From NCBI GenBank assembly GCA_965248925.1, contig CBDFLE010000006.1, positions 4,640,001 through 4,704,000 of the forward strand: DNA of 64,000 bases, written 5' to 3'. Under the pieces are notes generated by a model. The model searched no databases. It saw nothing but the letters and a program-made list of their open reading frames with translations, and had not been told where the DNA came from. Position 1 is the first letter of the stretch. Every line of letters begins with the position of its first letter. Made by a program: the position numbers and the translations under genes. This stretch comes from Candidatus Multivoradales bacterium. Its GTDB lineage: Bacteria; Acidobacteriota; Thermoanaerobaculia; Multivoradales; J023. Positions 1 to 64,000 of the stretch are shown in pieces.

Positions 1-86
1 TCCAATCTCACCGGCAAGGTAGTCTGCGGCATGCTGCGCCTCGTGTGCGAGATTCTGCTCAATCGTGAAAGCATTTGGGCTCTTAT
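1..86 (-). pseudogene. C-terminal part of Rhs toxin 1 (HExxH metallopeptidase tip), cut off by IS1380; runs off the window
   Basis: Removing 92-1644 and one TCAGA restores in-frame GDSFEITL-NKSPNAFTIEQNLAHEAQHAADYLAGEIG, matching toxin 2 (FTIDQNLAHETQHAVDYLGGEFG). Confidence 0.9.
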
Positions 87-91
87 TCAGA

Positions 92-1644
92 CCTAAACTG
101 AGCGGTTCTGAGCTTGAAGCAGAATAACCGAGGGGTTGATTCGGGGCGCCGAATGTGCGTTTTGCCAGAGAACGGGAAGTTTGAGTTGGTCCCACAGCAC
201 TTGCGTAACCTTGAGCGCTATCGCCCCGGCGTGGCAGACGATCTTTCCGGCCTGGTCGAAGAGCCGCCGACGGACGTTGGTCGGGTACGATTCCAAAGGG
301 ATCACTTCGGCGCTAACATCTTCCTTGAACGCCTCGAAGAGGAAGAACGCAACCAGGATGGTGAAGTAGTACGCCATGTTGGGGCCAAAACGCAGGAAAG
401 GCAACCGCTCGCTGGCGAAGTCTTTCAGCTCGCGATGAACCAGCTCATCCGCTCCACGTCGGTGGTAAAAGCCGATCACCTTGGCTGCATCCACGCGGTT
501 CGCGTACCCCGCCTCGCGCAGCAACCCGTCAATGTGTTGTCCTCGCCCCAGGTTGGTATAGATCACCGTGTCCGGCCGGGCGAACGCCAGGAGTCGCTGG
601 CGATCCTTGTAGAGCGGCTGGCAGAAGATCGCCCTTCGAGTCTGGCTCCAAGTCCCGCGTTGATCCTCGAATTCGAAGAAGCGCCACTGCTGGGGCTCTC
701 GGGCGAGGAGCTTCCATTCCTCTTCTGGGAGTTCCTGGGCCCGGTCACGAATTCCCTGGTACAGCTTTCCTCCGCAGACGTATCCGATCTTCAGTTCTTC
801 ACAGGCGACGAAGATCGCCTGGTCGAAAAATCCACTGTCCATGCGCAGCATAATCGGCACATCGGCCTGGAGGTGAGTACGGATGGCGGATACCGCTTGG
901 CGAATCATCTTGACGGCGTCGTTGCCGCAGTTGCAGTGCCGGTCACCTCGACGGAAGACCGCACCGATGATGAATCGCCGCCAAGTCAGCTGGAGAGGCT
1001 GGAACCCCTTGACTTTCTTGTAGGTGGGCTGGACCCCATGCCGCTTGATAGCATCATCGTTGTCCATGACCATCGAATCGAGGCCCAGGACAACGACGTC
1101 AGGTGCTGCAAGGCGCAGCCGCCACACAAACAGCTCGCGCAGAAGCTTGCGAAAGAAGTGAATGACAGGGAGTGAGAAGGCTTTGAAGAACCGCTTTACA
1201 GAGTGGGAAGACAGCAACTGATGCTGGTGGCATTCGACGATGCTGGCGTAGGCCGGATCCTTCTTCAGCGCATCGAAGTAGTTGAGGTGACGACTCGTTC
1301 CATCGAGCAAGAAGAGGAAAACCTGTTTGAAGATGTCGACGATCGGCAGACCCTTGCTGCTCTTGCGCAGTCGGCCGAATAGATGCTGCAGAAGCGGTTG
1401 GATACAAATGCTGTCCAGGTATCGCACGAAAAGGTTTAGCCCTGCTCGGCCAGTCAGAGAATCGGGGGTTACCTCAATCTTGGTGATGGCGTGCAGGCTC
1501 TTCGGGGCCGTGGTAGACTTCATCTCGATCTCCCACCTGTTGGGTTGTGGCGAGTCACTTCGCCAATTACTGCTAACGGTTTCAATGTCAGCAGTTTAGC
1601 ACAGCAGGTGGGGGATTATTGTGGTTTAAACCGCTCAATCTAGG
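92..1644 (-). mobile_element. IS1380-family insertion sequence
   Basis: Imperfect TIRs CCTAAACTGAGCGGTT (92) and CCTAGATTGAGCGGTT (reverse complement ending 1644); 5-bp target duplication TCAGA at 87-91 and 1645-1649. Confidence 0.9.
93..1523 (-). CDS. IS1380-family DDE transposase (476 aa)
   Basis: LTGRAGL N-terminus, LDS, RMDSGF, YHRRGADE motifs; ORF fills the TIR-bounded element. Confidence 0.88.
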   Translation of the reverse strand: MKSTTAPKSLHAITKIEVTPDSLTGRAGLNLFVRYLDSICIQPLLQHLFGRLRKSSKGLPIVDIFKQVFLFLLDGTSRHLNYFDALKKDPAYASIVECHQHQLLSSHSVKRFFKAFSLPVIHFFRKLLRELFVWRLRLAAPDVVVLGLDSMVMDNDDAIKRHGVQPTYKKVKGFQPLQLTWRRFIIGAVFRRGDRHCNCGNDAVKMIRQAVSAIRTHLQADVPIMLRMDSGFFDQAIFVACEELKIGYVCGGKLYQGIRDRAQELPEEEWKLLAREPQQWRFFEFEDQRGTWSQTRRAIFCQPLYKDRQRLLAFARPDTVIYTNLGRGQHIDGLLREAGYANRVDAAKVIGFYHRRGADELVHRELKDFASERLPFLRFGPNMAYYFTILVAFFLFEAFKEDVSAEVIPLESYPTNVRRRLFDQAGKIVCHAGAIALKVTQVLWDQLKLPVLWQNAHSAPRINPSVILLQAQNRSV

Positions 1645-2654
1645 TCAGAGTTATCTCAAATGAGTCTCCGGAGCCTGTGTAGGAGAACTTACCTTCCGTA
1701 TTGGGGTTGGACGCATTGACCTTTCCGTATTGAATAGTAAACTCTTCGCTGGCACTCTCCAGGCGGCTTAGTGTGACCCCGAATGACTGGTTGAATTTTG
1801 CGAGTCTTCGTGCCCGATTCTCAAGTTTCTTGTTTGCGAACTTCACGACCATGCCGGTGGGGTCAGTGAAACTCAATGGGTTGTTGAGAGCATATGCGAA
1901 TCGGTTCCAGAGTTGCGGTTTGGTTCCAGCAATCTCAAGTGGCAGAACCGGATCTACACTCAAGAACTTCCCCAACTGCGGACTGCAATACCGAGCATGC
2001 ATGTAATCGAGATCATAGGTCCCGCCAGCAAAGTCCCGCTCATGGCCGGTAAACCTGAGCTGCTCTGAGTCAAAAGCGGTACCCACCTCCTCGCCATAGG
2101 GGTAGTAATTGTGACTGAAGATCGGCGTGCCGTTGCGATCGGTGGTCAGTCGAGCACTGCCCAGGTGGTCGAGACTGAAGTGCTGCCGCGACCGAGGGCT
2201 AGCCAAGTGGGTGTCGGCGGCCAGCTGCTGGCCGCCGCGATAGACGTAATCCTTGAGGAAGCTCCAGGGATTGGTGCCCTTGGGATTCTCGAAGATCGAC
2301 AGCACTTTGGCGTCGAGATCGCGGACGGTCCAGGTCTCGACCAGGCTCTCGAAGGAGCCCTGCCAGTGGAAGGTCCACAGGCGCTCCTCGTCGGCGGTGT
2401 AGATGTAGGTGTCTTCGGGATAGTTGCGGGTGCTCATCATGCCCAAAGCATCGTAGGAGTAAAGCTGCGAGCCCCAGGAGAGGATGTTGCCGCGACCGTC
2501 ATAGACCACCGCGCCGCTGAGCCGGTTGGTGGCTCGGTTGGTGGCCAAGATGCGGCCGTTGACTCCGGTGATGCCGGTTAGGTTGCCAAATGGATCGTAC
2601 TGATAGCCCTGGTCGCCTGAGGAGTCTTCGAAGACCTTGATTCGGTTCAAGCCG
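1645..2654 (-). pseudogene. Rhs cassette 1: Rhs core C-terminus plus start of toxin tip (3' exon of the intron)
   Basis: Near-identical to 14000-14986; DHLGS, RFTGHERD, FLSVDP and NNPLSFTDPTG (DPxG) motifs. Confidence 0.9.
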
Positions 2655-2729
2655 GTCGAGTAGGCAGGGGCCGTTGCCGGCCCCCGCCCCTCTAAGAACC
2701 GTACGTGCGAGTTTCCCCGCATACGGCTC
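2655..2729 (-). ncRNA. Group II intron domains V and VI
   Basis: GAGCCGTATGCGGGGAAACTCGCACGTACGGTTC (AGC triad, GAAA loop), then GGGGCC GGCAAC GGCCCC hairpin and terminal AC. Confidence 0.93.
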
Positions 2730-2781
2730 AGGCATTCCAAAGGCCGGCTGCTTGCCGACCCGGCTTGTCGGGCTTGTGGGT

Positions 2782-4308
2782 TCAGAATGACAGCTCCAGT
2801 TGCCCAGGCCTCGTTCTTTGGCGGTCCCAATGCTCGCGGCGGCGACGCTGCCTCCAGCGTTCTTTGAAGTACTCCGCGTAACGGGCATCGTGATACCTAG
2901 CTTCGGCCCGAACTTTGATGTGCCGACGGATTCTCAGGCTGCTCGTTCGAAACTGAACGATCGTCTGTGGACGTCTTCCAGCTCGGATTTGCTTGGCATT
3001 GAGTAGCCACCTGGCGTTTCCCACGCGAGAAAAGTATCGCGTCTTGATCCATCGTAGCCCTTTGTTGTTGTGGCGCCTTCGCGCCCATCTCCAGAGCTGT
3101 CCGAAGATGAAGTGGTCGATATTCTGGAAGGTCTTCGAGGCAACGAGATGACGGAACTGGTGAGCCCAGCCGCGGAGGACGCGGTTGAGCTGGTGCAGTA
3201 GATTTTCCGTCTTGGTTCCGAAGTTCCGACGAATGAGGCTCCGCGTTCTTTGGATGAGATCCTTGACGTTGGCCCGCATTGGGCGCATCAGGAGCTTGCC
3301 GTTGTACTTACGTACATTGGCTCCAAGGAAATCGAAACCGTCGTCGATATGCACGATCTGGGACTTCTTTTCGGACAGTCTCAGACCGCGTTCTTTGAGA
3401 AAGGCGGTAACCGCGGGGACGACGTTCTCTTCCAGGAGTTCCCTGGTTCTGGCCGTGGCCACGAGATCGTCTGCGTACCGAATGACATGGACCTTGGCGG
3501 CGGGCTCCTTCCCTTTTGGGCGTGGAACCGCCGAAAGGACATGAGCTTCTAAACCGTCCAAGGTCATATTCGCCAAGGTTGGCGAGAGGATTCCTCCTTG
3601 GGGAGTGCCTTGCTCAGTGGGGTGGAACATCTCACCTTCGAAATATCCGGCCTTCAGCCATTTCCGGAGTAGACTTCTATCCATCGGGATATGGTCTAGT
3701 AACCATTGATGGCTGATTTGATCAAAACAGGCTTCGATGTCCGCGTCGAGCACCCATTCAGCTGCGTTGCCCTTAGCCAATACCATGTGGCATCGCACAT
3801 GGGCATCTTGGATCGAACGGGCTTTGCGGAATCCATAGGAATTTGGATCCGCCCTTTGCTCGGCTACTGGCTCGAGAGCCAGCAGATGAAGAGCTTGCAT
3901 CGCTCGATCGTGCATACACGGGATACTCAGCGGACGTTTTCCGCCGTTGCGTTTTGGAATGTGGATTCGCCGTAGTGGCTGAGGCTGATAGCCTCGCCGC
4001 TTCAGCTCGTCCACGGCCTGCATCTTCTGCCGAGAGGTGTTCCAGAGAACACCGTCGATTCCCGGCGTGCGCTTTCCCTGGTTCGTCGTCACCCGACGAA
4101 CCGCCAGCCGCTTCGCAGGCAGCGCCTGAACCAAAATTCGCTGGAGGGAGCGCACCTTCCCCCAGCGTTCTTTCCGAGCTGCCTTCGCAATACGAACTTG
4201 TAGCCGCTCAACGGTTTTGTACGTCCACCGCCAGTCGATATCCGACCAGCTTTCGACACCGCCCGAAGGTGCGCCGACCGCGAATTTCTTCGGGTCATCC
4301 ATCGCCAT
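2782..4308 (-). CDS. ltrA: Group II intron reverse transcriptase/maturase without HNH endonuclease
   Basis: TPGIDG, RPLSIP, SYGFR, PQGGILSP and YADD motifs plus X domain; GGAGG precedes ATG 4308; no C-terminal HNH. Confidence 0.93.
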   Translation of the reverse strand: MAMDDPKKFAVGAPSGGVESWSDIDWRWTYKTVERLQVRIAKAARKERWGKVRSLQRILVQALPAKRLAVRRVTTNQGKRTPGIDGVLWNTSRQKMQAVDELKRRGYQPQPLRRIHIPKRNGGKRPLSIPCMHDRAMQALHLLALEPVAEQRADPNSYGFRKARSIQDAHVRCHMVLAKGNAAEWVLDADIEACFDQISHQWLLDHIPMDRSLLRKWLKAGYFEGEMFHPTEQGTPQGGILSPTLANMTLDGLEAHVLSAVPRPKGKEPAAKVHVIRYADDLVATARTRELLEENVVPAVTAFLKERGLRLSEKKSQIVHIDDGFDFLGANVRKYNGKLLMRPMRANVKDLIQRTRSLIRRNFGTKTENLLHQLNRVLRGWAHQFRHLVASKTFQNIDHFIFGQLWRWARRRHNNKGLRWIKTRYFSRVGNARWLLNAKQIRAGRRPQTIVQFRTSSLRIRRHIKVRAEARYHDARYAEYFKERWRQRRRREHWDRQRTRPGQLELSF

Positions 4309-4632
4309 TCCTCCGCAGAATCGGTTCTCCAAGCGCTCTTACAAAGAAACACCCGCTGGTGTTAGCGGCTACGGGAAAGCGTACGTAGTTGGTGTAGAGC
4401 GCAGACCAGCACCATTCTCTAGATCCCGCCCAACGGAATCATCATCCCCGCCGCAGGCGGGTCCGTGATCTTGCAGAATAGGGCTGTGGACGGAAGAGAC
4501 GAAGGTCCAGGGGCAATTTGACTAGGCGGTCGAAACCCCTGGACCTCCCCAAGAAGCGCGACCGATAGGCCGGCTCGCGCTAAGTATCTTCGGAAATCAT
4601 CGTCTCGTCTACCCTCTGTCCAGCTGGAGACG

Positions 4633-5055
4633 GTGCGCGAGGACTACCGGTGGTATTTCTGTGCTGGGTGTCGAGCCTCGGTCGAGATCTGCTCGCACTG
4701 TGACCGGGGGCAGATTTACTGTGGCCAGGAGTGCTCCAGCGCCGCCCGCCGCGAGTCCTTGCGAGTTGCTGGTTGGCGCTACTGCCAGACCCCTCAAGGT
4801 CGCCGAAATCAGGCCGAGCGGCAGGCCCGATGGCGTCAGCGCCAGCAGGCCGAAGCGCAGAAAGTAACGCATCAGGGTACCCCACCCCCAGAGCCCCCAG
4901 TCATCCTCACTACGCCACCCCCGAGTGGGTCCAAGGACCGCCTTGCCCCGCTCGGCGAGCCGCGATGCTGCTTCTGTGGCGTTCTCTGCCGTCCATTCGT
5001 CCGTCTGGATCCCCTCAGACGACGACGGCGGCGCAAACGGAGAGATCGAAGATGA
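4633..5055 (+). CDS. Cys-rich putative zinc-binding IS21 accessory protein
   Basis: CAGC, CSHC, YCGQEC and CCFC motifs; stop overlaps istA start (ATGA). Confidence 0.7.
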   Translation: MREDYRWYFCAGCRASVEICSHCDRGQIYCGQECSSAARRESLRVAGWRYCQTPQGRRNQAERQARWRQRQQAEAQKVTHQGTPPPEPPVILTTPPPSGSKDRLAPLGEPRCCFCGVLCRPFVRLDPLRRRRRRKRRDRR

Positions 5056-6551
5056 TTTCAGAAGAGAAGAAACAGGAGATCCTGCGCTACCACTTCGTGG
5101 AGAAATGGCGGCCGGGCACGATCAGCCGGCAGCTCGGAGTTCACTACGAGACGGTGCAGCGAGCCCTGCGGGATGCCGGGGCGCCGACGGCGATTTCGAC
5201 CCGCAGCTCGATAGTTGATCCTTACCAGCCCTTCATGCACCAGACCTTGGAGAAGTTCCCGAGCCTCCCGGCGAGTCGGCTCTACCAGATGGTCAAGGAG
5301 CGCGGCTACTCAGGAGGTGAGGATCATTTCCGTCACCTGGTGGCTCGAATAAGACCTCGTCGCAAGGCTGAGGCTTACCTGCGCCTGACCACCTTGGCTG
5401 GCGAGCAAGGGCAAGTGGATTGGGGCCATTTCGGCTCTATCAAGGTGGGAGGCGCGGAGCACAGCCTGATGGGCTTCGTTCTGGTAGCGAGCTACTCGCG
5501 TCGGATCTTCCTCCGGTTCTTCCTCAACGCGCGGATGGAGAATTTTCTGCGCGGTCATGTGGCCACCTTCGAGAGATGGCAAGGTGTCTTCAAGATCTTG
5601 CTCTACGACAATCTGAAAAGTGTGGTGCTCGAACGCCGGGGCGAGGCGATTCGCTACAACCCCAAGTTCCAGGAATTTGCCGGCCACTACCGATTCGAGC
5701 CACGGCCAGTAGCGATCGCTCGGGGCAACGAGAAAGGACGTGTAGAGCGCGCCATTCGCTATATCCGAACTTCGTTCTTCGCCGGTCGGGAGTTCAAGGA
5801 TCTCGACGATTTGAATCGTCAAGCCGAGGCATGGTGTGAGGGCTGGGCAGATCGTCGGAAATGGCATCAGGACCCCAGCAGAACGGTCAGCGAAGCCTTC
5901 GAGGACGAGAGGTCCTACCTGATCGAGCTGCCCACCGAGCCGTTTCGGACCGAGGAGCGCGGCGAGGCTCACATTGGCAAGACGCCGTATGCACGCTTTG
6001 ATCGCAACGATTACTCGGTGCCGTTCGATCGGGTGCGCCGCACTCTGACGGTGCGCGCCAGCCTCTTAGAGGTACGCATCTTCGACGGTCACAAGGTCGT
6101 GGCGTGCCATCCCAGATCCTTCGATCGCAGCCAGCAGATCGAGAACCCCGAGCATATCCAGGAGCTTGTCGATCACAAACACCGGGCGAAGAAACATCGG
6201 GGGCTCGATCGTCTCAGGCGCGCGGCTCCAAGGTGCGAGGCGCTGTTGCAGCGACTCGCCGAGAGAGGGCTGCCTCTGGGAACCGCTACCGCAGCACTCC
6301 TGCGTTTGCTCGACCACTACGGCACCGAGGCTCTCACCTCGGCCGTCGAAGAGGCGCTCGGCAACCACTCCTGCGACGTCCAGGCCGTTCGCCTGGTGCT
6401 CGAGCGCCGTGAGCGCGAGCGTCAGGCCACGCCGATGCTTCCTCTCCGCCTACCCAAAGATCCCAGAATCCGGGATCTCGACGTGCGCCCTCATGATCTC
6501 AACGACTACGACCGTCTCAGCCGCCAGGAGGATCCTCATGACGACGACTGA
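5052..6551 (+). CDS. istA: IS21 transposase IstA
   Basis: N-terminal HTH, GEQGQVDWG, LYDN, KGRVER, NDYSVP motifs. Confidence 0.95.
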   Translation: MISEEKKQEILRYHFVEKWRPGTISRQLGVHYETVQRALRDAGAPTAISTRSSIVDPYQPFMHQTLEKFPSLPASRLYQMVKERGYSGGEDHFRHLVARIRPRRKAEAYLRLTTLAGEQGQVDWGHFGSIKVGGAEHSLMGFVLVASYSRRIFLRFFLNARMENFLRGHVATFERWQGVFKILLYDNLKSVVLERRGEAIRYNPKFQEFAGHYRFEPRPVAIARGNEKGRVERAIRYIRTSFFAGREFKDLDDLNRQAEAWCEGWADRRKWHQDPSRTVSEAFEDERSYLIELPTEPFRTEERGEAHIGKTPYARFDRNDYSVPFDRVRRTLTVRASLLEVRIFDGHKVVACHPRSFDRSQQIENPEHIQELVDHKHRAKKHRGLDRLRRAAPRCEALLQRLAERGLPLGTATAALLRLLDHYGTEALTSAVEEALGNHSCDVQAVRLVLERRERERQATPMLPLRLPKDPRIRDLDVRPHDLNDYDRLSRQEDPHDDD

Positions 6552-7302
6552 AGATCTGCTCATCCGGGCCAAGAAGCTCGGGCTGCACGGTCTGGTCGAA
6601 GATTGGAGTCAACTTCAGAACCAGCCTTGGGTGCTGCCTTTGATCGACCGAGAGGAGATAGTGCGACACCAGAGGAGCCTCGAGAGGCGAATCCGCAACG
6701 CACACATCGGCACCTTCAAGCCGATGGCCGACTTCGACTACAAGTGGCCACGAAAGATCGATCGCCTGATGGTGGAAGACCTCTTCAACTTCCAATGGCT
6801 CGAAGAAGGAGCCAACGTCATCCTCTTCGGTCCCAACGGCGTCGGCAAGTCGATGATCGTTCAGAATCTCACCTACCAGGCCTTGTTGCGTGGCGCCACC
6901 GGACGCATGCTCACCGCCAGCGAACTGCTCAACGACCTCGCGGCACAAGAGAGTTCCAGGGCTCTGCAGCGGCGCCTGGCCCTCTACACCCGGCCCGATC
7001 TGCTGGCCATTGACGAGCTAGGCTACCTGTCCTACGACCATCGCCACGCCGACCTCCTCTTCGAGGTGGTAAGCCGGAGGTATCAGAAGAAATCTATTCT
7101 GCTGACCACCAACAAACCCTTCTCCGAGTGGCAGAGCGTCTTCGCCTCGGCCACCTGCGTGGTCACCCTTGTCGATCGGCTCGTACATCACGCCGAGATC
7201 GTCACCATCGAAGGCGACTCCTATCGGCGCAAAGAAGCAGAAGAGGAAAAGAAACGGCGAGCACAAGACCGCGCGCGGCGGCGAAAGGCGAAGGTGTCAT
7301 GA
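6538..7302 (+). CDS. istB: IS21 AAA+ helper ATPase IstB
   Basis: Walker A GPNGVGKS, Walker B LLAIDELGY, DRLVHH, GDSYR. Confidence 0.95.
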   Translation: MTTTEDLLIRAKKLGLHGLVEDWSQLQNQPWVLPLIDREEIVRHQRSLERRIRNAHIGTFKPMADFDYKWPRKIDRLMVEDLFNFQWLEEGANVILFGPNGVGKSMIVQNLTYQALLRGATGRMLTASELLNDLAAQESSRALQRRLALYTRPDLLAIDELGYLSYDHRHADLLFEVVSRRYQKKSILLTTNKPFSEWQSVFASATCVVTLVDRLVHHAEIVTIEGDSYRRKEAEEEKKRRAQDRARRRKAKVS

Positions 7303-7640
7303 GCAAGTGCGACTACGTCCAGGCGATTCTCAGAGCTTACCTTGAGCAGCAGGAGACCCCTGCTCAGGCAAGACCCACTGACCGCGTACTCGCTCTTGAT
7401 CTCTACCAGCAGCAAGTCTCCATCGATCAGATCAGAGCAGCCATTCTCCTCGCAGCCGGTCGACGAATCCAGCGATCTCCAGAGGCACCCAAGCTAGCCA
7501 AGATCCGATCCCTCGCCTACTTTGCGCCGGTGATTCGAGAACTCGATGGCCTTGAAGACATCGAGGGGTATCTCAAGTATCTCCAAAGCACCGCTCGGCG
7601 CGAGCAGGGGCTGCACACCGGCTCGGATTACACCGAATAG
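7299..7640 (+). CDS. Hypothetical IS21 passenger protein (113 aa)
   Basis: ATGA overlap with istB stop; lies inside the right TIR. Confidence 0.65.
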   Translation: MSKCDYVQAILRAYLEQQETPAQARPTDRVLALDLYQQQVSIDQIRAAILLAAGRRIQRSPEAPKLAKIRSLAYFAPVIRELDGLEDIEGYLKYLQSTARREQGLHTGSDYTE

Positions 7641-7958
7641 ATACGTTCTTGCTCAGCCGCTAACAGCTGGACGTTGGCTCGCTTTCGCGCCGGGCAAATT
7701 CCGAACCCGTATCCGATCCATTACAGACCGGCATTCGCTTCTTCCAGCGTCCTACTCCGGCACATCCAATAGCCTCCCTTGCGGTCAGCCTGCCTGGTTG
7801 ACGATAGGAGTCGGAACGATCCCGGGCCGTTCGCTGACGCGGTGGGGCGGGAAAGATCGGACTCTCACCTTCGTAGGCGGACATACCAGGTTTACAAGTT
7901 CCGCTTTCGGAGTACGTAGCTTTAGGTATCAGCTTTAGACCGGGTGATCGACGACCGC

Positions 7959-7984
7959 GGGCCACGACTACGAGAACGTGGCCC
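7959..7984 (-). ncRNA. Intron EBS1 stem-loop
   Basis: 8-bp stem GGGCCACG/CGTGGCCC; loop UUCUCGUAGU contains UCGUAGU, complementary to the last 7 nt of the 5' exon (ACUACGA). Confidence 0.8.
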
Positions 7985-8295
7985 CTGCCACCTTGCCGTT
8001 TGGCCAGGCCTGTCAGCCCCTTTGGCCCTTCATCATAACGATCCCTGCGCTGATTCACATGTGTTTGCCATGGCTACTACCAGACGCTATCCCGGATCGG
8101 GGCTCCCAGGAGCCTTGACGCCTCGCGGTGTCAAGACCGCACCGAGGTGCTTCGCGCATTGTCTGGCCCGCTCTTTATTCAGGGCCGTAGGTTCATCTGG
8201 CGGTACAGATGGTCCTCGCTCATGGGATGGGAAATCAAATAATTGCATTTCGGAGGACAACTCCTTTCATATAGAAAAGCGGCTTCTTGCCGCAC

Positions 8296-8493
8296 TCGTA
8301 GTTGCTGTAGGTGATCTGCTGCGCCTCGGGGTGATTCTCTGAGAGGAGAAAGCCTCGACCGTCGTACTCGAAGGTACGAATCTGGGTGGTACTTCCGCCC
8401 TTCAGATTGGCCTGTTTCAACCGATCGCCGGAGTCGTAGAAGTAGGTCGCCAGCAGGCCGCCCGCGGGCTCGGATACCCGCACCAGGCGGCCG
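8296..8493 (-). pseudogene. Rhs core fragment (5' exon of the intron)
   Basis: RVSEPAGGLLATYFYDSGDRL...ITYSNY, nearly identical to 17990-18187; no start codon context. Confidence 0.88.
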
Positions 8494-9135
8494 ATAATGT
8501 GCCTGGCACCTGTTCCGTCCCGCCTCAGCCCTCAGTGTCACCAGGCTCTCCACCGCTACGGCGCCGCTGGCGTTCTGAACACTGTCGGCGTTGGCTCCTC
8601 CACCTTTGGCGACGTTCCGAGGCCCTCCTTCTCGGTCCCGAAGACTACGCACGACACTCTTCCCGACTCAAGGTCGACCCGATACTCCACGAGGTCTGGC
8701 CTTGTTATGACCCTTAGTACCACGCGGTATGTGCCTTCGTCGACGAACGCTGTGATCACGTTTGGAAAAGCATCCCATATTTCCAGTAACTCGCAACCTT
8801 CCGGCGCAGGCCAGTAGGCCATGGTCCCATTTAGTGTCAGTCTTCCAAATGACAAGCAGGGCGTTGGGTCTCTATGACTGACAAAGAAGATGGAATCTCG
8901 ACTTGGATTCGTAACAGTCGAGAGAATCAATTCCTCTTTGCGCTTGTTGCCAAGTTGCCTCAGAAAACTGCCAGATGCCGAAAAGATTGAAAAACTGCTT
9001 TCGTCATGTCCGGGCTCGGTGAATAGGGCTGAGAAGGAATTTTCCAACGGCACCGACAAATGGCCTGCTGATTCCAGACCTCCTGACCTACCCCTCCTAA
9101 CCCTCTGAAAACACAGGACCGCCCCTCAGAGGTGG

Positions 9136-9813
9136 TGCGGACCCAAAACTGTCCGCTTTTTTCGGTGCCGAGGCATGATCGAGCATGGCACTGACGAGCG
9201 AGCACACCGTCCTGTTCCCAGACCACGCCGGGGTCCCCGATGGGGTTGTGGTGATCAACGACCGCTGCCGCCTCCAGCAGAGGGGCGGCTATCGGGTGGT
9301 GGTGGTCAGCGGCATGCCGCTCGCTCACTTCGCTGCCGGCGACAGGACAGGCGAGGCCCACGCGATGGTGAGTCTCGTTGAATTGGGCTGGGCACAGCAA
9401 CGCGAGGTGGCCCTTGCGTTCGCTTGTGATGTGCGGACTGTGCGCCGGAATCAGCGCCGCTTCGAAGAAGGTGGGCTGGCTGCTCTGGGCCGGCCGCGCG
9501 GTTTTCCCCGGGGTCAGTCTCGGGTAGCGCAGGGCCGCCTGGACGCGGTCAACGGCTGGAAGGCCGAGGGTGTGTCGAATCGCGAGATTGGCCGGCGGCT
9601 GGGCATCGATGAGAAGGCCGTTCGCAAGCTCGCCAAGCGCCTGGGCTGGAAAGAGCGGTCGGTAGTGCAGATGACGATGCCCTTCGAGAGTGCGGACCCA
9701 AAACTGTCCGCCTCTGATGAGCAGCAGGTCGACGGCCCCCTGAAAACTGCGGATCTTGCGCTCGACGCTGAGGGTGGCGGTGACCCAGCGGCTGCGGACC
9801 CAAAACTGTCCGC
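9136..9813. repeat. Three exact copies of a 21-bp dyad TGCGGACCCAAAACTGTCCGC
   Basis: Copies at 9136-9156, 9691-9711 and 9793-9813; GCGGAC-N8-GTCCGC inverted repeat. Confidence 0.9.
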
Positions 9814-11578
9814 TTCTGCGTCCGAGCAAGATCAGGTTCCCCTCTCGCTGGACCTCGATCCAGCGGATCGCGCCAGCGATCGGCTGCTGGCGAGGCTGGG
9901 ATTCCTCGATGATGCGGCGCCGATCTTCGGAGCGGCGACCCAGCTACCGGGCGCCGGTGCTCTGCTGGCGATTCCCGCCCTGGTGGACAGCGGCGTGCTC
10001 TCCATCGCGCAGGAGCTGTACGGCAGCATCGGGCCGGCCTTCTATGGGCTGCGCACCACTCTGGTAACCCTGCTGCTGATGGCACTGTTGCGGGTCAAGC
10101 GACCCGAAGGGCTCAAGGAGCGCTCACCCCGGCATTTGGGTCAGCTTCTCGGGCTCGACCGAGCGCCGGAAGTGAAAACCTTGCGCAACAAGCTCGCTCG
10201 GCTGGCCGCGCATGGCCTGGCCGCGGATCTCGGTCGCGCCCTCGCTCAGCGCCGGGTCGCCACCAGGGGCCATGCCATGGGCTTCCTCTACGTGGACGGG
10301 CATGTGCGCGCCTACCACGGTGGCCGAGAGATTCCCAAGACACACGTAGCGCGGATGCGGATCGCGATGCCGGCCACCACCGACTACTGGGTCAACGATG
10401 CTGAGAGCGAGCCTCTCTTCGTGGTCCCCACCGAGGCCAACAAGGGGCTTGCGACGATGCTTCCCCTCATTCTCGAAGAGGTACGAAAGCTACTCGGAGA
10501 CCGGCGAGTCACCGTCGTCTTCGACCGTGGGGGTTGGAGCCCGAAGCTGTTTGCGAAGCTCATCGCCAAGAAGTTCGACATCCTCACATACCGAAAGGCC
10601 CCCTTTCGTCCGGTGCCGTTGAGCAAGTTCGGGCAGATCAAGGACACGATCCACGGGCGGAAGCTCGAGTACCTCCTCGCCGATCAGCGTATCTACCTCG
10701 AGTATGGCCCGAGGAAGAAGCGCAAGCGGCTGTACCTGCGCCAGGTCACCCGCCTCTGCGACAACGGCCACCAGACGTCCATCATCACCTCCCGCCGCGA
10801 CCTCTCCACACTCGAGGTCGCCTACCGCATGTTCGATCGTTGGAGGCAAGAGAACTTCTTCAAATACCTGCGCGAAGAATTCGCACTCGATGCCCTGGTG
10901 GACTATGGCACCGAGCCAGCGGACGCTGCCCGCGATGTGCCGAATCCCGAGCGCGGCAAGATCAATGCAGAGCTGCGCAAAGCTCACGCACATCTCGAGC
11001 AGCTCCGGGCCCACATCGGGATCGCTGCTCTTGAAAACCGCGAGGATCGGCGGCGCACGATGCGCGGATTCAAGATCGCCAACGCCGCCATCTCCGCCAG
11101 GGTCCGGGCAGCGATAGAGCAGATCACCGAACTCGAGAACCAGCGCGCGACCCTCCCCGTCCGCGTCCCCGTCCAAGAGGTCGTCGAAGCGGATGTCATC
11201 AAGCTGTCCGTCGAGCGCAAGCACCTCACCGATATTCTCAAGATGGTCGCCTACCAGGCCGAAGGTGATCTTCTCCGGCTCCTATCACCCCACTACCGCC
11301 GCACCGAGCAGGAGGGACGCACCCTGATCCAAAGCGCTTTCGCGGCCGGCGGCGATATGGAGGTTACCGACACCGTGCTGCTCCTTTCCATCGACCCGCT
11401 CAGCTCTCCCCACAAGACGGCGGCGATCGCCGCCGTCTGCGAAGAACTCAACGCTACCGCCACCCACTTCCCCGGCACCGAGCTACGGATGCGGTTCGCG
11501 ATCAAGAAGGCGCCACCCCGGAGCCTGGCCTTCCCAGGGCCTCGGAACACCTCCGGAGAGGCTCAACCGGACATTTGA
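9185..11578 (+). CDS. Large putative DDE transposase (797 aa) with tandem N-terminal HTH domains
   Basis: YVDGH, VFDRGG, RWRQENFFK (IS4/IS1380-like DDE spacing); HTH-like QREVALAFACDVRTV and SNREIGRRLGIDEKAV. Confidence 0.82.
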   Translation: MALTSEHTVLFPDHAGVPDGVVVINDRCRLQQRGGYRVVVVSGMPLAHFAAGDRTGEAHAMVSLVELGWAQQREVALAFACDVRTVRRNQRRFEEGGLAALGRPRGFPRGQSRVAQGRLDAVNGWKAEGVSNREIGRRLGIDEKAVRKLAKRLGWKERSVVQMTMPFESADPKLSASDEQQVDGPLKTADLALDAEGGGDPAAADPKLSASASEQDQVPLSLDLDPADRASDRLLARLGFLDDAAPIFGAATQLPGAGALLAIPALVDSGVLSIAQELYGSIGPAFYGLRTTLVTLLLMALLRVKRPEGLKERSPRHLGQLLGLDRAPEVKTLRNKLARLAAHGLAADLGRALAQRRVATRGHAMGFLYVDGHVRAYHGGREIPKTHVARMRIAMPATTDYWVNDAESEPLFVVPTEANKGLATMLPLILEEVRKLLGDRRVTVVFDRGGWSPKLFAKLIAKKFDILTYRKAPFRPVPLSKFGQIKDTIHGRKLEYLLADQRIYLEYGPRKKRKRLYLRQVTRLCDNGHQTSIITSRRDLSTLEVAYRMFDRWRQENFFKYLREEFALDALVDYGTEPADAARDVPNPERGKINAELRKAHAHLEQLRAHIGIAALENREDRRRTMRGFKIANAAISARVRAAIEQITELENQRATLPVRVPVQEVVEADVIKLSVERKHLTDILKMVAYQAEGDLLRLLSPHYRRTEQEGRTLIQSAFAAGGDMEVTDTVLLLSIDPLSSPHKTAAIAAVCEELNATATHFPGTELRMRFAIKKAPPRSLAFPGPRNTSGEAQPDI

Positions 11579-11805
11579 GAAAAAGGGTATGTCAGGAGTT
11601 CTGGATTCAGTGCCCCATACATCGTCGCTGCGCGAGCCAGTGCAAGCCGCTCTCCTCTCTTTCGCATTCACCCGACAGAGTCTTTCAATTTTCCCGAGAC
11701 GATTAAGAGTAAAGAACGCATTGCCCTCAGCAGTAACGAAGAAATTATAGATAATTGTCCCCGGCGAAATTCGAACTGGCCATCTCCTGATAGACATGGT
11801 CCTAG

Positions 11806-13302
11806 CAGCCCGTGGTGAAAGTCCCGATTACGGCCGTCTTGGCGATCTTCCCTGGTAGAATCTTTCCACCCGAGGGAGGTAGCGACCATGGCGATGGGCA
11901 GGCGAAGCAAACGAAGACAGCGGCAGCTCTGGGTGGAAACCCAGGCGCTGGCCAAGTCCCCAGGACATCCTTTCTACGAGCGTCTGTCCAAGATTCTCGA
12001 CAAGCACGGTTTCGATCGCTTTATCGAGGAGCAGTGCGCGAGGTTTTACGCTACGAGGATGGGACGGCCTTCGCTGGCGCCCGCGGTGTATTTTCGGTTG
12101 CTGTTGATCGGCTTCTTCGAGGGTATCGACTCTGAGCGAGGTATCGCATGGCGGCTTGCGGATTCGATGACTCTGCGCGACTTTCTGGGCTTCGAACTCT
12201 CGGACCAGACCCCGGACCATTCGACGCTCTCTCGGACCCGTCGCCTGATCGATCTCGAGACCCATGAGGCGGTGTTTGCTTGGGCTTTGCAAGTACTGGC
12301 GAAGGCTGGCTTGCTCCGGGGAAAGACGCTGGGCATCGATGCGACGACCCTCGAGGCGAACGCGGCGATGCGCAGCATCGTGCGTCGAGACTCGGGCGAG
12401 AGCTACGAAGAGTTTCTCACGCGCCTGGCCGAGGCTTCGGGTGTGGAGACCCCGACGCGAGCGGATCTGGCGCGTTTTGACCGCCAAAGGAAGAACAAAA
12501 AGACGTCGAACGGCGACTGGAAGAACCCCCACGATCCCGACGCCAAAGTCACGCGAATGAAGGATGGGCGGACGCATCTGGCGCACAAAGCCGAGCATGC
12601 GGTGGATATGGAGACGGGTGCGGTTGTGGCGGTGACAGTGCAACCTGCAGACCGAGGGGACACGTCGAGCCTATTGCGGACGTTGGATGAAGTCGCTGCG
12701 GTGCTGGAAGATGTCGTTGAGGATTCGGAGGCTGGCGATCACTTGAGCGAGAAAGTCCGTTCAGAGCTGGTGGCTGACAAGGGCTATCACAGTAACGCGG
12801 TCATGAAGGCACAGCGTCAAGGGAAGATTCGAACCTATATTTCGGAACCGGATCGAGGCCGACGCAACTGGTGCGGCAAAGAGGCGGAGAAGCAAGCGGT
12901 GTATGCCAACCGTCGACGGATCAAGGGTCGTCGAGGCCGCGAGCTGTCGCGGCGTCGAGGAGAGAAAGTAGAACGCACCTTTGCCCATTGCTACGAGACT
13001 GGCGGTATGAGAAGGACCCACCTTCGAGGTCACGACAACATCCGCAAAAGGTTGCTGATTCACATCGCGGGATTCAATCTTGGGCTGCTGCTTCGTCAAA
13101 TGTATGGAGCCGGCACTCCACGGGCCCTTCAGGGCTTTCTTTCGGCTCTCGAACAGGGCTTTCGCGCCGTATATAGCTTGCTGAGCTGGCTTCTGCCGCA
13201 CGAGAGCGGATATTGGCCACTAAGATCTTCGATCAGACCACCTGCGCCGGCTGGCCTCAATTTAGGCCACATTTTGTAGAAACGGACTTCTGCCACGGGC
13301 TG
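11806..13302 (+). mobile_element. IS5/IS1182-like insertion sequence
   Basis: TIRs CAGCCCGTGGTGAAAGTCC and CAGCCCGTGGCAGAAGTCC (reverse complement); CTAG duplication at 11802-11805 and 13303-13306. Confidence 0.88.
11888..13279 (+). CDS. IS5/IS1182-type transposase (463 aa)
   Basis: GRPS, PDHSTLSR, IDAT, ADKGY and VERTF motifs; GGAGG RBS. Confidence 0.88.
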   Translation: MAMGRRSKRRQRQLWVETQALAKSPGHPFYERLSKILDKHGFDRFIEEQCARFYATRMGRPSLAPAVYFRLLLIGFFEGIDSERGIAWRLADSMTLRDFLGFELSDQTPDHSTLSRTRRLIDLETHEAVFAWALQVLAKAGLLRGKTLGIDATTLEANAAMRSIVRRDSGESYEEFLTRLAEASGVETPTRADLARFDRQRKNKKTSNGDWKNPHDPDAKVTRMKDGRTHLAHKAEHAVDMETGAVVAVTVQPADRGDTSSLLRTLDEVAAVLEDVVEDSEAGDHLSEKVRSELVADKGYHSNAVMKAQRQGKIRTYISEPDRGRRNWCGKEAEKQAVYANRRRIKGRRGRELSRRRGEKVERTFAHCYETGGMRRTHLRGHDNIRKRLLIHIAGFNLGLLLRQMYGAGTPRALQGFLSALEQGFRAVYSLLSWLLPHESGYWPLRSSIRPPAPAGLNLGHIL

Positions 13303-13623
13303 CTAGGGTCGAGCCGGGTGACCGTCTCCTTTTTGCCCACGAACCAGAGGCCAACGTCCGTCCACCTAGGCAGTCTCCCCCTGCCATCGAACACCGTCTT
13401 GCCAGTGAGACAATTTCGCACTACAAGGGCTGGATAGTCTCTAGACCCGACCACCAGTCCGGATGCGTTCTCGTCTGGCTCAAATGCGCCCCAAACGAGG
13501 TCAACCGATAGCGAGAGATTCTTGATATCGTCCAGGTCCGACGAGCATACCTGGGGGCGGGCAGGCTGTGAGAGCAGCAACAAGTACAACAATAGTGCCA
13601 CTAAAGTCTTCATGGCTCGCATC

Positions 13624-15272
13624 CTAAGGTTTGTGAGCTTTTATGTTTTTAATAAGATGATGTTGCGGCACTATTCTTACGTTCACCGGCTTCAGGCCAC
13701 CGTAACCTCTCAAGGAAATATAGTTCGCAAGGTTTTGCGCTCTCGCGTATCCGGTGATATCCCCTGCCATCCCCTTCTGTCCGCCCTGGCGCTGCATTTT
13801 GGTGGAAACGTCTATCGCCGCCTGAAAGCCTCTGGCTTCGTCATAAAGATCTAGTGCAAACGGTATCCATGCCCCTTTGTGGTGTATGAAACCAAACTCG
13901 CCCCCAAGATAGTCGACGGCGTGCTGTGTTTCATGGGCAAGGTTCTGATCTATAGTGAAACTACTCGGAGAGCTAAGAAGGGTAATCACGAAAGTGTCTC
14001 CCTTTCCAGAATAGCTGAATAAGCCCTCGGCCGTGGAACTCCTTGATTTGACTTTTCCAAATTTAACAACAAACTCTTCTGTGGCAGCCTCTAATTTGCC
14101 AAGAGAAACCCCGAACGACTTATTAAACTTCGCCAGCCTTCTAGCCTTGTTCTCAAGCTTCTTGTTTGCGAACTTCACGACCGCGCCAGTTGGGTCAATG
14201 TAGCTCAATGGGTTGTTGAGGGCATATGCGAACCGGTTCCAGAGTTGCGGTTTGGCTGCAGCAATCTCAAGTGGCAGAACTGGATCAACACTCAAGAACT
14301 TCCCCAGCTGCGGACTGCAATGCCGAGCATGCATGTAGTCCAAATCATAGGTCCCGCCAGCAAAGTCCCGCTCATGGCCGGTAAACCTGAGCTGTTCTGA
14401 ATCAAAGGCGGTACCCACCTCCTCGCCATAGGGGTAGTAATTGTGGCTGAAGATCGGCGTGCCGTTGCGATCGGTGGTCAGCCGAGCACTGCCCAGGTGG
14501 TCGAGACTGAAGTGCTGCCGCGACCGAGGGCTAGCCAAGTGGGTGTCGGCGGCCAGCTGCTGGCCGCCTCTATAGACGTAATCCTTGAGGAAGGTCCAAG
14601 GATTGGTGCCTTTGGGATTCTGGAAGATCGACAGCACCTTGGCGTCGAGATCACGGACGGTCCAGGTCTCGACCAGGCTCTCGAAGGAGCCCTGCCAGTG
14701 GAAAGTCCACAGGCGCTCTTCGTCGGCGGTGTAGATGTAGGTGTCTTCGGGGTAGTTGCGGGTGCTCATCATGCCCAAAGCATCGTAGGAGTAAAGCTGC
14801 GAGCCCCAGGAGAGGATGTTGCCGCGACCGTCATATACTACCGCGCCGCTGAGCCGGTTGGTGGCGCGGTTGGTGGCCAGGGTGCGGCCGTTGACGCCGG
14901 TGATGCCGGTTAGATTGCCGAACGGATCGTATTGATAGCCTTGGTCGCCGGAGGAATCTTCGAAGACCTTGATTCGGTTCAAGCCGTCGTAGGTGTAATG
15001 ATCGTCGAAGACGCCGGCAAAGCGGCGGCGGACCAGGTTTCCGGATCCATCGTAACTATGATCACCCAAGCTGGTGGCTACCGTGCCGGTAACACTGATC
15101 CTGCTCGGCCGGGGTCGGCCTAGATCTTCGTCCCAAACATCGGTGAGGCCATTGCTATGCACGACGTTGGCGATCATACCGCTTGGATGGTAGGTCAGCG
15201 AACTAGCGTAGCCCGACACCGCCACCAGGTAACCCTGGGCGTGGGTGAAGCTGCGGTTGGGCGAGGGCGCTG
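13624..15272 (-). pseudogene. Orphan Rhs cassette 2: truncated core plus HExxH metallopeptidase toxin tip
   Basis: Core near-identical to 16600-17570; NNPLSYIDPTG, then AT-richer tip with LAHETQH...DEARG; no credible start. Confidence 0.88.
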
Positions 15273-15491
15273 GTCCGTTAGGTAGGTCGCAAAACATTGC
15301 GCATTCTTGACAACAGCCTACCGAAGAACTCGCCGACCGCTGCAGCGCCGTTGAAGTCGCTCATCAGTGACAAATTTACGCTAAACATCGTATCAGACTC
15401 AATCCTGAAACTCTTGAGTTGATGACAGATGTCAACTTGCCGCCGCCCTGCTTGCTCTGATTCGGCATGAGCCGAGCGGCGGCGCGAAGCC

Positions 15492-15935
15492 CTAATAAGC
15501 TCGGTCGTCCAGAAACTGCTGTAAGCCACAGATCTTAGCGAAGTGCATGTCGAGTTCCTCGACCAGCGACTGCTCTTCCGGGGAAAGCCGTTCAGGATAC
15601 AAAGTGCTTTCGCCGCCGTCAAAAGAGAAACCCAATTGCTCAACATCAGCCACTGAAGGGTCAGTGTTGTCCCATAGAGCAGCACCACGGGCTCGTTCTA
15701 GAACCATCAAAACGCGCTCAATTTCAACTTTACCCTGCGTCTTTATCCCGCCTCTTTGGCAAGAACAATGCCCATCGCTGCCAATCTTCAAGACTGTGAT
15801 TATTGGCGCGGGACCTGATGTCCAGTGAACCACCACGAGCGCTGGTCCGGAGAACAGGGACGCCAAGGAGCACCCAAGAACGAAGAGAACGGCCGCTGGT
15901 GCCGTCCAAAACAACAGTTTTCTAGCGCGTAACAT
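15492..15935 (-). CDS. Putative immunity protein for Rhs toxin 3 (exported, possible lipoprotein)
   Basis: Start overlaps toxin stop (15922); hydrophobic leader ending VLGC; AT-richer. Confidence 0.7.
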   Translation of the reverse strand: MLRARKLLFWTAPAAVLFVLGCSLASLFSGPALVVVHWTSGPAPIITVLKIGSDGHCSCQRGGIKTQGKVEIERVLMVLERARGAALWDNTDPSVADVEQLGFSFDGGESTLYPERLSPEEQSLVEELDMHFAKICGLQQFLDDRAY

Positions 15936-18900
15936 AAATAGGCCCTTTGCTAAACGGCAAGTAAGGCTTTCCTGTCTGATCAGTCGCACCACCATATTGA
16001 CCTCTCATTTCCAGACCGAGTTGTTTGCGAATTTTGTTCATTTTGACTACCGTAGGACCCTTCGCTGAGGGGTACCTGGAGGTCAATGAACGCGGCGGGT
16101 CTTTCAGGCCTAAGAAGGAGTGTGCTAGTTCGTGCAGAAAGATCATTCCTGCGTCAAAAGTAGCAGGTGAATTATTGCCATAGTTGATTTTTGCGATATC
16201 GCCATAGTCCAAAAATATCAGGTTGCCTACGCTTTTCCCCATATTGGTAGCCGTCGACCCGTTTCTCGGCAGCGCTGAAAACACAGTGCTGCTATTGATC
16301 GCATCAGAGACAAAATCGGCCGCCAACGCACTGCCTTGGGAAGACCCGTCTGCGCCGGTGAGAGCCCCCCCTGAGACAAGTGACCCCTCGTCCGTCAGGC
16401 TAAGATCGAGCCCTGTTTTCTCCCTGAGCTGTTCCACAAGCTCTGTTTTCTGTTCGTCAGTGAGACTCGCAAGAGAGATCTTGCGACCGTCTCGGTCAAC
16501 GAATCGGAGTGGATTGTTCAACCCGTAGGTGAATGCATTCCAGGTTTGTGGTAGTCCTCTGTCGACATTCGCGGCCTCGGGGTCGACACTCATGAACCTG
16601 CCCAAATGCGGACTGTTATGCCGAGCATGCATGTAGTCGAGGTCAAAAGTCCCGCCAGCAAAATCTCGCTCGTGCCCAGTAAACCTGAGCTGCTCGGAGT
16701 CGAAGGCGGCGCCCACCTCCTCGCCATACGGGTAGTAAGTGTGGCTGGCGATCGGCGCACCGTTGCGGTCGGTAGTCAGCCGCGAACTGCCCAGGTGGTC
16801 AAGGCTAAAGTGCTGTCGCGACCGGCGGCTCGTCAAGGCGGTGTCGGTGGCCAGCAGCTGGCCGCCGCGATAGACGTAATCGTTGAGGAAGGTCCAGGGA
16901 TTGGTGCCTTTGGGGTTCTCGAAGATCGACAGCACTTTGCCGTCAAGATCGCGGACGGTCCAGGTCTCGACCAGGCTTTCGAAGGAGCCCTGCCAGCGGA
17001 AGGTCCACAAGCGCTCTTCGTCTGCGGTGTAGATGTAGGTGTGCTCGGGATAGTTGCGGGTGCTCATCATGCCTAAAGCATCGTAGGAATAAAGCTGCGA
17101 CCCCCAGGCGAGGATGTTACCGCGACCGTCGTAGACCACCGCGCCGCTGAGCCGGTTCGTGGCTCGATTGACGGCCAAGGTGCGGCCGTTGACTCCGGTG
17201 ATGCCGGTCAGATTGCCGAACGGATCGTATTGATAGCCTTGGTCGCCGGAGGAATCTTCGAAGACCTTGATTCGGTTCAAGCCGTCGTAGGTGTAATGAT
17301 CGTCGAAGATGCCGGCAAAGCGGCGGCGGACCAGGTTTCCGGATCCGTCATAACTATGGTCACCCAAGCTGGCGGCTACCGTGCCGGTGACACTGATCCT
17401 GCTCGGCCGTGGCCGGCCTCGGTCTTCGTCCCAAACATCGGTGAGGCCGTTGGTGTGCACGACGTTGGCTATCATACCGCTTGGATGGTAGGTCAGTGAA
17501 CTGGCGTAGCCCGGCACCGCTACCAGGTAACCCTGGGCACGAATGAAACTGCGGTTGGGCGAGGGCGCTGTCACGTTGGGGCAATTTGGGATGCCGGAGC
17601 AGCGCGGGTAGCCCAGCTGGGTTACCTGGCCGAGGCCGTCGAAAATCCACGACTGGTTGAAGTCGGTCACTAGCGTACCGTTGACCTCGGCGCGGGTGCG
17701 CCTGCTTGAGACCCGGCCGTCGCGGCCCTTGTAGGTGTAGATCTCGGTGACTTTCGCGTCGAGCACCTTGCCGGGGAGGAGGGGGCTAAAGACGTAGTTA
17801 TGGCGCACCGCCTTCTCTAGCTTGCCTCGGCGTCGGTTGCTGCCCACGTTGGTGGTGGCGTAGGTCAGCTCTTTGAGCACCCTATTGCCGGCCGAGCCTT
17901 CGCGCATCAGGGTCAGTCGCTCGGCCCGATCAAAGGTGTAGGACAGGTCGACGCCGGCCTGCACCCGCCGGCGGGCCTTGCCGCGAGAATCGTGGTTGCT
18001 GTAAGTGATCTGCTGCGCCTCGGGGTGATTCTCGGAGAGGAGAAAGCCTCGGCCGTCGTACTCGAAGGTACGAATCTGGGTGGTACTTCCACCCTTCAGA
18101 TTAGCCTGCTTCAGCCGATCGCCGGAGTCGTAGAAGTAGGTCGCCAGCAGGCCGCCCGCGGGCTCGGACACCCGCACCAGCCGGCCGTAGCCGTCATAGA
18201 TCTCTTCGGTGGCAAACTGGGTTTGGTTCACGCTGCCGTTGCCAGCCACCGAGGTCCCCAGCCGCACCCAGCGCTTCAACCGCCGATCGCCAACGTAGGT
18301 CACTCTCACATCGTGGGTAGCGCCGTCTGGCGGCACGATCTTGGTCACCCGGCCAAAGGCGTCGTGGTCGAAATAAGTGCGGTGGACTGTGCCCGCGGGG
18401 CCGGTACCACTCGGACTCGCTCTGAGTCCAACCTTCGCCGCTGTAGGCGGTCACCCGTTTGGCCCACAGCCCGCTAGGTTGGCGCTGACGCTCTAAGATC
18501 AACCGTCCGATACCGTCGAAGCTTAGCTCGCGCTTGGCCAACGAGGCGGTGGTGTCGCGGTCGATCTGACGGATCTCGACCTTGGGGCCAGCCGAGTTGA
18601 AAGTGTTGGTGTAGGCGTAGAGCGTCCATGCGCCATGGCCGGCGGAGGGCTTGAATTCGGTTCGGCGGCCAAGAAGGTCATACTTGAGACCGGTGACTAT
18701 TCCAGAGCGGTCGGTGCTCGCACTGATCAGGCCGGTGTTCCGGTCCACCGTCTGGAGCACTTCGAAGAAGGGGAAGCGGCTGCCGTCGAGTTTCAAGTAT
18801 TGGCTTGAGCGGCCCGAGCCGTACTGCCATTTGTGCTCCAGGGCGACGTGGGTGGTGTTGTGCGCCGGATCCAGCGCGCAGACGTTGCCGGGCGCCGCCA

Positions 18901-19984
18901 CGGCGCCCGTATCACCGCCGAAATGGCGCACGACCACGGTTTCGATCTTGCTGCCGGGATCGCGGTCGTAGCTCATCGTGCGCACCACGTCGTCCGAGCT
19001 TGGCAAGGGGTTGGCCTTGCGCACCCGCTCGACTTTCAAGAAGCCGGTCGCCGGATCAAAGCAGGTGTCACGGCGCAAGGTGGCGCCGCCGGTGTCGACG
19101 GTGGTCTGGTACGAGTAGGTGCCGAGGATCCAGGCTTGGTTGGTGTTGGGCATGCCGCCGGGATGATATCGGGTGAACTGGTTGCGCGTCTTCACCCCGT
19201 CGAAGTTGTCCTTGCGCACAGTGCGCCGATAGTGGCCCACGCCGTCATAGCCCGACATGCGGTCCTCGGTGTACCGGTTGCCATCGTCCTTGTAGATCGT
19301 GCGGGTGACGAACTTTCGTTGATTACGGTCACGCGCCGCGGGGGCGAGCTGACCACGGACCTGCTCATCCCTCACTGGCGCGTGGGCATCGCGTTTATAG
19401 CCGACCTCGACCCGGCGGAGGTCGGTGCCGCCGGCCGACAGTACCCGCCGTGACAGGCGCCGCTCACCCACCGGGTTCTTCGGTGTGAAGGGCAGCCCCA
19501 GATCGAGTTCGTTGGCAGTGGCGACGCTGGTGGTGCCCCCCTGGTAGGTCGAGAAAAAGTGGATCGTCCGCTGACCCGAGGGTGCCCGGACCGTGGTGAT
19601 CGACTCGACCGCCGGATTGCCACTCTCCGAGGTTACCGCCTGGCTGTAAGTCCACTTGCCCAACTCGCCGTCATCGGTGTTGATCAGGCGCCGCAAGCTG
19701 ACCCCTGAGGAGAGCTGAAACTGAAGCCGCGGACGGCCCGGACCGGTCAGCGGTTCGCCGTTGGTGTAGAACTTGTAGTCCTCGTACGCCCAGGCCACCA
19801 GGCCACCAGTGGGCTCGGCTACCCCCACCAGCCGGCCGTAGCCATCGTAGATCTCCTCGGTGTCAAACTGGCTTTGGTTGACGCTGCCGTTGCCAGCCAC
19901 CGAGGTGCCCACCCTTCTCCGGCGCACCACCCGCCGGTCGCCGACGTAGGTCACCCGCACATCGTGGGTATCGCCATCTGGCGG
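15922..19984 (-). pseudogene. Rhs/YD-repeat protein 3 with M91/NleD-like HExxH toxin tip; frameshifted and lacking an N-terminus
   Basis: ORFs 18194-19960 and 15922-18348 join if one G is removed from GGGG 18397-18400; YD repeats, NNPLRFVDRDG, FLHELAH...MNKIRKQLGLEMRGQY. Confidence 0.85.
19795..19984 (-). repeat. About 190-bp diverged copy of 18143-18333 at the 5' end of Rhs 3
   Basis: Both encode PDGxTHDVRVTYVGDRR...GTSVAGNGSVNQ...EEIYDGYGRLV. Confidence 0.85.
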
Positions 19985-20038
19985 GGGCAGCGGCCGAGCA
20001 AGAAGTGCCCGACCGCTTGCGTCGCGTCTGCTAGAGAA

Positions 20039-20458
20039 TCAGAAAAACGGATCCAAACACGGCTCTCTGCAGCTGCTGAAATCAGAGTCCGAGAAGATCG
20101 GCAACAGCCCACCTCCAATCGTCGCAAATGTCTCGCAGCTGGCCCGAACCGGGCATGGAACGCCCTCGTGAGAATTGTTCAGGATCGCTCTGTTTCCTCC
20201 CGATACACAACAAAAGCCAATATTTCTAGTGACGTGGGGAAGACAGTTGAACAGGTCATGGCTGGTCTGCCACCTAATCCCTTCATTCGCCCAGCTCGGT
20301 GAATCGACTTTAGAGACAACTACGGTGTAAATAAACTGTACCTGAACTGAAAGGGAGCAGCTGGGGGCCATTACATGGGCCGCAACTGAGATTTCGATAG
20401 CGTGGGAGACGGCAGGAAGGCAGAGAGCCAACAGGGAAGCGATTAGCATCTTACGCAT
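20039..20458 (-). CDS. Secreted Cys-rich hypothetical protein (139 aa)
   Basis: Signal peptide MRKMLIASLLALCLPAVSHA; GGAG RBS. Confidence 0.7.
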   Translation of the reverse strand: MRKMLIASLLALCLPAVSHAIEISVAAHVMAPSCSLSVQVQFIYTVVVSKVDSPSWANEGIRWQTSHDLFNCLPHVTRNIGFCCVSGGNRAILNNSHEGVPCPVRASCETFATIGGGLLPIFSDSDFSSCREPCLDPFF

Positions 20459-20474
20459 TAGTATTCTCCTTGCC

Positions 20475-21116
20475 TCAGCGTTCTTGTGTTGCTAGATGAC
20501 GGTCAAATGTCTGGGCGACCTCCCAAGCAGGACTGCCCTCTATAAATGGCTTGTCGCTGGTTACGGTAGTGTTCAGACGCATTTTCTGATCGAGATACGT
20601 ATCAATCCCACTCGTTTCGAGACCTATGGTTTTTAGGTCCTGGTTCAGGCTTGCATAGACCTCTGCAAGGTGTCGAACATGGTCTAGCGACCGCTCGTGA
20701 TTGGCTTCCGCCCAGGCATCCCCTTCCAAGCCAGCCAGCTCGGGCGGCTCTGGGGCGCTGGAATCTCCATGCTTCAAGATCGTTGTCGAACCATCATCCT
20801 CCTCAGTTTCACGCACAATCATCGGCTGGCCACCAGAGACAATGTCGAGATACCGATTGGCTGCTGCAAGGAGAATCGAAGCCGCTCGAGGGTCCTTAAG
20901 ATTGACACTGTCGAGGAGAACCTCCGCCGACCCTGGATCCTCGAGTTGGGTTGGAACAGCTAGTAAGAAATGTCGCAGCAGAATGTGCTTGGGGATCTCA
21001 TGCTTCTCGTACTTGTACGAAAGCGCAAGCAGCTCACCGGCGGTTTGCTGCGCCGGGGCAACAGTGGCGAGTAGAAGGCCGAGGCTCACGGCCAGGAGAG
21101 GGAGTATTTTTATCAT
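20475..21116 (-). CDS. Secreted hypothetical protein (about 213 aa)
   Basis: GGAGG RBS; signal peptide MIKILPLLAVSLGLLLATVAPA. Confidence 0.72.
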   Translation of the reverse strand: MIKILPLLAVSLGLLLATVAPAQQTAGELLALSYKYEKHEIPKHILLRHFLLAVPTQLEDPGSAEVLLDSVNLKDPRAASILLAAANRYLDIVSGGQPMIVRETEEDDGSTTILKHGDSSAPEPPELAGLEGDAWAEANHERSLDHVRHLAEVYASLNQDLKTIGLETSGIDTYLDQKMRLNTTVTSDKPFIEGSPAWEVAQTFDRHLATQER

Positions 21117-21224
21117 TCTTGCCTCCAATTGGGAGTTAATCGCGGTCCATCTGGCGCGAAATGAGATAGCAGTGGAAACGCTAGCAGATCTCGCTCTGCT
21201 TTTCTACGGACTTGCGGGGTGTGT

Positions 21225-21494
21225 CTAGGACTGGTCAGCGCATCTCAGATTTCCTCCTTGTGGTTCAGCGAGTTCTGTTGGGAGACGAGTTTGTGAACGA
21301 CTCGCGATCGAAGGTGCAGCCGGTGGCCACCGGCACTCGGGAGCGGCCATCAGCAGGCGCTCGACGGCTAGGCCCGTAGCAGTGGCCGCGTGGCCATCGA
21401 AGCTCAGGTCCAGAGCCTGGGTTGGGGATGGCAGAGTGAGCAGGGCGGTGAGTAAGAGAACCGGTAGGGCAAGAGGGAGGTGATGTCTCGGCAT
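21225..21494 (-). pseudogene. Possible truncated secreted-protein gene
   Basis: AAGGAG RBS and strong signal peptide, then a short non-globular tail. Confidence 0.4.
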
Positions 21495-21587
21495 TGGGGG
21501 TCGCTCCTTTCGCGGACACGAGTTTCGGTCGCTTCAGTATCTATAGGCGTAAAAGGGCCGGCTTCGTTACAACGGGCGTCGAAAATT

Positions 21588-22007
21588 TCACCGGCGGTCA
21601 TTGACTTGGCTGGCGACCAGAGCTGTTTCGAGGGCACATTGCGTGAGGGTGTTGGCCAGCTGGTCCATGGCTTCGCAGCGGCGCTGCCCATTCATCGGAG
21701 TGCGTTCTCGCTCGGCCAGAGTGCGCAGAAACTGTTCGGCTTGCCGCTGACCACCACGGCGCGAGTCGAGGACTTTGTCGACGAACCAGAGGATGGCGGA
21801 TGCGGGCTCCAGGTAGCAGCGGTTGAGGCTCGCCAGGAAGCTGCCGGCAAGGTCTCCGGTGGAGGTGCTGGGGTTCACTTGGAGCTTGGCCCGCGCCACG
21901 ATCCAGGAATGCTCCAAGCGCAGGGAGGCACCGGTGACTTGAGAGGCGACCTGGCGAAGTAGCGCGCGCAGCTCAAGGTCGTCTAGCTGCTCTGTCCCGC
22001 TATCCAT
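21588..22007 (-). CDS. Hypothetical protein (139 aa)
   Basis: Overlaps upstream gene by 8 nt on the same strand. Confidence 0.5.
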   Translation of the reverse strand: MDSGTEQLDDLELRALLRQVASQVTGASLRLEHSWIVARAKLQVNPSTSTGDLAGSFLASLNRCYLEPASAILWFVDKVLDSRRGGQRQAEQFLRTLAERERTPMNGQRRCEAMDQLANTLTQCALETALVASQVNDRR

Positions 22008-22311
22008 GGCGGGGTGCCCGCTGCTCTACTTCGGCGGCGAGGCTCTCGATGGCGCGGGCCAGGGAAAGGTGGCGCTCGGTGAGTTCGGTTTCGGGAGCAC
22101 AGGGCAGGCGCACTTTCAGGGTGCTGCCTTGGAGGTGCAGATCGAGCGGCATCTCTAGCCTTTTGGCCAGCACGAGGCTCTTGCGCAGCAGGTCGCTGGC
22201 GCTGGTGAAGTTGGCGAGGCCGATCTGGCGGCTGATGACCTGGTTTGCGGTACTGGGTTGACGCCAGTGGACCAAGCCCTGCAAGCCGAGTTGGATGCGT
22301 TCTGGTTTCAT
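22000..22311 (-). CDS. Divergent pterin-4a-carbinolamine dehydratase (PCD/DCoH)-like protein
   Basis: AGGAG RBS; pattern IQ..L..L..W...ISRQI...F......PLDL......V.L......LTERHL.LARAIE; lacks HHP. Confidence 0.55.
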   Translation of the reverse strand: MKPERIQLGLQGLVHWRQPSTANQVISRQIGLANFTSASDLLRKSLVLAKRLEMPLDLHLQGSTLKVRLPCAPETELTERHLSLARAIESLAAEVEQRAPRHG

Positions 22312-22342
22312 CGCTGTTCTCCTGGTGAGTGTCTGACCGGGT

Positions 22343-22384
22343 GAAAAAGAGCCTCCGGGCCGGGAGAAAGGTCCGGCCCGGAGG
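22343..22384 (-). terminator. Rho-independent terminator or attenuator between the two PCD-like genes
   Basis: 12-bp stem CCTCCGGGCCGG/CCGGCCCGGAGG followed by CTCTTTTTC on the minus strand. Confidence 0.7.
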
Positions 22385-22411
22385 TAGGGAAGGCTCCGAC
22401 GACCTCAGGGT

Positions 22412-22702
22412 TTAGCCGCCGGATCCGCATGGGAGGTCGAGGGAGTGGGCATATTCGAAATGCCTGCTGTTCAGGCTGGCTGGGGGTCGGGGCCCGATCT
22501 GGACACTGAGCCGCCGGCCAACGATGACGATTCGCGGGGTGATCGCCAGCCGCTCGCCGGTGAAGAGCACGAAGTCGACGAAGATCATGGCGTCGCGCCA
22601 GGTGTCGAGCAGGAAGTGCTTGCCGATCGCTTGCACGTTTTCGGCGCGGTGCCAGCCGCTTAGGGGGCTCAAGGCGGCTTGGATTTGGTCGTCGGTCATC
22701 AC
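22412..22702 (-). CDS. Divergent PCD/DCoH-like protein
   Basis: MTDDQIQAALSPLSGW...IGKHF...WRDAMIFV; AITPRI in place of the xHHPxI motif; GAGGAG RBS. Confidence 0.65.
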   Translation of the reverse strand: MMTDDQIQAALSPLSGWHRAENVQAIGKHFLLDTWRDAMIFVDFVLFTGERLAITPRIVIVGRRLSVQIGPRPPASLNSRHFEYAHSLDLPCGSGG

Positions 22703-22984
22703 GGGCTCCTCTTGGCTGGGAGAAGCCTAGGGCAGGATGGGTGAGATTGACCAACAATCGGGAATCTTGCCCTGACGGGGCACAGGGTACCGGCCTGGTA
22801 TACCGTCAAGTCTCTGCGGCATACCCTGAGAGGGTCAAGTGTCTACTCTCAGTCATACTTTTTGCGGTCAATAGTAGACTCACAGGGGACAGTCGATAGA
22901 AAAGCGCGGGAAAAATGGTCAGATAGAGAGATTTAGCGGCTTTTTCAGTTATTCTGGTGCGGTTAACTATCCATCTGGGAAGGG

Positions 22985-24319
22985 ATGATCATGGGAAACC
23001 GCGCCAACGAAGAGTATCTACGAGTTCTCGACGCGCTGAGAGCGCACATCCGGAGACATCCGCTCAGCGTGCGCGAACTTGGGCACAGGATGGGAGTTTC
23101 GCGGTCCTATTTGCCAAAGCTACTAGCTGGCAAGATGAACCCCTCGTTCAAGCAACTGCTGGAGATTCTTGGCACCATCAATCTGAGCTTCAGCGAGTTA
23201 GCCACCAAGAGTGAGGGAGGGGACGTAGAGGGTTTCCTTGAGGCATTGCTGCCGCAGGGATCGCAGGATCCACCAGTGATTCTGAATTTGAAGAAAGTTG
23301 CACGCGAGTTAGTGGGTAGGATTCGGGGTCACTGCACCGGCTTAGGAATTGCGGTTGGGGCGCATCTGAACGTAATCAAAGAGGCTGATGAGTTGCGCTA
23401 CAGCACACCCTGGCCCGCAGCGCGGCAGGCACTAGTGGTGGCTCAAAATGTTGCACCAACACTGCAGGGACCCGGCGCTCTGGAGGTTTTTGCCCAGGCG
23501 ACTGCCGTTCTGAGTTCCTGCTATCGCATTGGCGGGGCATCGCATTTGGCGGCGAAGTCACTACTGGTGGCTTTCTCCGTGCCTGGGGACTTCCCAATCG
23601 AAACCCGGTTGGATCTTATTGAGCGAGCGGCATATTTGCTGATGACCTGCGATGAGCACACTAGCGTCAAGACGACATTGTTGTCAGTGCGGTCGCTAGA
23701 GATTTCGTCATCGAGCGCAGAAAGACTCGACCTCGCGAGAGGGGTTGGCCTTCTGTTTTCCGGGGAGAATGACTACGCGATCGAGTCACTTCTATCGGTG
23801 ATACCACGCCTCGGAGCCCATCCCGACCGACTGATGTCCGCCGCCAATACAGCGCTGGGGAAAGCGTACACCAACATAGGAAAGCTCGAAGAGGCTAGCG
23901 CCGCATTGAAAGAAGTTGAACTTAGTCTGCCAACCGAAGATCTGTACTCCAAGGGCATGCTGAAGGGAGCGCTTGGGAGCTGGTGGCTCGCCAACGAGAA
24001 CCACGTCCAAGCGGAAGGCTTATTTGAAGAAGCAGCCGAGATGCTTGCCCCTATTAATCCATTCGACTCGGCGCTGCTAATTCTTAGCAGAGTCGAAACG
24101 CTCTTTAGGGCCGGCCGAGTGAGGGAGGCTGTGCGAGCTGCGGATCAGACGATCCCCCTCGTCGATTCTCTCGACACCAACGCGGCAACGGCCAATGCTC
24201 TCAAAAAGTTCAGGCTGACGCTACTAGCCGGTAAAATCACGTTGAATACTCTGAAAACGTGCCACGATGAAGTTCAGGCTGGGCGGATCAGCGGTATCCG
24301 CCCAGCCTTGCAAAGCTAG
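22985..24319 (+). CDS. XRE-family HTH regulator with helical/TPR-like C-terminus (444 aa)
   Basis: SVRELGHRMGVSRSYLPKLLAG HTH; TPR-like LGKAYTNIGKLEEA and AEGLFEEA. Confidence 0.8.
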   Translation: MIMGNRANEEYLRVLDALRAHIRRHPLSVRELGHRMGVSRSYLPKLLAGKMNPSFKQLLEILGTINLSFSELATKSEGGDVEGFLEALLPQGSQDPPVILNLKKVARELVGRIRGHCTGLGIAVGAHLNVIKEADELRYSTPWPAARQALVVAQNVAPTLQGPGALEVFAQATAVLSSCYRIGGASHLAAKSLLVAFSVPGDFPIETRLDLIERAAYLLMTCDEHTSVKTTLLSVRSLEISSSSAERLDLARGVGLLFSGENDYAIESLLSVIPRLGAHPDRLMSAANTALGKAYTNIGKLEEASAALKEVELSLPTEDLYSKGMLKGALGSWWLANENHVQAEGLFEEAAEMLAPINPFDSALLILSRVETLFRAGRVREAVRAADQTIPLVDSLDTNAATANALKKFRLTLLAGKITLNTLKTCHDEVQAGRISGIRPALQS

Positions 24320-24665
24320 CCTCCCGGCACGATAGTAACCGCGTAGTGTATTGGCGAATTGTCCTTCCTGTACTTCACTTTGATCTCCCATGCAGCAGGC
24401 CACTCCCCAAGCGTGATTGCCTCTGGTGCCCACTTACCCGGTGATTATCGCGTTAAGAGCAGTGCAGCAGGCTAATGAGGTCTTGACGCCCAACTGGGCG
24501 TGGGCTCTTGCGGTCCCATGGCGGGAGTTTTCGAATGCGGATCGGGGGTTGCTGGACAGGCGATGTCGGCGGGCGCCAGCCGCTTCTCATACGCCGTACC
24601 TGGCTCCTAAGAAAAGACCCCCGAAACGGCCCCTGAGAGCGCCGCCGAAGCTTCGCTCCGACAAG

Positions 24666-24712
24666 TGGCCGGTTTCGATCGGAATGGCTGGTCAGTTTCG
24701 TCGGAATAGGCT
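24666..24712. mobile_element. Orphan IS21-type terminal sequence with tandem transposase-binding repeats
   Basis: TGGCCGGTTTCGATCGGAAT and TGGTCAGTTTCGTCGGAAT then AGGC; resembles IS21 ends; abuts truncated vapC. Confidence 0.6.
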
Positions 24713-24881
24713 CAAGGCGCGGGCTCTGTTGACAAGGCATCCTCTACGGGCTCCAGATGCGGCCCAACTCGCTGCTGCCTTGCTGGCTGTCGAGGAGGAT
24801 CCTTCGACTCTGACCTTTGTCTGTTTCGACGAGCGGCTGTCGATCGCCGCGGAGCGGGAGGGTCTCCGGGTGCTCGGCTGA
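24713..24881 (+). pseudogene. vapC: 3' half of a VapC/PIN toxin gene
   Basis: ARALLTRHPLRAPDAAQLAAAL...FVCFDERLSIAAEREGL, a typical PIN C-terminus. Confidence 0.8.
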
Positions 24882-24902
24882 GGTCAAAAGAAAAGTCACT
24901 GC

Positions 24903-25313
24903 TTAGTCGGGATAGATGAACTTCACCGGTTTGTCGATATCTGGATGGTAGCTGTGGTGTACCGGGCAGGTGAGGGCGGCGCGTTCTAGCCGCTGGCGTT
25001 GCTCCGGGTCGAGGCCGGGGGGCATGTGGATCTCTACGGGAACGAAGCCGATTCGCCGGGGGTCGGTCTGCATGTGCTTTTCGAGGTGAAAGGCAAGGCC
25101 ACTCAAGTCGATGTCGTGGCGTTGGGCGACGATGCCGATGAGGGTGAGCATGCAAGCACCGAGGGCCGCTGCCATCAGATCGGTGGGCGAGAAAGAGCTG
25201 CCATCACCCTGATTGTCGATCGGTGCCGCGGTGTGGATCATGAGACCCGACGGACCGTGCTGTAAATCGACGTTGAGATTGCCGGTGTAGGTGCCAGTGA
25301 TTTCGACTGCCAT
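24903..25313 (-). CDS. OsmC family protein
   Basis: FSPTDLMAAALGAC and TCPV cysteine motifs. Confidence 0.9.
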   Translation of the reverse strand: MAVEITGTYTGNLNVDLQHGPSGLMIHTAAPIDNQGDGSSFSPTDLMAAALGACMLTLIGIVAQRHDIDLSGLAFHLEKHMQTDPRRIGFVPVEIHMPPGLDPEQRQRLERAALTCPVHHSYHPDIDKPVKFIYPD

Positions 25314-25517
25314 GAGTTTCTCCTCTGCGTCTTGAGACTCGGCAGGGTATCAGAGCAGCCAATAGGCACCGGCTTGTCCCCACCGCCGCCATAGTTTCGC
25401 CACATTTGTCCCGCACTCTTCCTCATCACCGATCCGAAAATGGCTGGCGGGTGGGATTGGCTCAAGGCACTCGCGGTAGCGCTTCAGCGGGCCGCCACCA
25501 CCATCGCAGGAGGAAAC

Positions 25518-25718
25518 ATGGTCCTTGGTCGAACAAGTGAAGATAGTCCGCCGCGGAGTCCGCGCGGGCAGCAGGAACGGACCTTCGAGGGGGGGCCGGT
25601 GTTCGTGCCATCGCGGCCCTTGTCGGCTCTCGGCCGCCAGTTGATGGCCCCTGACGCAGAGCAAGAACGGGTCACTGCCTATGACGACAGCTGGTACGCC
25701 GAGCGCTCCCTGTCCTAG
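25518..25718 (+). CDS. Small hypothetical protein (66 aa)
   Basis: Strong AGGAGG RBS just upstream of ATG 25518. Confidence 0.45.
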   Translation: MVLGRTSEDSPPRSPRGQQERTFEGGPVFVPSRPLSALGRQLMAPDAEQERVTAYDDSWYAERSLS

Positions 25719-25996
25719 CCTCGAGAAATCACCCGCCCTCACTACTTGCCCTGCTGAATTCAACTCCCGGTCGCTGTTTTAGCTGCGACCGCGGCTGCTT
25801 TGCTGGCAAGGAGAGGGAGCGGCTGGGCGAAAAAGCAAGAAAGGCCCAACCGCCCCCGCAATTGAGGGCTGAGGATGCGAATCGTCTCTTTGGCCGCCAA
25901 GCCGGAAGACGTTTCGCTTATGCTATTGTAGCAAAATATGCTGCTGTGTCAAGAAATCGTTGGCAATTTCTCGCTCAACACCGGCGGTGGCAGGAG

Positions 25997-27808
25997 TCAG
26001 GGAATCAGCAGCACTTGATTGGGATGGATCAGGTGCCCACCGAGGTGGTTGGCTCGCTTCAAGGAGCTGATGCTGGTGCCGTAGCGGCGTGCTATCGAGG
26101 CCAGGGTGTCTCCAGAGCGGACGGTGTGGCTGCGGCTGCCTGCTGCCGGGATAGTGAGCCGCTGGCCAATGCTGAGATGATTGCCACTGCGTAGGTTGTT
26201 GGCTTGGCGGATGGCGTTGACGGTGGTGCCATAGCGGCCGGCGATCAGGGTGAGGTTCTCGCCGCGACGGACGATATGCACTGCCGGATTAGCCTGCCGC
26301 GGTGCTGGCTTGCTGCTGGTGGCGGCTGCACGGCGGGTGGTAGAGCGGCCACGCGCCGGAATCAACAACACTTGGCCGATGCGGATGCGGTGCGCGCTGC
26401 GCAATCGATTGGCGCGTACCAGCGAGCTGACCCGAGTACCGAATTTGTCGGCGATGGCGCTCAGGCTGTCGCCGCGCCGCACCCGGTAGCGCAGACCCCG
26501 CTGGTGGTCTGAACGGCTGGCCGCGCCGAGCTGCTCGTAGGCCGCCTGCCAGCTCTCGCCACTGCCTTGGGGTACGCGCATCGGGTAACCCTTGGGGTAC
26601 AGCAGGTCGCCGCGCCAGATCTCTCTGTTGAGGGCTGGGTTGAGCTGCTGTAGCTGGTCGATCGTGGCGCCGGCCTGCGCCGCCAGGTCGGTCAGGGCGA
26701 CGTATTGATTGGGCACCAACTCATCGTAGGCCAGCCGCGCCCGGGGTTGGCTGTCGGGGAACAACTGGCGGCGGTGAGAGTAGGTCTCGGCGGCGGCGAG
26801 GAATTCGGCGTAAAAGTTGCGTGAAGCGAAGCCAAAGCTGCGCGACCGGTAGCGAGTGGCGATCTCGCCGAGGTCCTTGGTGCCCAATTTACTCACTGCT
26901 CGCGCCATGCCGCCGCGACCGTGATTGTAGGCGGTGATCGCCAGCGGCCAAGTTCCCAGGTTGGCGTAGTTCTGGCTCAGCAGGCTGGCCGCCGCCTCGG
27001 TGGCTCGCCAGGGGTCGTAGCGCTCGTCGACCTCCAAATTGAGCTTCATGAACTGCCGCGCGGTGGATGGCATGAACTGCCAGATGCCCCCCGCCGCGGC
27101 GGCTGAGCGCGCGGCAGTGTTGAACATCGATTCGACAAAAGGTAAGCGGGTCAGCTCGCTAGGGAGACCGCGGCGGCTGAAGATCTCCTCGATCGCCGGC
27201 ATGTACAGTCCGGAAATCTCGATCGCTTCGGCGAAACGGTCACTCAAGCAAGTTTGGGAGCGGACTCGCCTGGCCGCGGCGGCGAACTTGGTGCGATCGC
27301 CGGGAACGGCAGCGAACATCCGCGCGATGCGGCCCTGCTCGGCGGCATGGGTGGTGGAAGCACGGCCGGCCGCCAAGTTGCCGAGCAGGCGGGCGTAGAG
27401 TTCCCGCGCCGCCTTGACCCGCTGTTTGCGGTCCAGCTCCTTGCGCACCGCGCTGCGGCTACTGTCCCCTTCGATGTCGGAACAATCGACGACGGCGTAG
27501 ACCACTTGCAGATAAAGATGGTCGTGGATCAACACCTGCTCGCTCGAATAGCGGGTATAGACCTGGGTCCAGAAGTCGACGTTCGGCTGTAGCTTGTGGG
27601 GTAGGGGAAACAGGCCCCGGTCGAGAGTGCTCGCCAGAGTGATGTTGGCGGCATCGTCGGCCGTCGCGGCGGCCCCCGGCAGCAAAGCGAGGAGGCAGGC
27701 GGTGAGCAGAGTACCGAAGGGTGAAAGCCTGAGGAAGCGACTGAAAATCATCATAGTGCCAGCAAATTCTCGTTGCCGTGTCTCTCTCATTGAATCTCGG
27801 CGACTCAA
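25997..27808 (-). CDS. Lytic transglycosylase with three LysM domains (MltD-like); real start probably near 27754
   Basis: VES catalytic Glu, GIWQFM, AYNHG; three VRxGxxLxxIA LysM repeats. Confidence 0.92.
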   Translation of the reverse strand: MSRRDSMRETRQREFAGTMMIFSRFLRLSPFGTLLTACLLALLPGAAATADDAANITLASTLDRGLFPLPHKLQPNVDFWTQVYTRYSSEQVLIHDHLYLQVVYAVVDCSDIEGDSSRSAVRKELDRKQRVKAARELYARLLGNLAAGRASTTHAAEQGRIARMFAAVPGDRTKFAAAARRVRSQTCLSDRFAEAIEISGLYMPAIEEIFSRRGLPSELTRLPFVESMFNTAARSAAAAGGIWQFMPSTARQFMKLNLEVDERYDPWRATEAAASLLSQNYANLGTWPLAITAYNHGRGGMARAVSKLGTKDLGEIATRYRSRSFGFASRNFYAEFLAAAETYSHRRQLFPDSQPRARLAYDELVPNQYVALTDLAAQAGATIDQLQQLNPALNREIWRGDLLYPKGYPMRVPQGSGESWQAAYEQLGAASRSDHQRGLRYRVRRGDSLSAIADKFGTRVSSLVRANRLRSAHRIRIGQVLLIPARGRSTTRRAAATSSKPAPRQANPAVHIVRRGENLTLIAGRYGTTVNAIRQANNLRSGNHLSIGQRLTIPAAGSRSHTVRSGDTLASIARRYGTSISSLKRANHLGGHLIHPNQVLLIP

Positions 27809-28086
27809 GGCCGAGAAAGCGTCCTAGTGGACGGGGATGAACACCTCGCTGGCCAGGTCGGTGTCCTTTCATGCCTTGACATCATAGCCGAAACTGCTGC
27901 CCTGGGGCTGAGTTCTCTAGTGCTTGGAGTGTTGAGAGGACGATTGCCTTGCGTCTGCAGGTCGCGTAGCGTGGAACCCCTGAGCTGAGCCGAGTTGCCG
28001 CTTTGGCGGCGGCTTTTGTGGTGCAGTCGCAGCACTTTCACCGTACTTTTGCAGCACTTTCGGAGCGCTGCAATGAGGAGCTAAGC

Positions 28087-28950
28087 ATGCATGAGATCGC
28101 CAAGCGGGGCTACGTTCACCCCGAGGTTCTGGTTTCCACCGATTGGGTTGCCGAGCATTTGCAGGACCCGTCGGTGCGCCTGATCGAGTCGAACGAAGAT
28201 CCGCTGGTCTATCGCTCCGGCCACATCGCGGGCGCGGTCGAGGTCGACTGGACTCGCGATCTCAACGACCCGTTGCGTCGCGACTACCTCGATCGCGTCC
28301 GCTTCGAGAACTTGCTGCCGCAGATCGGCGTTGCTGCCGACACCACGGTGGTGTTCTATGGCGACAAGAACAATTGGTGGGCGACTTACGCCTTTTGGGT
28401 TTTCCGCCTCTTCGGCCATGACCGGGTGCGGATCATGGACGGAGGCCGCCTCAAGTGGCAGCTAGATGGGCGCCCGTTGACCCGTGAACAGAGCACCCAC
28501 CCGACGAGCGCCTACGTTGCTGCTGAGCGCGACGACCAGAGCATTCGTGCCTACCGCGATCAGGTGTTGGCCCACACCGAGGCTGGCCGGCCGATGATCG
28601 ACGTCCGCAGCCCCGAAGAGTTCAGTGGCGAGCGTCTGCATATGCCGGAGTATCCCAATGAGGGGGCCTTGCGCGGTGGCCACATTCCCGGAGCGCACAG
28701 CGTGCCCTGGGCACGAGCGGTGGTGCCGGAAGACGGTACTTTCAAGACCGCCGAGGACCTGCGGGCGATCTACCAGGACGAGAAGGGCTTGCAGCCGGAC
28801 GATGACGTGGTGGTCTACTGCCGGATCGGCGAGCGTTCCAGCCACACCTGGTTCGTGCTCACTTATCTGCTTGGCTACTCGCAGGTGCGCAACTACGACG
28901 GCTCGTGGACCGAGTGGGGCAATCTGGTCGGTGTGCCGATCGAGAGGTAG
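28087..28950 (+). CDS. Thiosulfate/3-mercaptopyruvate sulfurtransferase (rhodanese, SseA/CysA type)
   Basis: [30 protein letters not shown]. Confidence 0.95.
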
Positions 28951-28952
28951 GC

Positions 28953-29444
28953 ATGTCGGACTCCGCCGAGCCCTACCCAGAGCAGCTCGCCGAGCTGCTC
29001 GATGATTTGACTCTGCTAGCAGACCGCAACGACCGCATCGACTTTCTGATTTCGATTGCCGACCGGTTTCGCGAAGTGCCGGTGGTAGTTGCTCGGCGAC
29101 CGTTCGCCGAGGCCCACAAGGTACCGGCTTGCGAGTCCGATGCCTATGCCTGGGCGGTACCGCGGAGCGACGGCACTTTGGACTTCCACTTCGCAGTGGA
29201 GAACCCACAGGGGATTTCAGCGATGGCGATGGCGGCGATCCTCAGCCAAGAGGTTTCGGGCGCTCCCCTCGACCAAGTCGCGGTTCTCGACGCCGAGGTG
29301 GTCTATCAGATTTTCGGCCGCGAACTGTCGATGGGCAAGAGCATGGGGCTGATGGGCATGGTCTCGATGGTCGCCCACTTTGCCCGGCAGCGGCTTGGGG
29401 AAGGGCGCGAAGCATCGACCGCCGAGCCGGCGAGCGCCGGTTGA
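28953..29444 (+). CDS. sufE: SufE family sulfur acceptor
   Basis: KVPACES cysteine motif; directly follows rhodanese. Confidence 0.85.
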   Translation: MSDSAEPYPEQLAELLDDLTLLADRNDRIDFLISIADRFREVPVVVARRPFAEAHKVPACESDAYAWAVPRSDGTLDFHFAVENPQGISAMAMAAILSQEVSGAPLDQVAVLDAEVVYQIFGRELSMGKSMGLMGMVSMVAHFARQRLGEGREASTAEPASAG

Positions 29445-29549
29445 GAAGTTTCTCCCTTGAGCTGGGCAGAGATGGGCGGTATCTCGCAGCTCGCCGAGTG
29501 ATTCCTCCTCAGTGCATCCAAAGCCGCGCTGAGGGCGTATACTAATTCA

Positions 29550-30302
29550 ATGTCGACCGCCGCTCAGCGAGCCGCTCAGCCAACCCTGATGGTCTTTACC
29601 CTCGGGGCGGCTGGCGAGCGTCGCCGTCGGCCGCTGCTGCCGGAGCGCTTCGCCGGTGAGGAGCGTGCCCTGCGTCGAGCTTGCTTGGACTCGGTGCTAG
29701 CGGCCGGCCGTACTGCTGGCTGCCGCTTGCTGGTGGCATCGCCGCAGCACCTCGATCTGGGCGACGACGTCGAGTACCTCGATCAGCAGGGTGTTGGTTT
29801 CGGCGCTCGTCTCCGCAGTGCCATCGATCAAGCGGCCGGGCAGGTCGATGGGCCTTTGCTGGTGGTAGGTAGCGACGCTCCCAACCTCACCAGTAGTCAT
29901 CTGTGTCAGGCCCTCGAGCAGTTGCGGCGCGACCCCAAAGGGGTGGTGCTGGGGCCGGCCGAGGATGGCGGCTTCTACTTGCTGGCCGCCGACCAGCTGC
30001 GCTCCGAGCTGGCTGGCTTGCTGGCCGATGTACATTGGTGCCGGGCCGATACTCGACGCTCTCTGAACGCTATTCTGCGCCGCAGTGGGCACCGGCCAGT
30101 CTTGCTCGCCAGCTTGTGCGATCTTGATCATCGCACCGACCTGGAGTGTTGGCTGGCGAAGCGACCGGCGAGAGCGCTGCGGCGGTTGGCCGGCCTCTTG
30201 CTGCGTTTGCTGGCCAACTGGCGGCGCTCAGCCGTTGCCTCGTTGGGGGTTGTGCTGCCCCACCCGGCGACGGTCGCTAGCGGCCGCGCACCTCCTGCTT
30301 GA
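29550..30302 (+). CDS. DUF2064 / TIGR04282-like glycosyltransferase-fold protein
   Basis: QQGVGFGARL, VGSDAP, VLGPAEDGGFYL, DLD motifs. Confidence 0.82.
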   Translation: MSTAAQRAAQPTLMVFTLGAAGERRRRPLLPERFAGEERALRRACLDSVLAAGRTAGCRLLVASPQHLDLGDDVEYLDQQGVGFGARLRSAIDQAAGQVDGPLLVVGSDAPNLTSSHLCQALEQLRRDPKGVVLGPAEDGGFYLLAADQLRSELAGLLADVHWCRADTRRSLNAILRRSGHRPVLLASLCDLDHRTDLECWLAKRPARALRRLAGLLLRLLANWRRSAVASLGVVLPHPATVASGRAPPA

Positions 30303-30420
30303 CCCAGTCCTCCCCGACTCCCGTACTGACCGTACCGTCTTGACCGCAAAGAGCTGAATTGCCAGCGCTCTCTTGAGTGGTGGTGATTGGTGATTTTCTA
30401 AAAGATTGAGGAGAATTGTA

Positions 30421-31578
30421 GTGACCGCTACTAATGTCGAGCAGATTGTCAAAGAGCGCTACGCCAAGGGTGCGGAGCAGCAGGTGGCAGAACTCTGCTG
30501 TCCGGTGGACTACGACCCCAAGTATTTGAAAGTGATACCCGACGAAGTGCTCGAGCGCGACTATGGCTGCGGTGATCCCAGTCGTTACGTCAAGCCCGGC
30601 GAGACGGTGCTCGATCTGGGCAGCGGTACCGGTAAGATTTGCTTCATCGCCGCCCAGGTGGTGGGTGCTGAAGGCAAGGTCATCGGCATCGACATGACTG
30701 ACGAGATGTTGGCGGTGGCCGAGAGCGCGGCGCCGGTGGTGGCGGAGCGGTTGGGATTTGCCAACGTAGAGTTTCGTCGCGGTCGGATTCAAGATCTAGC
30801 GCTCGACTTGCGGCAGCTCGACGAGGCTTTGGCAGCCAGTCCGGTGACCTCCGCCGAGCAGCTCTTCGCCGCTGAGAGCCTGGCCGATCGGCTACGCCGA
30901 GAGCGGCCGATGGTGGCCACGGAATCGGTCGACGTTGTGGTTTCCAACTGTGTGCTCAACCTGGTCGAGAGTGGCCAGAAAGAGCGCATGTTCGCCGAGA
31001 TCCACCGGGTGCTCAAGCGGGGCGGACGGGCAGTGATTTCAGACATTGTCAGTGATGAGCTGGTGCCTCTCGAGATGCAGCAGGATCCGGAGCTGTGGAG
31101 CGGCTGTATTTCCGGCGCACTGACCGAAGACGGATTCTTGGCAGCCTTTGAGCAAGCTGGCTTCTATGGCATTCGCGTCCTCGAGCGCGAGACCACGCCC
31201 TGGCGTACGGTCGAGGGCTTGGAGTTTCGTTCCTTGGTGGTGGAAGCTTGGAAAGGTAAAGAAGGCGTTTGCCTGGAGCGCAACCAGGCGGTGATATATC
31301 GCGGACCATTCAGGGAGGTGCTCGACGACGATGGGCACCGAATGCTTCGCGGTCAGCGCTACGCGGTGTGTGAGAAGACCTTTCAGATTTATCAGAGCGG
31401 ACCCTACGATGAACACTTCGACTTCATCGAACCGCGGCAAGCCGTGCCGCTGGAGCTGGCGCAGCCGTTTGATTGCTCGCGCACGGTGCTGCGCCACCCA
31501 CGGGAGACCAAAGGCCAGGACTATGCCGCGACCTCCCAAGAGAGCGCTGATGGTTGCGATCCGGGCACATGCTGCTAA
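30421..31578 (+). CDS. ArsM/AS3MT-like SAM-dependent methyltransferase with C-terminal extension
   Basis: LCCP, YGCGDP, LDLGSGTG, SNCVLN, WSGCISGA and terminal CC; GAGGAG RBS before GTG. Confidence 0.85.
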   Translation: MTATNVEQIVKERYAKGAEQQVAELCCPVDYDPKYLKVIPDEVLERDYGCGDPSRYVKPGETVLDLGSGTGKICFIAAQVVGAEGKVIGIDMTDEMLAVAESAAPVVAERLGFANVEFRRGRIQDLALDLRQLDEALAASPVTSAEQLFAAESLADRLRRERPMVATESVDVVVSNCVLNLVESGQKERMFAEIHRVLKRGGRAVISDIVSDELVPLEMQQDPELWSGCISGALTEDGFLAAFEQAGFYGIRVLERETTPWRTVEGLEFRSLVVEAWKGKEGVCLERNQAVIYRGPFREVLDDDGHRMLRGQRYAVCEKTFQIYQSGPYDEHFDFIEPRQAVPLELAQPFDCSRTVLRHPRETKGQDYAATSQESADGCDPGTCC

Positions 31579-32438
31579 GTAGTCAGAGACACTGGTGGCT
31601 GATACTCGCTTGCTGGCTAGGCTCGGTGGCGGCAGCCTCGGCCGACCTCAGCGTGGTTGGTTCCTCGACCGTCAATCCGGTGGTTGCGGAAGCCGCCGAA
31701 TGGTTGCGGACCGAGCAGGGCCTGCGGATCACCGTCGACCCGGCTGGCGGCAGTTCCGGTGGCATCGCGGCGTTGGGCGACGGTCGTATTGATGTGGCAA
31801 TGTCCTCGCGGCCGTTGACCGCCAGCGATCGTCTGCGCTTTCCGCAAGGTCGGTTCGAGGCCCATCCGATCGGCAGCGATGCCGTTGCCTTGGTGGTCTC
31901 GCGCGATGTTTGGGAAAGCGGAGTGCGGTCGATCACCCGGCAGCAGATGCAAGCAATCTACGAGGGTCGAGTGCGGCGTTGGAGTGAGCTTGGCGGGCCC
32001 GATCGGCGCATTGCATTCTTTAACAAAGAGCCCGGTCGTGGTACCTGGGAGGTCTTTGTAAGCTGGTTGTATGGTGATCCGGCGGCGGCGCCCGCGGTCA
32101 GCTTTCCCGAGGTCGGAGCCAACGAAGAAGCGCGCACCAAGGTGGCTACCACCCGCGGCGGGCTGACTCAGCTGTCGGCCGCCTGGGCCGATGGCGAGCA
32201 AGTCTTCGCCTTGGCGATCAGCGATGGCCAGGGGCGGATGGTGCGGCCGAGCGCGACCGAGGTGGCTAGCGGTCGCTATCCGCTGTCGCGGCCGCTGCTG
32301 TTGATCACCGCCGGGCCACCCGGGGTGGAAGAGCGCCAACTGATCAATTTACTGCTCAGCGAACGAGGCCAAGAACTGGTGCTGCGGCATGGATACCTGC
32401 CCCTCGGGAGAGGAGGGGCGGCCAGCGGCGCGCCGTAG
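31569..32438 (+). CDS. pstS: PstS-like oxyanion ABC substrate-binding protein
   Basis: Signal peptide, GSSTV, GGSSGG, MSSR, YPLSRPL. Confidence 0.85.
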   Translation: MLLSSQRHWWLILACWLGSVAAASADLSVVGSSTVNPVVAEAAEWLRTEQGLRITVDPAGGSSGGIAALGDGRIDVAMSSRPLTASDRLRFPQGRFEAHPIGSDAVALVVSRDVWESGVRSITRQQMQAIYEGRVRRWSELGGPDRRIAFFNKEPGRGTWEVFVSWLYGDPAAAPAVSFPEVGANEEARTKVATTRGGLTQLSAAWADGEQVFALAISDGQGRMVRPSATEVASGRYPLSRPLLLITAGPPGVEERQLINLLLSERGQELVLRHGYLPLGRGGAASGAP

Positions 32439-32447
32439 AGTTCCACC

Positions 32448-33374
32448 ATGTTCGCGCCCCGCTCCGCGAGAGCTGTCGATTGGACCCGCGCCGCATGCTA
32501 CGCCGGTTGTGCCCTGGTGGCACTGGCTTTTGCTGCCTTGGTGGGCTTGCTGGTGTTCGAGAGCTTGCCGGTTTGGCGGCACGCGGGCGTCGGTTTCCTC
32601 AGCCGTCCCCGCTGGTTCTATCGCCAGGCGGAGTTTGGCGCCTCGGCGATGATCTATGGCACCGTAGCGGTGTCGGCGGTGGCCTTGCTGTTGGCGGCGC
32701 CGGTGGGGGTGTCGGCGGCAGTTTTTATTTCCGAGATCCTGCCGCGACGGTTGCGATTTCTGGTCAAAGCAGCGGTGGAGTTGCTCGCCGGTGTACCGTC
32801 GGTGGTCTACGGTTTGCTCGGGCTGCTGCTGTTGCGCGACTGGATCTACCGCCTGTTGGAACCTTGGGAACCGTTGTCGGGTGACACTTTGCTCACCGCG
32901 GGAGCCTTGCTGGCGGTGATGATCCTGCCCACTGTAATTACTCTGAGCGACGATGCTCTCGGCGGCGTTCCGGCCGCTCAGCGCCAAGCCGCTCGCGCAC
33001 TGGGTCTGAACCGTGCCGAGGTCGTGCTGGGAGTCAGCCTGCGCCAGGCTCTGCCGGGGGTAGCGGCCGCCGTCCTGTTGGCCCTGGGGCGAGCGGTTGG
33101 AGAGACCATCGCCATTTTCCTGGTGGTGGGCCGGCAAGACAATCAGTGGCCCGAGCGGCTGTTGTCATTGCGGCCACTGGGTGAGGCGGGGCAAACAATG
33201 ACCAGCAAGTTGGCGGGTTCAGAAACCTTTCTGGCCATGGGCGACCCGCTGCATTGGGCGGCGATGCTCGGCTTGGCGGCGCTGGTGCTGGTTTTCTCCG
33301 GTCTGCTCACTTGGGTAGGGGTCAGTCTAGCTGGCCTCGGCGAATCTCCCGGGCAGAGGTCGAGCAATGCGTAA
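32448..33374 (+). CDS. pstC: Phosphate ABC permease PstC
   Basis: ELLAGVPSVVYG, MILP, GRAVGET. Confidence 0.9.
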   Translation: MFAPRSARAVDWTRAACYAGCALVALAFAALVGLLVFESLPVWRHAGVGFLSRPRWFYRQAEFGASAMIYGTVAVSAVALLLAAPVGVSAAVFISEILPRRLRFLVKAAVELLAGVPSVVYGLLGLLLLRDWIYRLLEPWEPLSGDTLLTAGALLAVMILPTVITLSDDALGGVPAAQRQAARALGLNRAEVVLGVSLRQALPGVAAAVLLALGRAVGETIAIFLVVGRQDNQWPERLLSLRPLGEAGQTMTSKLAGSETFLAMGDPLHWAAMLGLAALVLVFSGLLTWVGVSLAGLGESPGQRSSNA

Positions 33375-34215
33375 ATTGCTCGACCGAGCTCTGACTTGGA
33401 GCACCGGGCTGTGTGCTGCTTTCGCCATGTTGGTGTTGTTAGGGATAGCCGGCAATCTGATCTGGCGTGGTTTGCCGGCTCTGAGTTGGCAGTTTCTCAG
33501 CCAGTCCACCACTCAGGCCGGAGCGGCTGGCGGGGTGTTCTACCAATTGGTGGGCACTTTGATTCTGTTGCTGACCGCGCTGTTTGTCTGCCTGCCGTTG
33601 GCGATTGCCTTGGGTCTCGGTGGAGGATTCTACCTCCGCGGCCGGCCACGACGTTGGTTGGTATTGGGGCTCTACACCGCCAACGGCGTGCCCTCGGTGG
33701 TCTATGGCATTTTCGGCTTGCTGATCTTTGTCCGTTGGCTAGACTGGGGAAAATCGTGGTGGGTCGGCGGCTTGCTGCTCGGTTGGATGATCTTGCCGAC
33801 GGTGGCCTTGGCGCTTTACGAACGGGTCGTTCGGCTGCCGGCTCAGTATCTGCACGCGGCCGCCGCCCTTGGGCTCGATCGTTCGCGCATCGCCTGGGCG
33901 GTAGTGCTGCCGCAGAGCCGTGCCGGTCTGCTTTCCGGGATCTTGTTGGGGTTGGCCCGAGCGGCGGGTGAGACCGCGCCGATCTTGTTCGCGGCGGCGG
34001 TGTTCTCCGGCGCCACCTGGCCGCGGGGTCTGACCGACAGTCCGGTTCTGGCGCTGCCGTACCATATTTTCGTACTCGCCCAAGACACCTACACGGCCGG
34101 TGCCGAAGCCCGTCTGTGGGCCACCGCGACGGTGCTTCTCGGCCTGGTTACCATGCTCGCATTGTTGGCGTTGCCGGCCCGCCTGGGGCTGCACGAGGAG
34201 GCTCACCATGGTTGA
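33367..34215 (+). CDS. pstA: Phosphate ABC permease PstA
   Basis: GVPSVVYG, ARAAGETAP. Confidence 0.9.
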   Translation: MRKLLDRALTWSTGLCAAFAMLVLLGIAGNLIWRGLPALSWQFLSQSTTQAGAAGGVFYQLVGTLILLLTALFVCLPLAIALGLGGGFYLRGRPRRWLVLGLYTANGVPSVVYGIFGLLIFVRWLDWGKSWWVGGLLLGWMILPTVALALYERVVRLPAQYLHAAAALGLDRSRIAWAVVLPQSRAGLLSGILLGLARAAGETAPILFAAAVFSGATWPRGLTDSPVLALPYHIFVLAQDTYTAGAEARLWATATVLLGLVTMLALLALPARLGLHEEAHHG

Positions 34216-35065
34216 GTCGCGGTCTTCTGCTGCTCAGCCGGCCGCGTCGCCGCTGCTCGAGGTGCGGGGATTGTCGGTCTGGGCTGGCGAGCGCCAGCTG
34301 TTGCGAGGGATTGATCTCGAGGTGATGCCAGGCCAGGTGCTTGGGGTGATCGGCCCCTCGGGCTGCGGCAAGACCACCTTTCTCCGCTGTCTCAACCGCC
34401 TGGTCGACTTGATCAGCGGTTTGCGGGTGAGTGGTGAGGTGCGCTTCGCGGGTCGCTCGATCTATGGCGCGGATTGCGATGCCGATGCCCTCCGCGCCGA
34501 AGTCGGCATGCTCTTTCAACAGCCGGCGGTATTCCCTGGTTCGATTGCTGAGAACGTCATCTTCGGCGCGCGGCGGATCTACCGCTTGGCGCGGACCGAG
34601 CAGCCGGCGCGGGTGGAGTGGGCGCTGCGCGAAGCGGGGCTGTGGGACGAAGTGGCGGATCGCCTGAGTGCGTCGGCGGTAACTCTTTCGGTGGGTCAGC
34701 AGCAGCGCCTTTGTCTTGCCCGGGCGCTGGCCATGAAACCACGTGTGCTACTGCTGGACGAGCCCACCAGTGCTTTGGATGAGCGGGCCAGCGCCCAGAT
34801 TGAGGAGTTGGTCTTACGGCTAGCCAAGCGGTTGACCTTGATCATGGTGACCCACGACCTGGCGCAGGCGCGCCGGGTGACCGATCAGCTGGCGCGCTTC
34901 GAGCTGCGCCAAGGGGTGGGTGAGATGGTCCAACAAGGCCCCACCCACCAGCTGCTGGCTCTGCCTCGGCGAGTCGACAGCCGGCGAGAAAATCTGCCAC
35001 CCATGGCCCGTTCGGCGGTGGGTTCGGGGCCGACTCTGAGCCCATTCCCTGAGGAGAACGACTGA
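34208..35065 (+). CDS. pstB: Phosphate ABC ATPase PstB
   Basis: GPSGCGKT, LSVGQQQR, LLDEPT, VTH. Confidence 0.9.
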   Translation: MVESRSSAAQPAASPLLEVRGLSVWAGERQLLRGIDLEVMPGQVLGVIGPSGCGKTTFLRCLNRLVDLISGLRVSGEVRFAGRSIYGADCDADALRAEVGMLFQQPAVFPGSIAENVIFGARRIYRLARTEQPARVEWALREAGLWDEVADRLSASAVTLSVGQQQRLCLARALAMKPRVLLLDEPTSALDERASAQIEELVLRLAKRLTLIMVTHDLAQARRVTDQLARFELRQGVGEMVQQGPTHQLLALPRRVDSRRENLPPMARSAVGSGPTLSPFPEEND

Positions 35066-36291
35066 TGTCTAGCAGCAACCACATAGCTATTTTGGGTACC
35101 GGCCCAACAGGTATCGAAGCTGCTTTGGCCGCTACCGATGCCGGCCTCTCTTTCACCCTATACGAGGCTGGCGAGCGGGTCGCCGAGGCGATCCAACAAT
35201 GGGGCCACGTACGGTTGTTCTCGCCCTGGGATCTCGATGTTTCGCCGCGTATGCGGCGCCATTTGCAAGCAGCCGGGCTGGACTGCCCGCTGGGTGATGC
35301 CTGTCCAAAGGGGGCCGAGCTAGTCGAGCAGGTGCTCAAACCGCTGTGTCGTTTGCCGAGTATCGCGCCGTACTTGAGGTTGTCGAGTCGGGTGGTGGCG
35401 ATTGGCCGTCGTGGTTTGCTCAAGCATGAGGAGATCTGTAGCGAGGAACGTGGCGGTCGACCTTTTCAGTTATTGGTACGGGACGCGCAGGGCAAGGAAA
35501 CCGCCGAGCAAGCCGCGCGGGTGCTCGATTGCAGCGGCACCTGGGGTCAGCCCAATCAGCTTGGGGATGGGGGAATTCCGGCCCTAGGCGAAACTGCACA
35601 TGGTGCCGCCATCGGTCGCCACGTGCCCGACATCGCCGGTGTACCCGAAGAGTGGGCTGGGCGGACAATCTTACTGATCGGCGCCGGCTATTCGGCCCAG
35701 ACCGCTGCTCGCGAGTTGGCGGCGGTGGCCGAGAAACACCCAGCTACCCAGTTGATCTGGGCCCTGCGCTCGGCGCCGTCGTTCCCCGTCGAGGACGACG
35801 ATCCCCTGCCAGAGCGGGCTGCCCTGAGCCGCGCGGCGGCGGCGCTGACGCAAGATCACCACCCGGCGGTTAAAGTTCTTGCCCCGGTCGTGGTCGAGGC
35901 GATCACCCGCCCGGACCAGCGTTTCTCAGTCACTCTGCGCCGGGCTAGCGGCGAGTCGCTCGAAGTCGTTGCCGACCGGGTCTTGGCGCTGACTGGTTAT
36001 GCCCCCGACGCATCGATTTACCGCCAGCTACAAGTCCACGAATGCTATGCCACCAGTGGACCGATCAAGCTAGCCGCGGCACTGCTTGGGTCCGGCGGCG
36101 GCGGCTGCCTGGCCCAGACCAGCCACGGTGTCGAAAGCCTGTTGAACCCCGAGCCCGGCTTCTTCATTCTTGGCAACAAATCTTACGGTCGCAACACCAC
36201 TTTTCTGATGCGAACCGGCTGGCAACAGGTCGAGGAGGTCTTCGCTTATCTGCTGTCGGAGGTAGAAAACACCGTCACCCACACCGCCTAA
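35065..36291 (+). CDS. FAD/NAD(P)-dependent oxidoreductase of the type often found in ars operons
   Basis: GTGPTG, WGHVRLFSPW, GAGYSA, KSYGRNTTFL; TGATG coupling to pstB. Confidence 0.8.
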   Translation: MSSSNHIAILGTGPTGIEAALAATDAGLSFTLYEAGERVAEAIQQWGHVRLFSPWDLDVSPRMRRHLQAAGLDCPLGDACPKGAELVEQVLKPLCRLPSIAPYLRLSSRVVAIGRRGLLKHEEICSEERGGRPFQLLVRDAQGKETAEQAARVLDCSGTWGQPNQLGDGGIPALGETAHGAAIGRHVPDIAGVPEEWAGRTILLIGAGYSAQTAARELAAVAEKHPATQLIWALRSAPSFPVEDDDPLPERAALSRAAAALTQDHHPAVKVLAPVVVEAITRPDQRFSVTLRRASGESLEVVADRVLALTGYAPDASIYRQLQVHECYATSGPIKLAAALLGSGGGGCLAQTSHGVESLLNPEPGFFILGNKSYGRNTTFLMRTGWQQVEEVFAYLLSEVENTVTHTA

Positions 36292-36509
36292 CTCGCTGAT
36301 TCTGTTCCCTTCGCGCGGCACCTCGATCCGGCGGCGCTCGCCGCCGTCTGCGAAGAGTTCAATGCGTTCGCTGCTCGGGCTCGTGGAGCCCAAGCCGCGG
36401 TGCGGCATCAATTTGCGGTAAGATGGCCCGCCGCTTTCGAAGCTACAATTCCGGCCGCTTCAGCACCGGCCTTGAGAAATTCAGTGACTCGCCAAGTCAG
36501 GAGAAGGGC

Positions 36510-38942
36510 ATGAGCTATGAGATCAAGAGTGTCGCGGTCATCGGCGCGGGAACCATGGGCGCGGCGATTGCCGCCCACTGCGCGAATGCCGGCTTGCCGG
36601 TGCTACTGCTCGACATCGTGCCGCGGCAGCTGACCGACAAGGAATCGGCCAAGGGCTTGACCCTCGACAGCCCGGCGGTGCGTAATCGCATTGTCAGCGA
36701 GGGTTTCCAGCGCATCGCCAAGCTCAAGCCGGCCTCGCTGATGAGCGCCAAGGGCAAGAAGTTGGTTCGCCTGGGCAACTTGGAAGACGATTTCGACCAG
36801 CTGGCGGGGGTTGATTGGATCGTCGAGGCGATTATCGAAAAACTGTCGATCAAGCGGTCGCTGGTCGAGCGCCTCGACGCGGTGATCGGCGAGCATGCCA
36901 TCGTCACCACCAACACCTCGGGGTTGCCGATTTCGCAGATCGTCGAGGGGCGCTCGGCGAGTTTCAAGAAACGCTTCTTTGGCACCCACTTCTTCAACCC
37001 GCCCCGCTACATGAAGCTGCTTGAGGTGATCCCCGGCGGCGCAGCCGACCCGGCGGCGGTGGATGCCATTGCCGAATTCGCCACCAGCCGCTTGGGCAAA
37101 GGGGTGGTGCGCTGCAAGGACACACCGAATTTCATCGGCAACCGGATTCTTTCGATCCACGGCTCGCAGGTGATCGACGCCGCTTTCGCTGATGGCTACA
37201 GCCTGGAAGAGGTCGACGCGGTCACCGGGCCGCTGATCGGACGGCCGAAGACTGGCACCTTCCGTCTCCAGGACCTGGTGGGCATCGATGTTTCGGCCTT
37301 CGTTGGCAAGAACCTGCATGGGCTGATTCCCGAGGACCCTTACCGTGATGTGCTGATCTCGCCGCGGTTGGAGAAGGTCATCGGCGGTCTGATCGAGCGC
37401 GGTCGGTTGGGCAACAAGACCCGCCAGGGCTTCTACAAGAAGGGCAAGGACGAGAACGGTAAGAGGGTCTTCTTGGTGCTTGATCCTGAGACATTCGACT
37501 ACCGTCTGCCGGCCAAGGTGCGTTTCGAGGCGGTTGGCGCGGTGCGCAAGATCGAAGATCTTGGCGAGCGCTTGCAGGCTCTGTTCGACGAGCGTTTTGC
37601 GGCCGATCGCGGGGCCCGTTTCGCTTGGCAGACGGTTGCCGGGTTGCTCGAGTATGCCGCCGTCACTGCGCAAGAGATTGCCTTCGATCTGGCGAGCATC
37701 GACAACGCCGTGCGCTGGGGCTTTGCCCACCAAGCCGGGCCTTTTGAGCTGTGGGATCAGCTCGGTGTCGAGGCGATCGCGGATCGACTGGAGGCCGAGG
37801 GCCGCCGGGTGGCGCCATGGGTGCGGGAGATGCTGGCTGCTGGCTGCAGCACTTTCTATCGTCGCCAGGATGGCCGGGTGACTGGCTACTACGACTGGGC
37901 TACCCAAGCCTATCGCGATCTCGAGCGGGATCCACGGCAGTTCACCGCCGCCGATTTGCACGCCGCCGGTGCCGAGCTTGCCGCCAACGAAAGTGCCTCG
38001 TTGCTGGATATGGGTGACGGGGTGCTGTTGGTCGAATTCCACGCCAAGATGAACGCCATTGACGATCAGCTGGTGGCGATGATCAATCAGGGCGTCGAGC
38101 TCCTTGAGGACGACCCGTGGCGGGCAATGGTAATCGGCAATGACGCCACCAACTTCTGCGTCGGCGCTAATCTGATGGGCGTTGGCCTGGCTGCCCAGGC
38201 GGGCAATTTCGATGCCGTCGACCAGGGTAGCCGAGCTTTGCAGGATGCCTTGATGGGGGTGCGCTACGCCGCTAAACCGGTAGTGGCGGCGGTACAGGGC
38301 ATGGCCTTGGGCGGCGGCGCCGAAATCGCCTTGGCGCCAGCTCGGATCGTCGCCAGCGCCGAGGCTTACTTCGGTCTGGTGGAGGCCGGTGTCGGCTTGG
38401 TGCCGGCCGGTGGCGGGATGAAGGAATTGGTTCGCCGTTCGATCTCGCAGGTGATGCGAATCGAACATGCCGATGCGCTGCCAACGGCGCAGAAAGTGCT
38501 CCAGGCGGTGGGCACGGCACAGGTCACCAGCAGTGCCGTCGAGGGTAAGGAGTGGGGCTTCCTCGCGCCGAGCGACAAGATCGTCATGCACCGTGGACAG
38601 CTATTGTGGGCGGCCCAGCAAGAGGCGTTGAAGATGGCCGCTGCCGGCTATCGGGCGCCGTCGCCAGCCAAGCTATACGGCGGCGGTCGCGACCTCGAAG
38701 CCGCCTTGCGCATGGTGGTGTGGTCGATGCAGCAGGCCGGTTGGGCGAGCGATCACGATCGGGCGATCGGCGACCACTTGGCCTACATCCTGGCCGGTGG
38801 TGATGCCAGCGGCGAAGGTTGGTTCGACGAGCAGCATTTCCTTGATCTCGAACGCCACGCTTTCGTCGAATTGCTGCAGACCGAGAAGACCCAGGCACGG
38901 ATCGCGCACATGCTCAAGACCGGTAAACCACTGCGCAACTAG
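36510..38942 (+). CDS. 3-hydroxyacyl-CoA dehydrogenase / enoyl-CoA hydratase fusion (FadN-like)
   Basis: GAGTMG, TNTSG, HFFNPPRYM; C-terminal crotonase FCVGAN and GGGAE. Confidence 0.93.
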   Translation: MSYEIKSVAVIGAGTMGAAIAAHCANAGLPVLLLDIVPRQLTDKESAKGLTLDSPAVRNRIVSEGFQRIAKLKPASLMSAKGKKLVRLGNLEDDFDQLAGVDWIVEAIIEKLSIKRSLVERLDAVIGEHAIVTTNTSGLPISQIVEGRSASFKKRFFGTHFFNPPRYMKLLEVIPGGAADPAAVDAIAEFATSRLGKGVVRCKDTPNFIGNRILSIHGSQVIDAAFADGYSLEEVDAVTGPLIGRPKTGTFRLQDLVGIDVSAFVGKNLHGLIPEDPYRDVLISPRLEKVIGGLIERGRLGNKTRQGFYKKGKDENGKRVFLVLDPETFDYRLPAKVRFEAVGAVRKIEDLGERLQALFDERFAADRGARFAWQTVAGLLEYAAVTAQEIAFDLASIDNAVRWGFAHQAGPFELWDQLGVEAIADRLEAEGRRVAPWVREMLAAGCSTFYRRQDGRVTGYYDWATQAYRDLERDPRQFTAADLHAAGAELAANESASLLDMGDGVLLVEFHAKMNAIDDQLVAMINQGVELLEDDPWRAMVIGNDATNFCVGANLMGVGLAAQAGNFDAVDQGSRALQDALMGVRYAAKPVVAAVQGMALGGGAEIALAPARIVASAEAYFGLVEAGVGLVPAGGGMKELVRRSISQVMRIEHADALPTAQKVLQAVGTAQVTSSAVEGKEWGFLAPSDKIVMHRGQLLWAAQQEALKMAAAGYRAPSPAKLYGGGRDLEAALRMVVWSMQQAGWASDHDRAIGDHLAYILAGGDASGEGWFDEQHFLDLERHAFVELLQTEKTQARIAHMLKTGKPLRN

Positions 38943-39007
38943 GTCTGCTTGAAGGCTGAAGAATCGATGATTTTTACCGCATACCATTCCTCCCGAGGAG
39001 GTCGAAG

Positions 39008-40186
39008 ATGAACCAAGCAGTGATTGTCAGCGCCACCCGCACCGCGGTGGGTCGGGCGAAGAAAGGAACTTTGGCCAACACCCGGCCGGAGCAGCTCGGT
39101 GCCGCCGCTGTCACCGAAGCCCTGCGCCGAGCCACGGGACTCGATGCGGCGGCGGTCGACGACGTCATCATAGGTTGTGCGATGCCCGAGGGTGAGCAGG
39201 GGCTCAATATGGCACGGGTGATTTCGCTGCGCGCCGGCTTGCCGGATTCGGTGACCGCGCAGACCATCAACCGCTTCTGCTCTTCCGGCCTACAGTCCAT
39301 TGCTTTGGGTGCGCAGCAGATCATGTCCGGCATGGGCGAGGTGATCGTCGCCGGCGGCACTGAGTCGATGAGCATGGTGCCGATGTCGGGCTATCATTTC
39401 CGCCCCGACCCGTGGATGGTCGAGAATCAGCCGGAAATCTACATCTCGATGGGCATCACCGCCGAGAACGTGGCCAAGAAATTCGGCATCAGCCGCGCCG
39501 CTGCCGATGAGTTCAGCGCCGGTTCGCACAGCAAGGCGCTAGCGGCCAATGGCAGTGACCGGTTTCGCGATGAGATCGTGCCGATCAAAGTCGAGCAAGT
39601 GCGAATCGAGCACGGCGAACGCCACTGCCAGACGGTGATTTTTGATACCGACGAGGGACCCCGTGCCGGTTCAACGCCAGAAGTGCTGGCCAAGCTGCGG
39701 CCGGCCTTCCATGCGCGCGGCACGGTGACCGCCGGCAACAGCTCGCAAATGTCCGATGGCGCCGCCGCGGTGGTGGTGATGTCGGCCGCCAAGGCCGAGC
39801 AGTTAGAGATCAAGCCGCTGGCCCGATTCCTGGGCTTTGCCACCGGTGGGGTGCCGCCTGAGCTTATGGGCGTCGGGCCGGTCGAGGCCATTCCCAAGGC
39901 GCTGCGCTATGCTGGTCTGAAGCTCGAAGACATCGATCTGATCGAACTCAACGAGGCTTTCGCCGCTCAGGCCCTGGCGGTGATTCAAGAGGCCGGCCTC
40001 GATGCGGAGAAGGTCAATGTCAACGGTGGCGCGGTCGCTCTAGGGCATCCGCTGGGCTGCACCGGAGCCAAGCTGACCACCCAGTTGATCTATGAGATGA
40101 AGCGCCGCGGTAGCCGCTACGGCATGGTTACCATGTGTATTGGCGGCGGCATGGGCGCGGCGGGGATCTTCGAGAACCTGGACTGA
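39008..40186 (+). CDS. fadA: Acetyl-CoA C-acyltransferase (thiolase)
   Basis: NRFCSSG, NEAFA, GHPLG, CIGGGMG. Confidence 0.95.
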
Positions 40187-40251
40187 GAGCCCCGGGTCGA
40201 ATCGCGGATGCTGTATTTGACTCATCCCCATGAGTCAAATACACTCCCCGC

Positions 40252-40509
40252 ATGACTCAGCGACTTCAAGTGCTATTCGAGAAAGACGAACTGGAAGAGA
40301 TCAAGCAGCTGGCGAGGCGTCTGAGGATGACGACCGCGGAGTGGGTGCGGCAGACACTTCGCGAAGCGCGCCGGCAGCAGCCGCTACGAACTGCCGAGCG
40401 CAAGCTACGGGCGATTGACCGAGCCTCGGAGCATTCTTTCCCCGCCCCTGGAATCGCCCAGATGCTGCAAGAGATCGAAGCCGGTTACGGTACTGAGAGT
40501 GGCTCTTGA
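40252..40509 (+). CDS. RHH/CopG-type antitoxin
   Basis: RLQV...EWVRQTL pattern; overlaps PIN toxin start. Confidence 0.78.
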   Translation: MTQRLQVLFEKDELEEIKQLARRLRMTTAEWVRQTLREARRQQPLRTAERKLRAIDRASEHSFPAPGIAQMLQEIEAGYGTESGS

Positions 40510-40901
40510 TCTTCGTTGACTCAAATATCCCGATGTATCTTGTGGGTGCCGATTCGGCTCTCAAGAGAGCTGCTGGCGGCCTCTTGCAAAGCTGTATCGC
40601 TGCCGATGAGCGGCTGGTGACCGACGCCGAGGTGCTGCAAGAGATCCTCCACCGATATGCAGCCATTGCTCGGCGAGAAGCCATCCAACCGTCGTTTGAC
40701 GCGCTTCTAGGTGTTGTCGATGAGGTGTTCGGAATCGAGCCTGAAGATGTCTTGCTGGCCAAGGAGACCGTTCTCGCGACCCTGCTCTCCGCCAGAGACG
40801 CGCTGCACTTGGCGGTCATGAAGCGTCGCGGAATTGATCGCATCCTGACTTTCGATTCCGACTTCGACGGGCTCGAGGGTGTGACCCGGATCAAACCATA
40901 G
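40506..40901 (+). CDS. vapC: VapC PIN-domain toxin
   Basis: FVDSN, QE, RDALH, TFDSDF. Confidence 0.9.
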   Translation: MIFVDSNIPMYLVGADSALKRAAGGLLQSCIAADERLVTDAEVLQEILHRYAAIARREAIQPSFDALLGVVDEVFGIEPEDVLLAKETVLATLLSARDALHLAVMKRRGIDRILTFDSDFDGLEGVTRIKP

Positions 40902-41041
40902 TTGCGCCCTTGCGAGGTGCCCGGAAACCAGCTTCGCCTCCAGGTCTCATGCTAACCTCAGCGATCTCGAAGCGCAGATGAAAGGGCAGTTAGAAGACCC
41001 TGCGGCGACTCCCTGCTGGGAGCTGCGAGGAGGTTTGGTAG

Positions 41042-41479
41042 ATGGCAGATAGCAAAGAAGGGCGCCGATTCACCGATCAAGGGGGCGACGTCGAGACGGT
41101 CATCGGTAAGGGATCCCACGTCGAGGGTGAGATCAGCGGCAGCACCTCAATCGAGGTCTGGGGTTCGGTCACCGGCACGGCGCGAATCGATGGCTTGTGC
41201 TGGGTGCGTGAGGGAGGCAAATTCAACGGCGACATCTTCGCCACTGGGGTAGTTGTCGAAGGCGAGGTGCAGGGCAAGATCACCGCCGCCGACAAAGTCG
41301 AGTTGCGCGCCTCCTGCCGCTCGCAGGGCAGTATCTCCGCCGGCTCCTTGGCGATCGCAGACGGCTCATTTTTCGAAGGCGAGATCCAGATGCGCGACTC
41401 GGTGAAGGGCGCGGGTGGCCAAAGCGCCAAGAAGAGCGGCTCGGTTAGCTTTGAGGAGAAGCGCCAGCCGGGGCAATAG
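41042..41479 (+). CDS. Bactofilin (polymer-forming cytoskeletal protein)
   Basis: TVIGKGSHVEGEI...G beta-helix repeats. Confidence 0.88.
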   Translation: MADSKEGRRFTDQGGDVETVIGKGSHVEGEISGSTSIEVWGSVTGTARIDGLCWVREGGKFNGDIFATGVVVEGEVQGKITAADKVELRASCRSQGSISAGSLAIADGSFFEGEIQMRDSVKGAGGQSAKKSGSVSFEEKRQPGQ

Positions 41480-42515
41480 GAGCCTCGGCCATCTGCGGTG
41501 TCTTGGACGCCGCCCCAGGGACCTCGCGCACTAGCTTTGGCACCAGGTAGCCAGAGGTGCTGGCCATCAGCTCGGCGTAGATTCGCTGCCCCTCCTGCGT
41601 TGGGACTTCGAAGTGGGTGGCACCGCGCACGCGGTCGAGCAAATGCAGGTAGTAGGGCTGGATACCGGTGGTGAACAATGCTGCGCCGAGCTCGGATAGG
41701 GTGGCGGCGGAGTCGTTGACGCCACGCAGCAGCACGGCTTGGTTGAGCAGCGTCACTCCCCGCTGGCGCAGACGGTGGCAGGCGGCGCGCACCGCGTCGT
41801 CGAGTTCGCGCGGGTGGTTGACATGCAGGACCACCACGGGGCGCAAGCGACTGCCGGTGAGCCAGTCGAGCAGCGCCGAGGTGACCCGCGAAGGCAAGAC
41901 GACGGGTAGTCGGGTGTGGATCCGTAAGCGCTGCAAGTGAGGGATCTCGGCGAGGCGTTCAGTCAGCTGCGCGAGCTTGGCATCGTTGAGTGACAGGGGG
42001 TCGCCGCCAGAGTAGATCACCTCTTCGATACTCGGCGTATTTCGTAACCAGTCGCAAGCTGGTTGCCACTGCTCCCCCCATGCTTGGTGGTCCTGATAAG
42101 GAAAGTGGCGCCTGAAGCAATAGCGACAATGCACGGCGCAGGCAGAAGTGGTCAGCAGCAGAGCCCGGCCGCGGTATTTGTGCAGCAGACCAGGCGCGGG
42201 CGCGGCGGCAGCCTCACCCACCGGATCCTCGCCAAACCCAGCCGCGGTGTCCAGCTCGGCACCACGGGGCAACACCTGCAAGAGCAGCGGGTCCTGAGGA
42301 TCGCCAGGCCGCATCCGGGCGATGAACGGGCGCGGCACGCGCAGCGGAAAACCAGCCTCTGAACCTGGCGGACAGTCGATCTGGCGGCGGTCGAGATCGA
42401 CCAGGCGCAGCAATTCGTCGAGGTCGCTGACCGCTGCACTGAGCTGGCGCTGCCAGGTGGGAGTCGGTTGCTGAGCCGCGGTGGTTGGCTGCCGGGTGGT
42501 GGTTTGGGCTATCAT
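41445..42515 (-). CDS. epmB: EF-P beta-lysylation lysine 2,3-aminomutase
   Basis: [14 protein letters not shown] radical SAM motif, SGGDP, PYYLH; divergent from efp. Confidence 0.93.
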
Positions 42516-42548
42516 GCGTTTCGAATTGTCCTCGCCTCAAAGCTACCT

Positions 42549-42617
42549 CCGTGCGGCACGGCGATCAAGCACCGTGCGGCACGGCAATCAAGCACCGTGC
42601 GGCACGGCAATCGAGCA
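42549..42617. repeat. Three tandem 23-bp repeats, each containing a dyad
   Basis: CCGTGCGGCACGGCRATCRAGCA x3; CCGTGC-G-GCACGG is an inverted repeat. Confidence 0.9.
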
Positions 42618-42675
42618 TGGCGGCGGGGCTTGCGGCGACCCGCTACCGGTTCCAACCCGAAGATACGGAGATTCC

Positions 42676-43245
42676 ATGGGCACCTACAGCACCAACCAGT
42701 TCAAGAGCGGGCTCAAGGTTATGCTCGATGGCGATCCTTGTTCGATCATCGAGAACGAGTTCGTCAAGCCCGGCAAGGGCCAGGCTTTTGTTCGCACCAA
42801 ATTTCGCAATCTGAAGAATGGCCGGGTGTTGGAGCGGACCTACAAGAACGCCGACTCGATCGAAGCCGCCGATGTGATGGAGACCGACATGCAGTATCTC
42901 TATTCCACCGGCGACACCTGGGTGTTCATGGATCCCAAGTCTTACGAGCAATATGAGGCCAGCGAGAGCGCCATGAGCGAGGCCAGGAATTGGCTCAAGG
43001 AAGAGGATATCTGCGCCGTGACCCTGTGGAACGGGGTGCCGATCTCGGTAACGACGGCGAATTTCGTTAACCTCAAAGTCACCCAGACCGATCCCGGCCT
43101 GAAAGGTGATACCTCCTCGGGCGGCAGCAAGCCCGCGACCTTGGAGACCGGCGCCACGATCCGGGTGCCTTTGTTCATCTCCGAGGGCGAGGTGCTCAGA
43201 GTCGACACCCGCAGCGGCGAGTATGTCTCGCGGGCCAAGAGCTGA
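42676..43245 (+). CDS. efp: Elongation factor P
   Basis: [28 protein letters not shown]. Confidence 0.97.
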
Positions 43246-44212
43246 TCGCCAGCTCTCCTGGCGGCCGGCGGCGAGCTTTGACGCCTTGCGTCGCCGGGCT
43301 GCTTTGCTGGCCCGGATTCGCGCCTTCTTCGCCGCTCGCGGCGTGCTCGAGGTCGAAACCCCACAGCTCGCCGCCTGCCCAGTTCCCGATCGCTACCAAC
43401 AAAGCCTGAGCTGTTCGGTAGAGGCACCCGGCGCCCCGCCGCGGATGTACTTGCAGACCTCCCCCGAGTACGCCATGAAGCGGCTGTTGGCCGCTGGCAG
43501 CGGGCCGATCTACCAGCTCGCCAAAGCCTTTCGTGATGGCGAGGCCGGGCGCTTGCACAATCCGGAATTCACCCTGCTCGAGTGGTACCGGCTGGGCTTC
43601 GACCATCATGCGCTGATGGACGAGGTTGGCGAGTTGCTGAGCGAAGTTCTAGGCTGTGACCCCGCCGAGAAACTGAGCTACGCCGCCGCCTGTGAACGTT
43701 GGCTGGAGGTCGATCCGCACCGTGTTGGCGCGGCAGAGTTGGCTCGTCTGGCCGCTGCCCGTGGCTGGGTCGTCGTCGGACTCGAGGATGCTGATAGGGA
43801 CACCTGGCTCGATCTGCTGATCACCCGCTACGTGGAACCCGAACTCGGCCGTGGCCAGCCGACTCTGCTCTACGACTACCCGGCCTCCCAAGCCGCTCTG
43901 GCTCGCATTCGCCCTGGCGCCCCGCCGCTGGCCAGTCGTTTCGAGGTCTATCTAGAAGGGGTCGAGCTGGCCAACGGTTTTCATGAGCTGGCCGACGCCG
44001 CGGAACAGCGCCAGCGTTTCGAGCTTGAACTTGAGCGTCGGCGCCAGCTCGGCTTGCCCGAAGTGCCGCTCGACGAGCGTTTTCTGGCCGCTCTCGAAGC
44101 TGGCTTGCCTGATTGTGCGGGTGTCGCTCTCGGCATCGATCGCTTGGCCATGCTCGACGCCGGTGCCAGCCACTTGGGAGAGGTGATGGCGCTGCCGGTG
44201 GATCGGGCTTGA
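43223..44212 (+). CDS. epmA: EF-P lysine aminoacylase
   Basis: [33 protein letters not shown]. Confidence 0.93.
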
Positions 44213-44269
44213 GAGCACTGCACCTCAGCCTTCTAGCCGCTCGCCGCCAACTGCTAGACTGCCGGGAAG

Positions 44270-44731
44270 ATGAAGCACTCGGCCGTATTCCGCCATCGCG
44301 ACCAGTTGCCGCTCGACAATCTTGTTGACCTGCTGAGTACATTCTTCGGTGCGCTTGACGACCCCGGCATGGTTGCTGTTTACCTCTTTGGCAGCCGGGT
44401 GTCGGGCAACCTGCATCGCGATAGCGATGTCGACTTGGCGGTGCTGCTCGATCGCCGCCTGTATCCGGATGAGCGCCATCGATTCGAGGCTAGATTGGGC
44501 TGGATAGCTCAGTTGGAGCCAAGTGTCGGGGGTGCTGGGCTCGATCTGGTCGTGCTCAATGACCTACCGCCACTATTTGCTCGACGAATTGTCTGGGAGG
44601 GGCGCGAAGTCTTTTGTAGTCATCGCCAGCAGGCCCGTGCCTTCGTTCGCGACGTGCAGCTTCGAGCGGCCGACCTGGCGCCTTGGCTTGAGCGAATGCG
44701 CAGGCTCAAGCTACAGGCGCTGGCACGGTGA
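44270..44731 (+). CDS. mntA: MNT nucleotidyltransferase antitoxin (start uncertain)
   Basis: FGSR-x8-SDVD motif; overlaps HEPN gene. Confidence 0.85.
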   Translation: MKHSAVFRHRDQLPLDNLVDLLSTFFGALDDPGMVAVYLFGSRVSGNLHRDSDVDLAVLLDRRLYPDERHRFEARLGWIAQLEPSVGGAGLDLVVLNDLPPLFARRIVWEGREVFCSHRQQARAFVRDVQLRAADLAPWLERMRRLKLQALAR

Positions 44732-45141
44732 CCTACCTTGTCGAGCGGCTGGCGGAGCTGCGTACTCATCTAGATCATCTGCGAGAGCTGCGGCCGAAAG
44801 TAACCTCACCAGCCGTGCTGCGGCGGGATCTCTCGCTGCACAACGACGTGCTGTTCTCCTTGCTAACGGTTTGCCAGCTGGTGATCGACATGGCCGGCGA
44901 GCTGTGCTCTCGGCGTGGCTTGCGCTTTGAGGACTACACTGAATCTGTCCGACAGCTGGCGGCCTACGCGGAGTTCGATGACCAAGTGCTCGCCGAACTC
45001 GAGCGGTTGCCCGGTTTCCGCAACGTGTTGATCCACGAGTACGTCGCTCTCGATTTCGAGCGGGTGATCGAGGCTCTTGACCGACTGCAGCCGGTCGAAG
45101 AGTTTTTGCAAGTGGTGCGTCAGTTCGAGAGCCGCGACTGA
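44728..45141 (+). CDS. hepT: HEPN/DUF86 RNase toxin
   Basis: GFRNVLIHEY (Rx4H). Confidence 0.88.
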   Translation: MTYLVERLAELRTHLDHLRELRPKVTSPAVLRRDLSLHNDVLFSLLTVCQLVIDMAGELCSRRGLRFEDYTESVRQLAAYAEFDDQVLAELERLPGFRNVLIHEYVALDFERVIEALDRLQPVEEFLQVVRQFESRD

Positions 45142-45162
45142 GATTCGCAGGGCGGCGGCGAA

Positions 45163-46686
45163 CTAGGTGGCGGAGGTCGGCCGAGGCAAGTCGAGCGACC
45201 GCGGCAGGCCCCAGCCGGCTTTGTAGCCGAACAGCTCACGTGCCGGGGTCGAGCCGCATTTGCCGTCGAGAATCTCCAGATGGTCGAGGGTTAGCAAGCC
45301 AGGGTGCTCGACACCGCAGGCGCGTGAGAGTCGTAGGAGTTCCTTGCGCAAGCTCATCAGGTAGTTGGCCAAGCGGGCGGCTTTGGAGGTCGGGTCGAGG
45401 CCGTGGGCGAGCCATTTGCCCTGGGTGGCGACCCCGGTGGGGCAGTGACCCGTGTGGCAGCGTTGGGCTTGGATGCAGCCGATCGCCAGCATCGCTTCGC
45501 GACCCACGGCAATGGCGTCGCAGCCCAAGGCGAAAGCCAAGACCGCGTTCTCGGGCAAGCCCAGCTTGCCGGAGCCGATGAACAACACCCGGTCGCAGAG
45601 ACCCGTTTCGGCAAAGATGCGGTAGACCCGGCTGAAACCGGTCTTGAAGGGCAGCGCGACGTGGTCTGAGAAGACCAGCGGCGCCGCGCCGGTGCCCCCC
45701 TCGCCGCCATCGACGGCGATGTAGTCAGGTCCCTGCCGCCGGGCTTCCATCCGTTCAGCAAGGGTGGTCCAGAAACTCAGCTGGCCGACCGCGGACTTGA
45801 TGCCCACTGGCAGTCCGCTGGCCGCGGCCAGCAGCTCGACGAAGTCGATCAAGCCATCTACATCAGAAAAAGCATGATGGAAGGCCGGGCTGATGCAGTC
45901 GCGACCGCGCTCGATACCGCGGATGGCGGCAATCTCGGCGGTGATTTTGGCGGCCGGCAAAACCCCTCCCAAGCCGGGTTTGGCGCCTTGGCTGAGCTTG
46001 ACCTCGATCGCCCGTACCGGGTTGGCCTCGACGGTGGATAGAAAACGCTCCATCGAGAAGCCGCCGCCCCGCGCTCGGGCACCGAAGTAGCCAGTGCCGA
46101 GCTGCCAAATCAACTCGCCACCGTGGCGATGGTGAGGGGCGATGCCGCCTTCGCCGGTGTTCTGCAAGCAGCCGGCGAGCTGGCAGCCCCGATTGATTGC
46201 TTCGACCGCTGGCGCCGACAGCGAACCGAAACTCATCGCCGAAGTGTTGATCACTGAAGCCAGACGGAAAGCGCCGCGCCGGTCGCGGGCTTCGCCGAGG
46301 ATCTTGGCGCTTGAGATGCTGTAGTCGGGGTCGTGGTCCGCATCGCCGGGATGGCGATCGGGCAGCGGAAAGGCGCTGTGCTGGATGATCAGATAGCCGG
46401 GGGTTTTCTCGATCTGATTGTCGGTGCCGAAGCCGAAGTAGCTGTTCTGCTGTTTTGCCGAGGCATAGATCCAGCGCCGTTGATCGCGGCTGAAGGGCCG
46501 TTCTTCATCGTTGTCGGTGACGATGTACTGGCGCAGTTCGGGACCGATGCGTTCCAGCAGATAGCGTAGATGACCGATCAGCGGGAAGTTGCGCAGGATG
46601 GCGTGCTGGGTCTGCAGCAGATCCCAGATGGCCAGCAGGATCAGTAAGGCGGCGAGCAGCGCCGCCGCGATCAACAAATAGCTCAT
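45163..46686 (-). CDS. FMN-binding glutamate synthase family protein
   Basis: SAMSFG, NTGEGG, KLSQGAKPG, GCIQAQRCHTGHCPTG. Confidence 0.92.
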   Translation of the reverse strand: MSYLLIAAALLAALLILLAIWDLLQTQHAILRNFPLIGHLRYLLERIGPELRQYIVTDNDEERPFSRDQRRWIYASAKQQNSYFGFGTDNQIEKTPGYLIIQHSAFPLPDRHPGDADHDPDYSISSAKILGEARDRRGAFRLASVINTSAMSFGSLSAPAVEAINRGCQLAGCLQNTGEGGIAPHHRHGGELIWQLGTGYFGARARGGGFSMERFLSTVEANPVRAIEVKLSQGAKPGLGGVLPAAKITAEIAAIRGIERGRDCISPAFHHAFSDVDGLIDFVELLAAASGLPVGIKSAVGQLSFWTTLAERMEARRQGPDYIAVDGGEGGTGAAPLVFSDHVALPFKTGFSRVYRIFAETGLCDRVLFIGSGKLGLPENAVLAFALGCDAIAVGREAMLAIGCIQAQRCHTGHCPTGVATQGKWLAHGLDPTSKAARLANYLMSLRKELLRLSRACGVEHPGLLTLDHLEILDGKCGSTPARELFGYKAGWGLPRSLDLPRPTSAT

Positions 46687-46785
46687 GCCGCGGACTCTAA
46701 CTCAAGCCGTCGGCAATTTCACAAACGTCTGAAAACAGGCGCCTTGCTCTTCGTCCCTAGCTGTCAAAGAGATGACGGAGCAAGG

Positions 46786-48450
46786 TCAGCTGGAGTTCGC
46801 CGGCAACAGCAGCGAGCAGCCAGTCATCTCCTTCGGCTGCTCCAGCCCCATCAGCTCGAGCAGGGTCGGTGCGATGTCGGCCAGTTTGCCGCCTTCGCGC
46901 AGCCGGCGGCCGCGCCAACGTTCGCCGACCAGGTGTAGCGGCACGTCGAAGGTGGTGTGAGAGGTGTGAGGGCAGCGGTTCGTGGGATCCCAGGTCTGCT
47001 CGGCATTGCCGTGGTCGGCGGTGACGATCAGGGCGCCACCCAACTCGAGCACCCGGTCGATGATGGCGCCGACACAGGTGTCGACCACCTCCACCGCCTC
47101 GACCACCGCTCGGTGGACACCAGTGTGGCCCACCATGTCGGGATTGGCGAAATTGACCACCATCAGCGCTTCGCGATCTTCGGCGGCGAGGCGCTGGAGC
47201 ACCGCGTCGCAGACCGCGTGCGCGGCCATCTCCGGCTTTTGGTCGTAAGTCGAGATCCCTTGCGGGCTCGGCCGCAGCTCGCGACGCTCGCCAGGGAAGG
47301 GCGACTCGCGGTAGTCGTTGAAAAAGAAGGTCACATGGGGGAACTTCTCGGTTTCGGCGCAACGCAGCTGGCTGAGGCCGGCGTCGCTGACCGCCTGGCC
47401 CAGGATTCGCGGCATTCTCTCCGGTCGCTCAAAAATCACCCCACTCACCGGCAGCCCTTGCTGGTAGTCGGTCATGGTGGTGAAGCAGAGGTCCTCAAGC
47501 CGTCGACCACGCTCGAAACCGCCCCCTTGGACCGCTTCCCAGGCGTCGTCGTCGAGCACGAAGGCTTTGCTGATCTGCCGCGGTCGATCACCGCGGAAAT
47601 TCCAGAAGATCACCGCGTCGCCAGCTTCAATCGCCGGCAGCGGCTGACCATCTGGGCCGAGAATCCGGGTCGGAGTGATGAACTCATCGCCGCTGCTGTT
47701 GGGCTCGCTGGGGCTGTCGTAGTAGTGTTGCACAGCTTGACTGGCGCTGGTCGCGACCGCCAGATCGAGTCGCGCGTCGGTCTGCGGATCTCGCGTCGCT
47801 CGGCCGGTCAGCGCGGCCCAGGCCCGTGCCACCCGACCCCAGCGATGATCGCGGTCCATGGCCCAATAGCGTCCGCTGACGCTGGCGATGCTTCCCACCG
47901 CAGCGGCGGCCAGCTCGGCTTCGGTGCGTTCGATGAAACCTCGGCCTAGAGCCGGGCCAGTGTCGCGACCGTCGGTGAAAGCGTGCAACAGCAGGCGCTC
48001 GGCCGGCAGCTTGCGGGCGGCGGCCAAGCGAACAATGGCAAAGAGATGTTCGAGATCGCTGTGTACCTGGCCATCGCTGAGCAGGCCTAACAAATGCACC
48101 CGACCGCCGCTGCGCTCGGCATGCTCGAAGGCGGCAATCAGCCGCGGATTGGTCGTCAGGGAGCCTTCGCGCAGCGCCCGATTGATTCGCATTAGCTGCT
48201 GATCGACCACCCGGCCGGCACCGATATTTTGATGACCGACCTCCGAGTTGCCCATCGTGCCGGGGGGCAGGCCGACATTCTCTCCCGAGGTGTGAATCAG
48301 CGTACTCGGCCAATGGCTGGCCAAGCGGTCGGCGACCGGCGTACGGGCTTCTCTGATCGCGTTCCAGCTGCGGCGTTCGGCAAATGGGCTGTGCCCCCAG
48401 CCGTCACGGACGATTAGCACTACGGGTGGGCGATGGGTTGTCTCAGCCAT
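46786..48450 (-). CDS. gpmI: 2,3-bisphosphoglycerate-independent phosphoglycerate mutase
   Basis: DGWG, MGNSEVGH, AETEK, DMVGH, ADHGN. Confidence 0.95.
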   Translation of the reverse strand: MAETTHRPPVVLIVRDGWGHSPFAERRSWNAIREARTPVADRLASHWPSTLIHTSGENVGLPPGTMGNSEVGHQNIGAGRVVDQQLMRINRALREGSLTTNPRLIAAFEHAERSGGRVHLLGLLSDGQVHSDLEHLFAIVRLAAARKLPAERLLLHAFTDGRDTGPALGRGFIERTEAELAAAAVGSIASVSGRYWAMDRDHRWGRVARAWAALTGRATRDPQTDARLDLAVATSASQAVQHYYDSPSEPNSSGDEFITPTRILGPDGQPLPAIEAGDAVIFWNFRGDRPRQISKAFVLDDDAWEAVQGGGFERGRRLEDLCFTTMTDYQQGLPVSGVIFERPERMPRILGQAVSDAGLSQLRCAETEKFPHVTFFFNDYRESPFPGERRELRPSPQGISTYDQKPEMAAHAVCDAVLQRLAAEDREALMVVNFANPDMVGHTGVHRAVVEAVEVVDTCVGAIIDRVLELGGALIVTADHGNAEQTWDPTNRCPHTSHTTFDVPLHLVGERWRGRRLREGGKLADIAPTLLELMGLEQPKEMTGCSLLLPANSS

Positions 48451-48596
48451 AATTTCTCTCGAGTTCTGCGGGCCGAAAGCGGAGATTTGGTAGATGCGGA
48501 ACTCAAGGCGGCACAGGGCATTGAGTCTCCTGCTGCGAGATTTTGGCAAACACCGCGAGCGAGCCGGTTGCGCTCGCGGTGTTCCTGGACCGATTC

Positions 48597-49307
48597 TCAG
48601 TCGCGGGACATGAAGATTCGCAACACGTACCACAGCATCAACGCCACTGAGGCGAACAACTGCAAGGCGGCACCCACGTAGCGATCTTGCGGATAGCGAC
48701 GCAGGATGTTCGAGGTATCGCTGAGGATTGCGCCGCCCGCCAAGGCGACCATCCCGACAGAGAACCAAGTGCCGAGTTGGAAGCCAAACAGAACTCCCGC
48801 GACGATCGCCACTAGAGCCATCACGAAACCCCAGCGCAGCAAGCCGCTGAGGAACGAGAAGTCTTTACCAGAATAGAAGGCGATCGCCGACAGGCCGGTA
48901 AAGCCGAGCAAAGTGACCACCGCGGCACTCTTGATCACGCCACCCCCAGAATAGTGCTGGGCGATGTAGAGCAGGGGCACGAAAATAATCGCTTCGGCCA
49001 GCACGAAGCCGGCGAGTGCCAGATATTGCGCCGCGAGCGAGCGTGAGCGGAAGGCCACGCGGCTGGCCAACCAACTCACAACCATGAAGCCGCCAAGTAT
49101 GAATAGCCAATTGGTGCCGAGCATCTTCTCGGCCAAGGTGGCCGCCATGCCGCTCTGGAAGAGGGCGAACTCGACCAAGGTGAATGCCACCATGGCGCCA
49201 AAAAGGTGGCTGTAGGTGCGGCGGATGAAGGTTGCGCGCTGTTCCTCTACTAGAGTGGCTACGGGCGCCGAGTACCGGGTTTCGCTGCTGTAGGTCGTCT
49301 CAGACAT
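48597..49307 (-). CDS. Bax inhibitor-1/YccA family membrane protein
   Basis: FIRRTYSHL, KDFSFL, about seven TM segments. Confidence 0.85.
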   Translation of the reverse strand: MSETTYSSETRYSAPVATLVEEQRATFIRRTYSHLFGAMVAFTLVEFALFQSGMAATLAEKMLGTNWLFILGGFMVVSWLASRVAFRSRSLAAQYLALAGFVLAEAIIFVPLLYIAQHYSGGGVIKSAAVVTLLGFTGLSAIAFYSGKDFSFLSGLLRWGFVMALVAIVAGVLFGFQLGTWFSVGMVALAGGAILSDTSNILRRYPQDRYVGAALQLFASVALMLWYVLRIFMSRD

Positions 49308-49393
49308 CTATTTCTCCTGGTGTCAATGCATCTCCCTATGCAGATTGTACAGCAGGTACCCGGGCTCGGTCGGCAGCCGGCTTCTCGAACCGC

Positions 49394-49888
49394 TCAGAAT
49401 TGGCCCGCCGGCGCCGCCGATTGGGCGTGAGTGCTACGGCTACCGCGCTTCGCTGACGTGATGTTTGCCGCTCCCGGACCAGAGCAGAAGAGGACAAACT
49501 CGACCACCACGTCATCGCAGAGATCGCAGCAATCGTCGCAGCCCTCGTTGCCATCGACGCCGACCCCCCAAAACAGATCGCTCGCCGGATCGGTACCGGC
49601 GCCGTAGCAGATCTGGGCGCGGCGTTCACAAGTGATGTCAGCGCGAATCTCACCGCCGGGTTGAGAGACGTAGACCCGGCTGGTCGAGGGGAACACAATG
49701 CCGTTGTCGGTATCGAACAACGCTGCTTCCAGTCCGCGGCCGTCGTCACAGTCGTCCACTAGGATCCAGCTCATATTGGCAGCGTCGCGGGGCACGAAGA
49801 GATCGGAATCGCTGTCACAGCCGGTCATAGCGAGGGCGGCTAGGGCCAGCACAGCGCAGGTGGTCTTGCTTTTGATCTGAAAGAACAT
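49394..49888 (-). CDS. Cys/Asp-rich lipoprotein of unknown function
   Basis: GGAGG RBS; lipobox MTGC; ICYGA...WGVGVDG..GCDDCC. Confidence 0.75.
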   Translation of the reverse strand: MFFQIKSKTTCAVLALAALAMTGCDSDSDLFVPRDAANMSWILVDDCDDGRGLEAALFDTDNGIVFPSTSRVYVSQPGGEIRADITCERRAQICYGAGTDPASDLFWGVGVDGNEGCDDCCDLCDDVVVEFVLFCSGPGAANITSAKRGSRSTHAQSAAPAGQF

Positions 49889-50283
49889 CAGTCCTCCTTG
49901 TTTTATCCTGCCGAGGTTGCTGCACTTGTCATCGATCGATGACGCCGCTGTCCGTGCGGGGTGGCTACCGGCTTCGATTCCGGCGACGATGGCAGGCCAA
50001 GTGGGCTTGCTGCGGCGATGTGCTGAGCTAGGACTCACTTGTGCTTCTCGGCTCGAGGGCCTTGACGGGCTGGGCTGGAGTCGAGCCTGACCGGAGGTTT
50101 CGCGGAGGCCTCTGACGTTGGCCACAGCCTGAGATGGCCGGGTGTTCAAGAGAGAGTTCTGCAGGAAACGTTCCAGCAGGCCGCGAGGCGGTCGGCGATG
50201 TTCGATATGCTGTGCTCTAGATCGCCTGCAGGGGCCTAAGACTGATCACCTGGAATCCATTTCCTCAAACTAAACGCTAAGCC

Positions 50284-50916
50284 GTGAAGAAGCCTGACCC
50301 GCTCCGCCGACCCGTGGTCGCCAAATCGGATGCTGAAGTCGAGTGTTCCGAAGGTGAGTTGTTCCTTTCGGCGATGCGCGAGTTCGGAGCTACTAGGGTG
50401 CCAGAGCGCCGCGGATCTACTGCTGGCGAGGGAGCGACAAGGGCGGCACGGAAGCCGCCGCGGTCGCCGCCGGCTAAGCAGCAGTCTTCCCCAGCGCAGT
50501 TGGCGGCTGGGGAAGCTGAAGATCAGCAGTTCCTGGCCGCCATGCGGCAGCTCGGTGCGATGCCAGATAAGGATAGCCCTACGGCCCGCTCGGCGTCCGC
50601 TGCTCCGCGCCGTCTCCGCGCTGCCAAGCTGCGCCGGCTAACCCTCGACGACAGCCTGGACTTGCACGGCCGCCGGGTCGAAGAAGCCTTGTTGATAGTC
50701 GAGACTTTCGTCGCCGCGGCGGCCCGCCAGGGTTTGCGAACCGTGCTAGTGATCACCGGCAAGGGACTCCATTCGCCGACCGGTGCCGGGGTGTTGCGGC
50801 GGGCGGTCGAGCAGTGGATCGAGCGGCGCGGCAAGCCCAATGTAGTTGCTTGGGCCGAGGCGCCCCGCGAGTTGGGTGGGCGCGGGGCTTTTGTCCTGCA
50901 CCTGCGTCGCGCTTGA
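50284..50916 (+). CDS. Smr/MutS2 C-terminal domain protein
   Basis: LDLHG, VITGKG, GGRGA. Confidence 0.9.
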   Translation: MKKPDPLRRPVVAKSDAEVECSEGELFLSAMREFGATRVPERRGSTAGEGATRAARKPPRSPPAKQQSSPAQLAAGEAEDQQFLAAMRQLGAMPDKDSPTARSASAAPRRLRAAKLRRLTLDDSLDLHGRRVEEALLIVETFVAAAARQGLRTVLVITGKGLHSPTGAGVLRRAVEQWIERRGKPNVVAWAEAPRELGGRGAFVLHLRRA

Positions 50917-51013
50917 TGGTTGCTCTAAAAGACTAGCCGCGGCGTGCCTTGTCGGGCGGGCGTTGGCGGGGTACTTTCTCGGCCATGGATTTTCCAAGCG
51001 AGGATTTGAAGCG

Positions 51014-52885
51014 ATGAGCGTCCCTACTGCCGACGAGAGCACGCAAGAGAAGCAGGTTGCTGAGATGTCGCCGAGTCGTTATGTCGAGAAAGTGAGCTTG
51101 CTCACCGGCGAAGTGCTCGACGATCCGATCGAGCCCAAGCAGTTGCTGATCAGCCATCACCGGGACTATCACTTCGCCGACGTCCAGGCGCGGCGGGTCA
51201 TGGCTCGTCTGGTTGAGACCACCGGCGACGAAGACTTGGTGCGGCGGAAGATGAAAGAAGTGCGGCAGCTGGGCCACAAGGCAGCCGGGGTGTTGGCCAA
51301 GGCACTGCGGCAGAAGGATGTCAGCAGGGTCTCGAAGGCTCTCTTCGGGCTCAAAGATCGCGAGTACTACTTCCGCTACAAGCGCCACCCTTTGCCAAAG
51401 CAAGAGATCGACATTCTGCTCGAGCACCTCAAGCAAGAGGCGGCGGAGAAGCTCGAAGCCACCCGGGGTGCGGATGGCAAGTTGCGGCTGCGGGTGCTGC
51501 TCACCGGCGGTACCGGTTTCGTCGGTAAAGAGGTCATGTGGCAGGCGGCCCAGGACGACGAGATCGTCGAAATGGTGGTGCTGATCCGGCCCAAGGAAAT
51601 CCGCGACCGTAAGACCAAAGAGCTGTTAGAGGTCCTCTCGCCAGCCCAGCGGGGCGCCAAAGTGCTCACCCAGCTGCAGCTCGACGCCGAGCAAGGGGCC
51701 AAGTTCCGCTTCATCGGCGGCGATGTCGAACAACCGCACCTCGGGGTGTCGGCAGAAGATCGGGCCGAGTTGAGCACCACCCTGACCCACATGGTCCACA
51801 GCGCCGCCAGCGTCTCGTTCGACGATCCCTATGAGAAGTCCTTCAGCGCCAACGTCTTGGGCACCCTCAATGCGCTGCGCTTCTCACGCCGCCTGCAGTC
51901 CGCCGAGGGCAGTCCCTTCGTCGCCCACATTGGCATTGAGACCTCCTATATTCACGGCCGGCAGATCCGTGATGTAGCACGGGAAGACGAGATGGTCTTC
52001 CCGCGCAACTTCTACAACAACTTCTACGAGCTGACCAAGGCGATGGGGTCGATCGAGACCGAGCGCTTCATGCTGGAAGAGGATTTGCGGGTCATACAGC
52101 TCAATCCGGCGATCGTCATCGGCGAATCGCGGGCCGGCAACAACCGAGGCGACACCAAGGTGCTCAATGCTCCGGTCAATGTGTTCGGCCGCGCCCACCA
52201 GGCGCTCAGCGAGCCCAAAGGCAAGTTGATCGAGCGTTCCACCGGCGCCATTCTGGCGCGCATGGCCTGCATCTTCCCAGGCGACCCATCGGCGCAGATC
52301 AATCTGATTCCGGTGGATTGGGTCGTGCGTGGCATCTTGGCGGCGCTGCGCAAGCCTAGTGCGGTGGGCGAGCGGGTTCATTTGGCGACCGACAACCGCT
52401 TGACCTCCGAGCAGATCCGCAGCACGGTGCATGACGAACTCGGCGTCAAGGTCAGACTGGCCGAGCCCACCATGCACCGCAATGTCACTCTGCCGGTGCT
52501 ATCCAAGCTACTCACCGGCTTCCGCCAGCCCAAGTTGGCCAATGCGCTGGAGAAGCTCGGCACCATCTTCGGTGGCTACAGCGAGTGGGGTCAGCCGGTA
52601 CACGAGGTCGGCAACGATGTGCGCATCCTCGGCCTACCGGAGCAGCGGCCCAATACCCAACACGCCTTCCGCATGCTTTGCCGCCACAACCGCTACGTGC
52701 AGAACTTCGGCAAGATCTGGAATCTCGACGAAATCTCGCGCCGCGAAAAAGTATGGTGGGACTTCTGCATGGCCCTCGAACAAGAAGCCGGGAAGCCGGT
52801 CGGCGCGGTGTCGTCAGAAGACTTCACCCGCGCTTTAGAGCGGGATCTCGATTTGGAGACCTTTGAACCCAAGGCGACTGCCTAA
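51014..52885 (+). CDS. Extended SDR (male-sterility / acyl-reductase-like) with N-terminal extension
   Basis: TGGTGFVG, HSAASV, YELTK (YxxxK). Confidence 0.8.
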   Translation: MSVPTADESTQEKQVAEMSPSRYVEKVSLLTGEVLDDPIEPKQLLISHHRDYHFADVQARRVMARLVETTGDEDLVRRKMKEVRQLGHKAAGVLAKALRQKDVSRVSKALFGLKDREYYFRYKRHPLPKQEIDILLEHLKQEAAEKLEATRGADGKLRLRVLLTGGTGFVGKEVMWQAAQDDEIVEMVVLIRPKEIRDRKTKELLEVLSPAQRGAKVLTQLQLDAEQGAKFRFIGGDVEQPHLGVSAEDRAELSTTLTHMVHSAASVSFDDPYEKSFSANVLGTLNALRFSRRLQSAEGSPFVAHIGIETSYIHGRQIRDVAREDEMVFPRNFYNNFYELTKAMGSIETERFMLEEDLRVIQLNPAIVIGESRAGNNRGDTKVLNAPVNVFGRAHQALSEPKGKLIERSTGAILARMACIFPGDPSAQINLIPVDWVVRGILAALRKPSAVGERVHLATDNRLTSEQIRSTVHDELGVKVRLAEPTMHRNVTLPVLSKLLTGFRQPKLANALEKLGTIFGGYSEWGQPVHEVGNDVRILGLPEQRPNTQHAFRMLCRHNRYVQNFGKIWNLDEISRREKVWWDFCMALEQEAGKPVGAVSSEDFTRALERDLDLETFEPKATA

Positions 52886-53002
52886 CTGAGGCTCGGCAGT
52901 TTGTTTGCTTGACTCCTTCTTGGCCATGCGGAGGCGAGCGGCGGTAGCGGTCACTCGGGGACCCTCCTGAAGTACGCTCAGACGTACCGCAAGGAGGACA
53001 GC

Positions 53003-53254
53003 ATGCAACGCATCAACCTTAGACAAGACATCCGACCGTTGTCAGAGTTTCGAGCGAACGCCGCCGCGATGCTGCGGCAAGTGCGCGAGTCAAAACGACC
53101 GCTCGTTTTGACCCAGCGCGGTCACAGCGCGGCGGTGGTCCTCGATGTTGGGCAGTACGAGCGGCAGCTCGAGGAAGTCGAGCTGCTCCGCGACATTCAC
53201 CTAGCCGAGCAACAACTCGCCGAGAACCGCGGCATCGGGCACCAGCAGTCGTGA
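53003..53254 (+). CDS. Phd/YefM antitoxin
   Basis: IRPLSEFR...RPLVLTQRG; AGGAGG RBS. Confidence 0.85.
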   Translation: MQRINLRQDIRPLSEFRANAAAMLRQVRESKRPLVLTQRGHSAAVVLDVGQYERQLEEVELLRDIHLAEQQLAENRGIGHQQS

Positions 53255-53280
53255 GCTGCGGTGTTGCGGAAACTTCGTCA

Positions 53281-53560
53281 GTGAAACGACGTTTGGTCAC
53301 CGCTCGCGGTCGCGCGGGTCACCGAGGCCGCTGAGTTCATTGCCACGGACAAGCTGGACGGAGAGTCTGTTCGAAGCTGTAGCGGGCCTGGCGACGTTTC
53401 CAAACAGCGGCACGGTTGAGCAAGAACTCGGCCGCGACGAGGTGCGGCAACTGCTCTACGGCGAATTCCGAATTGTCTATCGACTTGGAGTCCAAGCGAG
53501 CGCTGATCCTGACCGTCCGACACCGGCGTCGATTGCTCGATGAAACAGAGATCGGCGAAT
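53281..53560 (+). pseudogene. Frameshifted RelE/ParE toxin
   Basis: Pieces VWSPLAVARVTEAAEFIA, LATFPNSG...FRIVYR and ILTVRH lie in different frames. Confidence 0.75.
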
Positions 53561-53631
53561 CGTCAGGAAAAATGGAAGTCAAGGCGAGTGCCTGAGAAAG
53601 CTCTGGCGAGATGACCATTAGTGGTTATCTT

Positions 53632-53898
53632 ATGGTCATGATCCAGGTTGGAATCGCAGATCTCAAAGCCAAGATGAGCCAGCACTTGCGGACGGTTCGC
53701 CGGGGACATCCTGTGATCGTGATGGACCGCGCGTGGCCCATCGCGAGGATTGCCCCTTACGAGAGTGAGGAGATTCTGCCAGTGCGAAAGCCGCTGCCCG
53801 ATGCTCCTGCTCTACAGGACGTCGCTCTGCCGCCGTCGCTCGATCTCGACTTCGACATCGTCGACTTGCTCATCGAGGAGCGTCAGGTCGACCGGTGA
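53632..53898 (+). CDS. Phd/YefM antitoxin
   Basis: VGIADLKAKMSQHLRTV..G..VIV......ARI. Confidence 0.82.
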   Translation: MVMIQVGIADLKAKMSQHLRTVRRGHPVIVMDRAWPIARIAPYESEEILPVRKPLPDAPALQDVALPPSLDLDFDIVDLLIEERQVDR

Positions 53899-54323
53899 TT
53901 GTCTATCTCGACTCCTCTGTCCTTCTTCGCTTCGTCATGGATCAGCAGGATAGGCTGTTCGAATGGCCCCAGATTTCGGCCGGCGTGACCAGCGAGCTGA
54001 CCGAAGTCGAGTGCCTGCGCACTCTGGACCGACTACGATCGCAAGGGTCGGTTTCCGATGCAGCGCTGTCCGCCAGTCGCGAAGCAGTTTTCCGCTTTAT
54101 ACGCTCGATCGAGGTTGTCGAGATTTCGCGGCTAGTTCTCCAACCTGCTTGCTGGCCGCTGCCGACCACGCTTGGTACTCTTGATGCCATCCATCTGAAT
54201 ACAGCGATGCCGTGGCAAGAGAGCGCTAAGACAGAACTCGTGATGGCGACCCACGATCGAGCGATGGCACGGGCTGCAAGAGCCAGCGGCCTCGCTGTCG
54301 TCGGAGTTGCTGCCGACCGCTAG
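53895..54323 (+). CDS. vapC: VapC PIN-domain toxin
   Basis: YLDSS, LDAIH, THD. Confidence 0.88.
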   Translation: MIVYLDSSVLLRFVMDQQDRLFEWPQISAGVTSELTEVECLRTLDRLRSQGSVSDAALSASREAVFRFIRSIEVVEISRLVLQPACWPLPTTLGTLDAIHLNTAMPWQESAKTELVMATHDRAMARAARASGLAVVGVAADR

Positions 54324-54353
54324 TCCCACTCTGAGAGTTCCCGCTGGCAGCAG

Positions 54354-55403
54354 TCAGTCGGACCTTCCTGCTTTTTCGAGCACCTCGGTGTCGTTGTGGG
54401 TCAGGCTCCAGATGTACCAGAAGGTGTCGAAACCGAGGTTGGCCGGAGTGAGTTCTCCGAAGTTTCTCTCGGTGGAGTCAAAAGCGATCTCTGCGCCAGC
54501 CTCGTCGATCAGTTTCCAGGACTTTGCCTGCTGCTCGAAGTGACTTCCTGCGGGCGCCCAAAAAGCAACCGTCGCTCGGTGGAGATGGTCCTTCTTGGCG
54601 CGGTAGAGAAACAGCCGCTGACCGCTGAGATCGAAGACTCCACCGCCGATTAGCTGTTTGTGCGGTGCGGCCCAATGCTCGCCTTCGTGTTCGATGGCAT
54701 AAATCGCTGCTTTGTCGGCGAGCCGATCGTCGCCCGAGGACATCTTGCGGAAACCCTCTTTGGAAGCAAAGTAGCGGTCGTAGTGGTTGCGCGGATCGTG
54801 CTCGCGACCCTCTACCGATAACACCAGAGTGTCAGGGTGGCGGCGTTTCCAATCCTCCCAGGTGATCTTATCGGCGCCTTCGGCCTTGCGCAGCTGCTGC
54901 CCTTTAGCGGGGCCGTGGATGGCGTTTTCTTGGATGATTGACCAATGCGAGCCAGTCTCGCGGTCGAGCATCACCAAGCCGGCGTTGAGCAAGCCGCCGC
55001 TGGCTTCGAAGGTGTAGGTTTGGTTACTGTTTTGGCGGCTGTACACGACAGCCGTGTTGGCCAGCGGTCACCAAACAGCGGCAAACAAACTGCCGGCTAC
55101 CTGGTGGTTGACCACTTCGTGCGCGTTGAGCAAATTGAGGTCGTAAGCGTAGGCCTCGCCGCCGTGAGCGAAGCCGAGCACCCAGGCTTGGTCGGGGATC
55201 TTCGCCTCAGAAGCGGTGACAAAGATCGGGTCGACCAAGGCGGCGATAGCGCCAACGGGCAATAGCTGCTCGAAACCCTCGACCGGGATCGGCTCCGGCA
55301 ACTCAGGTTTCTTGGCGTCTTGCGCGTAGACCGGACTGAGAGCAGCCGCTGACAGTAGGGCGAACGACAGGACGGGCGCTCGATAGCGAGGACCTTTGAG
55401 CAT
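54354..55403 (-). CDS. DUF3179 family selenoprotein (349 aa, UGA at 55068-55070 read as Sec)
   Basis: Two ORFs in one frame separated by one TGA in W-U-PL where the family has C-PL; HEVVN and DRETGSHW motifs; downstream hairpin. Confidence 0.82.
55036..55054 (-). promoter_or_regulatory. Candidate bacterial SECIS element
   Basis: CGGCTGT-CGTGT-ACAGCCG hairpin beginning 13 nt after the UGA. Confidence 0.65.
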
Positions 55404-55796
55404 TGAATCTCCTGGACTCGGGTGGAACTGCGACAGCAGTGTCTACGGCCTGGTGCGGGCTTCGGTTCATCAGCCGCGGCCGGCGTGGACGTTTGTCGAT
55501 CTCAGCAGTTGCCGCGGGCGATAAAGCGGTCGAGCTGAGTGCCGGCCTGGCGCTGGACCTTGCCACGCAACCAGCCGCTCCAGCCGAGTAGGGTGCCGAC
55601 TGGCCCCAGCGCTTGACTTGCCCAGCGGTGGAAGTCGAAGTCGTCGCGGTGCTCAAGAATCAGGCCGTCTTTGAAGGTGAAGGTGGCCTGAATGCGATTG
55701 TCGACCCGGCGGCCGGTGGTTCCGAAGATGTATTTGGCTCGCCAGCTGGCGCTGCCTTGGTGGTCGTCGGCCTCGACTTCAGCAAAGGTTAGCTCA
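55376..55796 (-). repeat. About 420-bp diverged direct repeat of 56712-57131 containing a 3'-half NTF2/SnoaL pseudogene
   Basis: Both encode ELTFAEV..DDHQGSASWRAKYIFG...FIARGN plus the intergenic region and the first codons of the next gene. Confidence 0.88.
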
Positions 55797-55903
55797 AGCT
55801 GCCCTATGTCTACAACTTGTAGATCAAGGATTGAACAAGTGGAATCATGGAGCGGGGTCAGAAGTTGACTCGCCAGATGTGGGACGCGCACCGGCGAGTT
55901 GGA

Positions 55904-56557
55904 TCAGCTCGCCCTTTCTTTGTGGAGTTGGCGGCGAAGACTTCTCAGGAAGGCCTGCATCGAAGGAGGCCCCTTGGGCGGCGATAGTGGCGCGGATAGC
56001 AAGATAGCTTCTTCGAAGAGAGGATCGGGATCGACCCCCATGGTGGCGGCTTTGGTGTAGAGCTTGTCCAGAGCTACATGGCACTCACGCCAATCCCGGA
56101 CCAGATCCTCGATCGAGGCTGCCGCAAGGGCGCGGCGAGCTACGGCCTCCGCGTCGGGGTTTCGCTTTAGCTTCTTAGCGGATAAATGAATGTAGTCGAG
56201 TAGTATCGGCGAGAAGTTGTGCTTTGCTGCAACCTTGCGGATGTGCTCGCGACCCTCGTTATTCTCCTTGGGGTACCGGGCGCAGAGGCGGTCGAGAATG
56301 GGTGCCCAAATTGCCCATTTGCCGAATTGGCCGGCAGGAGCCTCGCACAATTGTTCCAGGCTTTCGCTGATAGGCACGTCGTCAATGTCTTGGGAAGTAG
56401 CTGACCTCCATTCTGCCAACCCCTCGGTATTGGGGAAGTTGAGCGCACCAAACCCGGTCAGAAAGCGCATTCTGAGAATCCTCGTTACCCAGGCGAGGGC
56501 CAGGAGCACGGCAACAATCTTAAGGATGCTCTCTATATGCTCGACCATCGCTTCCAT
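55904..56557 (-). CDS. Hypothetical protein (217 aa) with N-terminal TM segment
   Basis: Intact ORF between the direct repeats; hydrophobic N-terminus. Confidence 0.6.
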   Translation of the reverse strand: MEAMVEHIESILKIVAVLLALAWVTRILRMRFLTGFGALNFPNTEGLAEWRSATSQDIDDVPISESLEQLCEAPAGQFGKWAIWAPILDRLCARYPKENNEGREHIRKVAAKHNFSPILLDYIHLSAKKLKRNPDAEAVARRALAAASIEDLVRDWRECHVALDKLYTKAATMGVDPDPLFEEAILLSAPLSPPKGPPSMQAFLRSLRRQLHKERAS

Positions 56558-56836
56558 CCTTGGCTTCTTCGAGTTAGGAAACCGACTTGGGTGGTCAGTC
56601 AGTCGCTCAGTCCCAGTCCAGCAAAAACGCCGATCTGGAATTCAGTGACCCGAGTTTTGCAGAAAATCTTTTCTTTCGCCAGGTCGGTCGACTGCGACAT
56701 CCAGGGGAAGCGCGCTCGGTAGGGAGAACCTTCGAGCATTGACTCTCTTAGACTTAGGTGGATTCGTGATAGTCGTGTTTTCGCTCGGTAGCGGCTTCGG
56801 TTCAGCAGCCGCGGCCAGCGTGGACGTTGGTCGATC

Positions 56837-57310
56837 TCAGTTGTTTCCGCGGGCGATAAAGCGGGCGAGCTGAGTGCCGGCCTGGCGCTGGACCTTGCCG
56901 CGCAGCCAGCCGCTCCAGCCGAGTAGGGTGCCGACTGGCCCTAGCGCCTGACGTGCCCAGCGGTGAAAGTCAAAGTCGTCGCGGTGCTCAAGAATCAGGC
57001 CGTCTTTGAAAGAGAAACTGGCCTGGATACGGTTGTCGACCCGGCGCCCGGTGGCACCGAAGATGTACTTGGCTCGCCAGCTGGCACTGCCCTGGTGGTC
57101 GTCGGCGGCGACTTCAGCGAAGGTGAGCTCGAATTCCTTGGCGCGTTCGCAGAGCATCGTCCACATGGCGCCGACTCGCTCCCCTTCGAGTTCGAAAGCA
57201 GGGTCGCGAAAAGTCGCCTGCGGGTGATAGCAGGCGGCCATCGTAGCGCCGTCCTGACGGGCAAAGGCGGTGTAAAAGCGGGTGATCAGCTCGGCATTGG
57301 GATGGCTCAA
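56837..57310 (-). CDS. NTF2/SnoaL-like family protein
   Basis: FYTAF...MAACYHP.ATFRDP, HRDDFDF. Confidence 0.88.
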   Translation of the reverse strand: MSHPNAELITRFYTAFARQDGATMAACYHPQATFRDPAFELEGERVGAMWTMLCERAKEFELTFAEVAADDHQGSASWRAKYIFGATGRRVDNRIQASFSFKDGLILEHRDDFDFHRWARQALGPVGTLLGWSGWLRGKVQRQAGTQLARFIARGNN

Positions 57311-57409
57311 GTGGGGCTCCTTCTGAGACTGGAATGGACCCCCATCCTACCTCCTGATCGATTGTCCTGAGGTAAGCGCGGTTAGAGTGCCGGGTAGCTC
57401 TCGCTTGGT

Positions 57410-59047
57410 TCAAGGCGACTTCGTTCTCACGTAGGCAATAGACCAATAGCGGTTAAGTGCATTTGTTCGCTCGGTTTGCTGGCTACCATCGGGCCAGCGG
57501 ATTTGTATTTCGACTTCACCGCCATAGTCGCCGAGACCGAAATGCAGCCGTAGGTCCGATTGACTGAGCACGCCACCACCGCTTCTTACCTGGCGCACCT
57601 GCGAATGTTCGCCCGTGTGCAGGCCGACGCGGGCGCCGATCGCTTGGCGGTTGGATGGCGGGCCGACCAGCACCAGGCCGAGCCAATGACCGGGATTGGC
57701 AGTGCGATTCTCAAGTAGCGCTGGCGGGCCGTTGGTGCGGGTCACCAGCAGATCGAGCCGGCCGTCGTTGTTGAAATCGCCGCTAGCCAGGCCTCGGCTG
57801 ACCGCGGCTTGCTGCCAAGGCCCGGTCGCCGCCGCTGGGCGAAAACTGCCGCCGCCCAGGTTCAGAAACAGCTGATCGGGCTGGGCGTAGGTCACCCCGG
57901 GTACGAACCGTTCGATGTTGTCCAGCACATGGCCGTTGGCTACGGCGAGGTCAAGGTCGCCGTCGTTGTCGGCGTCGAAGAGTTCGATTCCCCAGCCCAG
58001 GCGGCGGTAGGTCTGAGCATGCAGACCCGCTGCACGGGTCCGGTCGGTGAACAATCCGCCGCCGAGATTCCTGTAGATGCTGTTGGGTTCGAGGGAGAAA
58101 TTGCTGACCACCAGGTCTTCGCGGCCATCGCCGTCAAGATCACCCAGCGCGACTCCCATCCCGGCCAGGGGCTCGCCGGCCTCTCCTAGCACCGCGCCAG
58201 AGAGCAGGGAAGCATCCTCGAACTGCCCTTGCCCAGAGTTGAGATACAGACGGTTGGGGGTGCCGTCGTTGGCCACGTAGAGATCGAGGTCGCCATCGAG
58301 GTCGAGGTCGGCCAGGACTACTCCTAAGCCCTTCTCGGTCGCCTGGCGACGAATTCCCCGCTCGCTGGCCTGGTCGCTGAAGGTACCGTCGCCATGATTG
58401 ATATAGAGCGCATCGGGGACGCCGGCAAAGCGGCTGGGGTGGCAGTAGTAGTCGAGGGCACGGGCCCGGTCTGAGCACCGTGGGGGATTGCTGAAGGAGA
58501 CGCTGAGATAGCGGCTGACGTAGAGATCGAGGTCGCCATCCCCATCGACATCGCCAAAGGCACAGCCCACGCTCCACAGGTCGCCGCCATCGATGCCAGC
58601 GCGCTTCGCCACCTCTTCGAAGCGGCCTTCGCCGGTCGCTCGGTAGAGACTATCGGGGCCAGCATTAGTGAGAAATAGATCGAGTCGGCCGTCGCCGTCC
58701 GCATCGCCGATACACAGCCCCATGCCATAGCCCTGATCGTCGACCCCCGCCTGCTTTGCCACTTCAACAAAACGGCCCCCGCGATTCTCATACAGGGCGT
58801 TGCGTGGCGCTGGCTGTAGCTGGGAACCTGGAGTCGCGGCACCGTTCAATAGGTAGATGTCGAGGTCGCCGTCACCATCGAAGTCGACAAAGCCGCCGCC
58901 GCTGGCCACGGTCTCGATCAAATATCGTCGGCCTGAGCGGCCATCCTGATGCTTGAAGTCGAGCCCCACGTCGGCCGCCACATCGATGAAGGAGGGATCG
59001 GTGGCCACCGCGGCGGCGGTTATCAACAGCAGGGCGATCAGGCTCAT
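57410..59047 (-). CDS. CRTAC1-family protein (FG-GAP/VCBS repeats plus ASPIC/UnbV)
   Basis: Repeated DxDGDGDLD; AIGARV...HFGLG...WPDG; signal peptide. Confidence 0.92.
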   Translation of the reverse strand: MSLIALLLITAAAVATDPSFIDVAADVGLDFKHQDGRSGRRYLIETVASGGGFVDFDGDGDLDIYLLNGAATPGSQLQPAPRNALYENRGGRFVEVAKQAGVDDQGYGMGLCIGDADGDGRLDLFLTNAGPDSLYRATGEGRFEEVAKRAGIDGGDLWSVGCAFGDVDGDGDLDLYVSRYLSVSFSNPPRCSDRARALDYYCHPSRFAGVPDALYINHGDGTFSDQASERGIRRQATEKGLGVVLADLDLDGDLDLYVANDGTPNRLYLNSGQGQFEDASLLSGAVLGEAGEPLAGMGVALGDLDGDGREDLVVSNFSLEPNSIYRNLGGGLFTDRTRAAGLHAQTYRRLGWGIELFDADNDGDLDLAVANGHVLDNIERFVPGVTYAQPDQLFLNLGGGSFRPAAATGPWQQAAVSRGLASGDFNNDGRLDLLVTRTNGPPALLENRTANPGHWLGLVLVGPPSNRQAIGARVGLHTGEHSQVRQVRSGGGVLSQSDLRLHFGLGDYGGEVEIQIRWPDGSQQTERTNALNRYWSIAYVRTKSP

Positions 59048-60396
59048 TCTTTTCCCTTTGGCGCCAGTCGTTGGTGCCGGCGGAAGTTGTCGAGTGCCGC
59101 CGTGTTCTGGGGGGCGCGGTCGAGCAGAGAGCTGGCGGCCTGTCGATCACCAGCCGTCAGTAAGACCTTGGCAAGTTCGAGTCGCCAAGGGACGTTCCAA
59201 GGCGCCAGATCCAGTGCCCGAGACAGCGACCGGCGGGCGCCGCCGAGGTTGTTGGTCACCTGCTCGAGTCGGCCGAGCAAGAGGTGGTAGCGGGCGAGGT
59301 GAGGATCTAGCTCGAGTCCGGCCAGCAGCAGCTCCCGAGCTTCGTCGAGCTGGTCGCTGGCCAACAAGGTCGAGGCCAGGCCCGCACGAGCATGTTGGCT
59401 CGCCGGCTGCTCGGCGAGCGCCTGGCGAAAGAGCTGCTCTGCCAGATTTCGCTGGTCCCGTCGCAGGAGGAGGTCGGCGAGTCCGAGACGCTCGTCCACA
59501 CTCAGGGCCGGGTCTTCGATGAGGTCGGGCAGCGCTAGCAAAGCCTGGTCGACGAAGCCTGCTTCGAGCCGCAAGCGTGCTTGCCGCAGGCGAATCGCTA
59601 GCGAGTCCGGCAAGTCGTGGGCTAGTGACCGCAGGACTCGTAGGCTCTCGATGGCCGACAAGGGGCCACCTTGCGGCCCGCCGTGGGACATTTCTGTCAG
59701 ACCTGCATGGATCTCCAAAGCTCGCTTTGCCGCTTCTCGCTGGCCGGCGGAAAGTCGCAGGCGCCCCAACAAATACCAATTTGCAGGTGCCAACGGATCG
59801 AGCCGTGCCGCCCATTCCGCGTGCTGTTGGGCTCGTCGGCGATCGTCGAGTTGGTGGGCGATCGACGCCGCCAGTGCCTGGCACCGGGCATCTTGGCGCC
59901 GGCCATCTTCAGTATCCAGGCAGGGCGCCAGGGCCTCCCACGCCTCGTGCGGGTTCGCCAGTGCCAGCGCCTCGGCCAGCAACAGGGCCTGTTCGACGCC
60001 CGGTTCGAGTTGTGCGGCGTGGCTTGTAGCCCGTAGTCCGTCGCCGAGAAGCAACAGCGCCTTGATATAGCGATGGCTGATCTCGGGATCGTCGGCGACC
60101 TGCTCGAGATAGCGCTCGAGGGCCGGCAGCGCCGGTTCCAGGCTTTGCCCAGGACCACTCAGCCAGGCGAGGGCCAATCCGCGCAATGACTCCAGTCGTG
60201 GTGGGTGGTTCGCCAAATCACTGCTCGCCAAATCACTGGCGTAGTACACCCGAGCCAGGTCGTAGCGCCGTTCGGCGAAGGCGTTGCGGGCACGGTGGTA
60301 CTGGTCATCAGAAGATTCTTCTCGGCCACCGCAGGCGAGGGCCAGGGCGAAGCCGAGGGCCAGAACTAACCCAGAACATCGGTGGACCCAGCTCAC
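59044..60396 (-). CDS. TPR-repeat lipoprotein
   Basis: Lipobox ALAC; multiple TPR helices. Confidence 0.8.
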   Translation of the reverse strand: MSWVHRCSGLVLALGFALALACGGREESSDDQYHRARNAFAERRYDLARVYYASDLASSDLANHPPRLESLRGLALAWLSGPGQSLEPALPALERYLEQVADDPEISHRYIKALLLLGDGLRATSHAAQLEPGVEQALLLAEALALANPHEAWEALAPCLDTEDGRRQDARCQALAASIAHQLDDRRRAQQHAEWAARLDPLAPANWYLLGRLRLSAGQREAAKRALEIHAGLTEMSHGGPQGGPLSAIESLRVLRSLAHDLPDSLAIRLRQARLRLEAGFVDQALLALPDLIEDPALSVDERLGLADLLLRRDQRNLAEQLFRQALAEQPASQHARAGLASTLLASDQLDEARELLLAGLELDPHLARYHLLLGRLEQVTNNLGGARRSLSRALDLAPWNVPWRLELAKVLLTAGDRQAASSLLDRAPQNTAALDNFRRHQRLAPKGKE

Positions 60397-62627
60397 CGAC
60401 CTGCTCCAGGTTTCCCAGCCGTGGAGGTGCGGAGCGGGTCGCCTTCGCGCAGGTACCAGATCTGATCCATCGCCACCTGGTGGAAGGTCTGGCGCGAGTC
60501 ACTCGCCGGCCACCAGACCTCGATCTCGGACAGTGCGGTCGCCTCGCCCAGGCCGATCTCCTGCTGCAAGCTGGAAGAACCAAAGCTGCCTCCGGTGCCG
60601 ACTGTGGCGTGGACCTGGCGCGGTCCAGAGGGGGTGGCCAGTTCGAGCCGTAGCCGCACCCCGATCGCCGAACGATTCTCGCGCACTCCTTCGAGCCGCA
60701 GGGTAATCCAGTGTTGGCCGTGGCCGGGGTTCTCGAACAGTGCATTGCTGAAACCGTCGCCGGAGTAGGCCCCGCCGAGCACGGCGTAGAGATCCTGGTC
60801 GCCATCGCCATCGAGATCACCAAAGGCGACGGCGTGGCCCTTCTGCAAGTGACCGAAGCCACCCGCCGTGGTGACCTCGCCGAAGCGGCCGTCGCCGTGG
60901 TTGAGAAACATACGGTTGGGCACGATGGCGCGCAAATCCGGGGCGCCGGTGCCGACGTAGAAATCGAGCCAGCCGTCGTTGTCGAGATCCCCGAAACCGC
61001 TGCCCATGGCGTAGAGCACCTTGTCGAGCCCCGCCTGTTGGGTGCGGTCGCTGAAAGTGCCGTCGCGGTTGTTGTGGTAGAGGCGTGGCGTTTCGCCAGG
61101 GCTAGCGGTGCCGAGGTAGTCGGCGGCGACGTTGGCAGCGCCGGCCGCCAGATATTCGGCGTCGTAGGCAGCGACCAGGAGGTCGAGCCAGCCATCGTTG
61201 TCGTAGTCGAAGAACCAGGTGGGAAAGCTGTAGCGTGGTTCGCCGACGCCGGCTTCGGCGGTCACTTCACGAAATCTACGGCCGCCATCGGCCGCCGCCT
61301 CGTTGTGCAGCAGGAGGTTGGGTTCGAGCATCCGGGTGAGGTAGAGGTCGAGCCAGCCGTCGTTGTCGTAGTCGCCCCAGACCACCCCTTTGACATAGCC
61401 CACTACCGCCGCGCCGACCTGCGCCGCGATCTCGGTGAAGGTGCCGTCGCGGTTGTTGCGATACAGCTCGCAGGGATGGCGATCTGCACCCAGCGATTCG
61501 TTGCCGATCATCAGATCGAGCCAGCCATCGTGATCGAAATCGCCCCAGGCCGCGGTTTGGGTCGGGTGAAAACTAAGCAGGCCGGCGGCTACTGTTACCT
61601 CTTCGAAACGACCCCCCAGGTTGTGCAGCAACGAGTTCGGATGGCGGCCTTCGGGCCCCAGCCAGGCACCGCGAAGCACCAAAATGTCCGCCAGACCATC
61701 GTTGTCGTAGTCGGCGTGGATCAGGTTCAGGCCACCGCCGAGGCCGCTCAGCCCGGCGCTGGCGGTGCGCTCTTCGAAGGCCAGTCGATCTTGGCCAGCG
61801 TCGTCACCACGGTTGCGGAAGAACCGCAGGGGGTCGAGCAGACCCCACGACGAGGTCAGGATGTCGAGGTGGCCGTCGCCATCCAGATCTTCGACCACCA
61901 CGCCGCCGGCCAAGCCGAATGCCGCGACTCCGGCATCGGCCGCTACATCATGAAAGCGGCCGATGTCGTCCGTCGAGGCGAAAACCGCTGGATCAATCCG
62001 CCAAGGCTCGGCCACCCCTTGTGGATACTCACCGACGGTCATTGCCGCCAGGTTGAGCAGCCAGCGGGCGTCGAGATCGTCGGGGTCTTCCCGCAGCAGG
62101 GTAGTCAACTCCGCCAGCGCTCGCCGCGAAGCTCCTTGCCGTCGGTGGAAGCCCTCAGCGGCGATCGGCGCCAGGCACGAGGCGCTGGTGTGATCGGCGA
62201 TGCAGTTTTGCTGCTCGCCAAGGCGCAAGTAGGCCAGCGCTAGCAAGGAGTGCAGCTGGCGGCGCAGCTCTGGGAGATCAGAATCCAGGAACTTCAAGGC
62301 TCCTTCGAGGCGGGAGATGGCTGCCTCTGTCCGCCCGGCGCGCAGCTCTTCCCGCGCCGTGCGCAAGGTTGCCTTGGCTTGGCCGGAGGGATCGGTGGGC
62401 GACTCGAGAGCAGCAAAGTGGTCGGCGCGAGCCTGGTTGAGATAGACATTGCGCAGGGGTCGGGAATTGGCAGCAAGGAGTCGCAGCCGTCCAGCCATCA
62501 GCCTGTTACTGGCCAGTACCGAGTGCTCATCAATGGTCGCGGGTCGGCAGCCAACAAGGGTGAGAGCGATCGCCAGGCCGGCCAGGCAAAGGCCGAATTT
62601 TAGACTGTGGAATTCCTGCTGTACCAT
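60393..62627 (-). CDS. CRTAC1-family protein with N-terminal TPR and C-terminal ASPIC/UnbV
   Basis: Lipobox LVGC; GEQQNC; DYDNDG repeats; AIGVR...IGLG...WP. Confidence 0.9.
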   Translation of the reverse strand: MVQQEFHSLKFGLCLAGLAIALTLVGCRPATIDEHSVLASNRLMAGRLRLLAANSRPLRNVYLNQARADHFAALESPTDPSGQAKATLRTAREELRAGRTEAAISRLEGALKFLDSDLPELRRQLHSLLALAYLRLGEQQNCIADHTSASCLAPIAAEGFHRRQGASRRALAELTTLLREDPDDLDARWLLNLAAMTVGEYPQGVAEPWRIDPAVFASTDDIGRFHDVAADAGVAAFGLAGGVVVEDLDGDGHLDILTSSWGLLDPLRFFRNRGDDAGQDRLAFEERTASAGLSGLGGGLNLIHADYDNDGLADILVLRGAWLGPEGRHPNSLLHNLGGRFEEVTVAAGLLSFHPTQTAAWGDFDHDGWLDLMIGNESLGADRHPCELYRNNRDGTFTEIAAQVGAAVVGYVKGVVWGDYDNDGWLDLYLTRMLEPNLLLHNEAAADGGRRFREVTAEAGVGEPRYSFPTWFFDYDNDGWLDLLVAAYDAEYLAAGAANVAADYLGTASPGETPRLYHNNRDGTFSDRTQQAGLDKVLYAMGSGFGDLDNDGWLDFYVGTGAPDLRAIVPNRMFLNHGDGRFGEVTTAGGFGHLQKGHAVAFGDLDGDGDQDLYAVLGGAYSGDGFSNALFENPGHGQHWITLRLEGVRENRSAIGVRLRLELATPSGPRQVHATVGTGGSFGSSSLQQEIGLGEATALSEIEVWWPASDSRQTFHQVAMDQIWYLREGDPLRTSTAGKPGAGR

Positions 62628-62730
62628 CGAGATCTCGCCGCGTGGACAGTAAAGTAGCCCTTGAGCACCCCTTGAGGTGCCCGCCAAGACCGGCGGTCGT
62701 TGCAGAGGACTTCACTGAGTATAGGACGAG

Positions 62731-64000
62731 ATGAACTTGATCACGAATTACCCATCCAGGCGTGTGAACCCGGCGCTGCAGAGACGATTCTGGAGCTTTG
62801 CAAGAGGGTTGGCGAGTGGCCTGGTCTGCTCGGCCTTGCTTGCGGACTGTGTGGCCACCTCTAAGTGCCCGACGCCACTCCTCCGCTACCTTGGCGGTGA
62901 AGTCACGGCTGCTGAGTATCACAGCTGGCTAGAGCTTACCGAGGGCGAGGACGATGCCGACCGGCGGCAGCAGACACTGACCACTATCGCCGTTCAGGAG
63001 GCTCTGGCCGATGCGGCCCGCAAGCGCGGCGCGGCGGGGCAACCCCCTCTACGTTGGGCGCTACTCAACCTCGAGAGCCATCTCTTGGAGAGGGCTCTGC
63101 GGCTTGAAATGGCGAGTGAAATCAGCATCGACGAGCAGCAGATCGCCACTTGGTTGGAGCAGCATCGAGAGCGCATGGATCGGCCCCGGCGGGTGCGTCT
63201 AGAGAATATTTTCAAACAGGTCGACGACGCAGCAGACCTCAATGCCTCGCGCTTGGCGATGGCAGCGATTCGCCAACGGCTGCTCGCTGGTGAAGATTGG
63301 GCCGCGGTTGCATTGGCTGAGTCCGATTCTCAGACCAGATTTCGCCGTGGCAGCATCGGCTGGGTCAAGCCGGGTATTCTCGATCCGGCGATCGAAAGTG
63401 TGGCCTTCGCTCTCGCTTCAGGCGAGATCAGCGAAGTGATCGAAACCGAGGCCGGCTTGACTCTCCTACGCTGCGAGAGGGTCGAGGAAGAGCAGCGGCC
63501 TGACGTGCTGGAAAAGCGCCAGCGAGCGCAGCGCAATTTGCGTCGTCAACAGAGGCAAGAGCAGTGGCAAGCGCTGAAGTCAGAATTGCTGGCCTCGGTT
63601 AGTTTTGACCGCGAAAAGGCTCGGCTGCTCTCTACCCCCAAAGACTCGGTGATTGTTCGCGCCGAGGGTGGTTGGAGTCTGTCGCTGGCGGCGATCGAGG
63701 GGCTGCTGCGTTTTCGCGGAGTTCACCGTCCACTCGCTGATCTGCCTGAAGAGAGAGTTGGCGAGCTGCTCGAAACTCTCGCCACCCGGCTGCAAGCGGC
63801 CGACCGAGCTCGCTCTATGGGTCTGGACCAGGATCGGGAACTCCAAGCCAAACTACATTGGCAGAGGCTGCTGGCGCTGGCCGCCGACGAATTGGGACAC
63901 CGGGTCGAAGTGCGCTTCGAGTCTCTGAGCGAAGAGCAGATCCGGGCTTACTTCGAAGACCATCGCGAAGACTTCCAATGGCTCGAGAGCTTTCGCCTGG
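62731..64000 (+). CDS. PpiC/parvulin-type peptidyl-prolyl isomerase (SurA/PrsA-like), partial, runs off the window
   Basis: Own translation: GEDWAAVALAESDS...GSIGWV...VAFALASGEISEVIETEAG. Confidence 0.78.
   Translation, partial: MNLITNYPSRRVNPALQRRFWSFARGLASGLVCSALLADCVATSKCPTPLLRYLGGEVTAAEYHSWLELTEGEDDADRRQQTLTTIAVQEALADAARKRGAAGQPPLRWALLNLESHLLERALRLEMASEISIDEQQIATWLEQHRERMDRPRRVRLENIFKQVDDAADLNASRLAMAAIRQRLLAGEDWAAVALAESDSQTRFRRGSIGWVKPGILDPAIESVAFALASGEISEVIETEAGLTLLRCERVEEEQRPDVLEKRQRAQRNLRRQQRQEQWQALKSELLASVSFDREKARLLSTPKDSVIVRAEGGWSLSLAAIEGLLRFRGVHRPLADLPEERVGELLETLATRLQAADRARSMGLDQDRELQAKLHWQRLLALAADELGHRVEVRFESLSEEQIRAYFEDHREDFQWLESFRL

What the first reader, a model, noticed from the sequence alone, without database searches (positions are those of the whole stretch)
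2655..8302. Group II intron whose EBS1 targets Rhs YD-repeat codons, with exons from two different YD sites
Seen: the 5' exon ends AACTACGA (Tyr-Asp codons) and the loop at 7967-7973 reads UCGUAGU, a perfect 7-nt complement. In the intact paralog the 5' exon maps to 17990 and the 3' exon to 17284, so 705 nt (235 codons) are missing. The 3' exon's native upstream sequence is also CTACGA, so both junctions are YD sites and splicing would give in-frame YSNYD-GLNR. Known: EBS1-IBS1 pairing sets group II intron targets. Inference: two intron copies homed into different YD repeats and recombined. Because all such sites share codon phase, the intron could act as a frame-preserving shuffler of Rhs modules and toxin tips. 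Further candidate sites (TCGTAG on +) lie at 2451, 14987, 17285 and 18128.
Basis: partly seen in the sequence, partly recalled or inferred. Interest (0 to 1): 0.85.

Follow-up and report, generated by a model that had tools for sequence, protein, structure and literature searches.

The report
Group II intron in Rhs Tyr-Asp codons
A decayed mobile group II intron sits in a leftover fragment of an Rhs toxin gene, aims at the Tyr-Asp codons of Rhs repeats, and joins two Tyr-Asp sites that lie at least 705 bases apart in intact copies, most likely as the scar of recombination between two intron copies.

Summary
A group II intron lies on the minus strand at 8295..2655. The 5' exon ends ACTACGA. The loop at 7973..7967 reads UCGUAGU. 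The exons match positions 17990 and 17284 of an intron-free paralog, so 705 nt are missing. Both junctions follow CTACGA in the same codon phase.

- The intron is 5.6 kb only because a 3.3-kb IS21 sits in domain IV.
- The host is a truncated, stop-bounded Rhs fragment between insertion sequences (IS).
- The window's "intact" paralog is itself frameshifted.

The EBS1 assignment is well supported. The homologous hairpin loop covaries with the 5' exon in three related intron groups. An 85%-identical intron in another family (G132) also sits after TACGA in a very different Rhs gene, with contiguous exons.

The genome holds three near-identical intron copies, all at the same Rhs site and all damaged. 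Only the window copy keeps a 3' end.

The exon gap fits a second, ectopic insertion at the downstream Tyr-Asp site followed by intron-intron recombination (about 0.5). A pre-existing deletion allele cannot be excluded (about 0.2). The "frame-preserving shuffler" idea rests on this one event in a dead fragment. Interest is moderate.

The parts
8296..8493 (-). 5' exon: a 198-nt Rhs core fragment ending in IBS1 ACUACGA (8302-8296). Homology to every paralog stops at 8493.
   Evidence: BLAST to 6 paralogous sites at 93.9-97.0%. Junction sequences. The translation shows stops just upstream of GRLVRVSEP.
7666..8295 (-). Intron 5' part: GUGCG, then domains I-III and the start of domain IV.
   Evidence: RF02012 at 8212-8084. 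99.8% identical to copies B and C. Aligned with relatives.
7960..7983 (-). EBS1 hairpin. The loop UUCUCGUAGU holds EBS1 UCGUAGU at 7973-7967.
   Evidence: Sequence. Fold. The homologous loop covaries with exon ends in relatives.
4360..7665 (+). IS21-family insertion sequence inside intron domain IV, about 50 nt upstream of the IEP start. It is antisense to the intron. IstA is at 4731-6551 and the IstB ORF at 6166-7302. Terminal inverted repeats read TGTTAGCGGCT. The 5-bp target duplication CCAGC lies at 7670-7666 and 4359-4355.
   Evidence: Pfam Mu-transpos_C_2 3.5e-23 and IstB_IS21 8e-57. 6 full copies in the genome, 5 of them identical. Ends and duplication. Copies B and C lack it at this place; short-read contigs also join 4354 to 7666.
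2782..4308 (-). Intron-encoded protein, 508 aa, open. It has RVT_N, RT with YADD at aa 278, and a maturase domain. No endonuclease domain.
   Evidence: Pfam RVT_1 5.7e-41, RVT_N 3.3e-29, GIIM 1.1e-19. Translation. 100% identical to copy B's protein.
2655..2731 (-). Domains V and VI. They carry the AGC triad and a bulged A 7 nt from the 3' end; the intron ends AC.
   Evidence: RF00029 66.5 bits. Fold. This is the only copy of the last 69 nt in the genome.
1640..2654 (-). 3' exon: Rhs core end (motif NPLSFTDPTGM) plus the start of a toxin tip. It begins at 'site 2'. It ends about 140 codons short of its closest homolog because an IS begins at about 1645.
   Evidence: Pfam RHS_repeat 8.2e-10. 95.0% identical to the orphan at 14986. 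Translations. IS boundary.
17285..17989 (-). The 705 nt that separate site 1 (17990) from site 2 (17284) in the window's intron-free paralog.
13624..15272 (-). Orphan Rhs module with an HExxH tip. It is the closest relative of the 3' exon, and its site 2 is at 14986.
8494..8510 (-). Motif GGTGCCAGGCACATTAT abutting the point where Rhs homology of the 5' exon starts. The same motif follows the truncation of intron copy C.
90..1645 (-). IS with a DDE transposase (ORF 93-1523) that cuts off the Rhs tip.
   Evidence: Pfam DDE_Tnp_1_4 1.7e-30. 3 full copies in the genome.

Best explanation
This is a decayed copy of a mobile bacterial group II intron without an endonuclease domain. Without the IS21 it is about 2.33 kb. 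Its EBS1 (UCGUAGU) pairs with the codons Asn-Tyr-Asp (ACUACGA) of Rhs YD repeats.

The lineage homes into Rhs genes. The intron spread to the same site ('site 1') of three diverged Rhs paralogs of this genome. A sister intron in another family sits at another Tyr-Asp/Glu site of a different Rhs gene.

In the window copy the 3' exon does not continue site 1. It starts at a downstream Tyr-Asp site ('site 2', CCUACGA|C). The most likely path, which is inferred and not shown, has three steps:
1. A second copy reverse-spliced ectopically into site 2, either of the same gene or of a downstream orphan module. Site 2 offers 6 of 7 IBS1 pairs.
2. Homologous recombination between the two direct 2.3-kb intron copies removed one copy and everything between them. 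That is 705 nt if the event was intragenic, and about 3 kb if it ran from a main gene to an orphan.
3. Later an IS21 landed in domain IV, and the flanking Rhs sequence was truncated on both sides.

The locus is now an inert fragment. My odds are about 0.9 for the intron with YD-codon targeting, and about 0.5 for the two-copy recombination step.
For: **Intron identity.** Searches show GUGCG...AC, domains V/VI, a bulged A, and RT with YADD plus maturase.

**EBS1.**
- There is a 7/7 Watson-Crick match with the exon end in a conserved hairpin loop.
- The same loop reads UAACG in 12 copies of one relative group. Their exons end CGUUA in 7 of 12, CGUUG in 3, CAUUA in 1 and CGUUC in 1.
- It reads AACGG in 7 copies whose exons end NCGUU.
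- It reads UCGUAAU in G132, whose exon ends GCUACGA.

**Homing rather than co-duplication.** The intron copies differ at 1 of 631 positions and at 0-3 of 1303-1636. Their 198-nt 5' exons are only 93.9-97.0% alike.

**Independent Rhs targeting.**
- The G132 intron (IEP 85% identical, open) sits in ...TCCTACAGCTACGA|...|GGATCCCCTCG.
- All 10 of 10 intron-free G132 paralogs examined read straight across that site. A normal insertion of this lineage therefore leaves exons contiguous.

**The gap is real.**
- 4 of 4 full paralogs hold the 705-706 nt.
- The 3' junction is bridged without difference by a short-read contig covering 2507-2726.
- The IS21 has an intact 5-bp duplication, so the two intron halves belong together.

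**An EBS1-guided event at the 3' side.** The 3' exon starts exactly after CTACGA in 4 of 6 homologs and after CTTACGA in the other 2. Only 8 CTACGA sites lie on that strand in about 6.4 kb of Rhs sequence, so a random breakpoint would land there about 1 time in 800.

**No intron-free deletion junction** exists in the genome.

**Prior knowledge.** Ectopic recombination between group II intron copies is an accepted source of rearrangement (passage seen in PMC3522654). Retrotransposition to sites matching only the IBS motifs is documented (passages in PMC2504315).
Against: - No copy at site 2 and no gene with two introns was found. Only one intron 3' end exists in the genome. No further member of the lineage turned up in 300 genomes of the order, 401 of the phylum, or the metagenome scan.
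- The final sequence is identical under the pre-existing-deletion model.
- Site 2 lacks the candidate IBS2 (CAGC) that site 1 and the G132 site share.
- EBS2 and EBS3 were not pinned down, so the fitness of site 2 as a target is not established.
- 932 perfect ACTACGA 7-mers exist in the genome and only 3 are occupied. IBS1 alone therefore does not make a site.
- The intron copies are too alike to show a recombination mosaic.
Confidence: 0.5

Rival explanations
1. The deletion came first. An Rhs allele lost the 705 nt by slippage or unequal exchange between the two CTACGA (Tyr-Asp) motifs. That created ...AACTACGA|CGGCTT..., which keeps the complete 5' target of site 1. The intron then homed into it like into any site-1 allele.
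For: - Both sites share A-N-CTACGA, and both are ends of YD repeats in the same phase.
- The hybrid junction keeps IBS1 and the candidate IBS2.
- It has C at +1, the base seen at +1 in 4 of 4 G009/G016 relatives and in one empty G132 paralog, C264.
- This path needs only ordinary homing, which the intron has done at least three times.
Against: - It requires a deletion whose breakpoint coincides to the base with the homing site. The only support is 6 nt of microhomology across 705 nt.
- No such intron-free allele is in the genome, and 4 of 4 full paralogs keep the segment.
- The 3' exon is closest to orphan-type modules, which lack site 1. This hints at a larger main-to-orphan join, which is harder to obtain by slippage.
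Confidence: 0.2
2. A single insertion resolved at the RNA or cDNA level. The intron reverse-spliced into site 2. The cDNA then ran on into 5'-exon RNA of a site-1 donor transcript, or the RT switched template. Repair against the upstream site-1 region looped out the 705 nt, so a second DNA copy never existed.
For: - It gives the same junctions as observed.
- An endonuclease-less IEP implies priming at replication forks and host-dependent resolution of the 5' junction (background passage in PMC2504315).
Against: - The same paper states that bacterial group II intron insertion shows no co-conversion of flanking exons.
- Nothing in the sequence tells this apart from the two-copy model.
Confidence: 0.1
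3. Artefact or coincidence. Either the assembly mis-joined two intron copies, or an unrelated deletion happened to end at the intron's 3' end.
For: - The intron (3 copies) and the IS21 (6 copies) are long near-identical repeats.
- The region is full of rearrangement scars.
Against: - The IS21 is flanked by a matching 5-bp duplication within a continuous intron sequence.
- Short-read contigs of 4 runs from one sample, possibly the source of the assembly, cover the 3' junction without difference and reach 15 nt into the 5' exon.
- The genome holds only one intron 3' end, so there is no second copy to mis-join.
- A random breakpoint directly after CTACGA has odds of about 1 in 800.
Confidence: 0.05

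Closest known systems
Endonuclease-less bacterial group II introns that home into multi-copy DNA (for example RmInt1 of Sinorhizobium in ISRm2011-2; recalled, not fetched here)
   Same: - The IEP has RT and maturase but no En domain.
- The target is chosen by EBS-IBS pairing.
- Several near-identical copies sit at the same site of a repeated host sequence.
- Truncated copies are common.
   Different: - The target is a protein-coding repeat motif (the Tyr-Asp codons of Rhs), not an insertion sequence.
- The class was not determined here.
- A convincing EBS2 was not found.
Group IIC and IIC-attC introns, and class E (IIB) introns found in attC arrays (background read in PMC7923331)
   Same: - More distant relatives of this intron (IEP 41-57% identical) sit after palindromic or hairpin sequence.
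- They have a short IBS1 (CGUU or CGUUA). Joined exons read GTTA|GGC, which looks like an attC core.
- As in IIC introns, no clear EBS2-IBS2 pair emerges.
   Different: - The RNA is larger, about 800 nt without the ORF.
- Domain V has 34 nt.
- EBS1-IBS1 is 7 bp here.
- No significant hairpin precedes the Rhs sites (z from -0.01 to +1.18).
- The IIC-attC consensus site is TTGT/T at R'' on the bottom strand, not GTTA/GGC.
Ectopic homologous recombination between copies of a transposable element, including group II introns (statement in PMC3522654, citing work on Wolbachia that I did not read)
   Same: Two direct copies of a 2.3-kb element would delete what lies between them and leave one hybrid-flanked copy. 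That is the structure seen here.
   Different: Both flanks here are the element's own target motif in one codon phase, so the product would still splice to an open frame. The intermediate was not observed.
Rhs tip replacement by recombination between a main rhs gene and downstream orphan modules (recalled from the Rhs literature, not read here)
   Same: The locus has a main gene, an orphan module and a further fragment. The 3' exon carries an orphan-type tip.
   Different: Ordinary tip switching uses homology in the Rhs core and keeps the core full length. Here 235 codons of core are missing and the join lies inside an intron.

Membership tests
Group II intron | Conserved ends 5' GUGYG and 3' AY | tested here: met
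   GUGCG at 8295-8291 and ...CGAC ending at 2655. Both ends are shared with G132 and the relatives.
Group II intron | Domain V with the catalytic AGC triad, and domain VI with a bulged branch-point A | tested here: met
   RF00029 66.5 bits against a gathering score of 40. The fold shows a 34-nt domain V (GAGCCGUAU...) and an unpaired A 7 nt from the 3' end.
Group II intron | Domain I architecture | tested here: met
   RF02012 64 bits against a gathering score of 34. A consensus fold of 7 related sequences keeps the main helices.
Group II intron | EBS1-IBS1 pairing between a domain I loop and the last bases of the 5' exon | tested here: met
   7 of 7 pairs here. Three different loop/exon states occur at the homologous hairpin in relatives.
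Group II intron | EBS2-IBS2 and EBS3-IBS3 (or delta-delta') pairings | tested here: inconclusive
   - The only candidate EBS2 is 4 bp: GCUG in the loop about 50 nt upstream of EBS1, against CAGC next to IBS1 in A and G132.
- The +1 base varies: C in A; G in the G132 intron copy and in 8 of its 10 empty paralogs, C in one, T in one; T or C at native site 1.
- No covarying partner was identified.
Group II intron | Intron-encoded reverse transcriptase/maturase in domain IV | tested here: met
   RVT_N, RVT_1 and GIIM. YADD at aa 278, open 508-aa frame.
Group II intron | Splicing and mobility | not testable with these tools
   - No RNA run holds the stretch.
- All 3 genomic copies are damaged: A by the IS21, B lacks the last 69 nt, C is cut in the IEP.
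Rhs / YD-repeat protein gene (host of the intron) | RHS repeats and a core-end motif followed by a variable tip | tested here: met
   Pfam RHS_repeat in the 3'-exon ORF and in paralogs. NPLSFTDPTGM is followed by a tip homologous to the HExxH tip of the orphan at 14986-13624. That this motif marks the Rhs core end is recalled, not tested.
Rhs / YD-repeat protein gene (host of the intron) | A complete open gene | tested here: not met
   - Rhs homology starts only 198 nt upstream of the intron, with stops just before it.
- The tip is cut by an IS.
- Intact paralogs have 1671-1683 open codons.
IS21 family (insert inside the intron) | IstA transposase plus IstB ATPase, terminal inverted repeats, short target duplication, several copies | tested here: met

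The most novel reading that the evidence does not exclude
A group II intron lineage has specialised on the Tyr-Asp codons (UACGA) that recur in one phase throughout Rhs genes. Copies at different YD sites would serve as portable homology. Recombination between them would fuse an Rhs shell to a downstream orphan toxin module, or delete or duplicate blocks of repeats, and splicing would restore an open frame every time. The window would hold the first footprint of such an intron-mediated join between Rhs modules. Its 5' exon is of the main-gene type, and its 3' exon carries the orphan-type HExxH tip.
Probability: 0.12. Interest if true: 0.75.

Novelty: new member of a known kind. Interest (0 to 1): 0.42.

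Why it matters
Bacterial group II introns mostly live in mobile DNA or behind terminators. A lineage whose homing site is a codon pair repeated many times in a family of polymorphic toxin genes would be a new niche. I found no paper on it in three full-text searches of the library ('group II intron' with 'Rhs', 'polymorphic toxin' and 'YD repeat').

Every such site shares one codon phase, so any intron-mediated join between sites stays in frame after splicing. That gives a simple route to exon shuffling in bacteria that can be tested.

The present case is only a scar in a dead fragment. It shows that such a join can arise, not that it is used. The uninterrupted copy in G132 offers material for a direct test.

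Tried and rejected
**Collection scans and runs**
- The genome-contig scan with the 17-nt intron start was too unspecific. Only 1 of the 119 (L168) holds the intron (88% and 86% identity to the two halves). It is probably the G132 record; I did not check. The scan says nothing about other genomes.
- The metagenome scan with the IEP found 564 relatives and kept the best 80. All are at most 56% identical, so there is no close member.
- The phylum sample gave 1 of 401 genomes with a match at E <= 1e-20, and that one is G000 itself.
- No RNA holder was listed for the stretch, so nothing can be said about expression or splicing.
- Laying the contigs of 4 runs from one sample mainly reproduced the genome's own repeat copies. 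The joint 4354/7666 is the IS21-free copies B and C. Loose ends at 8296 are the intron-free paralogs, and the one at 2724 is copy B. No new arrangement appeared.

**EBS2 and EBS3**
- A complementarity scan gave several 5-9-nt matches. One is UCGACGAUC upstream of site 2 against GGUCGUCGA just 3' of the EBS1 hairpin. About 0.3 such matches are expected by chance. I do not rely on it.
- The exon segment UCACCU pairs with AGGUGG at the base of the EBS1 arm. It also mimics that arm's own 3' strand, so I rejected it as EBS2.

**Hairpins and exon comparisons**
- The test for a IIC-like hairpin upstream of the Rhs sites was negative (z from -0.01 to +1.18).
- Protein comparison of the G132 exons with a G000 paralog (24-35% identity) was too weak to place the G132 site. 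The DNA paralogs of G132 settled contiguity instead.
- The tree of 3'-exon homologs has weak support (0.28) for the A-with-main-genes node. The claim that A is of orphan type rests on pairwise identity, mostly in positions 401-705.
- The motif GGTGCCAGGCACATTAT is not a general boundary of orphan modules. It is absent upstream of the orphan at 15272.

**Other limits**
- The intron class (A-F, CL, ML) was not determined, because no reference IEPs were at hand.
Supplementary files of papers were not opened.

Full report
**What is there.**

Rfam finds a group II domain V/VI at 2731-2655 and a domain I-IV model at 8212-8084, both on the minus strand. Read on that strand, the 5' exon ends ...TACAGCAACTACGA at 8296. 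The intron begins GTGCG at 8295 and ends ...CCTACTCGAC at 2655. The 3' exon begins CGGCTTGAACCG at 2654.

The element is 5641 nt long only because an IS21-family insertion sequence occupies 7665-4360.
- It encodes IstA and IstB on the plus strand (Pfam).
- It has inverted ends TGTTAGCGGCT and a 5-bp duplication CCAGC.
- It has six full copies in the genome.
- It lies about 50 nt upstream of the start of the intron-encoded protein, in domain IV.

Without the IS21 the intron is about 2.33 kb. The intron-encoded protein (4308-2782) is open. It has RVT_N, an RT domain with YADD and a maturase domain, and no endonuclease domain. Domain VI has a bulged A 7 nt from the end.

**The host is a wreck, not a gene.**
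- Rhs homology of the 5' exon covers only 8493-8296. Just upstream lie stops and the motif GGTGCCAGGCACATTAT. Beyond that come 576 nt of unique sequence and, from 9070, an IS with about 30 copies.
- The 3' exon runs through the Rhs core end into a toxin tip. It stops about 140 codons short of its closest homolog, next to a DDE-transposase IS at 90-1645.

**Copies in the genome (7.98 Mb, 6 contigs).**

BLAST finds three intron copies:
- A is the window copy.
- B lies at C6:2420193-2422454. It has no IS21 there, lacks the last 69 nt, and is followed by foreign sequence.
- C lies at C5:1074622-1072694. It is cut inside the intron-encoded protein, next to the same motif and an IS21.

All three follow the same Rhs site...AGCAACTACGA. 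The intron copies differ at 1 of 631 positions and at 0-3 of 1303-1636. Their 5' exons are only 93.9-97.0% alike. The intron therefore entered already diverged paralogs by homing.

Four intron-free paralogs exist.
- Two read the perfect site (AACTACGA|T... and AACTACGA|C...) and are empty.
- Two read AACCACGA.

With every copy damaged, there may be no active donor left. Only copy A keeps a 3' end, so the only 3' junction in the genome is the odd one.

**EBS1.**

UCGUAGU (7973-7967) lies in the 10-nt loop of a 7-bp hairpin (folded with its basal stem). It is the only 7-nt complement of the exon end in the 5' part of the intron. About 0.04 such matches are expected in 630 nt.

Relatives confirm the assignment:
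- Seven ORF-less or partial relatives in genomes G033, G009 and G016 have AACGG in the homologous loop. Their exons end NCGUU.
- Twelve ORF-bearing copies from a genus whose intron-encoded protein is 54-57% identical have UAACG. Their exons end CGUUA in 7 of 12, CGUUG in 3, CAUUA in 1 and CGUUC in 1.
- The closest relative is in G132 (another family of the same order; intron-encoded protein 85% identical and open; RNA about 88% identical). Its loop reads UCGUAAU and its exon ends GCUACGA.

EBS2 and EBS3 could not be fixed. The only recurrent candidate is GCUG in a loop about 50 nt upstream of EBS1, against CAGC next to IBS1 in A and G132. Site 2 lacks CAGC.

**Independent support for Rhs targeting, and a control.**

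The G132 intron interrupts an Rhs gene that is only 24-35% identical in protein to the G000 paralogs. Its junctions read ...ACCTCCTACAGCTACGA | intron | GGATCCCCTCGTCCCC.... Ten of ten intron-free paralogs fetched from G132 read ...TACGA followed directly by (G/C/T)GATCC....

This lineage therefore sits after the Tyr codon and the first two bases of Asp/Glu in Rhs genes of two families. A normal insertion leaves the exons contiguous. The lineage is rare. No further member was found in 300 genomes of the order (intron-encoded protein search), in 401 of the phylum (DNA search), or among the best 80 of 564 metagenome relatives.

**The discontinuity.**
- The 5' exon corresponds to 17990 of the paralog and the 3' exon to 17284. 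All 4 full paralogs hold the 705-706 nt between.
- Native site 2 reads CATTACACCTACGA|CGGCTTG in 4 of 6 homologs and ...ACTTACGA| in the other 2. Both sites are cut after the second base of the Asp codon, so the spliced product would read ...YSNYD-GLNR... in frame.
- The 3' exon is closer to the two orphan modules (95.0% and 93.0%) than to the main genes (88.8-91.9%), and it shares the orphan's tip. Orphans start 285 nt upstream of site 2 and have no site 1. The lost DNA may therefore have been about 3 kb, from site 1 of a main gene to site 2 of the next orphan, rather than 705 nt. The signal comes mainly from the last 300 nt before the tip, so this is a lead only.

**Weighing the explanations.**

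A breakpoint that falls exactly between the last intron base and a base preceded by CTACGA is not chance. Eight such motifs lie on this strand in about 6.4 kb of Rhs sequence. Two routes explain it.

1. *Ectopic insertion plus recombination.* The intron reverse-spliced into site 2, with six of seven EBS1 pairs. Recombination between the two direct intron copies then removed the interval.
2. *Deletion first.* A deletion between the two CTACGA motifs arose first, and the intron homed into the junction.

Route 1 needs a rare ectopic event followed by an easy recombination between 2.3-kb repeats. Both steps are known for group II introns (passages in PMC2504315 and PMC3522654). Route 2 needs a 6-nt microhomology deletion that happens to hit the homing site to the base. 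I give about 0.5 to route 1, 0.2 to route 2, 0.1 to a cDNA-level variant and 0.05 to artefact or coincidence.

Misassembly is unlikely.
- The IS21 has a matching target duplication in a continuous intron.
- A short-read contig bridges the 3' junction without difference.
- There is no second 3' end to mis-join.

Nothing in hand separates routes 1 and 2. The genome holds neither intermediate.

**The 'shuffler' idea.**

The logic is sound. IBS1 is itself Tyr-Asp in a fixed phase, so any two sites are phase-compatible. The evidence is one event in a fragment that cannot make an Rhs protein. The genome has 932 perfect ACTACGA 7-mers, about the number expected for a random sequence of this size, and 4658 CTACGA. 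Only three are occupied. In the window the 7-mer occurs 13 times against 2.6 expected. Pairing with IBS1 alone is therefore not sufficient, and the element is not a frequent visitor of YD sites.

**Comparison and novelty.**

By every structural test it is an ordinary bacterial group II intron without an endonuclease domain. Its class was not determined. Its more distant relatives sit after palindromes at CGTT(A)|G sites that look like attC cores (background in PMC7923331). Together with the weak EBS2, this suggests a lineage that relies mainly on a short EBS1. No hairpin stands out upstream of the Rhs sites.

I found no paper on group II introns in Rhs YD repeats in three full-text searches of the library. 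I saw the search listings and passages of PMC5888179 and PMC11342252, which proved irrelevant. I rate it a new member of a known kind, with a neat but unproven rearrangement footprint.

**Limits.**
- There are no RNA data.
- The runs laid come from one sample that may be the source of the assembly.
- EBS2, EBS3 and the class are open.

Noticed in passing
window 8494-8510 (minus); G000 C5:1072683; arrays at C6:1089096-1089330, C6:2177234-2177499, C6:1206409-1206660, C5:1397792-1397971, C6:765100-765245: The 11-nt core GGTGCCAGGCA of the motif GGTGCCAGGCACATTAT (inner core TGCCAGGCA; variants such as ...CACCTTAT) occurs 70 times in the genome. It is often preceded by AAA(A/T)A. It often sits in odd 'stuttered' tandem arrays with partial re-duplications. 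One copy abuts the start of the 5' exon's Rhs homology. Another follows the truncation point of intron copy C. It may be the end of an unknown mobile element or a recombination site. It is not present at the orphan boundary at 15272.
   Followed up: partly
window 8295-8281 versus 17985-17970 (minus strand): The intron's first bases (GTGCGGCAAGAAGCCGC, a hairpin GCGGC/GCCGC) share the 8-mer GCGGCAAG with the native 3' exon of site 1 (TTCTCGCGGCAAGGCCCGCCG). The shared 8-mer is offset by 3 nt. BLAST even extends the exon alignment 11 nt into the intron. The hairpin is a conserved intron feature with covariation in relatives (GCGAC/GUCGC). The resemblance may be chance.
   Followed up: no
L015-L018, L022 (G033, G009, G016); L027-L046 (genus g85): Relatives of the intron include ORF-less copies of about 1 kb, several per genome. 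ORF-bearing copies start CUGCG instead of GUGCG. These sit after palindromic sequence in sites whose joined exons read CGTTA|GGC, like the core of an integron attC site. Whether these are real attC arrays was not checked.
   Followed up: partly
window 18401 and about 20040 (minus-strand Rhs gene, 15922 to beyond 19984): The window's main Rhs gene has a 1-nt insertion near 18401 relative to the open paralog at C6:1052757, and its frame is closed by a stop near 20040. It is a pseudogene or carries an assembly error.
   Followed up: partly
window 9070 to about 11600 (+); 4360-7665; 90-1645: There are three different insertion sequences within 12 kb. One starts at 9070 and has about 30 near-identical copies (ORF 9185-11578). 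The IS21 has 6 copies. The DDE_Tnp_1_4 element has 3 full copies. The genome is heavily colonised by recently active IS.
   Followed up: partly
window 13624-15272 (minus): The orphan Rhs module has a C-terminal tip carrying an HExxH motif (HETQH), which suggests a metallopeptidase-type toxin. A 121-codon ORF lies directly downstream (13622-13257) and could be its immunity gene. Neither was searched.
   Followed up: no

Follow-up and report, generated by a model that had tools for sequence, protein, structure and literature searches.

Why should a phosphate-type ABC importer be encoded in overlapping genes between an ArsM-like methyltransferase and a flavoprotein, and what becomes of the oxyanion that it imports? 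Such an arrangement is found in the 64,000-nucleotide stretch of Candidatus Multivoradales DNA analysed here as a whole (the window). The original prediction was that the locus imports an oxyanion or organoarsenical, then reduces, methylates and conjugates it, for biosynthesis or scavenging and not for efflux resistance. The present analysis supports this interpretation in part. We consider it slightly better than an even chance that a phosphate-type oxyanion importer is coupled here to arsenic methylation/alkylation, not to efflux, within one predicted transcription unit.

Organization of the Operon

Seven co-oriented genes are present between positions 29550 and 36291:

29550..30302, plus strand: DUF2064 protein, 250 aa (PF09837, nucleotide-diphospho-sugar-transferase-like)
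30421..31578, plus strand: ArsM-like SAM-dependent As(III) methyltransferase, 385 aa from GTG (Methyltransf_31; alignment with solved ArsM)
31569..32438, plus strand: PstS-family periplasmic binding protein, 289 aa, with signal peptide (PBP_like_2)
32448..33374, plus strand: PstC permease, 308 aa (TIGR02138)
33367..34215, plus strand: PstA permease, 282 aa (TIGR00974)
34208..35065, plus strand: PstB ATPase, 285 aa from the ATG at 34208, behind GAGGAGG (TIGR00972)
35065..36291, plus strand: FAD/NAD(P)-binding flavoprotein, 408 aa, two dinucleotide-binding domains (Pyr_redox_2)

The methyltransferase ORF is listed from a TTG at 30406, and the probable start is the GTG at 30421, behind a GAGGAG Shine-Dalgarno motif. 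The DUF2064 gene ends 118 bases before it. From there on the genes overlap or nearly abut, as originally described: the junctions are -10 (ArsM-PstS), +9 (PstS-PstC), -8 (PstC-PstA), -8 (PstA-PstB) and -1 base (PstB-flavoprotein, TGATG), and the next gene follows after 131 bases. Thus, the six genes from ArsM to the flavoprotein form a coupled operon, predicted from these junctions to be one transcription unit. Neither an arsenate reductase nor a regulator lies inside it. Moreover, the absence of adjacent phoU, phoB, arsR, arsC, efflux pump and cluster-type radical SAM genes is confirmed by a scan of 70 ORFs of the window (12 in 25997-40186 and SufE, plus 48 of the 56 greedy-called ORFs elsewhere in the window, that is all but the eight shortest, of 82-96 aa). 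The nearest ArsR-family match lies about 35 kb before the window. The sole radical SAM gene of the window (41445-42515, minus strand) encodes EpmB (459.5 bits, cut-off 369.3) and adjoins EpmA. Rhodanese and SufE genes stand directly upstream of the operon, and the opening 18 kb of the window abound in transposases and RHS genes and include a group II intron.

At the genome scale (96.9% completeness), the original prediction had proposed a search for arsS and for a second pst operon. Neither was found: the operon holds the only pst system, and nothing exceeds the cut-off for ArsS (TIGR04167; best 57.7 bits, cut-off 300). Acr3 and PitA were not found in the genome either. The sole alternative phosphate route noted is a Na/Pi cotransporter, whose gene adjoins the only PhoU-like gene, about 4.6 Mb away. 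With a single pst system and no PitA, the operon probably also serves ordinary phosphate nutrition. The ArsM-like gene is single-copy, and a lone LMW-phosphatase-type ArsC-like gene is found elsewhere.

Family Assignments

The DUF2064 protein scores above the PF09837 cut-off (76.5 bits, cut-off 25.8) and matches PDB 3cgx, a putative nucleotide-diphospho-sugar transferase (E 4e-7). Its score with the TIGR04282 "arsenosugar glycosyltransferase" model (86.4 bits, below the cut-off of 134) suggests that it is related to this family.

The methyltransferase matches Methyltransf_31 (102.5 bits) and solved ArsM structures (4fr0/4kw7, E 5e-33). All ArsM family models score below their cut-offs, the top NCBIfam model being NF040538, arsinothricin-type ArsM (329.7 bits, cut-off 500). 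The ArsM cysteine motifs noticed at the outset hold up well, since YGC (C50), SNC (C177) and GC (C229) each have their counterpart in the aligned sequence of the solved Cyanidioschyzon ArsM, and C26, C50, C74, C177, C229, C284, C317 and C352 are invariant in 38 members of the subfamily. C27 is present in 37 of them, and a CC...CC C-terminal tail is common.

Among the importer subunits, PstC exceeds its family cut-off (TIGR02138, 215.5 bits against 196.45), whereas PstS (TIGR02136, 150.5 against 206.6; PBP_like_2, 111.5), PstA (TIGR00974, 166.4 against 193.45) and PstB (TIGR00972, 275.8 against 343.2) fall short of theirs. PstB is nevertheless the top of 72 matching places in the genome (122 candidates scored), the next reaching 166.5 bits. 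PstS is similar to solved PstS proteins (E 6e-18) and retains two features of ordinary PstS, the acidic residue and the SR. However, its pocket motif reads NKEPGRGT, where the solved proteins aligned read sREdGSGT or tREaSSGT. This motif is invariant across the clade of the window PstS. The K...GR.T variant also occurs in the other pst type of related genomes, which is mostly not ArsM-linked, so that the pocket gives no specific pointer to arsenate.

The flavoprotein had been called "ars-type", a label for which no family test gives support: it matches no known ars family. It scores 43.3 bits with Pyr_redox_2 and 37.7 bits with TIGR04018 (cut-off 339.9), and no PDB relative was found by sequence. 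The fold nearest to its AlphaFold model (pLDDT 82, pTM 0.83) is that of YpdA/Bdr (7a76, TM 0.67/0.82), followed by TrxR-like FNRs, N-hydroxylases and FMOs. As modelled, the protein thus resembles the bacillithiol-disulfide reductase YpdA/Bdr. Its cysteines C327 and C348 are invariant (alignment A1).

Conservation of the Pst-ArsM Linkage

Orthologues of the flavoprotein (50-61% identity) occur in 29 of 40 relatives, for 20 of which the neighbourhood was retrieved; these genomes are related and do not represent independent samples. In this order, the conserved cluster comprises DUF2064, ArsM, a variant radical SAM protein, a metallophosphoesterase and the flavoprotein. The variant radical SAM and metallophosphoesterase genes are each adjacent to the flavoprotein gene in 19/20 loci, ArsM is beside it in 18/20 and DUF2064 in 11/20. 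The rhodanese and SufE genes are not kept there. In 4/20 loci, PstSCAB separates ArsM from the flavoprotein. In the genome studied here, the radical SAM and metallophosphoesterase genes are about 2 Mb away from the operon; they kept the ancestral site, and PstSCAB occupies their place. Hence, the claim that no radical SAM gene is adjacent stands, but a partner of this kind, ArsM-linked in relatives, exists elsewhere. It is not ArsS (57.7 bits, cut-off 300): it scores highest with the Rv1681 family model (105 bits, cut-off 380), and no ArsL model is among the best 25 families listed.

The window arrangement, with the radical SAM gene elsewhere, also occurs in a different genus (G015). In G015, G025, G029 and G036, which carry pst inside the cluster, another pst system is found each time (4/4), so that the cluster copy is an accessory paralogue there. 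In G011, DUF2064 is directly upstream of a PstSCAB of the window type (PstS 70% identical), and ArsM, radical SAM, metallophosphoesterase and flavoprotein genes are on a separate contig; in locus L040, DUF2064 stands directly upstream of this PstSCAB type. In G034, DUF2064 and ArsM are followed by the other pst type (PstS 31% identical), which is an independent ArsM-pst join.

In public genomes, 80 loci with a PstS of the window type (52-67% identity) were surveyed. ArsM accompanies 18, ArsS 9 (435 bits, cut-off 300), the flavoprotein 5, the radical SAM protein 4, the metallophosphoesterase 4 and ArsR 36, and 22 loci have none of these; rhodaneses are found at 15. Of the 80 loci, 40 extend 6 kb or more upstream and 9 kb or more downstream, and 10 of these have ArsM. 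The ArsM-linked loci are labelled Acidobacteriota, Verrucomicrobiota and Planctomycetota, and 9 loci pair true ArsS with members of the same ArsM subfamily (55-72% identical). The pst-adjacent ArsR proteins carry three cysteines, one in the N-terminal region (26/27) and a C-terminal GCC (27/27). Because such ArsR proteins also stand beside the other pst type, they may be general pst regulators in these phyla.

The original prediction had also proposed a PstS phylogeny; in it, the window protein belongs to a distinct clade, whose split from the other pst type found in relatives has an SH-aLRT support of 100%. Every one of the 14 rows nearest to it (13 different sequences, L017 and L052 being identical) has a link to ArsM or DUF2064. 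Alkaline phosphatase and OprO/P-type porins are among the neighbours in the derived portion of the clade (72 rows), a context of phosphate scavenging. The Pst-ArsM linkage recurs well beyond the genome of origin and is not due to chance. A sole pst system and an unconserved linkage had been named together as arguments against an arsenic role; the system is indeed the only one, but the linkage is conserved.

A Possible Pathway and Its Alternatives

By the reading favoured here, PstSCAB would import phosphate and also arsenate, against which PstS-type proteins discriminate incompletely. Arsenate may then be reduced by the ArsC-like protein or by thiols, and As(III) would be methylated by ArsM with SAM. 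The Bdr/YpdA-like flavoprotein could provide NAD(P)H-derived reducing power, either to re-reduce an ArsM cysteine disulfide or to reduce pentavalent methylated intermediates. The distant radical SAM protein and metallophosphoesterase, together with DUF2064, might turn methylated arsenic into a carbon-bonded product, in the manner of ArsS in the making of arsenosugars. Through these proposed steps, the cell would biotransform incoming arsenic and not pump it out. The gene content resembles that of a transformation or biosynthesis pathway, and with no Acr3 found this side of the original prediction stands; the order "reduce, methylate, conjugate" is, however, one that we infer.

In line with the original prediction, the Pst clade might have been recruited as a dedicated arsenate/methylarsenate importer feeding deliberate synthesis of an arsenic metabolite, much as transporters bring in building blocks in biosynthetic gene clusters. 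The invariant K...GRGT, where every solved PstS protein in the alignment has R...SGT, would agree with this, as would the extra paralogue in the four other sampled genomes with pst in the cluster, operon-level coupling to ArsM and to ArsS or the variant radical SAM protein in three phyla, and the ABC oxyanion transporter of a Streptomyces arseno-organic cluster, as described in the available part of PMC4943196. We hold it to be unlikely, since the pocket variant is not confined to ArsM-linked copies, the genome has no other pst and derived clade members adjoin alkaline phosphatase and phosphate porins. Alternatively, a phosphate-selective Pst might be co-induced with arsenic genes under arsenic stress to secure phosphate against competing arsenate, a role proposed for pst genes in the arsenic islands of arsenite oxidisers, with ArsM detoxifying only what leaks in. 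This reading largely overlaps the favoured one, from which it differs solely in the signal driving expression. Three-cysteine ArsR beside 36/80 loci and the canonical acidic residue of PstS point towards it, as do the pst/pho genes of arsenic islands and the ArsR-regulated pstS1 and phoU reported in the available part of PMC3834237. It is nonetheless rather improbable here: no ArsR is in or near the operon, phoU and phoBR are lacking, unlike in those islands, and the co-travel of the radical SAM protein, metallophosphoesterase and DUF2064 is left unexplained.

It could also be argued that a housekeeping pst was inserted by rearrangement in a plastic region, co-transcription being incidental. 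The variable order in relatives, where pst may be part of the cluster, adjoin DUF2064 alone or be absent, is compatible with this, and so are the transposases, group II intron and RHS genes of the first 18 kb and the uniqueness of the pst system. Yet repeated, differently arranged ArsM-pst joins in three phyla, one of them with a second pst type, the linkage of all the nearest tree rows and the overlap of start and stop codons make such an absence of functional coupling very improbable. Still harder to sustain is the view that Sb, Se, Te or a thiol metabolite is the substrate of the methyltransferase and its partners, the importer carrying another oxyanion. The sub-cut-off scores of every ArsM model, the rhodanese and SufE genes upstream and the rhodaneses at 15/80 loci would allow it. 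Against it stand the complete set of As(III)-binding cysteines seen in solved ArsM structures, the partnership of the same subfamily with true ArsS in 9 loci and the lack of conservation of rhodanese and SufE beside the cluster in the 20 loci of relatives.

The recurrence of the importer-ArsM pairing in several phyla suggests that these soil and water bacteria convert incoming arsenic to organic forms and do not pump it out. This form of Pst coupling appears to be new, and a literature search brought up no paper that describes it.

Comparison With Known Systems

An arsenosugar pathway with ArsM and ArsS is known, reportedly, from work on Synechocystis. Its likeness to the present system lies in ArsM, a radical SAM partner and a DUF2064/TIGR04282-like protein, and 9/80 loci join the same ArsM subfamily, the same Pst clade and true ArsS; in some ArsS-bearing loci, a TIGR04283-like transferase (169 bits, below the cut-off of 182) and DUF547 are present too. 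In contrast, the genome studied here lacks ArsS. Its partner is of a different radical SAM family that travels with a metallophosphoesterase and the Bdr-like flavoprotein, and PstSCAB is within the operon. As in canonical PstSCAB-PhoU, the gene order is S-C-A-B, PstC is above its cut-off and PstS keeps the fold family, GSST, GGSSGG, the acidic residue and the T of SGT, whereas the pocket is K...GRGT instead of R...SGT, the other three subunits score below their cut-offs and PhoU is not adjacent.

With YpdA/Bdr (PDB 7a76, 7apr), the flavoprotein model shares two Rossmann-type domains and the best overall fold match (TM 0.65-0.67 query, 0.79-0.82 target), but it is about 80 residues longer, only 16-19% identical and has its own invariant pair, C327 and C348. 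The arsinothricin cluster arsQML, as far as the accessible part of its description goes (bioRxiv 10.1101/2024.02.01.577332), shares the best ArsM model and a radical SAM partner (there ArsL); it differs in that the window ArsM remains at 329.7 bits (cut-off 500), that no ArsL model is among the best 25 families listed for the radical SAM protein and that there is no ArsQ permease.

The arsenic islands of arsenite oxidisers also hold pst/pho genes, and ArsR control of pstS1 and phoU is reported in Agrobacterium tumefaciens (PMC3834237, available part). In both cases pst is physically joined to arsenic genes, and ArsR-family genes lie beside 36/80 loci of the clade. Unlike the window operon, the islands combine aioBA and phoU/phoBR with ars operons of the efflux type, and arsM is nowhere mentioned in that paper. 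The window operon stands apart by ArsM with biosynthesis-type partners, overlapping genes, no adjacent phoU and its occurrence in other phyla. Finally, the Streptomyces arseno-organic cluster has an ABC oxyanion-type transporter within an arsenic-metabolite cluster as well, but in the available part of PMC4943196 this transporter is annotated as phosphonate-type and accompanied by a mutase, a decarboxylase and a PKS instead of ArsM and a radical SAM protein.

Organization and borders of the operon

As stated in the original prediction, the seven genes of the operon are co-oriented; the ORF listing and the family scans place all of them on the + strand, between the following flanks.

28003-28950, rhodanese, upstream flank
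28953-29444, SufE, upstream flank
29550-30302, +, DUF2064 protein (Pfam PF09837, 76.5 bits, cut-off 25.8; TIGR04282, 86.4 bits, below its cut-off of 134)
30421-31578, +, ArsM-like methyltransferase (probable GTG start after GAGGAG)
31569-32438, +, PstS
32448-33374, +, PstC
33367-34215, +, PstA
34208-35065, +, PstB
35065-36291, +, FAD/NAD(P) flavoprotein
downstream flank, FadB-like and thiolase genes

The successive junctions measure +118, -10, +9, -8, -8 and -1 bases, and the next gene lies 131 bases further on. From ArsM to the flavoprotein, the genes overlap or are separated by short gaps, and these six genes are therefore considered to be translationally coupled. Because neither the rhodanese and SufE genes nor the FadB-like and thiolase genes adjoin the cluster in any of 20 loci from relatives, they were rejected as members of the unit and are taken to mark its borders. 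No promoter or terminator signal stands out between 27800 and 36700, where one promoter-like and 10 terminator-like sites are no more than in shuffled sequences (1.2 and 8.0). An Rfam search of 27500-37000 (E <= 1) gave no riboswitch or leader, its single match being a miRNA family under threshold, and by-eye comparison of the 130-base stretches upstream of ArsM in 38 loci revealed no common motif.

The predicted lack of phoU, phoB, arsR, arsC, an efflux pump or a related radical SAM gene nearby also stands, since the 70 window ORFs scanned contain none of them (13 ORFs and 48 of the 56 greedily called ORFs of the remainder, that is, all except the 8 shortest, of 82-96 aa). These ORFs likewise gave no match to molybdopterin oxidase, Acr3, ArsB-like proteins or ArsC. 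The window has a single radical SAM gene, EpmB (41445-42515, minus strand), which was considered as a missing operon partner and rejected; it adjoins EpmA, with which it forms a divergent EF-P beta-lysylation pair (41445-44212; EpmB, 459.5 bits, minus; EpmA, 396 bits, plus).

Elsewhere in the window, positions 93-18348 are rich in mobile elements, with DDE transposases (93-1523 and 11888-13279), a group II intron reverse transcriptase/maturase (2782-4332), a Mu-type transposase (4731-6551), a Transposase_29 protein (9185-11578) and three RHS-repeat ORFs (1640-2830, 13624-15297 and 15922-18348) that resemble fragments of interrupted genes. Two likely toxin-antitoxin pairs occupy the spans 44270-45141 and 53611-54323; one combines a nucleotidyltransferase (Polbeta/NTP_transf_2) and a HepT-like RNase, the other a PIN-domain protein and a small ORF. 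DUF3179 is spread over two consecutive minus-strand ORFs (54354-55403) of 111 aa (profile 4-61) and 230 aa (profile 74-292), which may correspond to a frameshifted gene or to an assembly error.

The methyltransferase and the flavoprotein

The methyltransferase has a SAM-binding class I fold (Methyltransf_31, 102.5 bits; Methyltransf_25, 62.2 bits) and matches the solved ArsM chains (4fr0/4kw7) with an E value of 5e-33. The ArsM cysteine motifs noticed earlier are indeed present: YGC, SNC and GC correspond to 4kw7 residue for residue, and the upstream CC pair, outside the part aligned with 4kw7, is assigned by position. Four cysteines bind As(III) in the solved algal ArsM. Among 38 members of the subfamily taken from the fetched loci, C26, C50, C74, C177, C229, C284, C317 and C352 do not vary, C27 is present in 37, and most proteins carry a C-terminal CC...CC tail. 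The best NCBIfam model is NF040538, the arsinothricin-type ArsM (329.7 bits, cut-off 500); other ArsM models also remain under their cut-offs (PRK11873, 203/263; NF038099, 111/400). Judging from its sequence, the product of this gene, the only ArsM-like one in the genome, very probably methylates As(III).

The flavoprotein had been labelled as ars-type, and this label finds no support. Family models yield weak Pyr_redox matches alone; among the 3704 homologues at E <= 1e-10 of 8000 candidates scored, the 120 names among the matches listed are all generic (FAD-dependent oxidoreductase, thioredoxin reductase, CzcO-like), and the ESM Atlas returns generic FAD/NAD(P) oxidoreductase clusters alone. 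A search by sequence found no relative in the PDB. An AlphaFold model built with 21 orthologues (pLDDT 82, pTM 0.83) is closest to the bacillithiol disulfide reductase YpdA/Bdr (TM 0.67 by query, 0.82 by target), followed by TrxR-like ferredoxin reductases, N-hydroxylases and FMOs. It should, however, be noted that the YpdA/Bdr family model TIGR04018 scores 37.7 against a cut-off of 339.9, so that the likeness is one of fold alone. Two cysteines, C327 and C348, are invariant, both within a low-confidence segment of the model (324-355). Because of its fold, the flavoprotein can be proposed to act as an NAD(P)H-dependent reductase.

The cluster in related genomes

Full-length orthologues of the flavoprotein (50-61% identity) occur in 29 of 40 relatives from the same family and order, and a match of any kind in 35 of 41 genomes, own included. 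In 13-kb stretches around 20 of these 29 orthologues, the linkage of ArsM and flavoprotein turned out to be conserved, ArsM adjoining the flavoprotein in 18 loci. Two further genes adjoin it in 19 loci each, encoding a variant radical-SAM enzyme (rSAM; about 300 aa, CNLACxHCF) and a metallophosphoesterase (MPE; about 340 aa), and DUF2064 does so in 11. PstSCAB stands between ArsM and the flavoprotein in four (L011, L013, L015 and L017). The rSAM is not ArsS, as it reaches 51-58 bits with TIGR04167 (cut-off 300); its best model is the Rv1681 family (100-105 bits, cut-off 380). The MPE matches Metallophos_2 (33.8 bits) and the PDB metallophosphoesterases 1nnw, 2gju and 3qfm.

The window's own genome (G000) has its rSAM-MPE pair about 2 Mb from the window (contig C6, 2620033-2621984), flanked by homogentisate-pathway genes and a ferrochelatase-like gene. 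In relatives, the entire cluster usually occupies this site; the genes for DUF2064, ArsM and the flavoprotein thus appear to have left the ancestral location and joined a PstSCAB operon. The same split is seen in G015, a genome of a different genus, with the operon on one contig and the rSAM on another. The pathway is divided over two loci in both genomes.

The Pst system and its copy number

PstC exceeds its family cut-off (215.5/196.45), as it does in all 41 sampled genomes; PstS (150.5/206.6), PstA (166.4/193.45) and PstB (275.8/343.2) score under theirs. In the own genome (96.9% complete, 6 contigs), a search for a second pst operon found none, the operon being the sole PstS/PstC/PstA/PstB-like system; PitA was not found either. 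No phoU is linked to the operon in the scanned window ORFs, and the genome's sole PhoU-domain gene (C6:54265-54918) sits beside a Na/Pi cotransporter (pair at C6:53046-54918). In G015, G025, G029 and G036, the four other genomes whose cluster includes pst, one or more further pst systems exist, and the cluster copy is therefore an accessory paralogue there.

Twenty additional pst loci of relatives were fetched. In L040 (G011), a PstSCAB of the window's own type (PstS 70% identical) lies directly behind DUF2064, away from ArsM; in L044 (G034), DUF2064-ArsM precedes a pst that belongs to another type (PstS 31% identical). Fifteen loci carry the relatives' other PstS type, with no ArsM, and the remaining three have no PstS over the filter (PstB alone in L046 and L049, nothing in L050). 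A third pst type, with PstC/PstA-like domains in long or fused permeases (open frames of 700-1500 aa), is present in most genomes of the family (e.g., G013:C97, G021:C28, G001:C54) and was not found in the window's genome.

The Pst clade across public genomes

With one genome per species, the best 80 of 97 PstS relatives (52-67% identity) were retained, most of them labelled Verrucomicrobiota, Planctomycetota (Phycisphaerae) or Acidobacteriota, with single records labelled Gemmatimonadetes, Binatia, Methylomirabilota and Limnocylindria. Their neighbours were identified by tblastn and ORF clustering.

Neighbours of PstS at the 80 public loci
ArsR/SmtB regulator: 36
ArsM, 55-73% identical to the window's: 18
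Two-domain rhodanese: 15
True ArsS (435 bits, cut-off 300): 9
Flavoprotein: 5
rSAM: 4
MPE: 4
DUF547: 4
DUF2064: 3
TIGR04283-like transferase: 2
None of these: 22

Where the sequence extends at least 6 kb upstream and 9 kb downstream (40 loci), ArsM is found in 10, ArsR in 19 and ArsS in 6.

In a PstS tree of 98 rows (quick IQ-TREE, SH-aLRT support alone), the window's clade separates from the relatives' other pst type with 100% SH-aLRT; resolution within the basal grade is poor, and the related genomes do not count as independent. The 14 rows branching nearest the window's protein (13 different sequences, L017 and L052 being identical) all have ArsM or DUF2064 linkage. Linkage is mixed in the remaining group of 72 rows (support 82). 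Seven loci of this derived group, scanned closely, include an alkaline phosphatase (L081), two OprO/P-type porins (L092) and a TonB receptor (L127), a phosphate-scavenging context.

Other neighbours of the clade include a formate dehydrogenase- or thiosulfate reductase-like molybdopterin oxidoreductase (L054, L094, L107 and L124; ArrA model at 192 bits, far below cut-off) and a secreted two-domain rhodanese (L067, L085, L116 and 12 other loci), which in three loci lies between pstS and pstC. The rhodanese upstream of the window's operon, next to SufE, looks cytoplasmic and is not conserved beside the operon.

The PstS pocket

The window's protein agrees with solved PstS structures in GSST, GGSSGG, the acidic residue (GRIDVAMSSR) and the T of SGT. 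The canonical R-x-x-x-S-G-T is absent, NKEPGRGT standing where 4gd5 has sREdGSGT, 1twy tREaSSGT and 9l8j nRpseSGT. The roles of the pocket residues, including the phosphate-discriminating Asp, are presumably those of E. coli PstS, from which we assigned them. The clade's FFNKEPGRGTWEVF is present in 57 of 59 aligned sequences and in nearly all clade rows of another alignment. The relatives' other pst type, of which most copies lack ArsM linkage, shows the K...GR.T variant as well (VVNKAEGRSTLELF). In most members of the derived 72-row group (L054-L130), the acidic residue is replaced by Gln, sometimes by His or Glu, and SR by SK (GLVQIGMSSK); the window's group keeps Asp or Glu and the canonical residues. 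Because K...GR.T is shared with a mostly unlinked pst type and the window's group is canonical elsewhere, the pocket, as read from the alignments, appears unusual, yet gives no pointer to arsenate.

Arsenic genes and ArsR regulators

A search of the own genome for arsS gave nothing over cut-off, its best match to TIGR04167 (57.7 bits, cut-off 300) being the variant rSAM (C6:2621097-2621984); as a control, the model exceeded its cut-off in 1 of 14 reference genomes. No Acr3 was found in this genome (96.9% complete), the ArsC-like gene is a lone LMW phosphatase scoring below cut-off, and the search for a three-cysteine ArsR returned distant ArsR-family matches alone, none in or near the window.

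Known ArsR proteins that sense As(III) do so through three-cysteine sites. Among 27 clustered ArsR proteins, 26 have a Cys near the N-terminus and all have a C-terminal GCC; this C...GCC type also accompanies the other pst type in six loci of relatives. In Agrobacterium tumefaciens, pstS1 and phoU are reported to be under ArsR regulation (PMC3834237). The subfamily with N-terminal Cys and C-terminal LD(L/F)GCC (L032, L033, L039, L041, L043, L048 and 27 loci among L055-L128) adjoins pst of two PstS types in Acidobacteriota, Verrucomicrobiota and Planctomycetota, and is a candidate for a widespread regulator of phosphate uptake that responds to arsenite or redox state.

Possible function of the operon

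The textbook account of arsenate, which enters cells via phosphate transporters, is that bacteria reduce it and then pump it out; ArsM and ArsS are themselves already known. Since the own genome has neither Acr3 nor ArsS, and a lone sub-cut-off ArsC-like phosphatase, we favour, at slightly better than even, an uptake-coupled biotransformation in which a phosphate-type importer is tied to arsenic methylation or alkylation. The linkage takes several forms: ArsM with pst in three phyla, once with a second pst type; DUF2064 with pst; pst with ArsS; and pst with the rSAM-MPE-flavoprotein trio. Being conserved and repeatedly re-formed, it argues for a functional coupling. Incidental adjacency of pst and arsenic genes is for the same reason quite improbable. 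Still less credible is a chemistry other than that of arsenic: the ArsM models do stay below their cut-offs, and the cysteines of the methyltransferase coincide with those of 4kw7.

Two main variants deserve more weight. A dedicated arsenate importer feeding biosynthesis is, in our view, unlikely; in the own genome, the sole pst and the canonical PstS residues make phosphate the more likely physiological cargo. A phosphate importer serving under arsenic stress, which we rate slightly lower, would agree with the frequent ArsR neighbours, of which the window has none. A bolder proposal, and a doubtful one, is that the NKEPGRGT clade is an arsenate-preferring importer, or one admitting arsenate by design, feeding an undescribed carbon-arsenic pathway (ArsM, variant rSAM, MPE, DUF2064 and Bdr-like flavoprotein). 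Its product would be a metabolite containing arsenic, for example an arsenosugar-like compound or a lipid head group that spares phosphorus; the pathway would operate in Acidobacteriota, Verrucomicrobiota and Planctomycetota, with the three-cysteine ArsR as an arsenite switch for uptake.

The favoured uptake-coupled biotransformation would mean that, in the operon and dozens of related loci from three phyla that are abundant in soil and freshwater and poorly studied, uptake is wired with methylation or alkylation as one unit, in the own genome with no efflux pump found. If the coupling is functional, it points to the organisms and genes by which inorganic arsenic in soils and waters is converted to methylated or sugar-type species, provides a natural experiment in the way a PstS pocket with K...GRGT handles phosphate versus arsenate, and opens a route to the uncharacterised trio of radical-SAM enzyme, phosphoesterase and flavoprotein, which seems to take the place of ArsS. 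Arsenic biotransformation and phosphorus scavenging would, moreover, be tied together at the level of the operon, a link discussed for marine microbes and, to our knowledge, not demonstrated genetically in these phyla.

Comparison with known systems

In searches of openly available full texts, we found neither an ArsM operon fused to a distinct Pst clade across phyla nor an ArsS-replacing rSAM-MPE-flavoprotein module. Arsenate entry by Pst and the company of pst and arsenic genes are known (PMC3834237; PMC6205960), and pst/pho genes are described as common in arsenic islands (PMC3834237). The islands of arsenite oxidisers (aio, ars and pst/pho) differ, however, in having aioBA and efflux ars genes beside pst, to which the scanned window ORFs gave no match. 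The arsinothricin arsQML cluster places the ArsL radical SAM and the ArsQ permease beside its ArsM; neither name is among the 25 best families shown for the variant rSAM.
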